Below, in pieces: positions 1 through 64,000 of a stretch of 64,000 nt of DNA. The notes under the pieces were generated by a model. That model had not been told where the DNA came from. It was given only the letters and a program-made list of their open reading frames with translations, and searched no databases. The translations under genes were made by a program, and so were the position numbers. Origin of the DNA: Ruditapes philippinarum (taxonomy: Eukaryota). The stretch's first letter is position 1. The number at the start of each line of letters is the position of its first letter. The stretch is taken from contig NW_026857023.1 in assembly GCF_026571515.1 (NCBI RefSeq), positions 1 through 64,000 on the forward strand, written 5' to 3'.

Positions 1-216
1 TAATATGACCTCTATTGCTTTTTGGGTTATTAGGTCACAGTTACACTGACATCCTTTTCTTAGTTTCCTCAGTCAAAACAAAGTTTGTGAAAATGCAACT
101 TTTTTGGGTCAAATTTCCATTTTGAAGCTGGATTTTATGTATTTATCTTATTTTTTATTTTTTTATAAACTTTAAAGTTGATTTGTAATAACTATATTTT
201 CAAGTTTATGTGTTAA

Positions 217-557
217 AGCAGCACATCTCCAGATTCATGATAATTTTCATGAAAATTTTAAAAATGTATTTAAAAGTGAAATAATGTGAGGTGAACAAAT
301 AAAGTAATTTACATATTGCAATCGGTACTTACACGTAAATTACCAAATAGTGGTCAACATATGCAAAAACAGCCCTTAGTGCATTAGTAACGCAGTAGAA
401 ATTTGGTGATAAAATACTGCGAAATCAGTGTTAACCGCATATAACATGTAAAATATAACTTGGATCTTGAATGTTTTTTCCTTCCTTAAAAGTTTAGTGC
501 ATTTTTCTCAATATTGATTTTCTTGAAATATTTTGGTTCATCTGGAGGCATGCAGCT
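217..557. mobile_element. Kolobok-like MITE
   Basis: TTAA on both sides; imperfect 18-bp TIR AGCAGCACATCTCCAGAT / ATCTGGAGGCATGCAGCT. Confidence 0.7.
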
Positions 558-860
558 TTAAAGGAGCTCTGTTAAGGTGCAAAGCATAAATACATAATAT
601 ATGATAATCGTAGATAGATATCAACTTGGGCACTTAGAACGGAAATATTATGAAAGGGATATAAAAGTAATATACTCTGAAATAATTGAAAGTCAATATT
701 TAATGTGATTCAAGCCTAATTTGAGGTCAAAGCATTACAAGGCTTTTCATACCTTTTGTGAATTTGTACAATAAAGATAATTGTTCTGGAAAATCGTAGT
801 GAGTGAATGAACTGAAATTTTGCACACAAGTTAATAGGTTTTTAGATATATATATATATG

Positions 861-2262
861 AGAGCTATTGTAGTCGCCCCGGCGTCAGCGTCTGCGTCGG
901 CGTCTGCGTTGGTTAAAGTTTTTTGTAAAATCAAATATCTCAATTATTACTTGAGATATTCAATTGAAACTTACAATACTTATTTATAGTAACAAGGTAC
1001 ATCAGATTGACAAGTTGGATAACTCTGCCTACAATATTGACAGAATTATGCCCCTTTTTAACTTAGAAATTTTGGTTAAAGTTTTTTGTAAAGTCAAATA
1101 TCTCAATTACTACTTGAGATATTCAATTGAAACTTACAATACTTATTTATAGTAACAAGGTTGAACAGATTGACAAGTTGGATAACTCTGCCTACAATAT
1201 TGACAGAATTATGCCCCTTTTTAACTTAGAAATTTTGGTTAAAGTTTTTTGTAAAGTCAAATATCTCAATTATTGCTTGAGATATTCAATTGAAACTTAC
1301 AATACTTATTTATAGAAACAAGGTACATCAGATTGACAAGTTGGATAACTATGCCTACAATATTGACAGAATTATGCCCCTTTGGAACATAGAAATTTTG
1401 GTTAAAGTTTTTATGTAAAGTCAAATATCTCAATTATTGCTTTAGATATTCAATTGAAATTTAAAATACTTTTTTATAGTAACAATGTACATCAGTTTGC
1501 AAAATTGCATAACTCTGTGTGCAATATTTGCAGAATTATTTGCCCCTTTGAAAATTAGAAATTTTGGTTAAAGGTCTTCAAAGATATTTACTTGAAACTT
1601 TACACATGCACTTAGGGTCATAATTGGAGGGTCATAATTGTATGTCACTGACCAAGTTCCATAACTCTATCTTGCATTAAGGCTGATTCATATCCCCTAT
1701 TCTACTTAGTCTCTTGGTTAATGTTTGCATGCAAGTTTTACATATCTCAATAACTATTAAAGATATTTATTTAAAACTTCACATATGCATTTAGGGTCAT
1801 AATTGTAGGTCACTGACAAAGATCCATTCTATCTTGCATTTAGGCTGATTTTTCTCCCCTTTTTCAACTTAGAAATTCATGGTAAAGTTTTGCTTTTAAG
1901 CTGTTATCTCCATAACTACTGAAGGGTTTGTGCCTTTTTTGGGACAATTTATGCATTCATAATAATAAAGCAGTGATTTACTTGATAAAACATCTTAATA
2001 ACAAGCCTTTGTACCTTTTCTGTCATATTTATGTATTCATAGGTAATTAGTATTATTATACTCAATAAAACACCCTTGTCACATTACTCTTAGAATAGTC
2101 AAGCCAATACTGTATAATTAGACTCTCTCTAAGGCTTATAACATGAATTTATATAAAAAAATTAGCCCTTTTGTGAACTTAAAAAATTTAACATTATCAA
2201 GGCTGTTTTACTATCAAGCACTTAGAATAGTCGAGCGTGCTGTCCTACCGACAGCTCTTGTT
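861..2262 (+). mobile_element. Helentron-associated (HINE/DINE-like) element with 163-bp internal tandem repeats
   Basis: (GGCGTC)-type microsatellite; 163-bp period (ORFs 964 and 1127 near-identical); terminal hairpin GCTGTC..GACAGC then TCTTGTT. Confidence 0.8.
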
Positions 2263-2720
2263 TTTGTATAGATTTTCATCAAATGGTATAAAAATAAAAA
2301 AATGAAAATATTTCCAGTCCTGTGACGTCAAAAACTTCAGTGGGCTCCCCTAATTTTGGTCTATTTAAAGAAATTTGTAACAAATAGAAATATTTATATG
2401 GTATCGTGTTGATATATACAGATTCAATATATAATCTTAATACATTTGTGATGCAGTAAGCAGTAATATGAGAATCAAAGTTTTATTTAGAAAATAACTT
2501 GAAAACAAGCTTAATGATATACCACCAATACTTTTCTGCTTAAAATGTTTCTGTTATATGTTTAAAAGTTTAAAATGAATTCCATTACCCAGTTTCATTC
2601 TACCTATAATTATTATGTCTATATACATGTATAACTAGATGCAGCATACAATTGTACGGCTTTAAGACAATCAAATACTGTACTAATTTCAAGTGTTATT
2701 TGTGTTCTTTTTTTATATAT

Positions 2721-3057
2721 AGAGGATATTGAATGAGTGTAAGTTCAATACTGAATTTATTGCACAAGTTGAATAAAATTATATAATGCGAGCCTCTGGT
2801 GCGCATAATATTATTTTATTCAACAAGTTCAATAAATTCAGTAATGAACTTACACGAATTTGATATTCTATTTATCACATACCCAAAATAAAGACCGTTT
2901 TAAGTGAAAAAAGAGTCATTTTTCATTGACGCGTCTAAAGTATAACGTTAACATTTAGCTCGACTATGTTTGTGTAACGCAAATGACTTCACGTAAAAAT
3001 ATGTGCCTGTGCAATACATTTTTACAGAGTCGCAAAATCGACTTGGGTGGGTGATAA
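2721..3057 (+). mobile_element. Non-autonomous double-inverted-repeat element (Crypton-like), copy 1
   Basis: Starts AGAGGATATT; ~65-bp IR pair, then TTATCACA..TGATAA pair; absent at the matching site in copy A'. Confidence 0.7.
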
Positions 3058-3437
3058 GTATGAATATTTTATATGACTAATAACAATGGTGTTTTAGTAA
3101 GACTTTTAAATGTTATACTAGACAACATGTACATCATGTTACAGGCATTAAGTAATTATAACATTAATATTTTGGTATTTTTGTAACTACGCAATATGTA
3201 TTTGTAACTGATGAGATGTGGATTTAATGCTTAAAGCAAATTATATTTGTATATTTATTTGATTTAAAGAAAAAATATTGATTGTGCTTACTGAACAAAA
3301 TTCTTATATTATTTTTTTTTTTTCTTAAACTAAAATCTTAAAGCTATCTACAATACGGCATCAGGCCAGAATGTACTTTCTTGGAGAATGACCTAATTCT
3401 AATACTACTCAATCTATTGACTGTTTATTAAGTATCT

Positions 3438-3788
3438 AGAGGATATTGAATGAGTGTAAGTTCAATACTGAATTTATTGCACAAGTTGAATAAAATTATA
3501 TATTTTGCGAACCTCTGGTGCGCATTATATTATTTTATTCAATGAGTTCAATAAATTCAGTAATGAACTTACCTATTTTAATATTCTATTTATCACATAC
3601 ACAAAATAAACACCGTTTAAAGTGAAAAAAGAGTCATTTTTCATTGACCCGCCTATAGTATAATGCTAACATTTAGTGCATCTTTACACTATGTTTGTAT
3701 TACGCTAATGACGTCGCGTCAAAATATATGCACGGCTGTGCAATACCATATTTATGGAGTTGCTAAATCGGCATGGGCGTGTGATAAA
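3438..3788 (+). mobile_element. Same element, copy 2 (partial copy also at ~10290-10490)
   Basis: High similarity to 2721-3057. Confidence 0.7.
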
Positions 3789-4167
3789 ATTCAATTATAC
3801 TGAAAATTGTGATAATAACAATTGACATTTCCTAATTTTAAACATGGAATGTAGGATAAAAAATTGGGAAAAAAAATTTGTGTGTGTTTAAAAAGGTACA
3901 ATGCAAAAATTGTCTGTTTTATATCAATTATTAAAAGAAGATAATATAAACTGTTTACTGTTAGCACCATACTCAAATGTATCTTTAGAGGCCAATGTAG
4001 GTTTACTATTTGTCCCTCCTTCTTTTCTATGAAAACTGAATCTTCAACTGTAACTCAAATAGTAGAAAATCTAGGTTTATAATACTTGATAAATGGATTC
4101 TGTGACAAGCTCTTGTATATCATGCAAGCATTAAATGTCAATTTTAATAAGATTTAATTTTGTTTAA

Positions 4168-4506
4168 AGGTCCATTATGCCTCAGAAATGTTATTATTTT
4201 TATTTCACAAAAACTTTAAAATTTTGGTATCAATGTGACAGTTTCCAATAAATACTCATTTGCCATTTAAATGAACTTTCTTTGCTTCTTTTGTTTGTTA
4301 ATTATAGTGAATAAGTATTTTTTATGGAAGTCAAAATTCTACTTTGTTTACATTTTGCTACCTTTATGATACATAGCTACAGATTCAGAGCTACTGTCTG
4401 CAGATGTTTAACATGCTCTATATCCGTTATTAAAACATTTTTAAACACATTTTTGACATTTCTAAAAAATTTCATAAAATATGGATTTCTGAGGCATTAT
4501 GTGCCT
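4168..4506. mobile_element. Kolobok-like MITE
   Basis: TTAA flanks; TIR AGGTCCATTATGCCTCAGAAAT / ATTTCTGAGGCATTATGTGCCT; absent in copy A'. Confidence 0.78.
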
Positions 4507-4612
4507 TTAAAACTAAAATTTTATTAAAGTTTATCATATCTTTTATATATTATTCTAACATGACATTTTTATGATCCTCACTTATATAGATCTGAGAGTA
4601 TATTCTATTTTT

Positions 4613-4649
<37 letters not shown>

Positions 4650-6021
4650 ATTACTCTGTGAATAATTATAACATTGGTCATAACCAGTCCTTGTGCAAGG
4701 TGAAATTCCTCCTTGACAAAATTTGATCTTGTACATTAAGTCTAATCATAGTAATGGTCATTTGTTTTTCTTGAACAGTTGATTCAGAAAACATGGGATA
4801 GAAGTATGTCACTTGTGAAGGTATTAGCTGGTTAGATGGAATGATCAAAAATATGATCAAATCTGTGTAAAAACCAGCTTAACAAAGAAACAGAATAAAT
4901 ATAGTGCGTTCATTCTTTAAACAACAGCTTTCATATAATTATATAACAAAGAAAGAAACATTTTTTTTTACCTCTTAATGACCTTGTGACCTCTAATTAA
5001 GTGACCTTCTATGTTAAGAAAAGTTTATTGTTGTATTGTTTGTTATTCATTAAAAGCTTTGGGACTTGGCTAGTTATGTTTCATGATAACATTATATACA
5101 TGTTCTTTATTTCTTTTTTTGTGACCAAACAGCTTACTCAGGAACTGTGACCAACTTAATTTTATTTGTTTTTGCATATTTTATTATTATTATTATCCTA
5201 GTCTTTTTTTTTCATCAGTCTGTTAGTGATATATTGTTTATTCAGAATATTGATAATTCAGTATTGTCACATTGGACATTTTTTGTTATTTTTGTATGCA
5301 GAAATTGGAAAGAAATTTATTAAGTTTTAGAGCTGCTACCTCGTTCTTGTAGTAATTTACCACCAGCCTTGCTGTTTAACATATTTATATACCATTATGA
5401 AAAAGGATATGGACAAAGGTTTTATTATGACATTTAAAAAACAAATCTGATCCCTGGCTCAGACTTGCTATGTTGTGTAGTTATGAAATTATATTATCCT
5501 ATGTTGAATTTATCTATGCTGAACCACATATGATAAAATTTTGAGTGAATACAAAAAACCCAAAAACAACAAACTCATAACATGATTTAGCAGCTTAAAA
5601 TCGCAACAATTTTTTAAAAAGTAAAATGAATCTCTATTTTGTTCTTTAGGTGACAACAAAGTTCTTTGGTAATTATCACTGCTTGTGGATAATATATTTT
5701 TTATTGACCACTTGAAAAATTAATCTGGTCTCAGCTTTGGATATATTTATTATATATGTTGTATTAACTAACATGTAGTTTGTATCAAAGATGTAATATT
5801 TTAATAAAATTGGGACTGTTGCTATAAATTGTTTTTTTTTTGTATTATCTCACTAATTTCAACACATTGAAATTATGTAAAAAATAAAAGATATTTCTGT
5901 GGTTTTGAGTCTGCTCAATTAATGAATTCATGCAGTTCCATATTTTATGCTACCCTTACATAAAATAAAGGAAGCCATTGCAGTACAATGTAATGTAATG
6001 CCTTTGTCTGTAAATGATATT

Positions 6022-9000
6022 AGATAGATACTTTTTATTCCTCCAATATTGAAGAGCAAAACATATTTACAAAACGAACAATAACAAAGCATGGCATATG
6101 TACAATAAATTAAAAATCATAACATCTAAGCAAATATCATTTGTTATAATCGAATAAATATATGGAGATATGCTGATATCTGCATTTATCTCATAGGATG
6201 ACATAAAATGTATGTAACAGACTTCATTTATATAAAAACCACATCGTATTTGTATTTACTTTGCAAAAACTAGAAGTTGACTATCAAATTATAAAGTATA
6301 CAGGATACAAAAGATATATTTAATTGCTAAAGTTTAGTTTGAGAATTCATGTTTATTCATATCTTTCTTCGGTTACTTCTGTCAAAATTTTACTCGAAAC
6401 GAAATAGCAGAATGATGACTAAGTTATTAGAGTATTTAAAGGTACTCTAGGAATATAACCAACTGTAAATTGATGGTGTTTAAGAAAAGACGACATTCAA
6501 TGTTACAATACCTATCATACTGTTATATAATTACGATGAATTATTTCCAACCGAGGAAAAAAAACAAATTATAAAAACATAGATAGATAATGATAGTTTT
6601 TATGAGATCATATCAGTGTTTAAGACGTTATACATTAATGTCTCACAATAATGCAATTATATATACTTGAACAACTTGTATAGGCATTTTGCAATACTAT
6701 AATTGTGCAATATCTTCCCATCATTATCTGCAGCAAACTGAACAACGCGCCAGCACTGACTTTCTATTGTTGTTGTTGTAAGGGATAAGAATATATCCAT
6801 GCCTTTCGATTGAATTATTGCATCCCATAATTGTTTTCTCCTTGCAGAGTGTTTTGTACAAAAGCATATCACATGCGCCACAACACTATCGTTTAAAAGT
6901 TCACAGTTTTTACATAAAGAAATATAGTTTGGTGTCAAACAAGTACCAATTAAGTCTAACAAGAGGGAGCAAATATATTGTTGTTTCGGATTATGTCGGG
7001 CCACTTTCCACAGTTGCGATGGACTATCAGACAGAACAATCCGTTGGAGCTCTTGCCTTTTTGAGAGCAACCTTTCAAATCTATCATTTCTCTCTCTGTA
7101 AAACAGTTTTTATCAGTACCGATTTCCAAGACTGTTTAGAAGGAAATATACCACAATTCACAAAAGTTATCACTACTTCTTCAAGATTATACTTTTGAAG
7201 CAGGCTATAAATGTCAGGGATAAATCCAAATATTTGTTTATCAAAGAGTAGATATTTGGTCAGTCTGTTGATAAATACGTGTTTTACCAAATATCTGCAA
7301 GGTAAACGACACAGTTGTCCGAAAAATTGAAGCTTCCTGTAATTTATGATAGTTTCAATATCATTGAGGTTAATTGCATTCAGGGCTAAGTCTGTTGGAG
7401 TTCTTGGTTTGAGTCCCTGAATGAATTTCGCACAAAACCTATGAGAAATTTCCAGCTGTTGCATATCTGTAGACGAGTAACTATTCCAAAGTTCACAACC
7501 ATACAATGCACGAGGAATGACAACAGAGCAATAAATAGTTCTTGAGGTGATTGGGTTTAAAAGTTGAGGATTTATGCCATTATTATGAATGCTTAGCAAA
7601 GTGTCGCGAAGTTTGTTCCCTGCATCAAATATTGGTTTCTTTGTGTTGAGGGTTTTTCAGTCTCTATGCCTAAATGTTTATAACTTTTTGTTTCTTTGAT
7701 CACTTCATTTCCTAATTTGAACACACGATTATCTTTTGATTCTGTATCTCTTTCGTTATAAATAATTATTCCACACTTCATGACATTATAGTTATATCTC
7801 CATTGACGGGAATAATTGGAGCATATATCGAGCATTTTGTCCATACCACATTTCGACAATGACACTAGGACCATATCATCGGCTACAGCTGGGGTTGAAA
7901 CATTTAGGTCATATACACAAAAGCCATATCCACACTTCTCTAATTCCTTTATCAACCCATCAATGAAGAGGAGGTAAAATAATGGCGAACTTTTCCCTCC
8001 TTGTCTAGTTCCTTGTAATACGGAAAAACTGTCTGATTTGATACCTTGATACTTAACATAGCTAGTCACTCGTTTATACATTTCGACAATGGAGATTATT
8101 GTTGTATTGTCTACTTCACACTGCATCAGTTTGTAAAATAATCCCGAATGCCAGACATTGTCGAAGGCTTGACGTCCATCTAAATAGCACACGTACAACT
8201 TAGAAGAGTTTTCACGGGCAAACAATATGCTCTCGCGTAATAGAAATGACGTCATCAAGCAACCGAGTTTCTCTTGAAAACCACCTTGTTGAGAACTAAG
8301 TTTTTCCAGTAAAGTATTTTTACATCTTGATAACAATACAAGCTCGTACAATTTCAAAATTACTGATGATAATGTTATAGCACGATAGTTATTGGGATCA
8401 TCCTTCCTTTTATTTCCTCTATGTAAGGTTATAATCACGCCTTTTTTCATATCGTCTGGAATGTAGCCAATCCTAAGCATATGTGTGAAGATATTGGATA
8501 AAATTCTAGAAACAATGTCTTTTGAGTAAATTAAATGTTCGTACACTAAATTATCCTCACCACATGCTTTTCCTACTGGCAGGGTCTGTATAGCCTCAGA
8601 AACTGTATCTGGAAGCACACGTACTGTTTTATCGGTTGTGATACGCCCTAGTGTTTCATTTACCGTCGCTGTCACTGACTGCTTCCAATATTCATCATAT
8701 TCTTGGGATTCATTAAATGTATACAAAGATTGGAAATACAGTCCCCACTCTTTTGAAATTTATTCTCGGTCTCTTATTATTTTACCGTTGAAGTTTATAC
8801 CTTCAGTCATTTTACATGGACTCTTTCGTTTTCTGGAATTCACTAGTTTCCAAAATTGAGTTGAATCGATTTCTGCAGTTCTATCCAACTCGTTGTCCTG
8901 TTGAATAAGAAAATCCTCTGAGCATTTTCTCAGCATCTTGCGAAAGTCTCGTTTAGATGATTTATATTTAACGTAAAATACATTGTCGTTTCTACGTGGT

Positions 9001-9890
9001 CTCCCATCACGACACCATTCCTCGCGTAGCAATAGCATTTTCTTGTGTAAGGACGATAGTTCGTCATTCCAGAAGGGTTTTAAATATTCCTTAAAACGTT
9101 TCTGTGGTAACACTTGACACGCACTGTTCAATAAACTAGCGGAAATCACTGTGTATGCTCAATCAATACCATCTTTATCGAAGTCACAATATTCAAGTTC
9201 AATAAATTCATTGTCAGATAATAATAAAGACTGATATTGCACAATGCTATCATTAGATGCTTTCTTCCAATTAATATTATACACATTACTGCTTAAATTT
9301 GTTAGCATACTTGGTTCTACATATATATGAATAGACATGACAACAGGTCGGTGCCTCGATACATTTAGACTATTATCATCCATGATTTCACAATAAGACA
9401 CAAGATCAAGCACTTCATTAGGTAAACATATATAGTCAATAAGTGTTGAAAAACGATCATCATATGAAACATATGAACATGTGGCACCATAACATGTTGG
9501 TAACGTATTCACAGCTATCAAGTTACAATCTGTTAAAAACTTAAGCATATAACTGTGACGAGATGTTAAGCTATTCCATTGTGAATTATAGTCACCAATA
9601 AACATAGTCATACCATATTGTGAATACATGTAATACAAATCATATAGTTTATTAATGTAATTTACAAAGGAGTTCAGTGAATGATTAGTACATGGTAGGT
9701 ATATTTGAAATATATACATATACTGGTTCAACCCAACCTACAATTCTGTCATCGTCAATGTTTAATGGCGTTACAATATTATCAAAACGCTTATGCCATA
9801 AAAGGGCAACGCCACCATTACCTGATCGAGATCTGGATAATTTATTACTCTTATCACACACAGCATGGAAATTATAGTCTTTCTCAATAC
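6022..9890 (-). mobile_element. Non-LTR retrotransposon (APE+RT LINE, clade uncertain, possibly RTE-X-like), 5'-truncated and decayed
   Basis: APE motifs (GGVALLW, IGDYN, IDYI, SRHRPV); RT motifs (NYRAITL, QGGFQ, LDGRQAFD, QGGKSSP, ADD, YKHLG); C-terminal Cys/His motif; 3' end GGAGGAATAAAAAG-(TATC)n. Confidence 0.92.
6657..9890 (-). pseudogene. LINE ORF2 broken by stops (9159, 8760) and frameshifts (~7650, ~7080)
   Basis: ORF pieces 9159-9731, 8760-9149 and 7593-8726 share a frame; 7084-7599 and 6657-7070 are shifted. Confidence 0.9.
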
Positions 9891-10656
9891 GTTTGTGATG
9901 CAGTAAGCAGTATTTTATATGAGAATCAAAGATTTATTTAGAAAATAACTTGAAAACAAACTTAATGATAGATCACCAATACTTTTCTGCTTAAAATGTT
10001 TCTGTTATATTCTAAGAAAAGTTTAAAAAGAATTCTATTACACAGTTTCATTCTGCCTATATTATGTCTATATACATATATAACTATATGCAGCATATGT
10101 CTTAAAGACAATCAAATACAATAATATTCAAGTGTTATTTGTGTTCTTTTTTTATATGTATGAATATTTTATATGACTAATAACAATCATGTTTAAGTAG
10201 GACTTTTAAACGTTATACTAGACAACATGTACATCATGTTACAGCTAGGCATTAAGTCATTATAACATTAATATTTTGATATTTTTGTGCAAAATAAATA
10301 CCGTTTAAAGTGAAAAAAGAGTCAGAAAAAAAGAGTCATTTTTCATTGACGCGCCTATAGTTTAACGCTTACATTTAGGGCATCTTTACACTATGTTTGT
10401 ATAACGCTAATGACGTCACGTCAAAATATATGCACAGCTGTGCAATACCATATTTATGGAGTCGCAAAATCAGCACGGGCGTGTGATAAAATTCAATTAT
10501 ACTGAAAAGTGTGATGATAACAATTGACATTTCCTAATTTTAAACATGGAATGTAGGATAAAAAATTAAAAGAATTTTTTTTTTGTGTTTAAAAAAAGGT
10601 ACTATGCAAAAATTGTCTGTTTTATACGGTAATATCAATTATTAAAAGAAGATAAT

Positions 10657-10878
10657 TGTTTCATATTTAATTCTACATTAAATATATATTGTTTCATATT
10701 TAATTCTACATTAAATATATATTGCATGCAGTACCTTTAAACTTGATTGTTAGGCTCCGCCTACTTAGTGTACTGACCAATTATATAACTACATATTGTT
10801 AAACAGTCTTAGAAATAAACTCATAGTATCAACATCTCGTATTCTCTGCATCCACACCAAAATAACACACATAAAACA
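10657..10878 (+). repeat. 5' LTR (222 bp)
   Basis: Two substitutions relative to 3' LTR; internal 33-bp tandem duplication; AATAAA. Confidence 0.96.
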
Positions 10879-10889
10879 TGGTGTCAGAA
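10879..10889 (+). promoter_or_regulatory. Primer binding site TGGTGTCAGAA (tRNA-Leu)
   Basis: Directly follows 5' LTR; complementary to tRNA-Leu 3' end TTCTGACACCA. Confidence 0.85.
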
Positions 10890-10966
10890 TAAAAGGATTT
10901 AATTATTTATAATAATTAAAATAACAGGAATTAAACGTATTCTGGATTTATAACCATTGTAAAAAG

Positions 10967-11545
10967 ATGGATTCAGCAACAAATCCAAGAATTGACTGGG
11001 AAGCCAGAGACTTGCCAACTGCATTTAAGAAGTTTAAAGAACATTGTGACTTTATGTTTGGAGGGCCACTAGAGAAGAAAACAGAGGAGGCAAAATGCAA
11101 TTACTTAATGTTATGGGTTGGTGAGAAGGGTCGCCAAATATTTTCAACCTGGACAGTTACAGCTGAAGAAAGAAAACTGCTTCAGACATATTATCAAGGT
11201 TTCGAGACATATTGCGCACCCAAAGTGAATCACATTTACTCAAGGTATAAATTTAAATCGTGTATACAATCTGAAGGACAGACCTTTGAAGAGTTCGTCA
11301 CAGATTTGAAATTACTAATAAAGGACTGTGGCTACGCAGAAGAGATACAAAGCGAGATGATACGTGATCACATTGTATTTGGTGTACGTTCCCACCAGAT
11401 AAGAGAGAAACTCATAAATGAAGGATCAAACTTGACACTTGAAAAATGTATTGACTTGTCTCGCACTTATGCATTAAGTCAGACACAGCTAAGGGATATA
11501 AGCAGTCAAGAAATCCTCAGCAGCAACAGCAGCAGCACCATTTAA
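10967..11545 (+). CDS. gag: Gag N-terminal/capsid part, cut off by frameshift
   Basis: MHR-like QSEGQTFEEFVTDL and MIRDHIVFG; zinc knuckles lie in the +1 frame, which is open from 11502. Confidence 0.85.
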   Translation: MDSATNPRIDWEARDLPTAFKKFKEHCDFMFGGPLEKKTEEAKCNYLMLWVGEKGRQIFSTWTVTAEERKLLQTYYQGFETYCAPKVNHIYSRYKFKSCIQSEGQTFEEFVTDLKLLIKDCGYAEEIQSEMIRDHIVFGVRSHQIREKLINEGSNLTLEKCIDLSRTYALSQTQLRDISSQEILSSNSSSTI

Positions 11546-14500
11546 GCAGTTTCGGACGCAAATCAGGAAGACAGATGGCAGCAAACACAGCACTAGATAC
11601 AATCAACGAGTACCTACTGGAAATACAAATAACTGTAATAACTGTGGGACTTACCATTTAAAACGTGATACATGCCCAGCCAAGGGTCAAAAGTGTTTGT
11701 ACTGTACAAAGTTTAATCATTTCGCAAAAGTGTGTAGGAAAAGAAAACAGGATTTAGGAAGCAAAAATGTTAATGAGGTAACACATTTTAACACAAATGA
11801 TCTTGATTGTCCCCTACCCAGTCATGATAATGACATGTATGTCTATACAGTTGAGCATGACAGCACAACAAATCAAGCATTTGCTAAGGTCAAAGTCTGC
11901 TCAACAGAACTTAATATGAAAATTGATACAGGAGCTCAGGTCAATGTTCTCCCAAGGTCAATATTCAGATCATTAGGCAAATTAGGTCCTGTACTTCCAA
12001 CACAAAAGCAATTAACCGTATACAATGGTCAGCCTCTCAAAGTTGATGGCTGTATCAATCTTCCTTGTACATATAAAGGTCAAATCTCTACAGAAGAGTT
12101 TTACATAGTAGATACACATTCAAGCCCCATTCTAGGTCTTCAAACATGCCTTAAATTAAACTTAATTAAGTTAGTTTTGTCAAATACGTGCACAGTGCCT
12201 ATCACAAAGGAGCAAGTGCTCAGTACTTACTCAGATGTTTTCAACGGAATAGGAAAATTTCCAGGGGAATTTGAAATACAGTTGCGTGACAATGTCACAC
12301 CAGTAGTTCACCCTCCACGCAGAGTTCATATTGCCATTCGTGACAAACTTAAAATAGAGCTTGACAGAATGGAAAGCTTAGGTATTATTACGAAAGTCAC
12401 AGAACCTACAGACTGGGTAAATAGTCTAGTTGTAGTAGAAAAACCTAATGGCTCTTTACGGTTATGCTTAGATCCGAAAGATCTAAACAATGCCATCAAA
12501 AGACCTCATTACCCTAATAGGACTATCGACGACATATTGCCCGACTTGTCAAATGCTACTGTGTTTTCAAAATTAGATGCATGTAGTGGTTATTGGTCTA
12601 TCCAACTAACAGAAAAGTCATCTTACTTGACAACTTTTAACAGTTGTTTTGCAAGATACAGATTCCTAAGACTCCCATATGGCCTAAAGAATGCAAATGA
12701 TGCATTTTGTGCAAAAATGGAACAGTGTCTGGAAAATTTGCCAGGAGTAAGAACAATTGTTGACGACATTGTTGTTTACGGCAAAGATAGGGCAGAACAT
12801 GACCAAAATCTGGACAGACTCTTGAGAAGATGCCAATTAATAGGTATCAAGCTCAATCCCGACAAAACAGAAATAGGGAAAACAGAGTTACCTTTCTTTG
12901 GCCACTTAATTACTGATCAAGGTTTAAAAATAGATCCTGCAAAGGTCAAGGCCATAGCAGAGATGCCATCTCCTACTTCTAAACAGGAATTGCAAACAGT
13001 GCTAGGCATGGTCACATACTTACAGAGATTTGCACCCAAACTCTCAGAAATAACTGCACCCATGAGACAGCTTCTATCTAAAGATGTAGATTTTAGCTGG
13101 GATGCACCCCAAGAAAATGCCCTACAACAGGTTAAAAGCATTATTACACAAAGCCCTGGTCCAATACTCTCTTACTTTGACCCAAATAAGGAAATTACTT
13201 TTCAAGTCGACTCGTCCAAGTATGGTTTATCTGCAGTACTCATGCAGGAGGGTAAACCAGTTGGTTTTGCATCAAAGTCACTTACCCCTACTGAGGTCAA
13301 TTATGCCCAAATTGCAAAGGAATTGTAAGCTATCCTTTTCGGATGTAAAAAATTCCACCAGTACATTTACGGTAAACGTATGACATGTCAAAGTGATCAT
13401 AAACCTCTCCAAGCTATATGGAAAAAAGGCTTGAACTCAGCACCTCCACGACTGCAGCGCATATTACTGCATTTGCAGCCGTATGATATTGATGTAGTTT
13501 TCATCCCCGGGAAAGATATACCCCTAGCAGATTGTTTGTCTCGGAAATTCTTACCAGACACATGCCCAGAAATAGCCGAATCGGCTAATCTAGAAACACA
13601 TGTACACACAATAATGTCGAACTTACCAGTGAGTGACCAAAAAATGGAACAAATTAGGTTAACAACCAAATCTGACCTACAAATGAAAATTCTTTCATCA
13701 GTTATTCATGAAGGATGGCCTAATAATAGAACAGATTGCCCTCAAAGTATTCTGGAATTCTGGAATTTCAGAGATGAACTATCAGTTATAGATGGTGTCA
13801 TCTTAAATAATACTAAAATTCTAGTTCCAGCAGAGCTCAGATCACTCATGCTTGACATTATTCATGATGCACACTTAGGTGTAGAAAAATGCTTAAATAG
13901 AACTCGAAACGTGCTCTTTTGGCCAAACATGGCCACAGACATAAAGAAAAAAGTCCTGGAATGCCCTATATGTATAGAGCATAGGTGTTCAAACCCAAAG
14001 GAACCCCTGAGACCAAATAAAATACCTGATAGGCCATGGCAAATTTGTGCTACAGATCTCTTTCATTGGAATAATTCAGATTATGTGTTATTAGTTGATG
14101 CTTACAGCAAGTACTTTGAAGTTAGTCAAATCTCAAGTACAAAATCTAGTACAGTCATTAACAAATTGAAAAGCTTCTTTAGCAGGCATGGAATACCTGA
14201 AGTATTGTTCTCAGATAATGGCCCCTGTTACAGTGCAGAAAGTTTCTTACAGTTCACAAAACTGTATGATTTTTCTCATGTTACATCATCCCCAGGTCAT
14301 TCATCAGGCAATGGTTTGGCAGAAATCACTGTCAAAACTGTCAAAAATCTGTTTACAAAATCAAAACAAGCAGGAAAAGATCCTTATCTTGCGATGCTGG
14401 AATATCGCAATGCCCCTTTACCCTGTGGAAAATCTCCAGCACAGCTGCTTATGAGCAGACAGTTAAGGTCGACATTGCCATTAATGTCAGAGCAACTTGA

Positions 14501-15047
14501 TCCCAAAGTTCCTGACACACAGGTTATCAGAGACAGCATGTTTAATGCTAAACAAAGGTCAAAATATTATAATGACAGGTCAACTAAAACCCTCAAACCT
14601 CTAGAAATTGGAGAAGGTGTTAGAATTAGGCAAGGAAAAAGTTGGTTACCTGCAGAAGTTATGCATAAAGTTCATGACAGATCTTATGATGTAAGAACAA
14701 AAGATGGTGCAATATATAGACGAAATAGATACCATCTACTAAAATCAAATGAACAACCATTTTCTGAAACTGAGAACAGTTCAAATAATTCATTACACGA
14801 ACCACCTTTAGAAATTAAATCTTATAACACAAAAGTTCATAACCCTAGTACATATGACCCTGCCAATAAAATATTGACACCAGGTCAAGACGCTAATTCT
14901 CAAAAATCCCCTGTTGTCTTACAGTCCCAGACACCAAAACAAACTTCGCCTGTCAAACATCAATCACCCCTGTCTGAGAATGCAGACAATGAATATAAAA
15001 CAAGATCAGGTCGTTGTGTTAAAAAACCTCATAAACTTACCATGTAG
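11502..15047 (+). pseudogene. pol: NC-protease-RT-RNaseH-integrase; in-frame TAA at 13326-13328
   Basis: CNNC..H..C and CLYC..H..C knuckles, KIDTGA, IVDD, VDSS; YAQIAKEL*AI nonsense codon; HHCC and DDE integrase motifs. Confidence 0.92.
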
Positions 15048-15441
15048 AAATTTGTTACTTATACATGTTATTTTAACAATGTTATATTGCCTCTTAAAAT
15101 GAAATATGTGTTTATGTATAGTTTTGCATACAAATATCTCTACAGTACAAAGAAACAATATTATCATTCTTGAGATCAGTGTGAATTTATAGTGACTATT
15201 AGTGTAATGATACACCATGGAACTAGCGTGAATTCAGATATCAATTAAATGGACATTCTACCTCACAGATAAGCCATAAATAATTTGCTGACATTTTACA
15301 ACATCTGTGGAGGAATAGAACTGAGAACATTATCATGGCAATAAAACAGACATTTACATCTATCAGATACAAGTGATATCAACATTATTTGCCTTGAGAT
15401 TCTTTAGAAATTTCTTGTTGTTGTTTTTAAAAGAAGGGAGA

Positions 15442-15663
15442 TGTTTCATATTTAATTCTACATTAAATATATATTGTTTCATATTTAATTCTACATTAAA
15501 TATATATTGCATGCAGTAACTTTAAACTTGATTGTTAGGCTCCGCCTACTTAGTGTACTGACCAATTATATAACTACATATTGTTAAACAGTCTTAGAAA
15601 TAAACTCATAGTATCAACATCTCGTATTCTCTGCATCCACACCAAATTAACACACATAAAACA
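15442..15663 (+). repeat. 3' LTR (222 bp)
   Basis: Preceded by polypurine tract AAAAGAAGGGAGA (15429-15441). Confidence 0.96.
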
Positions 15664-17763
15664 ATAATTTTACTGTTTACTGTAAGTACCGTACTTGTCT
15701 CACTAGAGGGCACTATAGGTTTACTAAATTTGTCTTTCCTTCTATTCTATGAAAACTGAATCTTCAACTATAACTCAAATAGTAAAAAATCTAGGTTCAT
15801 AATACTTGGTATGTGGATTCTGTGACAAGCCCTTGTCTATCATGCAAGCATTAAATGTCTATTTTAATAAGATTTAATTTTGTTTAATAATTTAAACTTC
15901 ATAATTAACACAAAAAATGAACTTAAAACTAAAATTTTATTAAAGTTTATCTTATCTTTTATATATTATTCCAACATGACATTTTTATGATCCTCACTTA
16001 TATAGATCTGAGAGTATATTCTATTTTTTCTGTCTGTCTGTCTGTCTATTACTCTGTGAATAATTATAACATTGGTCATACCAGGGTCGCTGGTTCGATC
16101 CTGGTGCAAGGTGAAATTCCTCCTTGACAAAATTTGATCTTGTACATTAAGTCTAATCATAGTAATGGTCTTTTGTTTTTCACAGTTGATTCAGAAAACA
16201 TGGGATATAAGTATATCTCTTGTGGAGGTATTGATAATTACTAGTTAGTTAGAGCATTGTCAGGTATATTGGGACATCTAATGCATATTTGTTACTATGA
16301 TTTTAAATATGCTTGTTTCAGTATTGGTGTTGAATATTGAGGATATCCAAGAAAGCTGGTTAAATGGAATGACTTCTGGGATCAAAAATGTGATAAAATC
16401 AGTGTTAAAAGCAGGTAAATAAAGAAACAGAATTATTATTGTGCGTTCATTCTTTAAACAACAGCTTTCATATATATAACAAAGAAAGAAACATTTTTTT
16501 TTACCTCTTAATGACCTTGTGACCTTCTATGTTAAGAAAAGTTTATTGTTGTATTGTTTGTTATTCATTAAAAGCTTTGGGACTGGGCTAGTTATGTTTC
16601 ATGATAACATTATATACATGTTCTTTATTTCTTTTTTGTGACCAAACAGCTTACTCAGGAACTGTGACCAACTTAATTTTATTTGTTTTTGCATATTTTA
16701 TTATTATTATCCTAGTCTTTTTTTTCATCAGTCTGTTAGTGATATATTGTTTATTCAGAATATTGATAATTCAGTATTGTCACATTGGACATTTTTTGTT
16801 ATTTTTGTATGCAGAAATTGGAAAGAAATTTATTAAGTTTTAGAGCTGCTACCTCGTTCTTGTAGTAATTTACCACCAGCCTTGCTGTTTAACATATTTA
16901 TATACCATTATGAAAAAGGATATGGACAAAGGTTTTATTATGACATTTAAAAAACAAATTTGATCCCTGGCTCAGACTTGCTATGTTGTGTAGTTATGAA
17001 ATTATATTATCCTATGTTGAATTTATCTATGCTGAACCACATATGATAAAATTTTGAGTGAATAAAAAAAACCCCAAAAACAACAAACTCATAACATGAT
17101 TAAGCAGCTTAAAATCGTAACAATTTTTTTTAAAGTAAAATGAATCTCTATTTTGTTCTTTAGGTGACAACAAAGTTCTTTGGTAATTATCACTGCTTGT
17201 GGATAATATATTTTTATTGACCACTTGAAAAATTAATCTGGTCTCAGCTTTGGATATATTTATTATATATGTTGTATTAACTAACATGTAGTTTGTATCA
17301 AGGATGTAATATTTTAATAAAATTGGGACTGTTACTATATATTGTTTTTTTTGTATTATCTCACTAATTTCAACACATTGAACTTATATAAAAAATAAAA
17401 GATATTTCTGTGGTTTTGAGTCTGTTCAATTAATGAATTCATGCAGTTCCATATTTTATGCTACCCTTACATAAAATAAAGGAAGCCATTGCAGTACAAT
17501 GTGATAAATGCCTTTGTCTGTAAATGATATTGCCACAGATAAAATTCAGAAATAAAAAATTAGACTGCATTTGTTTAAAGCTCTGTTATTGCATTGTATA
17601 ATACTAATAAAAGCTAAGTGACAAAGCAGTTTTGCTTGTTCATACGAGTACATATTACCTGATCATGGTCAATTTCAAATAAAAGACAAAGTTAATATTC
17701 CAGCATGTGAAACAAAATACATTTTATTATCACATGTATTCCAAATATATAGTTCATTGCATA

Positions 17764-20128
17764 AACAACAAAGACAGCGAAGCTCGACTAATAAAATACT
17801 GGAAGACAAAACTATGAAAAAAAAATCAATTATGAATAATTATGTATTAAGTTATAGTAAAAAATAACATTTTTAACAAAAATTCCAAGATCAAGGGGAA
17901 TAATTCTGGAAAAAGTCACGCTAGAGTTATGAACCTTGTCACACAACATGTGTGTAATGATAAGAAATATATATTTGAAGTTAAAAAAGTAAAGAAGTTA
18001 CAATATTTCTTAAAGAAAATCCTAAGTTCAAAGAGAGATAAATCTGTAAATATTGCTTCAAGAGTTATGAACCTCGTCACATAAAATGTAATTGATGAAA
18101 AAAGAATAAGTATTTGAAGTTTGAGGTAGATAATAATCTTTAAAACTAAAAAAGTTGTATTATATTAAAAAATAACATTTTTCAAGTAAAAAAAAATAAG
18201 TTTATGGGGAGATATATCTTGCAATATTGGTGCTAGAGTTATGAACCTTGTCACATAACATGTGGTTAATGATAATATATATATTAGAAGTATGAAGTTT
18301 ATCCTTTAAGAAATAAATAAGTACCAGTAAAAAAAATAATATTTTTTAAGGAAAATTCTAAGTTCAAGGGGAGATAAATCTGAAAATATTGGTGCTAGAG
18401 TTATGAACTTTGTCAGATAAGATGTGGTTGATGAGAAGGAACATATATTTGAAGTATGAAGTTTATTCATTAAGAAATAAAGAAGTAACAGTAAACAAGA
18501 GGGCCATGATGGCCCTGGGGTCGCTCACCTGTACATAGGCCCCCAGGGCGGGGCCAGTTTAAACCAAAGGGCTTTTATTTGAACAAACTTGGAAGACACC
18601 CATTAGAAGATGTTTCATGATGTTAAGTGTTTACTATATAAATACACAAATAATGAAAAACAATGACTTTTGCCCCTCCCCCCTCTCCCTGGCAGGGCCA
18701 ATTTTAACCCAAGGGCTTTTATTTGAACAAACTTGGTAGACACCCATTAGAACATGTTTCATGCTAAATATCTTAGCTCTAGCTCTTTGGGTTCTTTAAA
18801 AGAAGATTTTTAAGTTTTTAATAACTATATGCAATATAGGGAAAATCAATGACCCCCTAAGGCGGGGCCATTTTTGACCCAAGGGCTTTTATTTGAACAA
18901 ACTTGGTAAACATCCATAAGTACATGTTTCATGCTAAATATCTTAGCTCTAGCTCTTTGGGTTCTTTAATAGAAGATTTTTAAGTTTTTACTCTATGTAT
19001 ATAGGGAAAATCAATGACCCCTGGGGCGGGGCCAATTTTGACCCCAGGGCTTTTATTTGAACAAATTTGGTAGACAGCCATTAGAAGATGTGTCAAGCTA
19101 AATATCCTAGCTCTAGCTCTTTGGGTTCTTTAAAAGAAGATTTTTAAGTTTTTACTACATGTATATAGGGAAAATCAATGACCCCTGGGGCTGGGCCAAT
19201 TTTGACCCCAGGGCTCTTATTTGAACAAACTTGGTAGACACTCATTAGAAGATGTTTCATGCTAAATATCTTAGCTCTAGCTCTTTGGGTTCTTTAAAAG
19301 AAGATTTTTTTAAGTTTTTACTATATGCATATAGGGAAAATCAATGACCCCCTGGGGCGGGGCCAATTTTGACCCCAGGGCTTTTATTTGAACAAACTTG
19401 GTAGACACTGATTAGAAGATGTTTCATGCTTAATATCTTAGCTCTAGCTCTTGGGTTCTTTAAGAGAAAATTTTTTAAGTTTTTTACTATATGCATATAG
19501 GGAAAATCAATGACCCCCTGGGGCGGGGCCAATTTTGACCCCAGGGCTTTTATTTGAACAAACTTGGTAGACACTCACTAGAAGATGTTTCATGCCAAAT
19601 ATCTAAGCTCTAGCTCTTTGGGTTTTTTAGAAGAAGATGTTTAAAGTTTTTTCTTTTGGTTGCCATGGCAACCAGAGTTCTGCATGGAATGGAATTCTTG
19701 GAACAACTTTGTTAAGGCTTCACACAAGGAACATCCCTGTGATGTTTCATTATGATCTGCCTCATGGTTTCAGAGGAGATGTCGTTTGAAAAGTGTGAAC
19801 GGACGACGTACGACGGACGACAGACGACGGACGAAGAGTGATCCTAATAGCTCACCCTGAGCATATGCTCAGGTGAGCTAAAAATAGTATTTTTTTAAGG
19901 AAAATTCTAAGTTCAAGGGGAGATAAATCTGAAAATATTGGTGCAAGTGTTTTGAACCTTGTCACATAAGATGTGGATGATGATAAGGAACATATATTTG
20001 AAGTTGATATCTTAAGAAATGACAAAGTTATAGTGAAAATATTTTACTGCACCAAAACTTTAATCTGAAATCTGGACGCCGGGGCGAGTAGGACAGCTCT
20101 CCATATACTTCGTATAGTCAAGCTAAAA
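17764..20128 (-). mobile_element. HINE-like element with ~140-175-bp tandem repeats, hosting a nested element
   Basis: Sub-terminal IR GCTCGACTA / TAGTCAAGCT; AGAGTTATGAACC units; terminal hairpin. Confidence 0.75.
18494..19882 (-). mobile_element. Nested HINE-like element with ~165-bp tandem repeats
   Basis: AACAAGAGGGCCATGATGGCCCT..GCTCACCTG start; (GACG)n microsatellite; TAGCTCACC..GGTGAGCTA palindrome; inserted in an A-run of the host repeat. Confidence 0.82.
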
Positions 20129-21403
20129 AGATAAAAATCAAAACTTGATGATGCCCCCTCGGAAAGTTTTGAAAATAATGAATTATGACTAGGTCAAATA
20201 ATTACAAATTTTTACTAAGTCAAGCGCAAAAACTCTACAAATACCAAAAATACTATAAAATCCACAAGCAAACCACCAGGTGAATAACTACACATGCTTT
20301 ATATGTTTAAGGATATTGGCAGTAAGTTATAACAAAATTTTTATTGTTTTAAATGAGCTTATGAATTTGTCAAAATTGTGGCTTCAGTCTTGAATGGTCT
20401 AAAGACAGCAACAGGCCTGTTCACTCAAGGAGCAATTCTTCCAAATCTGGATGAATTCAGACTTAAATTTGGTTTTAGGAAAAATTTTGAAGTTCACTAA
20501 AGAATCTGTAAAACTAACATGCAAATAAACACCAAGAAAACAGACTAAGAATGGAATGTGATAATTGTGTCAAGAATGAATGAGGATATAATTATTATTC
20601 AATATGCACCGTCACTAAAATCGTGGTATAAACTAAAATGGCTAGGGTGATGTCCATATCACAGTGCCTGGCTTTTATCAGGCATTTTAACATCAGACTA
20701 TCTCATAGAAAGGGGCTTTTCCAAGGGTTAGAAGATCATGGTTAATGTCCCGTTATGCTCCTAGAATTGTGGGGTGCTGGTTACAATCGCTTAGTCCATT
20801 AAACTTACATGTATTTCTTTTAGGAGAAAATATAATGTAAACCTAGACCAATATGGCCTTGGATCTTTTACCAAAGTTTTTCAGATCAAAATGTAAAGAA
20901 AACATGTTTGAAGGCCACTTTTGTGTTAAAGGAAATATGCAAAGAAAAGTCAGATTGAGACACACTTGAGAACCCAAACTCAAACTATTTGTCCTTTTTA
21001 TTTTGATGAGCTAGTGTCTTCATTCTATGTTAGCCTACACTAATCTTTAAACTGTATAAAAAACATTATAACAAGGTTATTACAGCTGATCTTAAGAACT
21101 TTAATGTTAACAAGACTTAGTCTTTCTTTGTTTTGTGACACACTTTTCTTCCCTTGACCAGTATGATACAAGAAACGTCATATCGACCTTTTTCAAAATC
21201 CTCAAGGACATGTATCTAACAACATAATTATCTCCACTTAAAATATTGACCACCTAGTGCCTCTTCCCCTTTAACATTCCTTTTGCAGCAACACAATTAT
21301 CTTCACTAACAACATTAAGATTCTTGTACCCTTTAACACATTCCTTTAGCAACAATACAATCATCTTCCCTTACCTATATACTGTTTATGAATTAAACAA
21401 ATA

Positions 21404-22764
21404 CGAGGGGTGTCCCAGAATTACGTGGACTTTTGCTGTTACTTAAAAACTACTGAAAATAAAAACAAACAAAATTAACATGAACAAAATGCAACTTTAT
21501 TGCATTAGTACAAAAAATGTCAAAGTTGTCCGGCAACTGGATCAGTGTATGTGGGCAGGGTAATGCGACAAGGGGTAGCGGGTGCGGGGCAGTCCATTCC
21601 GACGTTACGTCATTCCGGTGGTGTCGCTAGTTGTTAATAAATGCGTGGCATCGAATGTCAGTTTTTCTCAACATAGTCGCCGCCAAACTCAATACACCTA
21701 TGGTGCGATATATCAACTGGTCGTACACCGCCCTGTATAATAATAATAATAATAAAGCATACTATTAACTTTTGTTACGATAATAGTGTTAAAGTTGACG
21801 GTGATAATGCTGACGCCGTATTATTATTATTACTATTTATCATTATTATTTTTATTATCATTATTTTTATAATAATTATTATTATTATTATTATTATTAT
21901 TATTGTGGAGTTTATTTTGTACGCAAAGACAATGTGCATTAACAAGGGAAATAACCTATCATGCGCACTGCTTACTATAGCAGTTTGAGTTCACTTTCTT
22001 AAAAGCTGAAGCGGATAAATTGCGTTTAAAATAATAAATTGTGATTAGCTTAATTTTTAAAATCATTTTTTTAAACACAAAATTATTGCTTACCCTTGAA
22101 TAGTACTCAGCATTGACCTTGGTGTAACGCCTGTCCCGATCTATGACGTCCTTGACTTCCTTAATTGACGCCTCAGTCAACGTTGACTTGCTCCCACGAC
22201 CCTTGTCGTCTTCAATGTCCTCTCGGCCGTCTCGAAAACGCTTATGCCACTTGAAAACGAGTGATCGACAAAAAGGAGGTCTCACTTTTGCAGTCTCCAA
22301 CATTTCCTGCGTCTGTGTTGGCGTCTTCCCAAGATTAACACAAAACTTGATGATATTCCGATGGTCCGCGTAATCCGTGGACGTCATTTTTTGTTAAATA
22401 TCCAAGAGCAACGGTTCTCAGTTGTCCGCTGGTAAACAATAACAGAAACAGCTATGACGTCAAAATTTCAAACGAACGTTCATATGACGTCACTGCATAT
22501 GTTTACGACGTCGCGCCAATCGTAAATCGCAAGATATACGAAAGTAAAGACAACTTATTAATACAAAATATTGGACTGTCCCGCCCTGTGCATACTGCGT
22601 TACTATAGCGACGTAAAATATAGAGAAGCAATGTTAGAAATTTAAAAATAATGGACATATTCATTAAGGATATGTTAAAGGTATTGTGTACAAATTTGCT
22701 AAAAAATGCATTAAAAAATAAAAAAGTTATAGCAAAAGTCCACGTTATTCTGGGACACCCCTCG
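21404..22764 (-). mobile_element. Mariner (Tc1/mariner) element, internally deleted
   Basis: ~34-bp TIRs CGAGGGGTGTCCCAGAAT.ACGTGGACTTTTGCT; TA TSD; HTH N-terminus (ORF from 22387) fused to KVNAEYY; C-terminal RCIEFGGDYVEK* remnant near 21660-21700. Confidence 0.93.
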
Positions 22765-22791
22765 TATTCTGTTTGGAAGCTAGCCAATTAA

Positions 22792-23262
22792 AGGGATACA
22801 CAGGGAAATAATGACAAAAAAATTAAAATCATCTTATGTACTCAAATCACGCTAAAATGACATTTTTTTTCAGTCCTGGCATGAATTTCTGTATAAATTT
22901 TAAATATTTTGGGTTTAAATCGTAAACATATCTTTATATATTTAACGAAATTTAGGTTGCCAACAGAATCACCGTGTAGATTTAAAACAAGTTTTGTGAT
23001 TTGAACAAACCCTTGAATTTACAATAAAGATATTGTTGAGCCATTCATTTGGCATATTCTTTAGCGGTTCCGGAGTTCACTGTGAAAATGATTGTTAAAT
23101 CTTAACACACCAACCTGACCCACATGGGTCAAGTGAGGAAACCACCATTTTATTCTTTATAAGGAGAAAAGTTTTGTGCCTGTGACTGCCTAGTTTATTC
23201 ATTTTCAGGACATTAATGAAAAATTCAAAACAAAGAAATGAAAATTTTGCCCGTGTCTCCTT
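22792..23262. mobile_element. Degenerate Kolobok-like MITE
   Basis: TTAA|AGGGATACACAGG ... CCCGTGTCTCCT|TTTA. Confidence 0.5.
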
Positions 23263-23614
23263 TTACATGTTTTAAGGTTAACCATTCACTTGACAACGTA
23301 ATAGTCTGTGAATTAAGCAAATACTTTATTTGAAATCTAGGCAAAAATGCCAACAGGAGCTGTCAGTAGTCAGTAGGACAGCACGCTCAACTGTTTGTAA
23401 AACAAGAACCAGTATGTATTGTAAGAATTAACAGAGTAAGATTCTGATCACAAAAATACAAATAATGTACATGACATAATTGTAAGACTTGGATATTAAC
23501 CAAATAATTATGTAAATTTTAAAACAGGGCCTTAATTCATTCAAAATCCATACCAGACTTATCCAAACCAAAACTAAAAGGGGGAAAAAAACACACAAGA
23601 AAAATATTATATAT

Positions 23615-25366
23615 ATATATTTATTTATTCATTTTTCTTACAAAATCCTTATGTTATTACACAATGTACTTTTCATTCAAAAAGTATAATTCCTATCAAA
23701 AAAATTCATTTATCAAAAATGTTTACTTTTGATAAACATCTATTTACTAATCATTTCACTAAAAAGAGATTCTAAAGCACAAGGAAGATCTAAGAATCAT
23801 TATAAAAAAGCATAACAACATTAATTAATAATACAAACTTTCAGAATTATTATATTACTTTATGTGGCGTATCAGATAATATAGGCGAGAATTTTTTAAG
23901 CATGCATAAATAACAAAATTATGTAATACTAGAACGTCCAGAAGTCTTAAGAACTTAATTTCTTGCATTTAAATGATGCATTTTCACTGCTAGAGGATTT
24001 ACCGTATAATTTCTGTATAATTTGATCACCTCACTCTGGCACAAAAAAAAGCAACAAATAAAACAAAGTAAAAATGTTGAGAATAATGCTCTGGTAACTG
24101 TACATTATTTGACAAATATGATTCAATTAATTCAGACGGCAAAAACATGATCCTGGACATTTAATGGGAAATGGCAAAAATGTACATTCATAATTAGCAA
24201 TTATCATTTTTTATGCTACAAGCCATATTTCTGTTATTACATGTATTATAGAATCAATATTTAGTTTTTCAGATTATCTAAGATTAATTTAATTTTACAA
24301 TAACTATCAACTTAGGCAGTACAGAAATAAAATGACTATGAGTTCAAGTAAAATGATACAAGAATATTTATTTCAGTTTTATCATTATGTTTTTTCAACA
24401 AGCATTTCTAGCAGATTTCACATATTCAAATATAAAACTTGCACACAAAAAATGTAAGACAAGGGCTTGTCATCATTTTTCAATATTGATTTACTTATTA
24501 CAAAGTCTATATGATTAAATTATAGTCTCTATAAACACAAAATATATTACAAAACACTTTCACATGTTCAAAGACCATTACATAAAACACACAAGTATTA
24601 CACACATTATTCCATCTGGCAAGTTTCTTTTTTAATCATGGTTGCTTAATATAATTTGATCATGACTGTATAATATAACTCAATAACTGCATAATAAAGC
24701 TCAATCATGACTGCATTATATAACCCAATCATGCCTTTATGTCTGTATAACTCAATCATGACTTTATAACTCAATTATGACTGTATAAACTAAATTTATC
24801 ATGACTGCATAATAAAGCTTAATCATGATTGTATAATAAAACTCAATCATGACTTTATGATGTCTGTATGACTCAATCATGACTATATAACTCACTTATG
24901 ACTGTATAAACTTACTCAATCATGTCTCCATAATAAAGCTTTATCATAATTGTATAATATAACTCAATCATGACTTTATGATGTCTGTATGACTCAATCA
25001 TGACTATATAACTCAATTATGACTGTATAAACTTACGCAATCATGTCTCCATAATAAAGCTTAATCATAATTGTATAATATAACTCAATCATGACTTTAT
25101 GATGTCTGTATAACTCAATCATGACTATATAACTCAATCATTACTGTTTAACATAACCCAATCATGGCAGCAAAATCACTCATGACTACACATAGTTCAG
25201 TCATCACTACATAAAAACTACACAAACAAGTAAACTTTCGGACATATACTAAACATAATGTAGTAGATTCTTTGCCTTAACGTTAGTTTTACTAAATATA
25301 TGGTTGTTTTTTACACAAAAACAGATTGCACTATTTATTTTGTTGGTTAATTTTATCTTGTACATT
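23615..25366 (-). other. NCKAP1: Probable NCKAP1 3' UTR; candidate AATAAA signals near 23620-23629
   Basis: U-rich sequence after the stop; overlapping TTTATTTATT on + strand; true end not provable from sequence. Confidence 0.5.
24650..25210. repeat. Minisatellite (~20-bp ACTCAATCATGACTGTATA monomers, ~120-bp higher-order unit)
   Basis: Directly visible tandem array. Confidence 0.85.
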
Positions 25367-25477
25367 TCACGTTTCCGCAGCATGTTTGTACACAGAGTGG
25401 TACGCATTTCTAAGCAGTGCATATGGGAAGCATGACTCCAGCAGATCCATTGTCAAAAATGGTGACTCTTGGACAAT
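25367..25477 (-). CDS. NCKAP1: NCKAP1 last coding exon ([36 protein letters not shown])
   Basis: cag| acceptor; TGA stop at 25367-25369. Confidence 0.96.
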
Positions 25478-27914
25478 CTGTAAATAAAATATCATATTTA
25501 ATAAATTTATATCATTGGTAAGTGGTAACAAATGTACAAAGGGTAAAAAAACTAATATCTAATGCTGACTTGCGGGCTTTTATCTTTATATTTAATATTA
25601 TTTATATTATAATACTGCATGAAAACTTTTCCAGCAGGTTTATCACCAACAGCAACCAACATAAATCCCATTTTTCATCAACTAGCAAAATGACAACCAC
25701 TACAAAATTATCAAAATGTAACCAGATCATCATATACAGTAGAACTTCTATGAGTCGAACTTCGATTAGTCGATTTTCTCGATGTGTCAAAGTAAAATGA
25801 AAGTCCCGATTTTTTCCCTTATATATTCTTTATAAAAACGTATTCATGAGTCGAGATTTTATGTGTCGAATTTTTCGATGTGTCGAAGTTTTTTCGCTGT
25901 CCGTATAGAATAAATCTAGTACAATTTACCACAAATAAGTCGAAGTCCTTCGATTATTTTGACACCTTCGATCTCGAGACATTTTCCACACCTTTTCTGT
26001 TTCCGATTAACTTTAGTGACAGGTGTTAATTACACAGCCGAGTGTTCAACTAGCCTTTGTATGCGTTTAAATGTGTGAAAAAATGCTTTAATAGTTACTA
26101 TTTTAATTACCGTAGCGGTATTTGAAAGTACATGTAAACAGTAAGAACCATCATTTGAGTGCTTCCGTGACCCGGTGTCGCGTGATAATCACACGCGAAA
26201 TATTTACTATAAGCTGGTTTAGTTATTGCCCTTTCGTATTGTTACGCCTTTTGTAACTTCATTGTATACATCAACAGGTAGTCCAAATCATTACCCGTAA
26301 AAAGTTACTTAACATGTCATATTTATCATTCTATAATGTAAAATATCAGATTAATGAATGAAAGAAAAACATGAAATAGGTTACGTTATATATCTTATAA
26401 TTAGGGCTAGTCACGGGTTGAAATTTTGTCATGAAATTCAGACCGGTTCATGAGTCGAAGTCCCGATGTGTCGAAGTTTTTACACAAGTCCCTCCAACTC
26501 CGACTTACCGAAGTTCTACTGTAGTCCTAAATATTTTATAATAACATTAATAAACTACATTGTACAACATAGCTAACCTTGTCAAGAAGTAAATACACAG
26601 ATTCTCTATTCTTCACAGCTTCCTTCTCACTCTCCTGTCCTAATCTCAACAAACTGGAGGATGCCAACTGTAACACATGAAATAAATACAAGTTAATTTA
26701 TCATATTTTCATATATACAAATATTTATTAAAATAAGAAGCCTAGATTAATTCCTTTCACTTGGGAATACAAAACATAAATATGCTTCTTTTTTTATTTT
26801 TATTTTTCTATTTCTGTAATACGTAGATTCTTTAAATATACAACCATGAGGTTAATCACTTAAAATTAAACAACATCCATGAGAAGATGTAGATGACGGG
26901 TACCTACAAACATATATTAGTCTATAAATGAAGAGGAAACAAAGTTTACACATGTGTGACCAAAGACAGGACTACTTAGGTACTATATACTCTCCAGAAT
27001 ATTTTTTTTCCAGGATATATTTAGATTATTAAGAAAGTTAAAACATACAGCAAGGAATTCCTGGAGTCGTTGTTCTGTGTCTGATGGTCCATGTAGGTAG
27101 AACAGAGCACCTGCTAGTTGGTTAATTGCCTTTGCTAAACAATGACTGTTGTTCAAATGTCCTGTAAATGTAACAATATAACAACATTAAAATCCATGAG
27201 TAAAAGGTTCAAAGAACATATCACAATACATTCAACAACATAATAAATGAGGTTTTATTATAATGAACACTAGTAATCCTATTTTAGTACTCTTATTATC
27301 ACAGTAAGTGGCTTGTTCAAAGAGATATGAACAATAAGACCATAAAATCTTGTTTAATAACACTTAAGTATCCATTAATCCATTTACATTTCAATCCTGA
27401 TTTTGATTTTGTTGATTTAATGAAAATTTCTTTTACACATTATTTTAGAAAATTTGTACATATAAACAAGAACACAAAATGCAGTGTTAACACTCGTCTG
27501 TTAAAATTTCTTAATCAAAAAGGGGCATAACTCAAAAATTATTTCTTTCTGAATTATGCCCCTTGTCTTACATCTGCACCTTGTCATGATTAGCAAGTAT
27601 CCCAAGTTTCATGTTGAAGACAACTTTTGTAATGTTTGAATAATGGCTACATTAAAGTTTTTGCATGATGACAACGATAAAGTGATCATAATAGCTTGGC
27701 TTTTTCTTCAAAACAGACTAGCTAAAAATAAAATTAAATCCAGTCCTTACCTTCAACAGATGCAACAAAGATGGATTTCTGTTCAATTCTGGCTAGTTTA
27801 GGTATAGACACAGCAACAAACACCATCAGTAAACAGGCTATCTCATATTCACTGTCTGCATGGTCTGTAATATATCATTATTATAAAATATTCCAATATA
27901 ACACACATACTACT

Positions 27915-27967
<53 letters not shown>

Positions 27968-30900
27968 AACTGCTGAGACAGAGGACCAAAATACCTGGCT
28001 TTAAGGGTAAAATGGTGCTGTGAAGTTTCTGCTGAACAGTTGTCATTGAGCTGGCTATTCGTTCCACTAGCAACCAGAGTCTAACTTCATATTTATAAAA
28101 TAATTTGAATAGGAAAAAAGAAAACTATAATTTTATTAGTTTTAGCATTACAATGTATTTTCAAACAGTTGCATATGAATCTACAACTTTATTATACATT
28201 ATCTTGGGAGAAGGGGGTGTATAATGACATTTCACAATTCCTCGTGTACACATTTCATAACCAATTCCGATATGAAAGAATTGAAACAGATATAAAGTAC
28301 TTTTATTAAAAAGAGATATTTTTCTCAGGTTTGATTTAATTAATAAATAGTACTCACCATGTTTCTGTTGACGTAAAACTTGTACAAGTACAGGGTCAAT
28401 ACTGGAAGGTACCCCAGCCGATGAAGCCAACTCACTAACCATCTATAATATAGAAATGTATCTCTTGATATAGAACATATCCTAGAGAGTTCCTTACTGA
28501 TATATTTACTACTTAACTATCTAAAAATTGTGATGATTATAATATGGGAATATCATCATAACCTTAAGCCTAGATTTAACAGAAATAGGATGAAGTTTAA
28601 AAAAACAACAACATTAAAGGTACAGACAGAAAAAACACACTCCTAAAGTGATCAACATTTTAAAATGTTATACTTAAACTATTAAGGAATAAGTATTCTT
28701 TAGTTGAAATTCTTACAACAGTGACAGTCAACCAGATTTCTGTATTTGAAATTGCATTTATATATTTAGTATAGATCATTACATCAGTTTTCCTTGACAC
28801 AGTATTTTCTTGTTTGAAAAACAGGTCTAAAGGCTTTATGCAATTCTTAATATACTGTACCATTAAACAGTACAGTTTCACCATACTATGTGGTATCTGA
28901 CATCATTTTCAGGTAGGATAGATCCTCTCAATTAGTAGGGATTAATGCTGTGAATATCTTACTTCCTCATCAATTGTAAAGGAATATAGCTCTTTTTAAG
29001 TGGAAACTTGTTCCTTTATTATTATTAATTCTGATATAAAGTATTCGCTAATTATGAGTTCCTTAACTTTTTTTGCTATCATAAAAAACCCCAAACAAAC
29101 TCTGAAATACTTCTAATCTAGCAACATTTTCATAGAAACCTATACAATAGTACATATGTATATTCCTAGCTATAATTAAAGAACAGTTTTCCACTGAACA
29201 TTCACAATAAAACTGATATAATAATATCTGTGACAGCAATTTTCTCCTCTAATGTGAGGCATAAGATTCTGCTATTAAGGTCGTTTTTCCACATGGTATG
29301 GTAACACTGTAGACCCAGCACCAGAAAGGGATATCCTATCTTGTAAGCCAGCATCTAAACAAGGCAAGCTGACTGTCAGGTAGGTATAATGGAGAGCCAA
29401 ATCATCAAGCAACTAATTGTTCCTTACTGTAGCACATTATCTTAAACCAAATAGGTAGGAATAGCAAGATAAATCTCACATCAGGTAAAATACAAACACG
29501 GTAACTTAGTTCTCCTTCAAACAGAAACTATCTTGAATTCATGCAATCCAATGATTTAAATGCAAAAATCCTCAATTCATTTCAAGATTTAATACTAAAA
29601 AATGTGCATTGTTCTTTGATGAATTTTCTTAAATGTTGAATGGAAGGTTCATAAACCTAGGTGAAAACTAGCCTTTTTACTTTAAAACCATTTATTACAT
29701 AATTCTATCAGTCATTCCTACTTCTTATTATAATCTTTAAAAGACATTTTATTCTGAATCTGTAATTTCACTAATGTAAAAACTAGTTACTTTCTTGACT
29801 TATTTACTAAATAACTTGATTTAATTGACCTTGAAATGATATTAAATAATTTACTTCACATCTTAAAAATACCACATTTAATCTGATTTTATTACTACAT
29901 GTTTGTATTGTCCATTTTCATTGGTCTATCATGATAGATACAAGGCTGCTGTACCTTTTTCATTTCATTAATAAATTTTCATTTCAATCATGACACAGCA
30001 GTTATACAGTATTAGTATTGTGACTTTATTATCATGACTTTTGAATGTTATATGACCATTCATAATACGGCATGTTTGTAACATCGTTTTTCATTGGATA
30101 ATCTTGACGTTTATATAATATACATGTATATACGTGGCTGCAGTCAATTTATAAAGAAATTTCATTTCTCCTCTAATAAAATAAGTTTGCAGTATTTTAA
30201 ATTCAATGCCTTGGGTTATATACAAAACAACTATTCATACAGGGCCATATAACCTGTCAAAAACCTTATTAATAATACATGTAGTGAAATGGTTCTTTGC
30301 TATACAATCCTGACTTTGTTGCTTTGGTTATATAAACATACAACATTCATAATTAGCCATAATTATAACCTAACAATTTTTTTTTTGTGACAAATAAATG
30401 AATAAAAGTATTTCAGAGCAATTCCATTTTCATCAACAGCTCATTCTCAATTTTTGGACTCACTTCAAACTTTCACAATAGAAAAAGAAAAGGGATGCAA
30501 ATAATTGTACTGTTACTAAAACTCCATGCAGAAATCATAGACCAACCATACACATTTTTACATACAATCCTTCCATAATAAATGATCTCTTTTGTTAACA
30601 TCAGGTTAAAGGACGTGGCAATACAAATAGTGTCATTTTGGTGACTTTCCAATTTTTTTATGATTAGATAATTAAGACCTAACATGCACTCATGATTTTT
30701 AGGCATTGACTGGCATTTGGTTTTAAAACAATGATTCATTATAAGCCATAAAGGTGACTTCATATGGACTTGCCTTTGGTATGATCCACAGATTTATTGT
30801 TATCCATCTAGATGGTTTCATGGATGACTTTATGGACTTGCCTTTTTATTTGAACCAATGATTTATTGTAAGCTATCTAAATGCTTTTATGGACTTGCCT

Positions 30901-33900
30901 TTTATTTTGAACCAATGCTTTATTGTAAGCTAACTACAAGGCTATAAATTATGGACTTGCCTTTTTATTTGAACCAATGATTTATTGTAAGCTATCTACA
31001 AGGCTTTATGGACTTGCCTTTTTATTTGAACCAATGCTTTATTGTAAGCTATCTACAAGGCTATAAATTATGGACTTGCCTTTTATTTGAACCAATGATT
31101 TATTAATTGTCAGCTATCTACAAGGCTATATGGACTTGCCTTTTTATTTGAACCAATGATTTATTGTAAGCTATCTACATTTATTGTAAGCTATCTACAA
31201 GGCTTTACTAGTATTGCTTTTTTATCTGAACCAATGACTAATATTAAGTCAGCTAGATGGCTTCATGGCGTGGCAATTATTTGACCATTTATTTATTTTA
31301 AAGCTAGCTAGATGGCTTAATGGCATGGCATTTTGTTTGATCCACTGATCTACTGTAATCAATTAGGAGGATTTGAATAAAACTCTCATCAATCATGTAT
31401 TCACTAAGTTTTCAATACTAGTCACATCTGATTATCAAATTTAATTAATAATCTAACACTGGTGGACTGTAAGTTAAAAGAGGTGTAGATTTTAATTATT
31501 CTCTATCGTTTCAAAAGCATCTTATATCTTTTTACTATGTATGTCAATAAATTGGCACCTGTATAATAACCAGTTAGTGGATGGCTCATTTTGTTTACTC
31601 TAGTCTATAGCTTCTTTCTTCAACAGGAAATATCCAATCATATTCATCTGAATTAATTCATATTACAAAAAATAACAATTTTAACTCACTTTAACACAAT
31701 CAATGTTCGATTCATTATTTAAAGTATAATTGTTATATTGTTTTCAACTTCCCATCATCTATGTTTGTAAAGCATTAACTGAAAAAATAAACTACAAAAT
31801 CTTTCATATTGTTTTATATGCTTACAGTACAGTTATTTCTCAAAATAGTTTTTACAAAGATAGTATCTGTAGTTTACATTTATTCTAACATTTTTTGGTC
31901 ATGTCCCTCAGTCATTCCACCTAACCAGCATTCCTGGATAATTAACCAGTATTTCTCTTTACTATTCTATCGAATCTCCCTTACCTCTCTACAACATGTC
32001 CCCTCCCCATCCAATACCAAACATTTTGTTTGAATTTGTCATGCATAATTTCTGATCTTTTGAATGCTGAATAAGAATGGATATTTCCTTGTTTGGTACA
32101 AGAACAACAATGAACAACATAAACTGGGTAACATATCTAGCATGTCATACCTTTGAAATGATAAAAAATGTGCACAGACAACTCATGACTAATTACAGAC
32201 CAATACTACTATCAATATCTAAATATAAGGATCTATTTCCCTGACTGTTAGATTTTAGTGTTTTTATATTGGATCCCCACAAATTACTAAAGTTCTTAAT
32301 TCAAAAGAGGACACATCCATAACACAAAGTCAGGGTTATTGAGCTTGAAGTACAATTTAACATCAGTGCATGTTAAAAACATTGATGTTTTTTTTATTTT
32401 TGGGGGGGTTGGATTTTATGTTGCACCAACACAGTAAAGGTCTTTCCAGCTTTACTGGTGAAGGAAGACCTCAGCTGCCCCTCAGTGCATTATTTCAGGT
32501 ACGAACAGGAACCTGAGTAAAACCACAGATGTTTTGTAAGCTAGTTGGATAGCTTCCCTACATGAAAGAAGGTAGGATTAAACCTCGCAGCAGTGGGGTG
32601 AAAGTGGTCTAATGTCAACAACCTTAACTCTCTCGGCCACAGACGCCCCATGTTTTCAAACCCTTTTGAAGATTTGCTGCGATTATGATTTGCCTAAGCA
32701 ATCAGTATGGAGCCATGCTAATGTGTACATCAGTAAGTCTATAATATTGGCTTCCTTCATTCATATCAAAACCCCATTCATTAACAATAGATATTTCCAC
32801 TGTACATAATATGAATGGAAATGGATATAAAAAAAATAGAATGATTTTTTTTTCTTTCTTTTTTTTCAGAAAAACATGAAAACATATTCACATTTTTGAA
32901 CTCAATTCAAAGGTATGACAACTAACAACACACAAAGAAACGTTTCATTTTTGATTGGAGAACGTAGCACAACGTCTAAACAAAACTCCTAACCTTGCTG
33001 CGTAAAGTTGAATGCTGTACAGAAAGAAATAATTCATAATAAAAAGAAGACTGAAGGATAAAAGCAGATTGATTCCAAATAGATGTCTATGCAGAATCAG
33101 TTTATTTGTATCACAACATAATGCAACAGATAAACTTACTTTGCTCGAGCATCTATGTAAAAACTAATTATAAATTAGCCTTAACACACAGAAGAGTTAA
33201 GAAAAACTGAGAATAAAAATAAATTTTAGATCATGTAATTGTATCTTTTGATATGCAAACAGTAGAGAGAAAAAAATTGTTTGAAAATTATATTGTACTA
33301 CTTGAAAATCTGAAAAAAAGCCATCTACCATATAGAGAACAAGGCAGAAAACCAATGACACTTATTATAATGATATTTTATAATTCATTTGGGTTAGATA
33401 AATTTCAAAACAAAAAATTAAAAAATTACTTTAAGAAAAAAAAAAAGAACTTACCATGGAGTCTTTTGATTTTGGAACATAATGGTGAATGTCTCTAATG
33501 GAAGCAACCAAGAAAGGTACCCTATCTTCTAACACCTACAACATAAAATATATAGGTAACGGATAACCTTTTAAATAGCAGTCAAAGTATACGGCACCAG
33601 TGGTATTGATGACAAAATTGGATACAGAGGTGTTAGTTAACTTTGTGGACAAATGTCTTAAATATCTTAAACGTTAATGTAAAGCTGCACAATTGTATAA
33701 GTGGAAAAATACAATGTTTCAAAGTGTACAGTTAAACTGATGTAGGCAGATCACTTTTAAAACTACCTTTTTAATGTTTATTAATTCATTTCAAAGAAAA
33801 ACTAAGATACATGTAGCATTTATTTTCAAAATTGGCTTTAAAAGGTAGTATAACAGTATAAGCTTATTGGAACACTCTTGAATCTGCCCCCGACAGGGTT

Positions 33901-36900
33901 TGAACACATTCAGACAGCAATACTAAGATTACTAGTCTGATGTGTTAACCACTTGGCCACACAGCCACTGAAACTGGTTCATGATTGACCTTGGTACTTG
34001 TACAAAATGAGTACTTGTCAACTTAACACAAAAGAAAAACAATCTTACATCATTTAGGGCTTCTTGTGCGAGACTTCTGAATGACAGCAACACTCCAACA
34101 ATAGTCATACGTAATAACACGCTGTCCACATCTGAAAAATATAACTCCTATCATGACACAAGCTACAGTGCAACACTGTTGAAAATGAATAATGACACAA
34201 TATATCAATAGTGAATAATAATGACACAGTACGGTATTGAAAAATAATGACATAATGAATAACGAATAATAATGGCTAATAATGACACAGTATGATATTG
34301 AAAAATAATGACACAGTACAAAATTTTTTTAATGAATAACAACATTTGAACAGGATATGACTTAATAATGACAAACAATTATAACATTGAATAATGATAC
34401 TCATTTATTTCATGCTTTCCAGTGTTTTATTGTAATATATCAAATGATTATATTCTGATAAACCACTAGTGAAATTTATAAAATATAATTTTCACTGTAG
34501 CCGGACTATATCTGAATGCGGATGAAAAGAAAATCAAAACTAATTGGAATAACAGGCAAAAATAAATGCCGTCATGCGTAAATTTTGCTTCTTTTGGAAA
34601 AGAAAGTCGATGTCACCATACATTATGTTAAAAATGTAACAAAATTAAAGAAATTTAACAGAACTATATTTCAAACTTGTTGATGTGACGTCATGATGTG
34701 ATGACGTCACGAAGGAGAATGTGCGACGTTACGCGGCAAAATCAGTAAAAATTACTTAAAATCACTTAAAACGCATGAAATAAAAAGAAAATTTATTTGT
34801 TTTACATATAAGATTGAAATATATTTCATTCGTGAACACCAGCTATTATATTTTCATCTATATATTGCATCTGGAGGTCACTCAGTGAAATTATATTTCA
34901 ATCTTACATGCAAAACAAACAAATATCCTCTATGTATTATGTTAAGATAAAAGAATTATGACCTGATGTAATATCAATAACGCCACAATATAATTAATGA
35001 ATAATGTCACATTTGATTTTAATAAATAATGACACATTTAACACATACAAGATGTAAATCATATGTTTAGTTTATATGAGAATAAACTGAATTACTAAGA
35101 TATAGAAGAAAGAGCTAAAAAAAAACAATATTTAAACAAAAATAACAAAGTAAATAATAATAACTTATTGCAATAGTAATAAAAGAAGAATTTCTTTTTG
35201 AAAATTTCAAAAAAATTTAAATATATGTTTCTTAAGTGGGTCTGATTAAAAAAAAGACCTTGCATTTTCTCTTCAATTAATGAAGTTTTATTGAAATTAA
35301 AATATGCATATAATGGAAAACATCAGTGTTAAATAATTACATACTACGAAATGAATCATTAAATAATTTATTAAAAACCTTTCTGTAACTTTTGACAAAA
35401 TTAAGCAAAATCTCTTCAAGCCAAAACTAAAAACTATGCCAGGACAAGGTTAACAAACAATCTGTACTACTTTGGTATTTTCTAACTTTCAAAATTAAGC
35501 AACAGATCAAAAGTTTACAAGCATTTAAGCTTAGCTTGAAAATAAAAATACAAGTCTGGATTTAAAAAATAGGGCGCAAATAAATAATAAGAAAACAAAA
35601 TGATTATAAAAGAGCAGATTAGAGTAAAAACTTGCAGAAAAAATAGATAAAACAAAAACTAAATACAGATGCTTAGAAAATAAAATAAATCCTGGAGAAA
35701 AATAAATATTTGTGTGTGCTAGATTTTTTTTTCTCCATCTAAATTGATAACTGACATATAATTTTGTCATTGTCACAGTGTTATACTATTACAGTACTCA
35801 GACCCTAGTTCAAAATCCTATTTAGACTATAAAGATAATAGATTCAAGATTCACAAAATTAAGACACAAAACTTATTTTAAATACTTAAAATTTATGTTC
35901 TTAGAGAAAAACATTCCCAAGAATAATATGATACTTCATTTTCTATAAATAGCAATGGCAACCTTGACCTTGACCTATAAGCTTAAGAAAACTCCCTCCA
36001 ACTCATTTTTTAATCCCAACAAACAACTTAGTGACAAGATCAATGCGGAAGTCTACAGCAATATTGATAATGACCACGAAGCCTTTGATGCAGTAGCATA
36101 ATCAAATGACTTTTTGAGGTAACAGGTACTGCAAACAAATGCTGGTTTACTACTTAGGAGATACTTTTCAGATAATTTGACAATATATCGCTAAAATGTA
36201 CGCACATACATGATACAGCTCAACTTCATCGCTTTTACCTTCTAGTTATTTATAGCTTTACAAGAAACCGCCAAGAAACCTTTCCAAAAAGTAATAATCA
36301 GTCTAAATCCTTAAATTTAACTCTCTTTATCTTATAATAAATCAGATTAAACATCGCATTTACACTTATGTTGCACACCTGCTGTACAAGTGGTTCAAGC
36401 TAAATTTTAATTTTGTTGATGAACCATCATCGCTACCTGTCAACAAAGTTAAATCTACATCATTTGCTTTTTTAAAGTACTGTCCCAAACATTTGAACAT
36501 GGATGCAAACTAACATAAAAACAGAACAACTATGAAATGATAAAATCAAGCAATAAAATAAAATCTTGAACAAAAAAAATGTATGTACGATTTTAAAAAA
36601 GTGAAACTTAAAAATGGTATAGTGTATGGTTCTAGCCTATGTTAATTTCCATTCCGCATTTACAATGAAATTTTCTGCAAACAGAATAGAAAAATAAACA
36701 GTTCAAATCTTGTAACAAAAATATTCTATGTACAGAAAAGAAGTGTGATTCAATCCAGAAGATCGTAAAATGTCACTTTTTTTTCTTTTATAAAGTTTTG
36801 AAATGAAATATAAAAATCTCATGTAGGATATCCAATTTAGAGGTCAATGACCTACAGCCTTTGTTTTGTCAAAATAGATTTTCTATAATTATTCCGATTT

Positions 36901-39900
36901 ATAATACTTGAAATTTAAAAAATGATCCATCTGCTATAAATTACAAGTATGATAAACTATGTCATGAGTTCTTTCATTTGGAATCAGTTGCAGTTGGTAT
37001 AAACTGGCAAGTAATTTAACTTGTCTAGAAATCAAGGTATGTGCAGTTTATTTTTACAGTTATTTTTGAAACAGACTACAAAAGAAAGGTCATATTGAAA
37101 CACACTTTAAAACTACAATCACAATGAAACATTAAAAGTAACAAAATTGAAAAAGTAACAAAATTGAAAAAGTAACAAAATTGAAAAAGGAACAAAACTT
37201 TGAAAGTTCCAAGATTTGACCTGTTTAATTTCCTTTTTAAAAATTTCATGATTGCATTGCGTGACCCTGACACTCACCAGCTGTGTTAGTCTTTGTGCCT
37301 AAAAATAACCAGTTGCTATGACTACCTATATGTCAATGGTCAAGGAATGAGTTGGTACACAGTAAAATATGGCAAATGGCTACCATCATTATACAAAAAG
37401 TTGTAAAATGGAGAAACATGACATGTGCTCATGATAATTTGTTTTAATGACAACAAATATGTATATGTATTTTATTTGCCTTTTCCGTGTAAATTTTCAA
37501 GCTCAAGTGGTTACAACAGCACTCATAAAGCTACCTGGATCTCTTACTCACATTACAGAATTAAACATTCCTGGTGGGCTTCAGGCCCAGTCATCAGTGA
37601 AAAGCAAATGATTTGTAACCATCAAACTAAACCACTCAGCCACAGATGATCACATGTACTCATTAAATGATTATTTCTAAGTTAAGAAAAATCTTTTGTA
37701 TTTCATTTATATTTTCCAACTCATTCCATGACTCCATTTTTTCTTGATCTAATTCTATAATGATAAATATAAATAATATTTGTTATAACAGAGAAAGAAT
37801 TTTAAAGGACAGAGGAACTTCAGTTTTCAGAAGTCCTATGGAGATATCCAGATGACACAAGCAGAAAAATATCTTCATATCACTTAAACAAAATATTATA
37901 TCAACCTTAATCTGCATCTTATTTTAAATTTAGATACAACCCTTAAAAGAGCTTTATAATCCCCATCCCCCAAGCTAGACACCAAAATCTTCATTAAGTA
38001 ATTACAATCATTTTGACAAGAATACTGCATACTATTTATGATAAGAAAATGTGATAAATTTATTTTTTTAACACATAAGTAGCCTTACATCTTGCCATAC
38101 TATCAGTTGTATAAACACAATTTTCAAAGATAAACTTACATTGCTCTTAAAATAAAATATTATTCTAGGATTTAATCAAGGCATTTTTGAAATTTAATCA
38201 TTACTTTCTTTTTCAATTTTGTATGGTTCAACTTTAACATGTAAGATTGTATAGTAACCTTCAAGCTTTACTAATTTAGGATGACCCAATGCACTACTTT
38301 GGTGGCACAACTGCAACCTTCAGTCCCTTTTTTAGCTTGATTTAATTTCACACCAACACAATAGAGGTCATACTGCACCTTTCAAGCTTTACTGCTGGAG
38401 GAAGACCTCAAATGATTCAACGCACATTATTTCAGGCTAAAATGTGCACCTGAGTAGAACAACCAATGTTCAGTAAGCTAGCTGGATAGCTTTCTCACAA
38501 AAAGAATCGAAGACGCTGTCACAGCTTGAACCTACTTTGGTACCTTCTAAGTACATTTTCAAACTTTAACATCTTAATGTGAGACATCCAATAAACCTCT
38601 AATCAATTATTATACCCCAACATCTATAAGTCGCAAAAGTTGAAACTTTTATAAAGAAGAGAAGGTAAACCTGTCTAGCAAACAAAATAGTCGTTCTAGC
38701 CTCTTTTATCTATGAAAACAATATCCATAGAGATGCAGTTAAAAGAATATTCTATTCAAATAGTAAAAGTTAAAACTTTTTTCTATCTAATAGTTAAAGT
38801 CAAGTCAAAGTATTTTACTATTCTAATGGTAAAAGTTATAACTTTTTTCTATCTAATAGTAAAAGTCAAAGCTTTTTTATTACTCTAATAGTAAAAGTTA
38901 AAACTTTTTTTATTCAAATAAAATAACTTTCACTCTCCTCAAATTACAGACATGTCCCTTCATTTGTTTCTCCATATTTAAACCAATAGCTTTAAGTGTT
39001 GAAATTTACTTATTCTTCTTTTCAAATTAAACAATCATCTCGGCAGAAATCAAGAAAAGAAACCTGCATCAAAATGAAATCAATCATCTTAAGGATGAAA
39101 GGACTTGTTACTGCTTAATACAACAGATGAAATGACTTGTTTCTGCTTAATACAACATTTTTAAAAAAGAATATCAAGGAGTAGTAACTATTAGGTACAC
39201 ATTACACTAAATTTGTACTCACTGACTAACTTCCTGAAGAGCTCCCTCATAAGTTCTGGTTTATCAAAACTGGTCCTTAATTGGGCCAACACCTCTTTGT
39301 TTGCAACCACAAGTTTCTAAAATAAACATTTCAATGAGTCAACAAACACTCAATGTTTTACAATGAGTTTCATCACATATTACAATATCTATGATTTTGC
39401 CAGTCATGTCATATTGGTTTCTCAGTCACTGTGTAAGCAGGCTTTGTTTAAATTGGGTTTCTCAGCCACTGTGTGAGCAGGCTTTGTATAAATTGGGTTT
39501 CTCAGCCACTGTGTAAGCAGGCTTTGTTTAAATTGGGTTTCTCAGCCACTGCGTAAGCAGGCTTTGTTTAAATTGGGTTTCTCAGCCACTGTGTAAGCAG
39601 GCTTTGTTTAAATTGGGTTTCTCAGCCACTGTGTGAGCAGGCTTTGTTTAAATTGGGTTTCTCAGCCACTGCGTAAGCAGGCTTTGTTTAAATTGGGTTT
39701 CTCAGCCACTGTGTGAGCAGACTTTGTTTAAATTGGGTTTCTCAGCCACTGGGTAAGCAGGCTTTGTTTAAATTGGGTTTCTCAGCCACTGTGTAAGCAG
39801 GCTTTGTTTAAATTGGGTTTCTCAGCCACTGCGTAAGCAGGCTTTGTTTAAATTGGGTTTCTCAGCCACTGCGTAAGCAGGCTTTGTTTAAATTGGGTTT

Positions 39901-42900
39901 CTCAGCCACTGCGTAAGCAGGCTTTGTTTAAATTGGGTTTCTCAGCCACTGCGTAAGCAGGCTTTGTTTAAATTGGGTTTCTCAGCCACTGTGTAAGCAG
40001 GCTTTGTTTAAATTGGGTTTCTCAGCCACTGTGTAAGCAGGCTTTGTTTAAATTGGGTTTCTCAGCCACTGCGTAAGCAGGCTTTGTTTAAATTGGGTTT
40101 CTCAGCCACTGTGTAAGCAGGCTTTGTTTAAATTGGGTTTCTCAGCCACTGTGTGAGCAGGCTTTGTTTAAATAGTTTCTTTTTCAATAGAAAAAGTCTA
40201 ACAGATTTACTTGTAAAAGCTTAAAACTCTGCTGCGAATTGCAGGGCAGGCCGATTCTAAACATATCCATTATATTCTCATCTTTACTTTTTAAGCAGAA
40301 CTTTACATGCGGTCCTCAAATTATAACAATATCCTGCCAATATTCGCTACAAAACAGGTGCTCTCTTTCTTTTTTCATCTTACGAAAATCAAGTATTTTA
40401 AGATAAAATCACTCCCAATTTTCAAGAATTGAATGCTGTTTCACAATTAAACCTATAATAACAGACAAAATGACCTAACTTTATAACAATGTCAAATTAT
40501 GGACAAAATGAAGTTACCTTTAACTCATCGACTTGGTTAGCAACATGAAACATGAGTTTCTCTCCCATATACTTCATACCATATGGACCAATAAGCTCGG
40601 CAAGGGCTTTCAACTCTGCAAAAATAAATAAACCCACTAAAAATTGCTCATTCAACACACATCAACAGTAAATGTCACATCTTCATAATTCTCACGCAAC
40701 ACATATGAAATATCTGATCTTTTTACCCCCATAATCTAAAGATTGAGAACATAATTCCTGCTAATCTTTCAATTTTTTTTTATGTGTTTCCGATGAGATT
40801 TTAATGTGTGGGTAAACATCATGAGCACAATGTGGTAATAATTTTGGAGGTCTCAGCGTTTTCAATTGTCAACTTGAGCGAAGTAACACAAGATTTTAAG
40901 AAAAGTTAAAAGATTCATGATTCAAGTAATTATTTACATTATATACGCAATTAATAAATAATTTTCCAGGTTTTGTTTCACCATATTTCTTCTGCAACTA
41001 TCTCAATAAGGGCTATTTTTGCGTATTTTGACCTCTTTTTAGTAATTTACATTGATTATATATTATTTGCAATGTGTAAATTACTATTTTGTTCACTTCA
41101 CACATTTTATTTTCTACTTTTAAATACATTTTCATAATTGTCATGAAAATTGGCATGAATCTGGAAATGAGCAGCTTTAACAAACCTGACAGATCAGCAT
41201 ATTCCTCTGCTGCAAAAGGAATCTGTTGTCCATCCTGTGACAAACTAACAAATGCCTTCTGACTTGGTGAGTACACTATCTGACCAGTATTACATGTCAC
41301 ACGGCGTAGGAACACCTCTAGGTACCTGAAACATTAAATCATTTGAAAACAATCAGTTTTAAATTTCATCAAAACCAGCAACCCCCCCTCCCACACACAC
41401 ACACACAAACACTAGATCGACTTTTTTCTGCTTACCTGTTTCAATCTTTTTTGACAGGCATTGTAAAAAGAAGTCAAAATAAATCCATAGCACTTTTAAA
41501 TTAAATTAAGAAAAATCTTAGAATATAAATGGATATTAATGAAACACAAATGTAATCTTGAAATAAATATCTCCAGTCCATGATTGATGGATATGTGTAA
41601 ACTAGAATGTTTCACTGAGCACCATGCAAGATTCTAACTAATATTTGCAACATGTATTCTCACCTATCATAGTATGCAAATGGATAACATTAAATTAAAA
41701 CTGACTTATCTACTTTAATTAATCACCTCTGTCTTAAACAAATTTCAAGATGTCTTAATAATATACTATTAACTGAGCAAATTACTGTATTTTCCAATAA
41801 AACTGCTATTCTACTATTCGGTTTCATCAGTACTTAAACAATACCAATGTGAATTGAAAAAATGCCAAATAAATCAAATTTTAAATATATATCAAAATAA
41901 TAATAACAAGGAATTCATAATTTTTACTCATTTCTACTTCACAAATGCAATTTTACTATGCAAACTAGCTTACCAGTTAGTATAGTTGGCAGTAATGGTT
42001 TTCTCTCCGCTAAAACTGTCCAATGGCTGCGTCTGCTGTGGAAGTACATTGTTGAACACACGGGCAATGTCAATATGAACTGAAAGTTAAAGTCACAATA
42101 TTCTACTATTCCTTCAATAATATCTGGCCTACTATCAAACCTAAGCTTGGTGTAATCTTGTCAGGAATATTTAATAAATTATCACATACCATGCCTTTTT
42201 TTAAAAGAAATTAAACATTTTCTTTTTTCACACATTGTTTGGGTCATAAGTCAAATTTACAGCTGCTTCTTTTTTTCTGTCAAATGCCTTTCAGCCTACA
42301 AGTCACACCAGATGATTGCTGGTTTTCTCACCAGTAATTGGACAAGTAGGGATTAAGGAAGCCAAAAGACAATCCCATCTTTCAATAGATTGGCCTCCAG
42401 AGTAAGTATGGTGTCCTAACCCTACACCTTTCTTCTTTTTTAGTGGTAAAGGAAGATCTAAAAAATCTTTTTTTGTAAACTAATTCTGGAAAAAGCTAGG
42501 ACATGAGTAAAACTACTGACCTTCCTTGTCCTAGTAGGATGGATTCCTCAAAAACAAAGAAAGAATATGATTATGGACCTTGCTAAACTAAAGATCAATT
42601 TTTAAGCTACATGTGTAACTATGTTGTCATAGCCAATGTTGTATTAATATAAACTATATTGTATTATATATCACATACCATAGTTTTCAATAGACTGTAG
42701 AACACTCATAATAGCTTTCACACTACACAGAAGTTCTGATGGTTTTGCAATCTCGTTGGTCTCTGGGTTATACATCATCATTCCAACAAGTGCTCTGAAA
42801 TTATAGTTAGTGTACTGTTATAGTCTGTTTCATTTTCCTTTCACTATAAAAATAATTATATTCAATGCTATGGTCTGTTTCATAATTCTACTCTAAGATA

Positions 42901-45900
42901 GTATCGATAATTTAAAATACTACACATAGTATTTTTCAAATTCCTATCAATGATTTTATAGGTAATACAAAAAACTACAGTCTGTTTCAAAATAAAAATC
43001 TTTGCACAGACCCCGATGTGGAACTTTAAAAAGAAAAGTCTTAGCCAAATTTGAAATGAAGCTGAAAAACAATTGTGAACTACACAATGACATGATGACG
43101 ATATTAATTTACTTAAATCTAAATTATTTCTAAGTAGTATTATAAATTGAGTCTAAAAACATGATAGCAAAAAGACTGACACTTTAAGTGTTCAATGAAT
43201 GTACACTAACTTATTTAGTATAGTTAATTTATTCTAGCCTGCTTTCCTGGAACCAACAAGTACCGGTATTATACAAGGCAACATGGTCATGACCTAAGTA
43301 AGGTTTGAACCTACAATCCCTGGGTATTGAGGCAGACACGGTCAACCTAATCATAAAATGACTTCCCTTATTTCATCTACAGCATACAAAATAGATCATT
43401 GTAGATCTAATCTGATACAGTCAAACTCATTTCTTTTACACTAATTCTGTTTAGTTATGAATACTACAAAACACTGGGATAACTGTGTTGTAAAATTTTC
43501 AAAACTCACACATTAAAAACACTAGGCAATTACGACGCTGACAAAACAAACAAATCTACCTGACAATTATAATATTCAAATAAACTTGATACACTGAAAA
43601 TGAAAAAAAAACATCATCTTTTAGCACTAATCAAACAAAATTTGACACTGTTTCACTCTAACTAGGGCATCAGCCTAGTTCTATAAACAAACAACTTAAT
43701 CTGAAATAAAACATGCTTGCTACCTTATTAATAGGGAAAAGAACAATATTGACATAATTTTTGGTTAAAACTTTCATGCCTATACTAATAATGCATATAT
43801 GTCAAAGTTTTGTGCCATACATGTATCAGCAGTGTAAAAATCTAACTTGGATATATACTGTATTATGAAAGAATATATATACTTCACTCCAAAAGTTTTA
43901 GAAAATTTTTTCAAGCATATTTGTATCTTTAGCATTCTAATCATAGCAATTTTAATGTCTGACAAATATGAAATAGATTGTTATTTTATTGTTTCCTGGC
44001 CACGCATTCTAAACAAATACTTGAACGCATTCATATGGTTATTTGAGTAGTAATTCCTCAGGTGCCGCTTCATGATTTATTTTAGACACAAACACTTAAG
44101 AATAATCTATAGGCAAAATGAAAACCTTAATGTCATAAAAGAAACCGATTTAAAACTTACGTGAGTGAGGGTAATCTATTGAGTGGATTGACCTATTCAG
44201 GAAATCACAAAAATTAGTGCTCCATGAATAATAATGATTTTGCAGATGAACTGTATGTATTCTAGTGGCAGTATTAATATTGCCATCAGCTTATTTGCTT
44301 AATAATAATAATAATAGTATTTTGATCACTCTACAACAAAAAGTTTAAAATTCCAGCAAGACACTCAATATGTGACGAGAGAGGAATTATGCCTGCCAAT
44401 CAATGTTTAATCAAACTTTTGGAGTGATGTATATGTAATAGGTGAGTGGTTATTTAATATCTATAACATTTTCCATGCCTTGACAGACAATTTGTGAATA
44501 ATTTATATATATACAGAAATGTCGTAACTTTTCATGACTATTGGTACAGTCAATTCAAAGTCAATACAAGTAATAGACTGGTTACGCTGCTCTTGTCATT
44601 TATATATGCAAATCGCAAAGTGAAATCCAGAAGCAGAAAAAGCATTTTATACATAAGTTACTATAGCAAATATACAATATATTTGACCCTATAGACCTGT
44701 GGAAAAAAATCTTTTAAAATACATAAACACGATACATGTTAGACTTTGGCTGAATCATAATCCTTAACCATTCACTTTCTATTGTCCTTTGCCACCAGTA
44801 TAGAGCCAGAATTTGACCAGGCCTCAAGGTTATAAAACTTCCTACCCCCCATCTAAGTTCAGTCTAAAATCTAAGGATTTTCATTAGTCAGTGTACATTC
44901 TGTAGCAGTTACTGACCAATCAAATACCTGAGATCTGAGTTTGAGCTAAGAGAATTTCTTTATAACCTTAAGTCCAGGTTCTAGTATACTGATTGTAAGT
45001 TTTATTTTGTATTTTGATATTGAAATCACTTAAAAGAAGCAGGACAAATAAACTACACATATTCAGCTGGGTCAAAGGTTAAAGAAGCTTCATCGAGGTT
45101 CAACTGTTTAAAAACCTAAAATTTGAATAGCTTACACAGCTCAACTGGGTTTTTTAATTCAGAAAGATACGCAAAAGATAATGACTTAAACTTAGCTGAA
45201 CAAATTAAGTTTTAAACACTTTTCATTTTTTTTAGGCCAATTTGCTCAACTAAAATTATTATTCTTGAAAAACTGAGAAATTGAATGATCTGAAATTTTG
45301 TTTCAAGTTGTTTGTCATCACCTATCAAACAATATAAAAATCTTTAAAAAAGGTCCTGTCATGTTGAAAAACCTCAGAGGAGTGCCTTTAATATAACAGT
45401 TGAATAATGTATGTATGTTGTAGAATTTACAGACAAGTCAAAGCTTCTTTTTTAAAACCATTTAAATACAACAATTTGGCTTAACAAATCTTACATTTTC
45501 TTGAAGCATACAATTATTAAAAAGCTGATTTTAATCAGATTATAATGTGTACAAATTTAAATGAAAATTTATGAAGTTTCCCAGGGTTTAATTTCAATTT
45601 CTATTCCTTGTAGCCAAAATGACCATCTGTGATAAAATTTAACATAGTAAATATAACAGATCCTGAATATTTAATGTGTGTCTCTCTCTCTTTGTATACT
45701 GTGGCCTTATGCCCATCAAATTTGTATGAATTTAGCCTTAATTGTTTCATTCTTCATACCAGATCTTTGTTGGCATTTCTGTGTGACCAAAGCTCAGATG
45801 ATAGGGAATTCATTGATGTACTCAACAATTTATCAGTAAAACATTCTTTTTTTTGTTGGGTTTTACATTGTACCAACATCATGAAGATCATATGGTGACT

Positions 45901-48900
45901 TCCCATATGAAGACCTCACAACTTTGTGCATTATTTAAGGCACAAATGGGCATCTGAGTAGAACCACCAACACTCTGTAAGCTAGCTAGATATAAAACAG
46001 TTGTTTCATAAAAACATTTAACTTAACTCATATATATAACAGTCTAAATATTTCAGTTCTGTAAATAACCTTTTCTTGTGTAAGAAAATAAGATCCTTAA
46101 AGGCACATTTTGTCTATATTATTTTCTTGTTGGTGTTAATAGCTCCTTAATTGCACATTATTTTCTTCTATTTTCTGTATTTGTGAAATTAGCAAAATAA
46201 CACATCTGGCAAAATTACAAAATCTTTCACATGTAAATGAAGGACTGTGGGATGTAGTGACTTGGGATTCTAATATGTCTGCTATAATTAAATGTACACT
46301 AACTATGGACCTAGTTTCTTAATTTAATACCAGCATTGTTTCCAATATTCATCAAAACTTGCAACAATGCTCGTAAAAAAAATATCTCTTTGTTTAAAAA
46401 TTGAGTGGAAAAGTAATATTTTACATCAACACCAGTATCAATGGAACAATACTATATCTGACCAATTTCCTGTTACATGGTCTCACTTCTCCAATAAGTT
46501 CACTTAAATTAGAGGAAAGAAATTCTGAATTATGTCTCTCAAATTAAATTGTGATTGTATATAAAATCCAGGATAAAACCTAAAAAAAAATCAGGCACAT
46601 AGACTATGGACTCTAATCCAGGCTTCAAACATGGTGGATGTGAAAAAATGCAAGTTATTGTAAGTTTCAGACAAAGCTTTTTTCTGTCTTATATTTACCA
46701 AAAACACAATTTTGTGACCTCCCATGTGTTTTTATTTGTTAATGGGTCATAATGCAAAGCTTGTATGAAGTCTTTATAGTATTACTGGAGAAAGATTAAA
46801 TCCCGAGCTTTTTCTCTGAATTATTTCAAGCACAAGTGGACATCTGAGTAGAAAAACTGACTTTTGATTGATTAATTACCTGAATAGAAGCCCAGCACAA
46901 TTCAACAACAATGATTGGAGGTCAGTAACAATAATGAAGTGGTCACAGAGCCCAACCCTAATTCCACGTTTACACTAATGAAAGATCTCATAATTTTGTC
47001 AGATTGGGCGATATATAAAACATGAAAATACAATCTAAAAGGTAAAACTGAAGAAACATCATGCAATTTAAGGTAAATTTCTAGATTTCTATATGACCAG
47101 GCATTTATACATACTTGTCCTTAAACACATCTCTGAATGTGTACATTCTTAAAACAAAACATATGTATATCAGAATGATCATCAAAATATATAAAATATA
47201 TATATTTTAGCACATATCGTCCCTTGCTTTAAATGTAATCTATGCAGTTTATCTTTCTTTTTATTATAAATGTATAACATAAAACTTCATGACGCCATCA
47301 ACCCTATGTGTTAAGAAGCCCAGGGCACAAACAAAATTCTGTCACAACTTCAAACAGTATAAATATTTCTAGCACAACTCCAAATGTTATAATATTCTAC
47401 CACAAAATTTCAAACAGTCTGTAGCTGCCTAATTTATAAATAAAATCAGTGGATATAGCATTATAAGCATGGGGTAAGCTTGTTAATTCGTGACCACTGT
47501 TATGAACTTACTTGTTGAAACGTGTCTCTAGTTGCTGATGGAAGAACTCACGTGGGACAAAGCCGTGTTCCCATACCTGGATCACGGAACTGTGGTTGAT
47601 AGCGTAACATAGCTCTGTGAGGGCCATGTGTAACTTATCCATCCTTAAATATGCAAAGAAACATATACTAAATATATTGTTACTATAATATACAAGTGTA
47701 TTGACTATGATATGAAGATTTGTTTGACTGTGATGAAAAACTAGTAAGTATGGCTTGTGATAGTTTAATAGTTTGATTGTCAAAATTGAAAAGGACAGAG
47801 GTTTTGTTTTCTTCACAAATACAGATGAACTATACTCAAGCAACTCTTTTAACAAACATAGTTGCTAACTTGGATGTTAAATCTCCTTTTTCTTTTGGTG
47901 GGTCTTCAATTTCTTTTTTTAATCTAGTAATATGTGGTGACACTTTTGTGTCTGTCTTGACAGAACATAAATAGCTTTCCTAGATAACCAGTAAACGAGT
48001 AATTAACAATTTCCTACAATGGGCTAACTCAGTAACTGCTAGTCCCACAAAGAAATATTCAATCAAACAAGTGAAAACTTGAATACAAATCTGATGTTCT
48101 CTCTATTGAACTAGGTGGTGCACTAATTCAAGTCATCAACAAAACAATTTGTAAAAGAGTCATTATAAATACATTTATCCAAGTTAACAGTCGGCCTTCA
48201 TGGTTCCATTTACAGACAAAACTCTCATCATTTGTATGCAATTTACCAAATCAGTCTTCTTTTCTTCATGCACATTAATAAACATATAAATTTCTAATAA
48301 TTTTCGGAAAAAGATATCTACATACACTGCATGTACTTAAAATTTTGCACATTTACCTTGTGAAATTTTCTCTGTTTTTCCGTGCACTTTCTTGACCAGG
48401 TTTCTCTGGTTCTTTATCCTTGTCTTTGTCTTTCTTCTTCTCTTTTCCTGGCTTCTTCTTCTGACTCAACTGTACACTATGCTTTGGTAATAGCTATATA
48501 AAACAGAAAAGTTTGTATTGATTTTAATGGGTTTTAACTCATACAGACAACAAAAAGGTCATATTGGTGACATTTCAACATCATTGGCAAGGGGTGGACC
48601 ACTGGTACCTCTTCATGCAATAATTTCAGGCATAGGCTGGACCACAAGTAGGACCATCAATAAAGGAGGATGTAATGCTTCTACATATGAACAAGTCCAA
48701 AATCCCTTGTAGGGACAAATAATTTAAAGTTAGTGACATAGCAAATGTCTTAAGTTAACAATTTTCATACAATTTTGAATAAACCTTCTGTTTAACATTA
48801 ATGTTTGATTTCCTACCCAATAAATCTATTTTTAGACCTTCCTTGAGTATGTTGTGCTACAGCGAGCTAAAATTTGAGCTACCAATAATATAGATCCAGG

Positions 48901-51900
48901 TCAAACTGCAGGAATGAACAAGTTGACATGGCCTCTATATTAGTGATAAAAGATATAATACATTTCTATTTCCAGCAGATTTCTGGCTAGATTAAATTGG
49001 ATTAAATAAACTTATAAATCACTGACCTTGTAATTAAGAAGACACTGTTCCTCACAGATTGCTGTTATCACCTGGTTCACCTCATCAGCCATGTCTTTAA
49101 GGAACCAGTGAGCATACTGAACACTTGTAGTACCAATAGAATGCCTCTGACATAAACAATTGTAGACATCATTTTAAATATGTGGAAATAAGTTTCCTCA
49201 AGACTTCAACAGTATTTTACTAGTAAAATGTTAAAAATCTTCCATACTCTAGCTAAAGAATTTCTTAACATAAAAATTTCTTTTGCTCATTACCAGGAAA
49301 AAACATAAAATTTAAACTGAAACTTGGCACTGATATATAGTGAAGATCTAGCCAATTTCAACCTTTCAAACTATTGTTTTAGTGGTGCAGTTCCATATAA
49401 CTGTTATGCTCAAAGCTTACAATTAGTTTATATTAATTTATTTTAGTTTGATTGTGTTAGAACTTATAAGCTTCTTGAACACTCTTGAATCTGTTCCTGC
49501 AACCAACCAGTACTAAGCAATGAGTGTAATGTTTCTTGCTCACGGAAACAATGGATTTGTCTCTGATGGGGCTCAAACCCATGCTGCCAGCAATCCTTAG
49601 ATTACTAGTCTGATGCATAAACCACACAGCCACACTGCCACTCATTTATGATAGGTCACTGTGAAAAAAAAACAACCCATGTGTTAACTTACATGTTGTG
49701 TACTAAATCAACATGATTCTCATGACTTTGACTAAGGAAGACCTGTGCTGCATAAAGTCTTGTTTTAAAGCCATGAAACTAATCACATATCTTTTTATAT
49801 AGGAAGTAAAATATGTATTATTGTTACCTCTTCAGGACAGAGAGAATGTGTAGCATTCATGAAATGTCCACAGATCATTGGGAACACAATACAGTATCTG
49901 TGCTGAGCCGGGAATTCCATACACTGTTTAAACTGGTGCTCAAATATTGTGGTGTAAAAACTGAAAAAAATTAATATAAAAAAAACATTAATTGCAAAAA
50001 CCATTTCTAATTCATAATGGGGTTAATGGCAGGCCAATGGAACTAGTACAGCCAGGCAAGTCAGCATCCATACATATACTGGCCTGACTATAATTCTTAT
50101 GGCCGCTCAAATAAGTAATGTTCATATAGAGTCAAAGCCTTTTGCCACCAGTATAGAAAAAGGCTAGCTGTCGCTTTAATGCAATCCAAGTAGGCTGTAT
50201 ACTGTTGGCCCACCAACTTTCTGATTTTCATTTTGACATCCCCAAAATTGTTAAAGGACAGTTCCAACAGTAGGGGCTGAATATGTTCATCCAAGAAATT
50301 CTGTGGGGTTGGGAGGAAAAAATAATCTGTAAAACTATCATAACTGGATCAATTTAAACTGATATGTTACTGCAGAGTTATTTTGAATGGTAGATATGAT
50401 AAAATAATTTCCACAAAATAAGAAGTTGCTATCAAAGATAATAAAATTTGAAATACTGACCAGTATATGGAGAGGTCTGAAGCTTCATTAAGGACTTCAT
50501 CCAGGTAGTCAACCATCTTTGTGTGAAATACTATAGTATTTAAATGTTTGGCAAGGTCATGATGGTCCTTTAATATCAATCCAGCTTTACTCACACTTGT
50601 ATATGCCTATAATTAACAAAATGAATGCATATATTACAATGAACTGTGTCTCTTTAGTACAGGTCTCTTCCACATCAGAATCATATGAATAAAAATGAAA
50701 ATAGTAATAACACAATAGCTGTCATTAGGAACAACACGCTCCACTATTCTCAGTGTAGGATAGTAAAATAAGAGCAAAAAAGTTCAAAAAGGGCCATTAT
50801 TCTGTCAAAATCCATGTTAGAGTTATGGGTCTTGGATAGTGACCTTCTATTATACTCTCAGATGTGTGACGTTTCATCCAATTCTCTTAGGCAATTTTTG
50901 AGATAGCACAAAAAACTTAACTGAAGTGTGACAGCAGTGACAAGACCAAGGTGAGGGCATTAAAGATTAATACTTAACTATTTAAAAACAATATAAATTT
51001 TTTTATTAACAGATTAAGAAATGGAAATTTGGCACTTGTAAAGTTAATGATAATGGAAATTTGGAAAACAATTACCTGGAGTCTAAACCAATCCAACCTT
51101 AGACCTCTAAAATCAAACATTTCATTGTCTTCAACTGGAAAAAAAAGGTTTTTACAAATACATGCTATAATTTAAGATATGAAAATAATCTTACATTATC
51201 ATGAAGATAGGCACATACACAAAATAATAAGAACTGTTAAAAGTAGAGATAATCATATTTTTTTTATTTACACACCTATAATGTATGGTTAATATTAATC
51301 ATGCATTTACACTATGTTTGTACAACACAAATGACATCACATGAAACTACATGCACAGTAATGCATTAGCATTTTTACAGAGTTGCAGAAGCTGACTGGT
51401 ATGTGATGAACAATTTTATCATTATCTATGTGGAGAAAATGTCAATTACTTGCTTGCTAACAAGAAGCAGCTTAGGGGTTTTTAATGAAAACAAAACAAA
51501 CTTATAAACTGGTAAAACCAATACAAGTTTGTATGAAAGAAACACTGTTACAATCAGGAAACACTGTTACAATCAGTTGGCCGAGACAAACTGTTTGACA
51601 TAGGTAGCATTAAAGACAATGTGTACTTGTTTAGTTTATACAAATTTATTTTAGTTTTATTGTGTTGGAAGCTGTAAGCTTATTGAAACACTCTAAAATC
51701 CGTTCCTGGAACCAACCAGTACTAAGCAATGAATTTCTTGCTCAAGGAAACCCACATAGCCAGCAATCCTCAGATTAATAGTCCTTCATGTTAACCAACA
51801 GGCCATGCCACCACATATTTGTTTAACAGGACATTATAATAGGAAATGTTACCTTGTTTGACAGTGAGAGCTGCTATAGATGTAGATATTGATGATAAAA

Positions 51901-54900
51901 TCACTGACTCATCCTCTGGACACATGTTCAAGTTCTGTTACAAATACATTATATAACATTAAACGTTAATATCTCAATTCCTGTAACTGGGACCTTTCCT
52001 CATCAAATCAAGTTGAGTACATTTATTTTAAACATGTTATATAAATATGAAATCAGATGTATTTCTATGAAAAGTTGCCATGAAATCTCAAACTGGGGTT
52101 AACTGTATCTAAGAAATGTTGTTCTTCTATGGAACTGTTTCCAGAGGATCTCAAATGAAGTATTTCTATGAAGATTGTTAAAAGTTTAGAATCTCCAATG
52201 AAGCATATTTCATTTTATTTGTTGCCTAAGAAACTGTAATGGTGCATTTCTAGGAAAACTAGCCAAAAAATCTCAAATCGAGGGTACTTTTATGGAATAA
52301 TTGCTATACAATCTCTTTAATTTTATGCCTTATTTTTGTATGGGAAATACTATAATGTTTATACCTGTATAAGTTGATTCAACAAGACAGCATCATATCC
52401 TGCTAGGTATTGTACATAGTACCTCTGCATAACTTGATGGTACTTCTTTACCAAACCTACAAAAATATAACTTCACTTTTACAGAAGTCCTAAAATAAAT
52501 TTGTCATACAAAACAATATCTAGAGAGATCAGGAATTTTATGGACAATGATTTTACAAGTTACTATTTAATATTCTGCAGAACCCACTTTATATACCATC
52601 ATGATAATCAACATTTCCTATTTCAAATCATAACCGTAAGACATACATTACTCTTTTTATCTATCAAGGTAACAACGAATGCTGTTACTTCTGTATAATA
52701 ATATTACTTACCCTTTAACTCTTCAATGTGGAATAACAGTTCTGGAATTTGCCTGTAAAAAAATACAATAAAGATATTACATTTCTTAACAAAAACCACC
52801 TGATCAAATATTACAAACCCACACAGGTATTTAACATTTAAAGTAGCCCTTGCACAGGTATTAACAATTCAAAGTGGCACTGGTACAGGTATCAAATATT
52901 CAAGCAAAGGCATATTCACCAAAAGCTCTTCCTGACCAAGACACCGATCAAATTATAGTCCAACAACGGTTTCTTTTTCTTATATTGCACTAACACATCA
53001 GAATGAAAATTACTCTTGACTTTGAGAGTGATAGGGTATAATATTGCATGAATTGTTGCCTGTAATATTTTACTGTGCATCTGGACTCCATACCATACTA
53101 TACATGTCATACCACAAAACATTCAAAATTCGTTCTGTTTCCTTAGTAATAGTTTTAAAATATTTCATTTACATACATTCATCAAATAAATATAAATACA
53201 CCTTATTATATGTTGTCAAAAAAGAATATGCTAAAATTTATACCACTATTTAACAAAGTTCTTACCTGTCAACAAAGTCCTCTTGGTTCATTTTGACGTT
53301 GTGTCTACGGCCAGGTGGATTCTGGAAATGTCGCAGGAGCCAGTGTACCTCATTCTGAGCCATTGAAAGTGCTTGTAGCACATACAGAGCCTTGGGTCCA
53401 AGCAGGCCTGGCTGATCGGTATATATCAGTGTCAATTCTCGGAGAGCTGTTCGTAGAAACTTTCTCCTCTCTCGGTGTAATCCTGGTCTGTTAAAGCAAT
53501 TAAACATTAAGTAAGTTTGGTTGTTTGTTCATCAATACAATAAGCTGTCATCTCAGAGCATTATTATTGTTAGTATCATGCCTTTTTTTTAAATCATCCA
53601 GAAAATAAAACCATCCAGAAATTAATACAAAACCCAGGGCATAAACAGATTTTTGCCAGAATGGAATATATTGTTTTTATTTTAGAGGCCATATGATCAG
53701 AAGTTAAGACCGACTTGCTAACTATTCCACTATGAGTAAAATTTAAGATTACATATTCATAACTAGTTTTGAATTATGTGACATTGTATGCTTCATAGTA
53801 ATTAAACATTACACTGGAAACACACTATTGTTAAAGCATAAACACTTATGTGACAAAAACATCTTTGTCCCACAACCATTTAACACATAAAGCAAGAGTT
53901 CAACATGAATTTTTTGCCTTATTATCTTAATACAATTATAACAACTTTGGGTAGATTCCTTAACCTGCTGCATTTCATTAAATTGCTAGCCATTTATCCA
54001 TTTTAAAACAATTCATTATCATTTTAACAGGAAATGTTAAGTTAGTCCGCCATAATATACAACCTTATGGCGCCTAAACTAGAATGGCTCATTACAAAAA
54101 AGAATTTGCAGTTTCACTTTAATCCTTGTAAGGATGAATTTGTACACATTTTAAAACTGCCAGTGTATCTTTAAGGGCCAATTTGGGTTAAAATTCAGCC
54201 CCATTTCCCTCCCCATAAAGTATATTATTTCCCGCTACTTCTTTCTGAAAAAAGTTCTCTGAAAGTACAAAAAGATGGGCCGGCCCTTCCACCATTTCAA
54301 GTGCTGTTTTAATACTGGTCAAATAAACATCAATGATATGACTATCTAATTGAGCGGATACACTTGAATATTGTCATAATTTGATGAATAATCATAATCT
54401 CACTAAAGCTTTGTACGTGTAGCATCAATGGATCCTCCAAGCTTTAGGTACACATTATATGTTACGTAATTATTTATTATGTTATTATAAAACTCACTGT
54501 CTTGACCTTAGACTGGTATAGACTTTCTGTAATCCAATATACATATCCAAGATGGCAAGTATAGCTGGCACAAGAGTATTAACTTGTGTCCAGAACTATT
54601 TTATTCATGTCCGAAGAGACTATTGCATACCAAGAACATGTAACCAATTATTTCTCAATGAGCATATTTTATTCTGATCAAGACAGTGATACTAACTAGA
54701 ACTATCACTAAATGTGATTAATACCCACACAAGACTGCTTCGGAAATGAGGATGTTACTAGTAACAGAATACCTTGTAAAAGAATTGAAATATAGAGTTA
54801 TGGTTGTGGGCAATTAACCCTTTACCACATATATACGCGAAACAACGCACTTTCGACCCCCCCCCCCTTTTTTAGGTCTCAAATAGTGAAAAAATGTCCT

Positions 54901-57900
54901 ATTTGGGCTCCAAACATAAGTTTTCGTTTGAGAAATGTTGCTAAAAAAATTTAGCACTTTTTCGGCGCCGCCCCCATCCAAAAGATACATCAGGGGGTTG
55001 CCAGAAGGGGGATGTGCCCCCTTCTGTTAGGGGGGTTTGAAGGGGGGCGGAGTCCCCCTCATCGCCAAGAAAATTTTGGACTTGTGAGAGGCTAAAAATG
55101 ACCCCCGGTCGATCATAATGTAACGTTTAACCAACGCTGAAAAGCTTTTGACTCTATCTCAATCCCTTGAGAAGTTGCAGCACTTTGAATAAATTTTGAT
55201 GGAAAAAATCGAGGCAAAATAGTGATTTTTGGCAATTTTGAGATGTCCCCTCGTTGCCATGGTAACAGGAAATTTAAGACTGAGCATGTCGCTACAAAGG
55301 CAATGGTCCAGTCAACATTTGTGCCAAGTTTGATTAGAATTGAAGCATTTTTCATAGTTTCATAGCAGTTTGAACTTGTAACAGGAGGCTTTTCAGTGAA
55401 AACGGCCATTTTTCACAATATGCTCATGGGGGAAAGGGTTAAAGATAGTTGTGGTTCTTATATGTTGCATTTCCTTTCAATGTGGGCCATTGATGAAGTT
55501 TAATTAAATTACTCTGTAATAAGTCCAGAAAGACAAAGAAAAGGAACAAAGGGCAATAACTCTATAAATACTGAAGATAGAGTTATAGTTCTTGTGCACT
55601 GCACTTCCTCTTATTGTGCTTGACAATTGTATGAAGTTGTTTTGAATTCCAACCAGTACGTTTTAAGTTATGCTCCTGACAAGGAAAAGTAACAAAGGGC
55701 AGTATCTCTGTATTTTGTCAAAATGGAGTTATGGCTCTTGTGCACTGCACTTCCTTTTAATGTCCTTGACAACTGTATGAAGTTGTACTGAATTCCAAAC
55801 AGTAGTTTTCAAGTTATGCTCTGGAAAAGTAACAAAGGGCAATAACTATGTAATTAGTCAAGATGGAGTTATGGTTCTTGTGCACTGCACTTTCCCCCAT
55901 GTGCTTGACCATTGTATGTAGTTGTTTTGAATTCCAACCAGTACTTTTCAAGTTATGGTACGGACAAGGAAAAGTAACAAAGGGCAATAACTCTGTAATT
56001 AGTCAAGATAGAGGTATGGTTCTTGTGCACTGCACTACCCCTTATTGTGTTTGACAATTGTATGAAGTTGTTTTGAATTCCAACCAGTAGTTTTGAAGTG
56101 ATGCCACGGACAAGGAAAAGTAACAAAGGGCAATAACTCTGTAATTAGTCAAGATAGAGTTATGGTTCTTATGCACTGCACTTCCTCTCAATGTGCTTGA
56201 CCATTGTATGTAGTTATATTGAATTCAAACTATTAGTCTTCAAGTTATGGTCTGGACAAAAAAATCAAGGGAAAAGTAACAAAGGGCAATAACTCTGTAA
56301 TAACTTTAGATAGAGTTATGGTTCTTGTGCACTGCACTTCCCCTTATTGTGTTTGACAATTGTATGAAGTTGTTTTGAATTCCAACCAGTTGTTTTCAAG
56401 TTATGCCCCGGACAAGGAAAAGTAACAAAGGGCAATAACTCTGTTATTAGTCAAGATAGAGTTATGGTTCTTATGCACTGCACTTCCTCTCAATGTGCTT
56501 GATAATTGTATGTAGTTATATTGAATTCAAACTATTAGTCTTCAAGTTATGGTCTGGACAAAAAAATCAATGGAAAAGTAACAAAGGGCAATAACTCTGT
56601 AATTACTTTAGATAGAGTTATGGTTCTTGTGCACTGCACTTCCCCTTATTGTGTTTGACAATTGTATGAAGTTGTTTTGAATTCCAACCAGTTGTTTTCA
56701 AGTTATGCCCCGGACGTGGAAAAGTAACAAAGGGCAATAACTCTGTAATTAGTCAAGATAGAGTTATGGTTCTTGTGCACTGCACTTCCTCTCAATGCAC
56801 TTGACCATTGTATGTAGTTATATTGAATTCCAACCATTAGTCTTCAAGTTATGCTCCGGACAAGGAAAATGCAACGGACGTCTGGACCGACCGACAGCCC
56901 GACTGACCAACCGACCGACTGACCACCGGGTGACTCCTATATACCCCCCCAAACTTCGTTTTTGGGGGTATAATAACTCTATTCTATTTATTGTTACCAC
57001 ATATATAAAGCCAACTATCTGTTCACTTAAAATTTATAACTAGGGAGATTATAATTTCTGTTAAGTATACTGGGATAAGTCAATTGACTATATTGATATC
57101 CGACAGAAAACCTAACATAAAGGCCAAATATTATGTTACTTTAGAATTTCATTACATGTAATGCAAAACATACTTGTTTTGTTAAACCAATTTCCCAGAA
57201 TTTTTTTTTTTTTGTGAAGGCAAGCTAGAAAATATACATTTGATTTTTAAAGGTCACTTTGAAAATCACTAAAAAGCATCCAAAAACAGTTGTAGGAAAA
57301 GTTGTGGGAATTAAGGTCTTAAAAAGCTAAAAAAAAATTATAAAAATTAAGAAATAAGATTTTGAAATAGAATAAATCTAATGGCTAGAACACCGAAAGA
57401 CAATATCAGGATAAGTAACACTAAAGATCAATGTTATTGTTTGTTTTTTGTTGTTGTTTTTTTTTCAATTATATAAGATGTTATGCTGCTTTCATTTCAA
57501 TTCTTTATAACACTTTTAATATAATAGTGACCTTTTCAAAGTTCTGAAGTGGATCATGACCCCAAAGACAGCATACCCATTGGTATTCAAACACTGAAAT
57601 CATTAATGGTTAAAAACTATAACTACTTAGTTATAACTGTAAGCAATGAGGAATGCCAATAATTCAATAATGGCCATGTCTACTTTTACAGGCGTTATTC
57701 ATCAACTATGCTATTCATATGAAGCAGTTTTTAGGGGAATTTTATTTTCTTCAACAACAATGAAAGCCCCATCTTCCATGTTATTTGCACAGATTACAAT
57801 GCAATGCACATAGAACTAAAAGTACACAGAACTAAAAGTACACAGAACTAAAAGTACCGTTAGTATGAATTTGTTGCAGTCATTTTACTTACAAATTACT

Positions 57901-60900
57901 GAAATAAACATAAATACCATAACATTAAAGATAAAGAAAAATGCAATGTTATATATATCATTTCATTTCACAATTTTTGTTATTAATCTGACTTTTTTTC
58001 AAATCTTGTGAAATGGATTTGTCTTGTGTTGAAGCAATTCAAGATGCAATTTACTTCAAATTAATTGTAGCACTTACACAGTTAATAACGTCTTGTCAGA
58101 AAAAGAAATAGCAGAAAGTAGAGATACTCATTCCAGAGTTTTAAATGGAAAGTTATTCAAGATTACCATGTGAACCAATAACTTCATGAAATGTACATTG
58201 ACAAATTAACTGTTTATGGACAGGCTCACAAGTGTGATAATTTGATACCTACTTGCACAATGTGTAGGAATGTTAATTTGTAAAAAAATGTGTTATCATT
58301 AGTTACCTGTATTTTACAGAAAATATATCATTACAAACAAATGAGTATATATAGACATAAAATATATTATAGTAATTGTTAGAAGTAAATTCTTGAATGA
58401 AACATAACAAAACAATCACTGTAAAATTACATGGCATTCAAGATTGCATGATATTTTCAATAGAGAAATAAAGATATTGTAAGACAGAAATTGTATGGCA
58501 AATTATTCTGTATACAATTAAGTACTGTATGACTAAAGATGATGAAATATGCAAGGAAATAATGTATGAAATTGGTATATATTGTATGGCATAAAAATTA
58601 CAGAGAATGAAAGATTGTAAAGGAAGATATTCTATGAAATTTTGTATCATATTTTGAAAGGAAATTATATGACATGACTATTTTGTAAAATAAGGCATGC
58701 ACAAAATTAAACGTGATACATAAGAAACTGTATCAAACATGCAAATTCGTTGAATTTATATCCCCCGCCGAGTACTGGTTATTATCAACACAACAACTGA
58801 AGACATAAGGCTTTATTTATATATTAATCATGGCATAAACAGTAATATTCTTTGAACTTGATAAATATTCAGGGCAATAACAGAGCCATAACTTTGTGTT
58901 AAATAGTAAAATCTGGAAATGACAATGAGATGTATGCATACTACATAACTAATCAAGGGCCATAAATTTGAGTTATAAGTATCTGACTGGAACAAGGCGA
59001 CTATATGCACATCTCCTCTTAGTATCTCATAAAGTTTCATTGAATTCCAGCCAGTAGTAGCAGAGAAGTAGCGAGGAAACAAATATTTTTCAATATGGAT
59101 ACTGCATAACTAATCAAGGGCCATAACTCTGAGTTAAAGTGTCTGACCGGAACAAGCTGACGATATGCGCATCTCCTCTTGGTATTGAAGGTTCCCATAA
59201 AGTTTCGTTGAATTTCAGCCAGTAGTTGCAGAGAAGTAGTGCGGAAACGATTTTTACTCTATATGCATACTACATAACTAATCAAGGGCCATAACTCTAA
59301 GTTAAAGGGTCTGACCGGAACAAGCCGAGGATATGCCCATCTCCTCTTGATATTGATGATTCCCATAAAGTTTCGTTGAATTCCAGCCAGTAGTTGCAGA
59401 GAACTACTCTGGAAACGATTTTTACTCCATATGCATATTGCATAACAATCAAGGGCCATAACTCTGAGTTAAAGTGTCTGACCCAAACAAGCGAGATATG
59501 CGCATCTCCTCTTGGTATTGAAGGTTCCCATAAAGTTTCGTTGAATTCCAGCCAATAGTTGCAGAGAAGTAGCGCGGAAACGATTTTTACTCCATATGCA
59601 TATTGCATAACTAATCAAGGGCCATAACTCTGAGTTAAAGTGTCTGACCAGAACAAGCCGACGATATGCGCATCTCCTCTTGATATTGATGATTCCCATA
59701 AAGTTTCGTTGAAATTCCAGCCAGTAGTTGCAGAGAACTACTCCGGAAACGATTTTAACTCTATATGCATACTACATAACTAATCAAGGGCCATAACTCT
59801 AAATTAAAGGGTCGGACCGGAACAAGCCAACGATATGCGCATCTCCTCTTGATATTGATGATTCCCATAAAGTTTCGTTGAATTCCAGCCAGTTGTTGCA
59901 GAGAACTACTCCGGAAACGAAATTCGGATAGACCGCATGGACGGCAACGGACGGACGGACGTTCTCACAGGACAGTAATTATGTGGGCTACTCTATTGTT
60001 CTCTCTATTGTTCTTTTTAGCCACACAAAAAAATAGCCACATAAAAAGCATTACGGAATGAATGACAGCAAAGAGAAAGAACAGTTACCTATTGTCACCT
60101 CTAGCCACATAATTACTGTCCTAGTGAGTGCGGCACTGACGGACGGACGGACGGATACGGACGGAATGGACAACGCCAAAACTATATCCCCCTCCCGATT
60201 CCATCGGCGGGGGATAATAATGTTTTCATTACAAAATTTTTTGTCAACATTAGATTCTGTATGACATAATTATATAAAATACAGATACAATTCTTTTTTC
60301 ACATTAGATTATGTATGATTTAAGCATGTGAAATGGGAATCTGTATGATATTACAATTTTGTAGAACACAAATAATAAATAGATCTTGATGGGATACTTG
60401 TATTTCTGAGGTCTTTATGATTTTGATGTTGTACTTTTTTGTCCTTTAACTCACACTGATATTTAAACATAGCATGCATCACTGTTAGACAGTTAGACAT
60501 GAGGTACTCATGAGGTCTGCAAGATTTGATACATTTGTAATTTTTTCAATTTGACATGCAATATTGTATGAGATTCAAAACAGTATGACCTCAACAATAC
60601 TATAACATAAAATACTTACGAGGTCTGTAAGGCCTGGTGTTGTAATTCCTTCACTTCATTGACTCGTTTATTCATGTTCTGTCTATAAAATGAAACAGTA
60701 TTTTGAAACATTTATCATCCTCCAAAAGAATAATTTCAACCCTTCAATCGCTGAATTTTTTTAAATGGCCTTGTCAAAGCTAGCTTCTGTTATTGGAATT
60801 ATTCATTATCAATTTTGGCGATACCAAGCTGAAATCTTAAAGCCAACAGTATAGAGCTCGGTCAGACCACATGCATGTGCAGACCTGTCTCTTTACTTGT

Positions 60901-63655
60901 GACAAATGCTTTCAGTTTCAACAGGAAAAGGGTAGAAGATAATGACATCAAACCGAAGGTTAAACAATACTTTTAAATACATGTATAACACTTTGTTAAG
61001 AAATGTCTTGTAAATTTTCATATCATGCATTTTCATATCATAATCTTTGTTAATTTTTGAGTTTTTGATTTTTTTTTTTTCAGCTTGTTTCATAAGCCAT
61101 GCCAGATGTCACATTGTTGCTCACTGAAAAACAACTACCAGCTTGGCTTAAAACTTTTCTAACATCACCAAGGCAACTTTAAGTCTGGTATAGCTAGTGC
61201 AGCATAAAACTGCTGAAGATAAACTATTTGACATATCTCCTACTCTCTTTGTTTCACCACTACATAAAGAATATCCAGTAAACTGATTAAGTTCAAGTAA
61301 AAAGTTTGATTTTTTTAAACAAAAACTAATTAAAAATTTGCTTTCATGCAGAGATCATAAAAAGACAGCAACCAAATTGAATACCCTTGTAACTTTTTCA
61401 AACAGAATTGAAGGATAAAAAATGTACTATGAATTAAATTAGAAACTGTCAAACATTAGATATTTGATGATTACCCCTTCAAGCTGTCAAAGAAGGAGAC
61501 TATGTAACTGTGTATATGAAGAATTTCATCTCTACACAGTTGTACAATATAGCCAGACTGCAATGCTGTCTTCCATAGATCCCACGCCTTAGAATCTTGT
61601 AGGTACTGGTGACATAACATCAAACCAACTGTAAAAGAAAACATTTATAAAACTATATTGTAAAATCAAAATCATAGAAAGAAAATAGCTATATTTTTAG
61701 ATATGACAAAATTTGATTGGTTATATGGCCCAGAACAAACTTTTATAAGCTTATATAACCTTAGTAGCTTGTGAAAAGTTGCGAAATAACTTTACACAAA
61801 AGTTCATTTCTTTAAAGTATACATTATTTATTTTAGTTTGATTGTGTTGGAAGCTATAAGCTTATTGAAACACTCTCAAATCTGTTTCGGGAACCAACCA
61901 GTTCTAAGCAATGAATGTAAAGATTCTTGCTAAAGGAAACAACAACTTGTCCCCTGAAAGGGTTTGAACCCATGCCGTCAGCAATCCTTATACTACTAGT
62001 CTGACGCGTTAGCCATTGGCAACACTGCCACTCATTTCTTTGAATGTTATAAAATAAATCAATAACTTTTTAGCAGCAATATATAAATAATATACATGTA
62101 TGTATATATCACAACTGTGTGTTGTGACTATCGTTAAGTAATCACTTTAACAAAACTTTGTATTCTTCTAAAATACAATCCCACAATACTGTTTATAACT
62201 GTTAATGAATTATCCAGATTACTCTATCGATGAACAAGGTTCTGACTATAGAATCGAGTTTAAAAATATTTTCAATGTTCTGTGAATTTAATGCCCGTTT
62301 TTTCATCATCAGGTAAATCAAGTTTACTCACATATAATCCATCTTTCTAGTATATCCTGAGACAGGTATTCACACTGGATCTGAAATAGATTCAAATAAT
62401 TGACATTAAAACTGATATACTCTCTTATAAAACAGTTTATTCAATATTCTATAGCGTTTTTTCTCTCCTTTAGACAAGTCCTCCAACCACAGCAGGGGTG
62501 TGGAAATCCTTTGCCCGACTTGTCCGACTCGAAAATTATCCTGGGGGACAAGTAGATTTTTCTACTGAACTTGTAAGTGGACGAGTGAAAATCTGAGCCA
62601 GTAGAAGATATAAAATACTGCATTTCTACCCCTTATCAATGAGAAACAATACAATTATTTAAGAATGTTCAGATTTAATAAGCACCAAAATGAAGATAGT
62701 TCAGACATATTTCATGTGTTAATAACTGGGCAAGTAAAGCTGCAGACAAGTGAAAATTTCTACCAAATTCCATGGGCGAGTGGCAAAGATTCATATTTCA
62801 ACACCCCTGCACAGCAAATTTCCATTTTCTTTAAAATGGTGTTAAGATTATTTAAAATTTTGCTGTTGTTGCAAGTAATATTTTTGCAATTTACCAAATT
62901 TGCCTTACCTAAAATTTTCCAAAATGAAAGGATCAGGAAATTATCCTAATAAAGATATATCCTTGATTTATTGTATGTATATATGACTTACCGATGATCA
63001 TAATATCTGATCATAAACTATGTTGCTCACACACAATAACAGTTCTTAATAATTGTTGGTTTATACAGAATTTATTTTAGTTCGATTGTGCAGGAAGCTA
63101 TAAGCTTATAAACGCACTTTCAAATCCGTTCCTGGAACCAACCAGTACTGAGCAATGAGTGTAAAATTTCTTGCCCAAGGAAACAACTTCTTGCCTCTGT
63201 CAGGGTTTGAACCCATACGGCTAGCAATCATTAAATTACTAGTCTGAAGAGTTAACCACTCGGCCATGCCGCCACAATAATAATTGTTCATATGTGTCTT
63301 TAATAAACTCCCTTGGTACTAAGTGAATCAGATTACTCAATGATAACTAGAAATGTGTTCGTAGGTCATGGATGCCCCCACATTCTAGTTTTATCAGTCT
63401 ACAGACAGAACGACAGCCCAAAAAGATATCCCCCAAGCCTCTAAGCAGTCTCCAAGTGTCTCTTATTTCTTAATTATAACATAGTAATACTAAACAATTA
63501 TGTTATAAATGAGTTACCGTAGTGGTTGTAGGAACCTGGCTGATTTTCTGTGGTTCTGCGAGCAGACTTAGTACCTGCATAGCCCTCAGTTGATCTGCTG
63601 TAAGTGTTTTCTTACTGTATATATCATGTAGTGATAGTATTGCTGGTATCAAAAC
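25367..63655 (-). CDS. NCKAP1: Nck-associated protein 1 (Nap1/Hem-2, WAVE regulatory complex), 26 coding exons in window, 5' part outside window
   Basis: Spliced translation matches recalled NCKAP1 motifs ([67 protein letters not shown]); all introns GT-AG with consistent phases. Confidence 0.97.
25737..26521. mobile_element. pogo/Tigger-like MITE
   Basis: TA|CAGTAGAACTTC ... GAAGTTCTACTG|TA; repeated sub-terminal GTCGA motifs. Confidence 0.82.
26578..26667 (-). CDS. NCKAP1: NCKAP1 exon ([12 protein letters not shown]...[10 protein letters not shown])
   Basis: cag|90 nt|gttag. Confidence 0.95.
27049..27161 (-). CDS. NCKAP1: NCKAP1 exon ([14 protein letters not shown]...EFLA)
   Basis: cag|113 nt|gtatg. 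Confidence 0.95.
27500..27728 (-). mobile_element. Short HINE-like remnant
   Basis: AAGGGGCATAACTC core unit; TAGCTTGGC..GACTAGCTAAAAA end. Confidence 0.55.
27751..27864 (-). CDS. NCKAP1: NCKAP1 exon ([19 protein letters not shown]...SVE)
   Basis: cag|114 nt|gtaag. Confidence 0.95.
27916..27965. repeat. (TAA)n microsatellite
   Basis: About 16 perfect units. Confidence 0.95.
28358..28442 (-). CDS. NCKAP1: NCKAP1 exon ([17 protein letters not shown]...QKH)
   Basis: tag|85 nt|gtgagt. Confidence 0.93.
30760..31260. repeat. ~55-63-bp tandem repeat (TATGGACTTGCCTTTTTATTTGAACCAATG...)
   Basis: About 8 units visible. Confidence 0.85.
32408..32650 (-). mobile_element. tRNA-derived SINE family 2 (degenerate copies ~38330, 42420, 45855, 46760, 48515)
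   Basis: Head GGGGCGTCTGTGGCCGAGAG (A box); shared GAAGACCTCA..TGCATTATTTCAGG..CCTGAGTA core. Confidence 0.65.
33455..33535 (-). CDS. NCKAP1: NCKAP1 exon ([13 protein letters not shown]...KDSM)
   Basis: tag|81 nt|gtaagt. Confidence 0.93.
33858..33969 (-). mobile_element. SINE family 1 deleted copy
   Basis: Head and tail retained, core missing. Confidence 0.65.
34049..34131 (-). CDS. NCKAP1: NCKAP1 exon ([13 protein letters not shown]...EALND)
   Basis: cag|83 nt|gtaag. Confidence 0.95.
34404..34931 (-). mobile_element. Second double-inverted-repeat (Crypton-like) family
   Basis: Minus strand starts AGAGGATATT; IR pair TTTGTTTT.CAT.TAAGATTGAAATATA, then TTTATTTCATGC / GCATGAAATAAA. Confidence 0.65.
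39223..39316 (-). CDS. NCKAP1: NCKAP1 exon (KLVVAN...RTSFDKP...FRKLV)
   Basis: tag|94 nt|gtgagt. Confidence 0.95.
39411..40172. repeat. Homogeneous 40-bp minisatellite, 19 copies
   Basis: AATTGGGTTTCTCAGCCACTGYGTRAGCAGGCTTTGTTTA. Confidence 0.97.
40518..40615 (-). CDS. NCKAP1: NCKAP1 exon ([14 protein letters not shown]...DELK)
   Basis: cag|98 nt|gtaac. Confidence 0.95.
41186..41325 (-). CDS. NCKAP1: NCKAP1 exon (YLEVFLRRV...AEEYADLS)
   Basis: cag|140 nt|gtttg. Confidence 0.93.
41974..42079 (-). CDS. NCKAP1: NCKAP1 exon ([12 protein letters not shown]...YTN)
   Basis: cag|106 nt|gtaag. Confidence 0.95.
42679..42794 (-). CDS. NCKAP1: NCKAP1 exon ([22 protein letters not shown]...IENY)
   Basis: cag|116 nt|gtatg. 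Confidence 0.95.
44817..44977. mobile_element. Small MITE
   Basis: TIR CCAGGCCTCAAGGTTATAAA / TTTATAACCTTAAGTCCAGG. Confidence 0.55.
47512..47643 (-). CDS. NCKAP1: NCKAP1 exon ([12 protein letters not shown]...ETRFN)
   Basis: aag|132 nt|gtaagt. Confidence 0.95.
48357..48493 (-). CDS. NCKAP1: NCKAP1 exon (LLPKH...[16 protein letters not shown])
   Basis: tag|137 nt|gtaaa. Confidence 0.93.
49027..49146 (-). CDS. NCKAP1: NCKAP1 exon (RHSIG...[10 protein letters not shown])
   Basis: cag|120 nt|gtcag. Confidence 0.93.
49441..49643 (-). mobile_element. tRNA-derived SINE family 1
   Basis: A-box and B-box head; GAGCAAGAAAC..CATTGCTTAGTACTGGTTGGTT core; shared tail. Confidence 0.8.
49828..49960 (-). 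CDS. NCKAP1: NCKAP1 exon (FYTTIFE...LCPEE)
   Basis: cag|133 nt|gtaac. Confidence 0.95.
50461..50606 (-). CDS. NCKAP1: NCKAP1 exon (AYTSVSK...SDLSIY)
   Basis: tag|146 nt|gtcag. Confidence 0.95.
51076..51134 (-). CDS. NCKAP1: NCKAP1 exon ([19 protein letters not shown])
   Basis: cag|59 nt|gtaat. Confidence 0.95.
51651..51813 (-). mobile_element. SINE family 1 copy (internal deletion)
   Basis: Similarity to other copies. Confidence 0.75.
51853..51934 (-). CDS. NCKAP1: NCKAP1 exon ([12 protein letters not shown]...VKQ)
   Basis: cag|82 nt|gtaac. Confidence 0.94.
52365..52456 (-). CDS. NCKAP1: NCKAP1 exon ([17 protein letters not shown]...LIQ)
   Basis: tag|92 nt|gtata. Confidence 0.94.
52712..52752 (-). 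CDS. NCKAP1: NCKAP1 exon ([13 protein letters not shown])
   Basis: cag|41 nt|gtaagt. Confidence 0.92.
53266..53487 (-). CDS. NCKAP1: NCKAP1 exon ([12 protein letters not shown]...EDFVDR)
   Basis: cag|222 nt|gtaag; ORF 53262-53507. Confidence 0.96.
54695..56972. mobile_element. HINE-like element with ~146/155-bp tandem array
   Basis: About 9 AAAGGGCAATAACTC units; (CCGA)n microsatellite; terminal hairpin TATACCCCCCC..GGGGGTATA. Confidence 0.82.
54818..55438. mobile_element. piggyBac-like MITE nested in HINE
   Basis: TTAA|CCCTTTACCAC ... GGGGGAAAGGG|TTAA. Confidence 0.7.
58721..60217. mobile_element. HINE-like element with ~167-bp tandem array
   Basis: ATCCCCCGCCGA / TCGGCGGGGGAT inverted repeat; (GGAC)n; 6 AATCAAGGGCCATAA units. 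Confidence 0.82.
59964..60128. mobile_element. Small TIR element inserted in the (GGAC)n tract
   Basis: CTCAC-AGGACAGTAATTATGTGG / CCACATAATTACTGTCCTAGTGAG. Confidence 0.7.
60620..60682 (-). CDS. NCKAP1: NCKAP1 exon ([20 protein letters not shown])
   Basis: tag|63 nt|gtaagt, phase 2-2. Confidence 0.88.
61475..61628 (-). CDS. NCKAP1: NCKAP1 exon (GLMLCHQ...FDSLKG)
   Basis: cag|154 nt|gtaat; LWK.ALQS..RDE.HIH motif. Confidence 0.93.
61831..62033 (-). mobile_element. SINE family 1 copy
   Basis: GGGTTCAAACCC B box; shared core and tail. Confidence 0.8.
62332..62380 (-). CDS. NCKAP1: NCKAP1 exon ([16 protein letters not shown])
   Basis: cag|49 nt|gtgagt. Confidence 0.93.
62493..62809. mobile_element. 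MITE with CAGGGGTGT TIRs
   Basis: CAGGGGTGTGGAAAT / ATTTCAACACCCCTG; CACAG duplicated on both sides. Confidence 0.7.
63071..63274 (-). mobile_element. SINE family 1 copy
   Basis: GGCGGCATGGCCGAGTGGTTAA A box; GGGTTCAAACCC B box. Confidence 0.82.
63518..63655 (-). CDS. NCKAP1: NCKAP1 exon ([10 protein letters not shown]...VPTTTT)
   Basis: cag|138 nt|gtaac; aligns to SLSDALISLQMVY..ADQWR region. Confidence 0.9.
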
Positions 63656-64000
63656 CTGTCAAAGAGTTACTATGTTTTTATTATAGTTTATACTATGTTT
63701 GTTACATGGCTTTTCATTGGATAATCTTGCAGTTTATATAGTTTTATATACACAACTGCTATAAATTTATGAAGATATTTCACTTTTTTTCTCTTAAAAA
63801 GATGCTTCATGTATAATAAATTTGTTATAGATAATCCTTACAGGTTACATAGCCATTAATAACCAGTAGTCTGCAATTAAAATATTCAACAACCATTATA
63901 TAGGTAATAGCTGTCAATTTTATAACAAAAACTTTTAATCAATTATCACCACATATTGACGAACTTGTAATAGAATATCAGAATTATTAAGCTTGGACTT

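What the first reader, a model, noticed from the sequence alone, without database searches (positions are those of the whole stretch)
2439..17531. LINE flanked by a ~3 kb direct duplication: giant target-site duplication or LINE-bridged unequal exchange
Seen: the LINE 3' tail starts at 6022, exactly where copy A ends (..TAAATGATATT). Its truncated 5' end joins the start of copy A' through microhomology (tct.aatac at 9882-9890 vs 2435-2443). Copy A' continues into unique DNA after 17531. Known: target-primed reverse transcription normally gives TSDs of only a few to ~20 bp; kilobase duplications are rare. Inference: the insertion itself duplicated ~2.6-3.6 kb, either by a distant second nick or by joining to the homologous chromosome. 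That would make LINEs a source of segmental duplication in this genome.
Basis: partly seen in the sequence, partly recalled or inferred. Interest (0 to 1): 0.78.

Follow-up and report, generated by a model that had tools for sequence, protein, structure and literature searches.

The report
LINE wedged between two older duplicate segments
A truncated LINE retrotransposon sits exactly between two direct copies of a 3.6-kb segment, but most of that duplication is several times older than the LINE, so the LINE probably landed between older duplicates and did not create them.

Summary
The structure is real. Copy A (2435-6021) and copy A' (9882-17531, carrying a later 5-kb Gypsy element) flank a minus-strand, 5'-truncated LINE (6022-9890). 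Its (ATCT)n tail abuts A's last base. Its 5' end joins A' through AATAC microhomology. A-derived sequence occurs only twice in the genome. A haplotig differs from A by about 0.4%, and contigs of run X1 bridge both joints, so it is not an assembly artefact.

Dating contradicts a one-step giant target-site duplication. The LINE is about 1% diverged since insertion. A and A' differ by 8.4% over 2435-4984 but only 1.5% over 4985-6021, where the mismatches are clustered.

Best reading (about 0.5): an older tandem duplication; a later LINE insertion that removed the joint between the units; and patchy gene conversion of the right-hand 1 kb. A LINE-bridged exchange between already diverged templates stays possible (about 0.15).

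None of 19 other copies of this LINE has a kb-scale flanking repeat. Interest is modest: LINE-linked duplications and deletions of 1-10 kb are already described for human L1.

The parts
2435..6021 (+). Copy A of the direct duplication (3,587 bp). The left flank runs into it without any mark, also in haplotig C13534.
2435..4984 (+). A_L: the old part of the duplication. It shows 8.4% substitutions against A' (121/1447), plus large indels at 2719-3057, 3185-3600 and 4174-4466 that are present in A only.
4985..6021 (+). A_R: the young-looking part, 1.5% against A' (15/1013). The split is 2/546 up to 5550 and 13/467 beyond, and the mismatches are clustered. Read as gene-converted tracts.
6022..9890 (-). 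5'-truncated LINE (APE-type non-LTR retrotransposon). It holds the 3' 3.87 kb of a roughly 6.27-kb family, and its reading frame is broken into at least 5 pieces.
6022..6029 (-). LINE 3' tail, (ATCT)2 on the LINE strand, directly abutting the last base of A.
7593..8726 (-). Reverse transcriptase domain of the LINE (RVT_1, E = 4e-23).
9882..9890 (.). Microhomology at the LINE 5' joint. AATAC (8/9 over TCTNAATAC) is shared by the LINE family sequence and the left flank/A start at 2435-2443.
9882..10656 (+). Copy A', left piece, homologous to A 2435-3945 minus the A-only indels.
10657..15663 (+). Young Ty3/Gypsy LTR retrotransposon inserted in A' after the split. LTRs lie at 10657-10878 and 15442-15663 with 2 mismatches. 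The 5-bp target duplication ATAAT lies at 10652-10656 and 15664-15668. ORFs run gag, PR-RT-RNaseH, integrase.
15669..17531 (+). Copy A', right piece. It ends at the same base as A and then runs into unique DNA.

Best explanation
The two copies come from an older local (tandem) duplication whose unit was longer than the 3.6 kb now seen.

Much later, a LINE of a still-young family was reverse-transcribed from a nick just after the base that is now 6021 in the first unit. Its incomplete cDNA (3.87 of 6.27 kb) was then joined through AATAC microhomology to a resected end at the start of what is now A' in the second unit. The DNA between the two points, including the joint between the units, was lost. 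This is a LINE insertion-mediated deletion.

Any such event between two tandem units leaves 'repeat - LINE - repeat' and so mimics a giant target-site duplication.

The right-hand 1 kb of the two copies was homogenised by one or more patchy gene conversions, possibly during repair of the LINE-induced break. A Gypsy element later entered A'.

- **Shown:** the structure, both joints, the LINE's identity and truncation, the ages, the sharp switch in divergence, and the two-copy status.
- **Inferred:** the lost intervening DNA, the order of conversion and insertion, and the nick position.
For: **The LINE is young.** It has 32/3805 private substitutions, an ML terminal branch of 0.011 and 0.2-1.5% per 400-bp bin. 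Its four nearest copies differ from it by 1.9-2.4%.

**A_L versus A'_L is much older.** They differ by 121/1447 = 8.4% (8.5% without the high-copy repeat), against 24-32 mismatches expected at the LINE's age (P < 1e-33).
- The spectrum is 58 transitions to 63 transversions, so there is no sign of deaminase-type hypermutation.
- Five large indels, including transposable-element material, separate the left parts, and none larger than 15 bp separates the right parts.
- Allelic divergence at the same place is only 3/862, 4/816 and 2/171. The left part is therefore not a fast-mutating stretch, and A' is an outgroup to both alleles of A (86.1% and 86.5% identity in BLAST).

**The divergence pattern looks like gene conversion.** It switches sharply near 4985 (12/146 before it, then 1 mismatch in about 430 sites after). 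A_R mismatches are clustered (CV 1.54, P about 0.01), and 2/546 versus 13/467 differ at P = 0.003. This is the mosaic expected from gene conversion.

**The joints fit a LINE-mediated deletion.**
- There is no short target duplication at the LINE ends, and the 5' joint uses microhomology. This is the pattern described for L1-mediated deletions (PMC7058536, passages).
- Deletions of 1-10 kb are reported as more frequent than 1-10 kb duplications at L1 insertions (bioRxiv 10.1101/2024.12.14.628481, passages).

**Local duplications arise here without LINE ends.** kb-scale local duplications unrelated to LINE ends exist in this genome (C2056: 97.9% over 2,519 bp, about 8.6 kb apart).
Against: - The lost DNA and the pre-insertion allele are not observed, and nothing in the flanks can show them. 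Left and right flanks share no homology, which both models expect.
- The part of A nearest the LINE (5551-6021, 2.8%) matches the age expected from the LINE (about 2.2%). A true LINE-made duplication predicts this, but under this reading it needs coincidence or a repair link.
- The geometry is exactly that of a giant TSD, and only these two copies of A exist.
- Two or three other copies of this LINE may carry longish flank repeats of 13 to about 135 bp. Long duplications may therefore be in this genome's LINE repertoire.
- In runs X10 and X14 a contig fits up to exactly 6021 and then runs on into 110 and 270 letters that do not fit the LINE. No X14 contig on the A' start was listed. This could be the A'-to-right-flank path or an allele without the LINE. 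The letters were not shown.
Confidence: 0.5

Rival explanations
1. LINE-bridged exchange between already diverged templates. Reverse transcription started at the end of A on one chromosome. The cDNA end was captured at the start of A on the homologue, or a sister-chromatid event was followed by allelic recombination. The left 2.5 kb therefore reflects old allelic divergence, and the right 1 kb reflects time since the event.
For: - The geometry and both joints fit.
- A exists only twice in the genome.
- A_R as a whole (15/1013) and its LINE-proximal part (13/467 = 2.8%) match twice the LINE's age of 1.7-2.2%.
- Tandem duplications bridged by an L1 insertion are documented in human cells and tumours.
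Against: - It needs about 6% allelic divergence over 2.5 kb at the time of the event. The two haplotypes sampled here differ by about 0.4% in the same stretch, and A' is an outgroup to both.
- It also needs a later conversion or an assembly-polishing effect to explain 2/546 in 4985-5550.
- The clustering of mismatches in A_R is not expected.
Confidence: 0.15
2. Simple giant target-site duplication on one chromatid or between sister chromatids (distant second nick). A and A' were identical when the LINE inserted.
For: - The geometry is identical to a TSD, with the LINE tail exactly at the end of A and microhomology at the 5' joint.
- Duplications of 1-10 kb at L1 insertions are regarded as 'large TSDs'.
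Against: - Uniform divergence of about 2% is predicted. Observed values are 8.4% over 1,447 sites (P < 1e-33), 0.4% over 546 and 2.8% over 467.
- There are five large indels in the left part.
- The LINE is uniformly young, so it is not an old copy partly overwritten.
- There is no transition excess that would point to editing of one copy.
Confidence: 0.04
3. An older, perfect tandem duplication A-A' into whose exact joint the LINE later inserted without loss of DNA (pure coincidence of position).
For: - The ages are as in the best explanation.
- This LINE family usually leaves no detectable TSD (16 of 19 copies), so a blunt insertion is plausible.
Against: It requires the nick to fall on one particular base out of several thousand. 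The deletion version reaches the same structure from a broad range of breakpoints.
Confidence: 0.08
4. Assembly artefact: a false duplication made by joining two haplotypes, with the LINE at the seam.
For: The right-hand 1 kb is 98.5% identical, and 4985-5550 is nearly identical. Cross-polishing in the assembly could exaggerate this.
Against: - The left parts differ by 8.4% and by kb-scale indels, whereas a real haplotig (C13534) differs from A by about 0.4%.
- There are no N runs in the window.
- Contigs of run X1 bridge both joints, and contigs of X5 reach 29 and 30 letters across them.
Confidence: 0.03

Closest known systems
L1 insertion-mediated target-site deletions (human cell culture and tumours)
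   Same: - A truncated element with its 3' tail at the primary joint.
- No short TSD.
- The 5' joint is formed when the cDNA pairs with a distant resected end; 1-10 kb is reported as the commonest size class (passages of PMC7058536, and of bioRxiv 10.1101/2024.12.14.628481).
   Different: - The lost DNA is only inferred here.
- The event lies between two units of an older duplication, so it mimics a duplication.
- It is a germline, evolutionarily retained event in a mollusc.
- The LINE is a different family, with an (ATCT)n tail instead of poly(A).
L1-bridged tandem duplications / 'large TSDs' (1-10 kb, up to Mb)
   Same: Direct repeat - LINE - direct repeat, with the tail at one joint and a truncated 5' end at the other. 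The proposed causes are capture of the cDNA by a break on the sister chromatid, or break-induced replication.
   Different: Copies made that way must be as old as the LINE. Here 70% of the repeat is about 4-5 times older.
Interlocus (non-allelic) gene conversion between tandem segmental duplicates
   Same: - A sharp switch from high to very low divergence inside one colinear alignment.
- Residual mismatches in clusters.
   Different: - The tract runs up to the LINE joint and is about as old as the LINE, which hints at a link with repair of the insertion break. This link was not tested.
- GC bias was not tested.
False duplications (uncollapsed haplotypes) in long-read assemblies
   Same: Two similar copies lie close together in one contig.
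   Different: Divergence is 20 times the allelic level, and the joints are present in contigs of an independent read set.

Membership tests
APE-type LINE (non-LTR retrotransposon) copy made by target-primed reverse transcription | Reverse transcriptase coding region | tested here: met
   RVT_1 at E = 4.3e-23 on window 7593-8726, minus strand.
APE-type LINE (non-LTR retrotransposon) copy made by target-primed reverse transcription | Apurinic-type endonuclease in the family's ORF2 | tested here: met
   Exo_endo_phos at E = 2e-6 (28.2 bits, cut-off 24.5) in the full-length copy C9678. The window copy is truncated inside this domain, and its own piece gave no Pfam hit.
APE-type LINE (non-LTR retrotransposon) copy made by target-primed reverse transcription | Common 3' terminus with a simple-repeat tail; variable 5' truncation among copies | tested here: met
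   All 26 of 26 3' ends stop at the same point with ATCT-type repeats. Copy lengths range from 281 to about 6,270 bp.
APE-type LINE (non-LTR retrotransposon) copy made by target-primed reverse transcription | Short target-site duplication at the two ends | tested here: not met
   There is none at the window copy other than the kb-scale repeat. None was detectable in 16 of 19 other copies either, so this seems usual for the family.
LINE-generated large TSD / tandem duplication | The repeat abuts both ends of the element, in direct orientation, with the target otherwise single-copy | tested here: met
LINE-generated large TSD / tandem duplication | The two repeat copies are as old as the insertion (divergence about twice the element's own) | tested here: not met
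   Divergence is 8.4% over 2435-4984 against an expected 1.7-2.2%. Only 4985-6021 fits, at 1.5%.
LINE-generated large TSD / tandem duplication | An empty allele with one copy and no element | tested here: inconclusive
   Contigs of X10 and X14 leave the stretch at exactly 6021 into letters unlike the LINE. This may simply be the A'-to-flank path, because the letters were not listed.
LINE-generated large TSD / tandem duplication | Endonuclease target motif at the 3' joint | not tested
   The family's cleavage preference is unknown. The flanks after the tail show no obvious consensus by eye.
LINE insertion-mediated deletion | No TSD, a truncated element and microhomology at the 5' joint | tested here: met
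LINE insertion-mediated deletion | A pre-insertion allele carrying the DNA that was lost | not testable with these tools
   There is no second haplotig over the joints. No outgroup genome was available, and the one read-laying run was used.
Gene conversion between paralogues | An abrupt change of divergence within a colinear alignment, with a mosaic of identical and divergent patches | tested here: met
   A_L versus A_R gives Fisher P = 3e-15. 2/546 versus 13/467 gives P = 0.003. Clustering gives P about 0.01.
Assembly false duplication | The copies differ only at the allelic level, and the joints lack read support | tested here: not met
   Divergence is 8.4% against about 0.4% allelic. X1 contigs bridge both joints.

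The most novel reading that the evidence does not exclude
A germline LINE insertion in a mollusc really did bridge two chromosomes. Its cDNA started at the end of A on one homologue and was captured at the start of A on a strongly diverged homologue. This made a heritable 3.6-kb tandem duplication, the evolutionary counterpart of the L1-bridged duplications so far seen in human tumours and cell clones. A weaker version holds that repair of the LINE-induced break converted the adjacent 1 kb from the paralogue.
Probability: 0.15. Interest if true: 0.6.

Novelty: new member of a known kind. Interest (0 to 1): 0.3.

Why it matters
A true giant TSD would be a rare germline example of a LINE creating a segmental duplication outside mammals. 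The analysis shows that geometry alone is not enough. A LINE that deletes the joint between two older tandem units leaves the same 'repeat - LINE - repeat' picture. Comparing the age of the element with the age of the flanking repeats separates the two cases, and that check applies to any similar finding in this scan. The locus itself is most likely the product of ordinary, known processes.

Tried and rejected
- **Haplotig artefact: rejected**.
- **NAHR between flanking LINEs: rejected.** There is no LINE left of A or right of A'.
- **3' or 5' transduction of A by the LINE: rejected.** No other locus holds A next to a LINE, and the tail lies between the LINE and A, not after A.
- **DNA-level template switch (MMBIR) into a genomic LINE copy: unlikely.** The insert starts exactly at the family's RNA 3' end with its tail.
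- **A giant TSD limited to the young 1 kb: geometrically impossible.** The LINE 5' end abuts the start of the old part.
- **Deaminase-type hypermutation of one copy: rejected.** The spectrum is 58 transitions to 63 transversions.
- **An old LINE overwritten by a young one: rejected.** Divergence is uniform along the element.
- **Related satellites in the two flanks as a cause of unequal exchange: rejected.** The arrays at 909-1573 and 18002-19651 share a period of about 163 bp but not their sequence.
- **LINE clade: not determined.** Pfam gave only RVT_1 and Exo_endo_phos, and the protein atlas gave only generic reverse-transcriptase clusters.
- **C14814 flank repeat as an insertion into a tandem array: not shown**.
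- **Read depth: not used.** The tool states that contig depth cannot rank parts.
- **Dating the A-only element insertions: no clean answer**.
- **Supplementary files of the two papers: not opened.** Their tables of L1-linked duplications might hold closer parallels.
- **Rows dropped before the TSD survey.** These are copies whose 5' or 3' end lay outside the loci held, or that were nested or divergent: C12889, C1510, C8572, C13383/C4936, C12235, C13185, C14708, C8735 and C9362. The second C2056 copy was counted once.


Full report
**Structure.** The window is contig C5510:1-64000 of a 1.4-Gb, AT-rich genome. Earlier notes of this scan call it a clam/mollusc; I did not test that.
- A self-comparison finds one colinear direct repeat: A = 2435-6021 and A' = 9882-17531.
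- A' is interrupted at 10657-15663 by a Ty3/Gypsy element. Its 222-bp LTRs differ at 2 positions and it is flanked by the 5-bp repeat ATAAT. A holds the uninterrupted site.
- With that element removed, A (3,587 bp) aligns to A' (about 2,640 bp). Large A-only blocks lie at 2719-3057, 3185-3600 and 4174-4466, and an A'-only block lies at 16233-16353.
- At least two of the A-only blocks overlap very high-copy short repeats.

**The element between the copies.** Positions 6022-9890 are a LINE on the minus strand.
- It has an RVT_1 domain. A full-length relative, C9678:88293-94563 (about 6.27 kb), also has an Exo_endo_phos endonuclease domain and a 452-aa ORF1 without a Pfam match.
- All 26 of 26 genomic 3' ends examined stop at the same ...AAAAAGT followed by ATCT-type repeats, and then enter flanks that are unrelated between loci, apart from two sets of loci that share a flank. 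In the window the tail is (ATCT)2, and the next base is the last base of A.
- At the other end, 8 of 8 rows (7 distinct copies) continue past ...CAATAC into more LINE sequence, whereas the window continues with A'. AATAC (8 of 9 over nine bases) is shared with the left flank/A boundary at 2435-2443.
- The copy is cut inside the endonuclease domain, about 2.4 kb from the family's 5' end.

**Not an artefact.**
- The right kilobase of A occurs only twice in the genome (3 of 3 candidates scored).
- The start of A' matches only A and a 5.6-kb haplotig, C13534 (35 of 35 candidates scored).
- The 240 bases after 17531 matched only themselves among the 40 of 2,564 candidates scored.
- C13534 covers the left flank and A up to 3299. 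It differs from the window by 3/862, 4/816 and 2/171 substitutions, whereas it is only 86.1% identical to A'.
- In Logan contigs of four public runs laid on 4900-10800, X1 has one contig across the A/LINE joint (403 and 39 letters) and one across the LINE/A' joint (540 and 464 letters).
- X5 has contigs reaching 29 and 30 letters across the two joints, just under the tool's 31-letter rule.
- In X10 and X14 a contig fits up to exactly 6021 and then runs on for 110 and 270 letters unlike the LINE. No X14 contig on the start of A' was among those listed. These may be the A'-to-flank path or a LINE-free allele. The letters were not shown, and the tool warns that holes and contig depth prove nothing.

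**Dating.** If the insertion made the duplication, A and A' were identical at that moment. They should now differ by about twice the LINE's own divergence, evenly along their length.
- The LINE has 32 private substitutions in 3,805 sites (0.84%) and an ML terminal branch of 0.011. It differs by 1.9-2.4% from its four nearest copies, and each 400-bp bin shows 0.2-1.5%.

| Segment of A | Mismatches vs A' | Divergence |
|---|---|---|
| 2435-4984 (A_L) | 121/1447 | 8.4% (JC 8.9%) |
| A_L without the high-copy repeat | 107/1258 | 8.5% |
| 4985-6021 (A_R) | 15/1013 | 1.5% |
| 4985-5550 | 2/546 | 0.4% |
| 5551-6021 | 13/467 | 2.8% |

- Left versus right gives Fisher P = 3e-15. The expectation for the left part at the LINE's age is 24-32 mismatches (P < 1e-33).
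- The two sub-parts of A_R differ at P = 0.003, and the 15 mismatches are clustered (CV 1.54, P about 0.01).
- The mismatch spectrum on the left is unbiased (58 transitions, 63 transversions). Allelic divergence in the same stretch is about 0.4%, so neither editing nor a local mutation hotspot explains the excess.

**Reading.** A one-step giant TSD on one chromatid or between sisters is contradicted.
- Any LINE insertion that removes the joint between two units of an older tandem duplication leaves 'left flank - unit 1 up to p1 - LINE - unit 2 from p2 - right flank'. This has the same geometry as a giant TSD.
- The absent short TSD, the truncation and the microhomology joint are the features described for L1-mediated deletions. 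There the cDNA pairs with a distant resected end (PMC7058536, passages).
- Deletions of 1-10 kb are reported as more frequent than the 1-10 kb tandem duplications that the same authors regard as large TSDs (bioRxiv 10.1101/2024.12.14.628481, passages). I saw the older papers cited there only in the reference list.
- The sharp switch of divergence near 4985 and the patchy mismatches to its right are what gene conversion between tandem paralogues produces.
- I put this combined reading at about 0.5.
- Its weak points are that the lost DNA is unobservable here, and that the young tract next to the LINE (2.8%) has just the age expected from the LINE (about 2.2%). The second point needs coincidence or a link between break repair and conversion.

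**Rivals.**
It needs alleles 15-20 times more diverged than those sampled, plus a further conversion (about 0.15).
- Insertion at the exact joint of a perfect tandem duplication is about 0.08.
- A simple giant TSD is about 0.04.
- An assembly artefact is about 0.03.

**Is it general?** I examined 19 other copies whose two ends lay in loci I held. Flanks were mostly 1.5 kb, so repeats up to roughly 1.5-3 kb were detectable.
- 16 of 19 show no flank repeat.
- 3 of 19 show candidates: about 50 bp (C9678, set 65 bp away from the 5' end), about 62-135 bp at about 78-80% identity (C14814), and 13-22 bp (C6838).
- 0 of 19 show a kb-scale repeat.
- A separate 8.6-kb-spaced duplication (C2056, 97.9% over 2,519 bp) holds a LINE fragment inside its unit. 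This shows that local duplications arise here without LINE ends at their borders.

**Limits.**
- There was one read-laying run, and it returned contigs only.
- No outgroup genome was available.
- Own-genome searches score only the best 40 candidates where repeats are abundant.
- The LINE's clade was not determined.

Noticed in passing
window 10657-15663: A young Ty3/Gypsy LTR retrotransposon. Its 222-bp LTRs have 2 mismatches, its target repeat is ATAAT, and a purine-rich tract lies before the 3' LTR. Long gag, PR-RT-RNaseH and integrase ORFs are separated by a few breaks. Described only.
   Followed up: partly
window 3437-3789 (also 2715-3057; A' 10289-10480): A very high-copy repeat of about 351 bp with a palindromic part (10,931 first-look candidates, copies about 90-92% alike). 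It also occurs as three head-to-tail units at G000:C2247:388739-389791.
   Followed up: no
window 4164-4511: A high-copy element of about 350 bp (5,409 first-look candidates, 76-83% alike), present in A and absent at the matching place of A'.
   Followed up: no
window 2100-2265: A short element of about 165 bp with dozens of copies at 96-98% identity (1,861 first-look candidates). The haplotig C13534 aligns with the window only from 2262 on, so the element or its surroundings may differ between haplotypes.
   Followed up: no
window 909-1573, 18002-18495, 18691-19651: Three tandem arrays with the same period of about 162-164 bp but unrelated sequences lie on both sides of the duplication.
   Followed up: partly
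G000:C2056:29978-33363 and 38595-41980 (L022, L025): A local duplication about 8.6 kb apart (97.9% over 2,519 bp). It contains the same 391-bp LINE 3' fragment with identical flanks, so the LINE fragment was copied as a passenger.
   Followed up: partly
G000:C9678:88293-94563 (L065, L036, L010): A near full-length LINE copy. A repeat of about 50 bp (48/52) follows its tail directly, but upstream it lies 65 bp before the 5' end. The 4 mismatches are more than the element's own 0.8% branch predicts.
   Followed up: partly
window 9891-10218, run X14: No contig of run X14 was listed on the start of A', while X1, X5 and X10 have one. This could be a hole in the data, a diverged allele, or an allele lacking A'.
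   Followed up: no
window 4986-5000 and 5343-5405: The 15-bp block that A has and A' lacks is also missing from the only contig laid there in X1 and X10. At 5396 and 5405, three of the four runs carry a letter different from both assembly copies. The two assembly copies are thus closer to each other here than to other individuals, which points to recent conversion or cross-polishing.
   Followed up: no
window 21400-21444 and 22724-22768: A 45-bp inverted repeat pair (93% complementary), 1.3 kb apart. It may mark the terminal inverted repeats of a DNA transposon.
   Followed up: no
window 17772-17982: A high-copy repeat of about 210 bp (2,564 first-look candidates, about 90-92% alike) begins 240 bp after the end of A'.
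   Followed up: no
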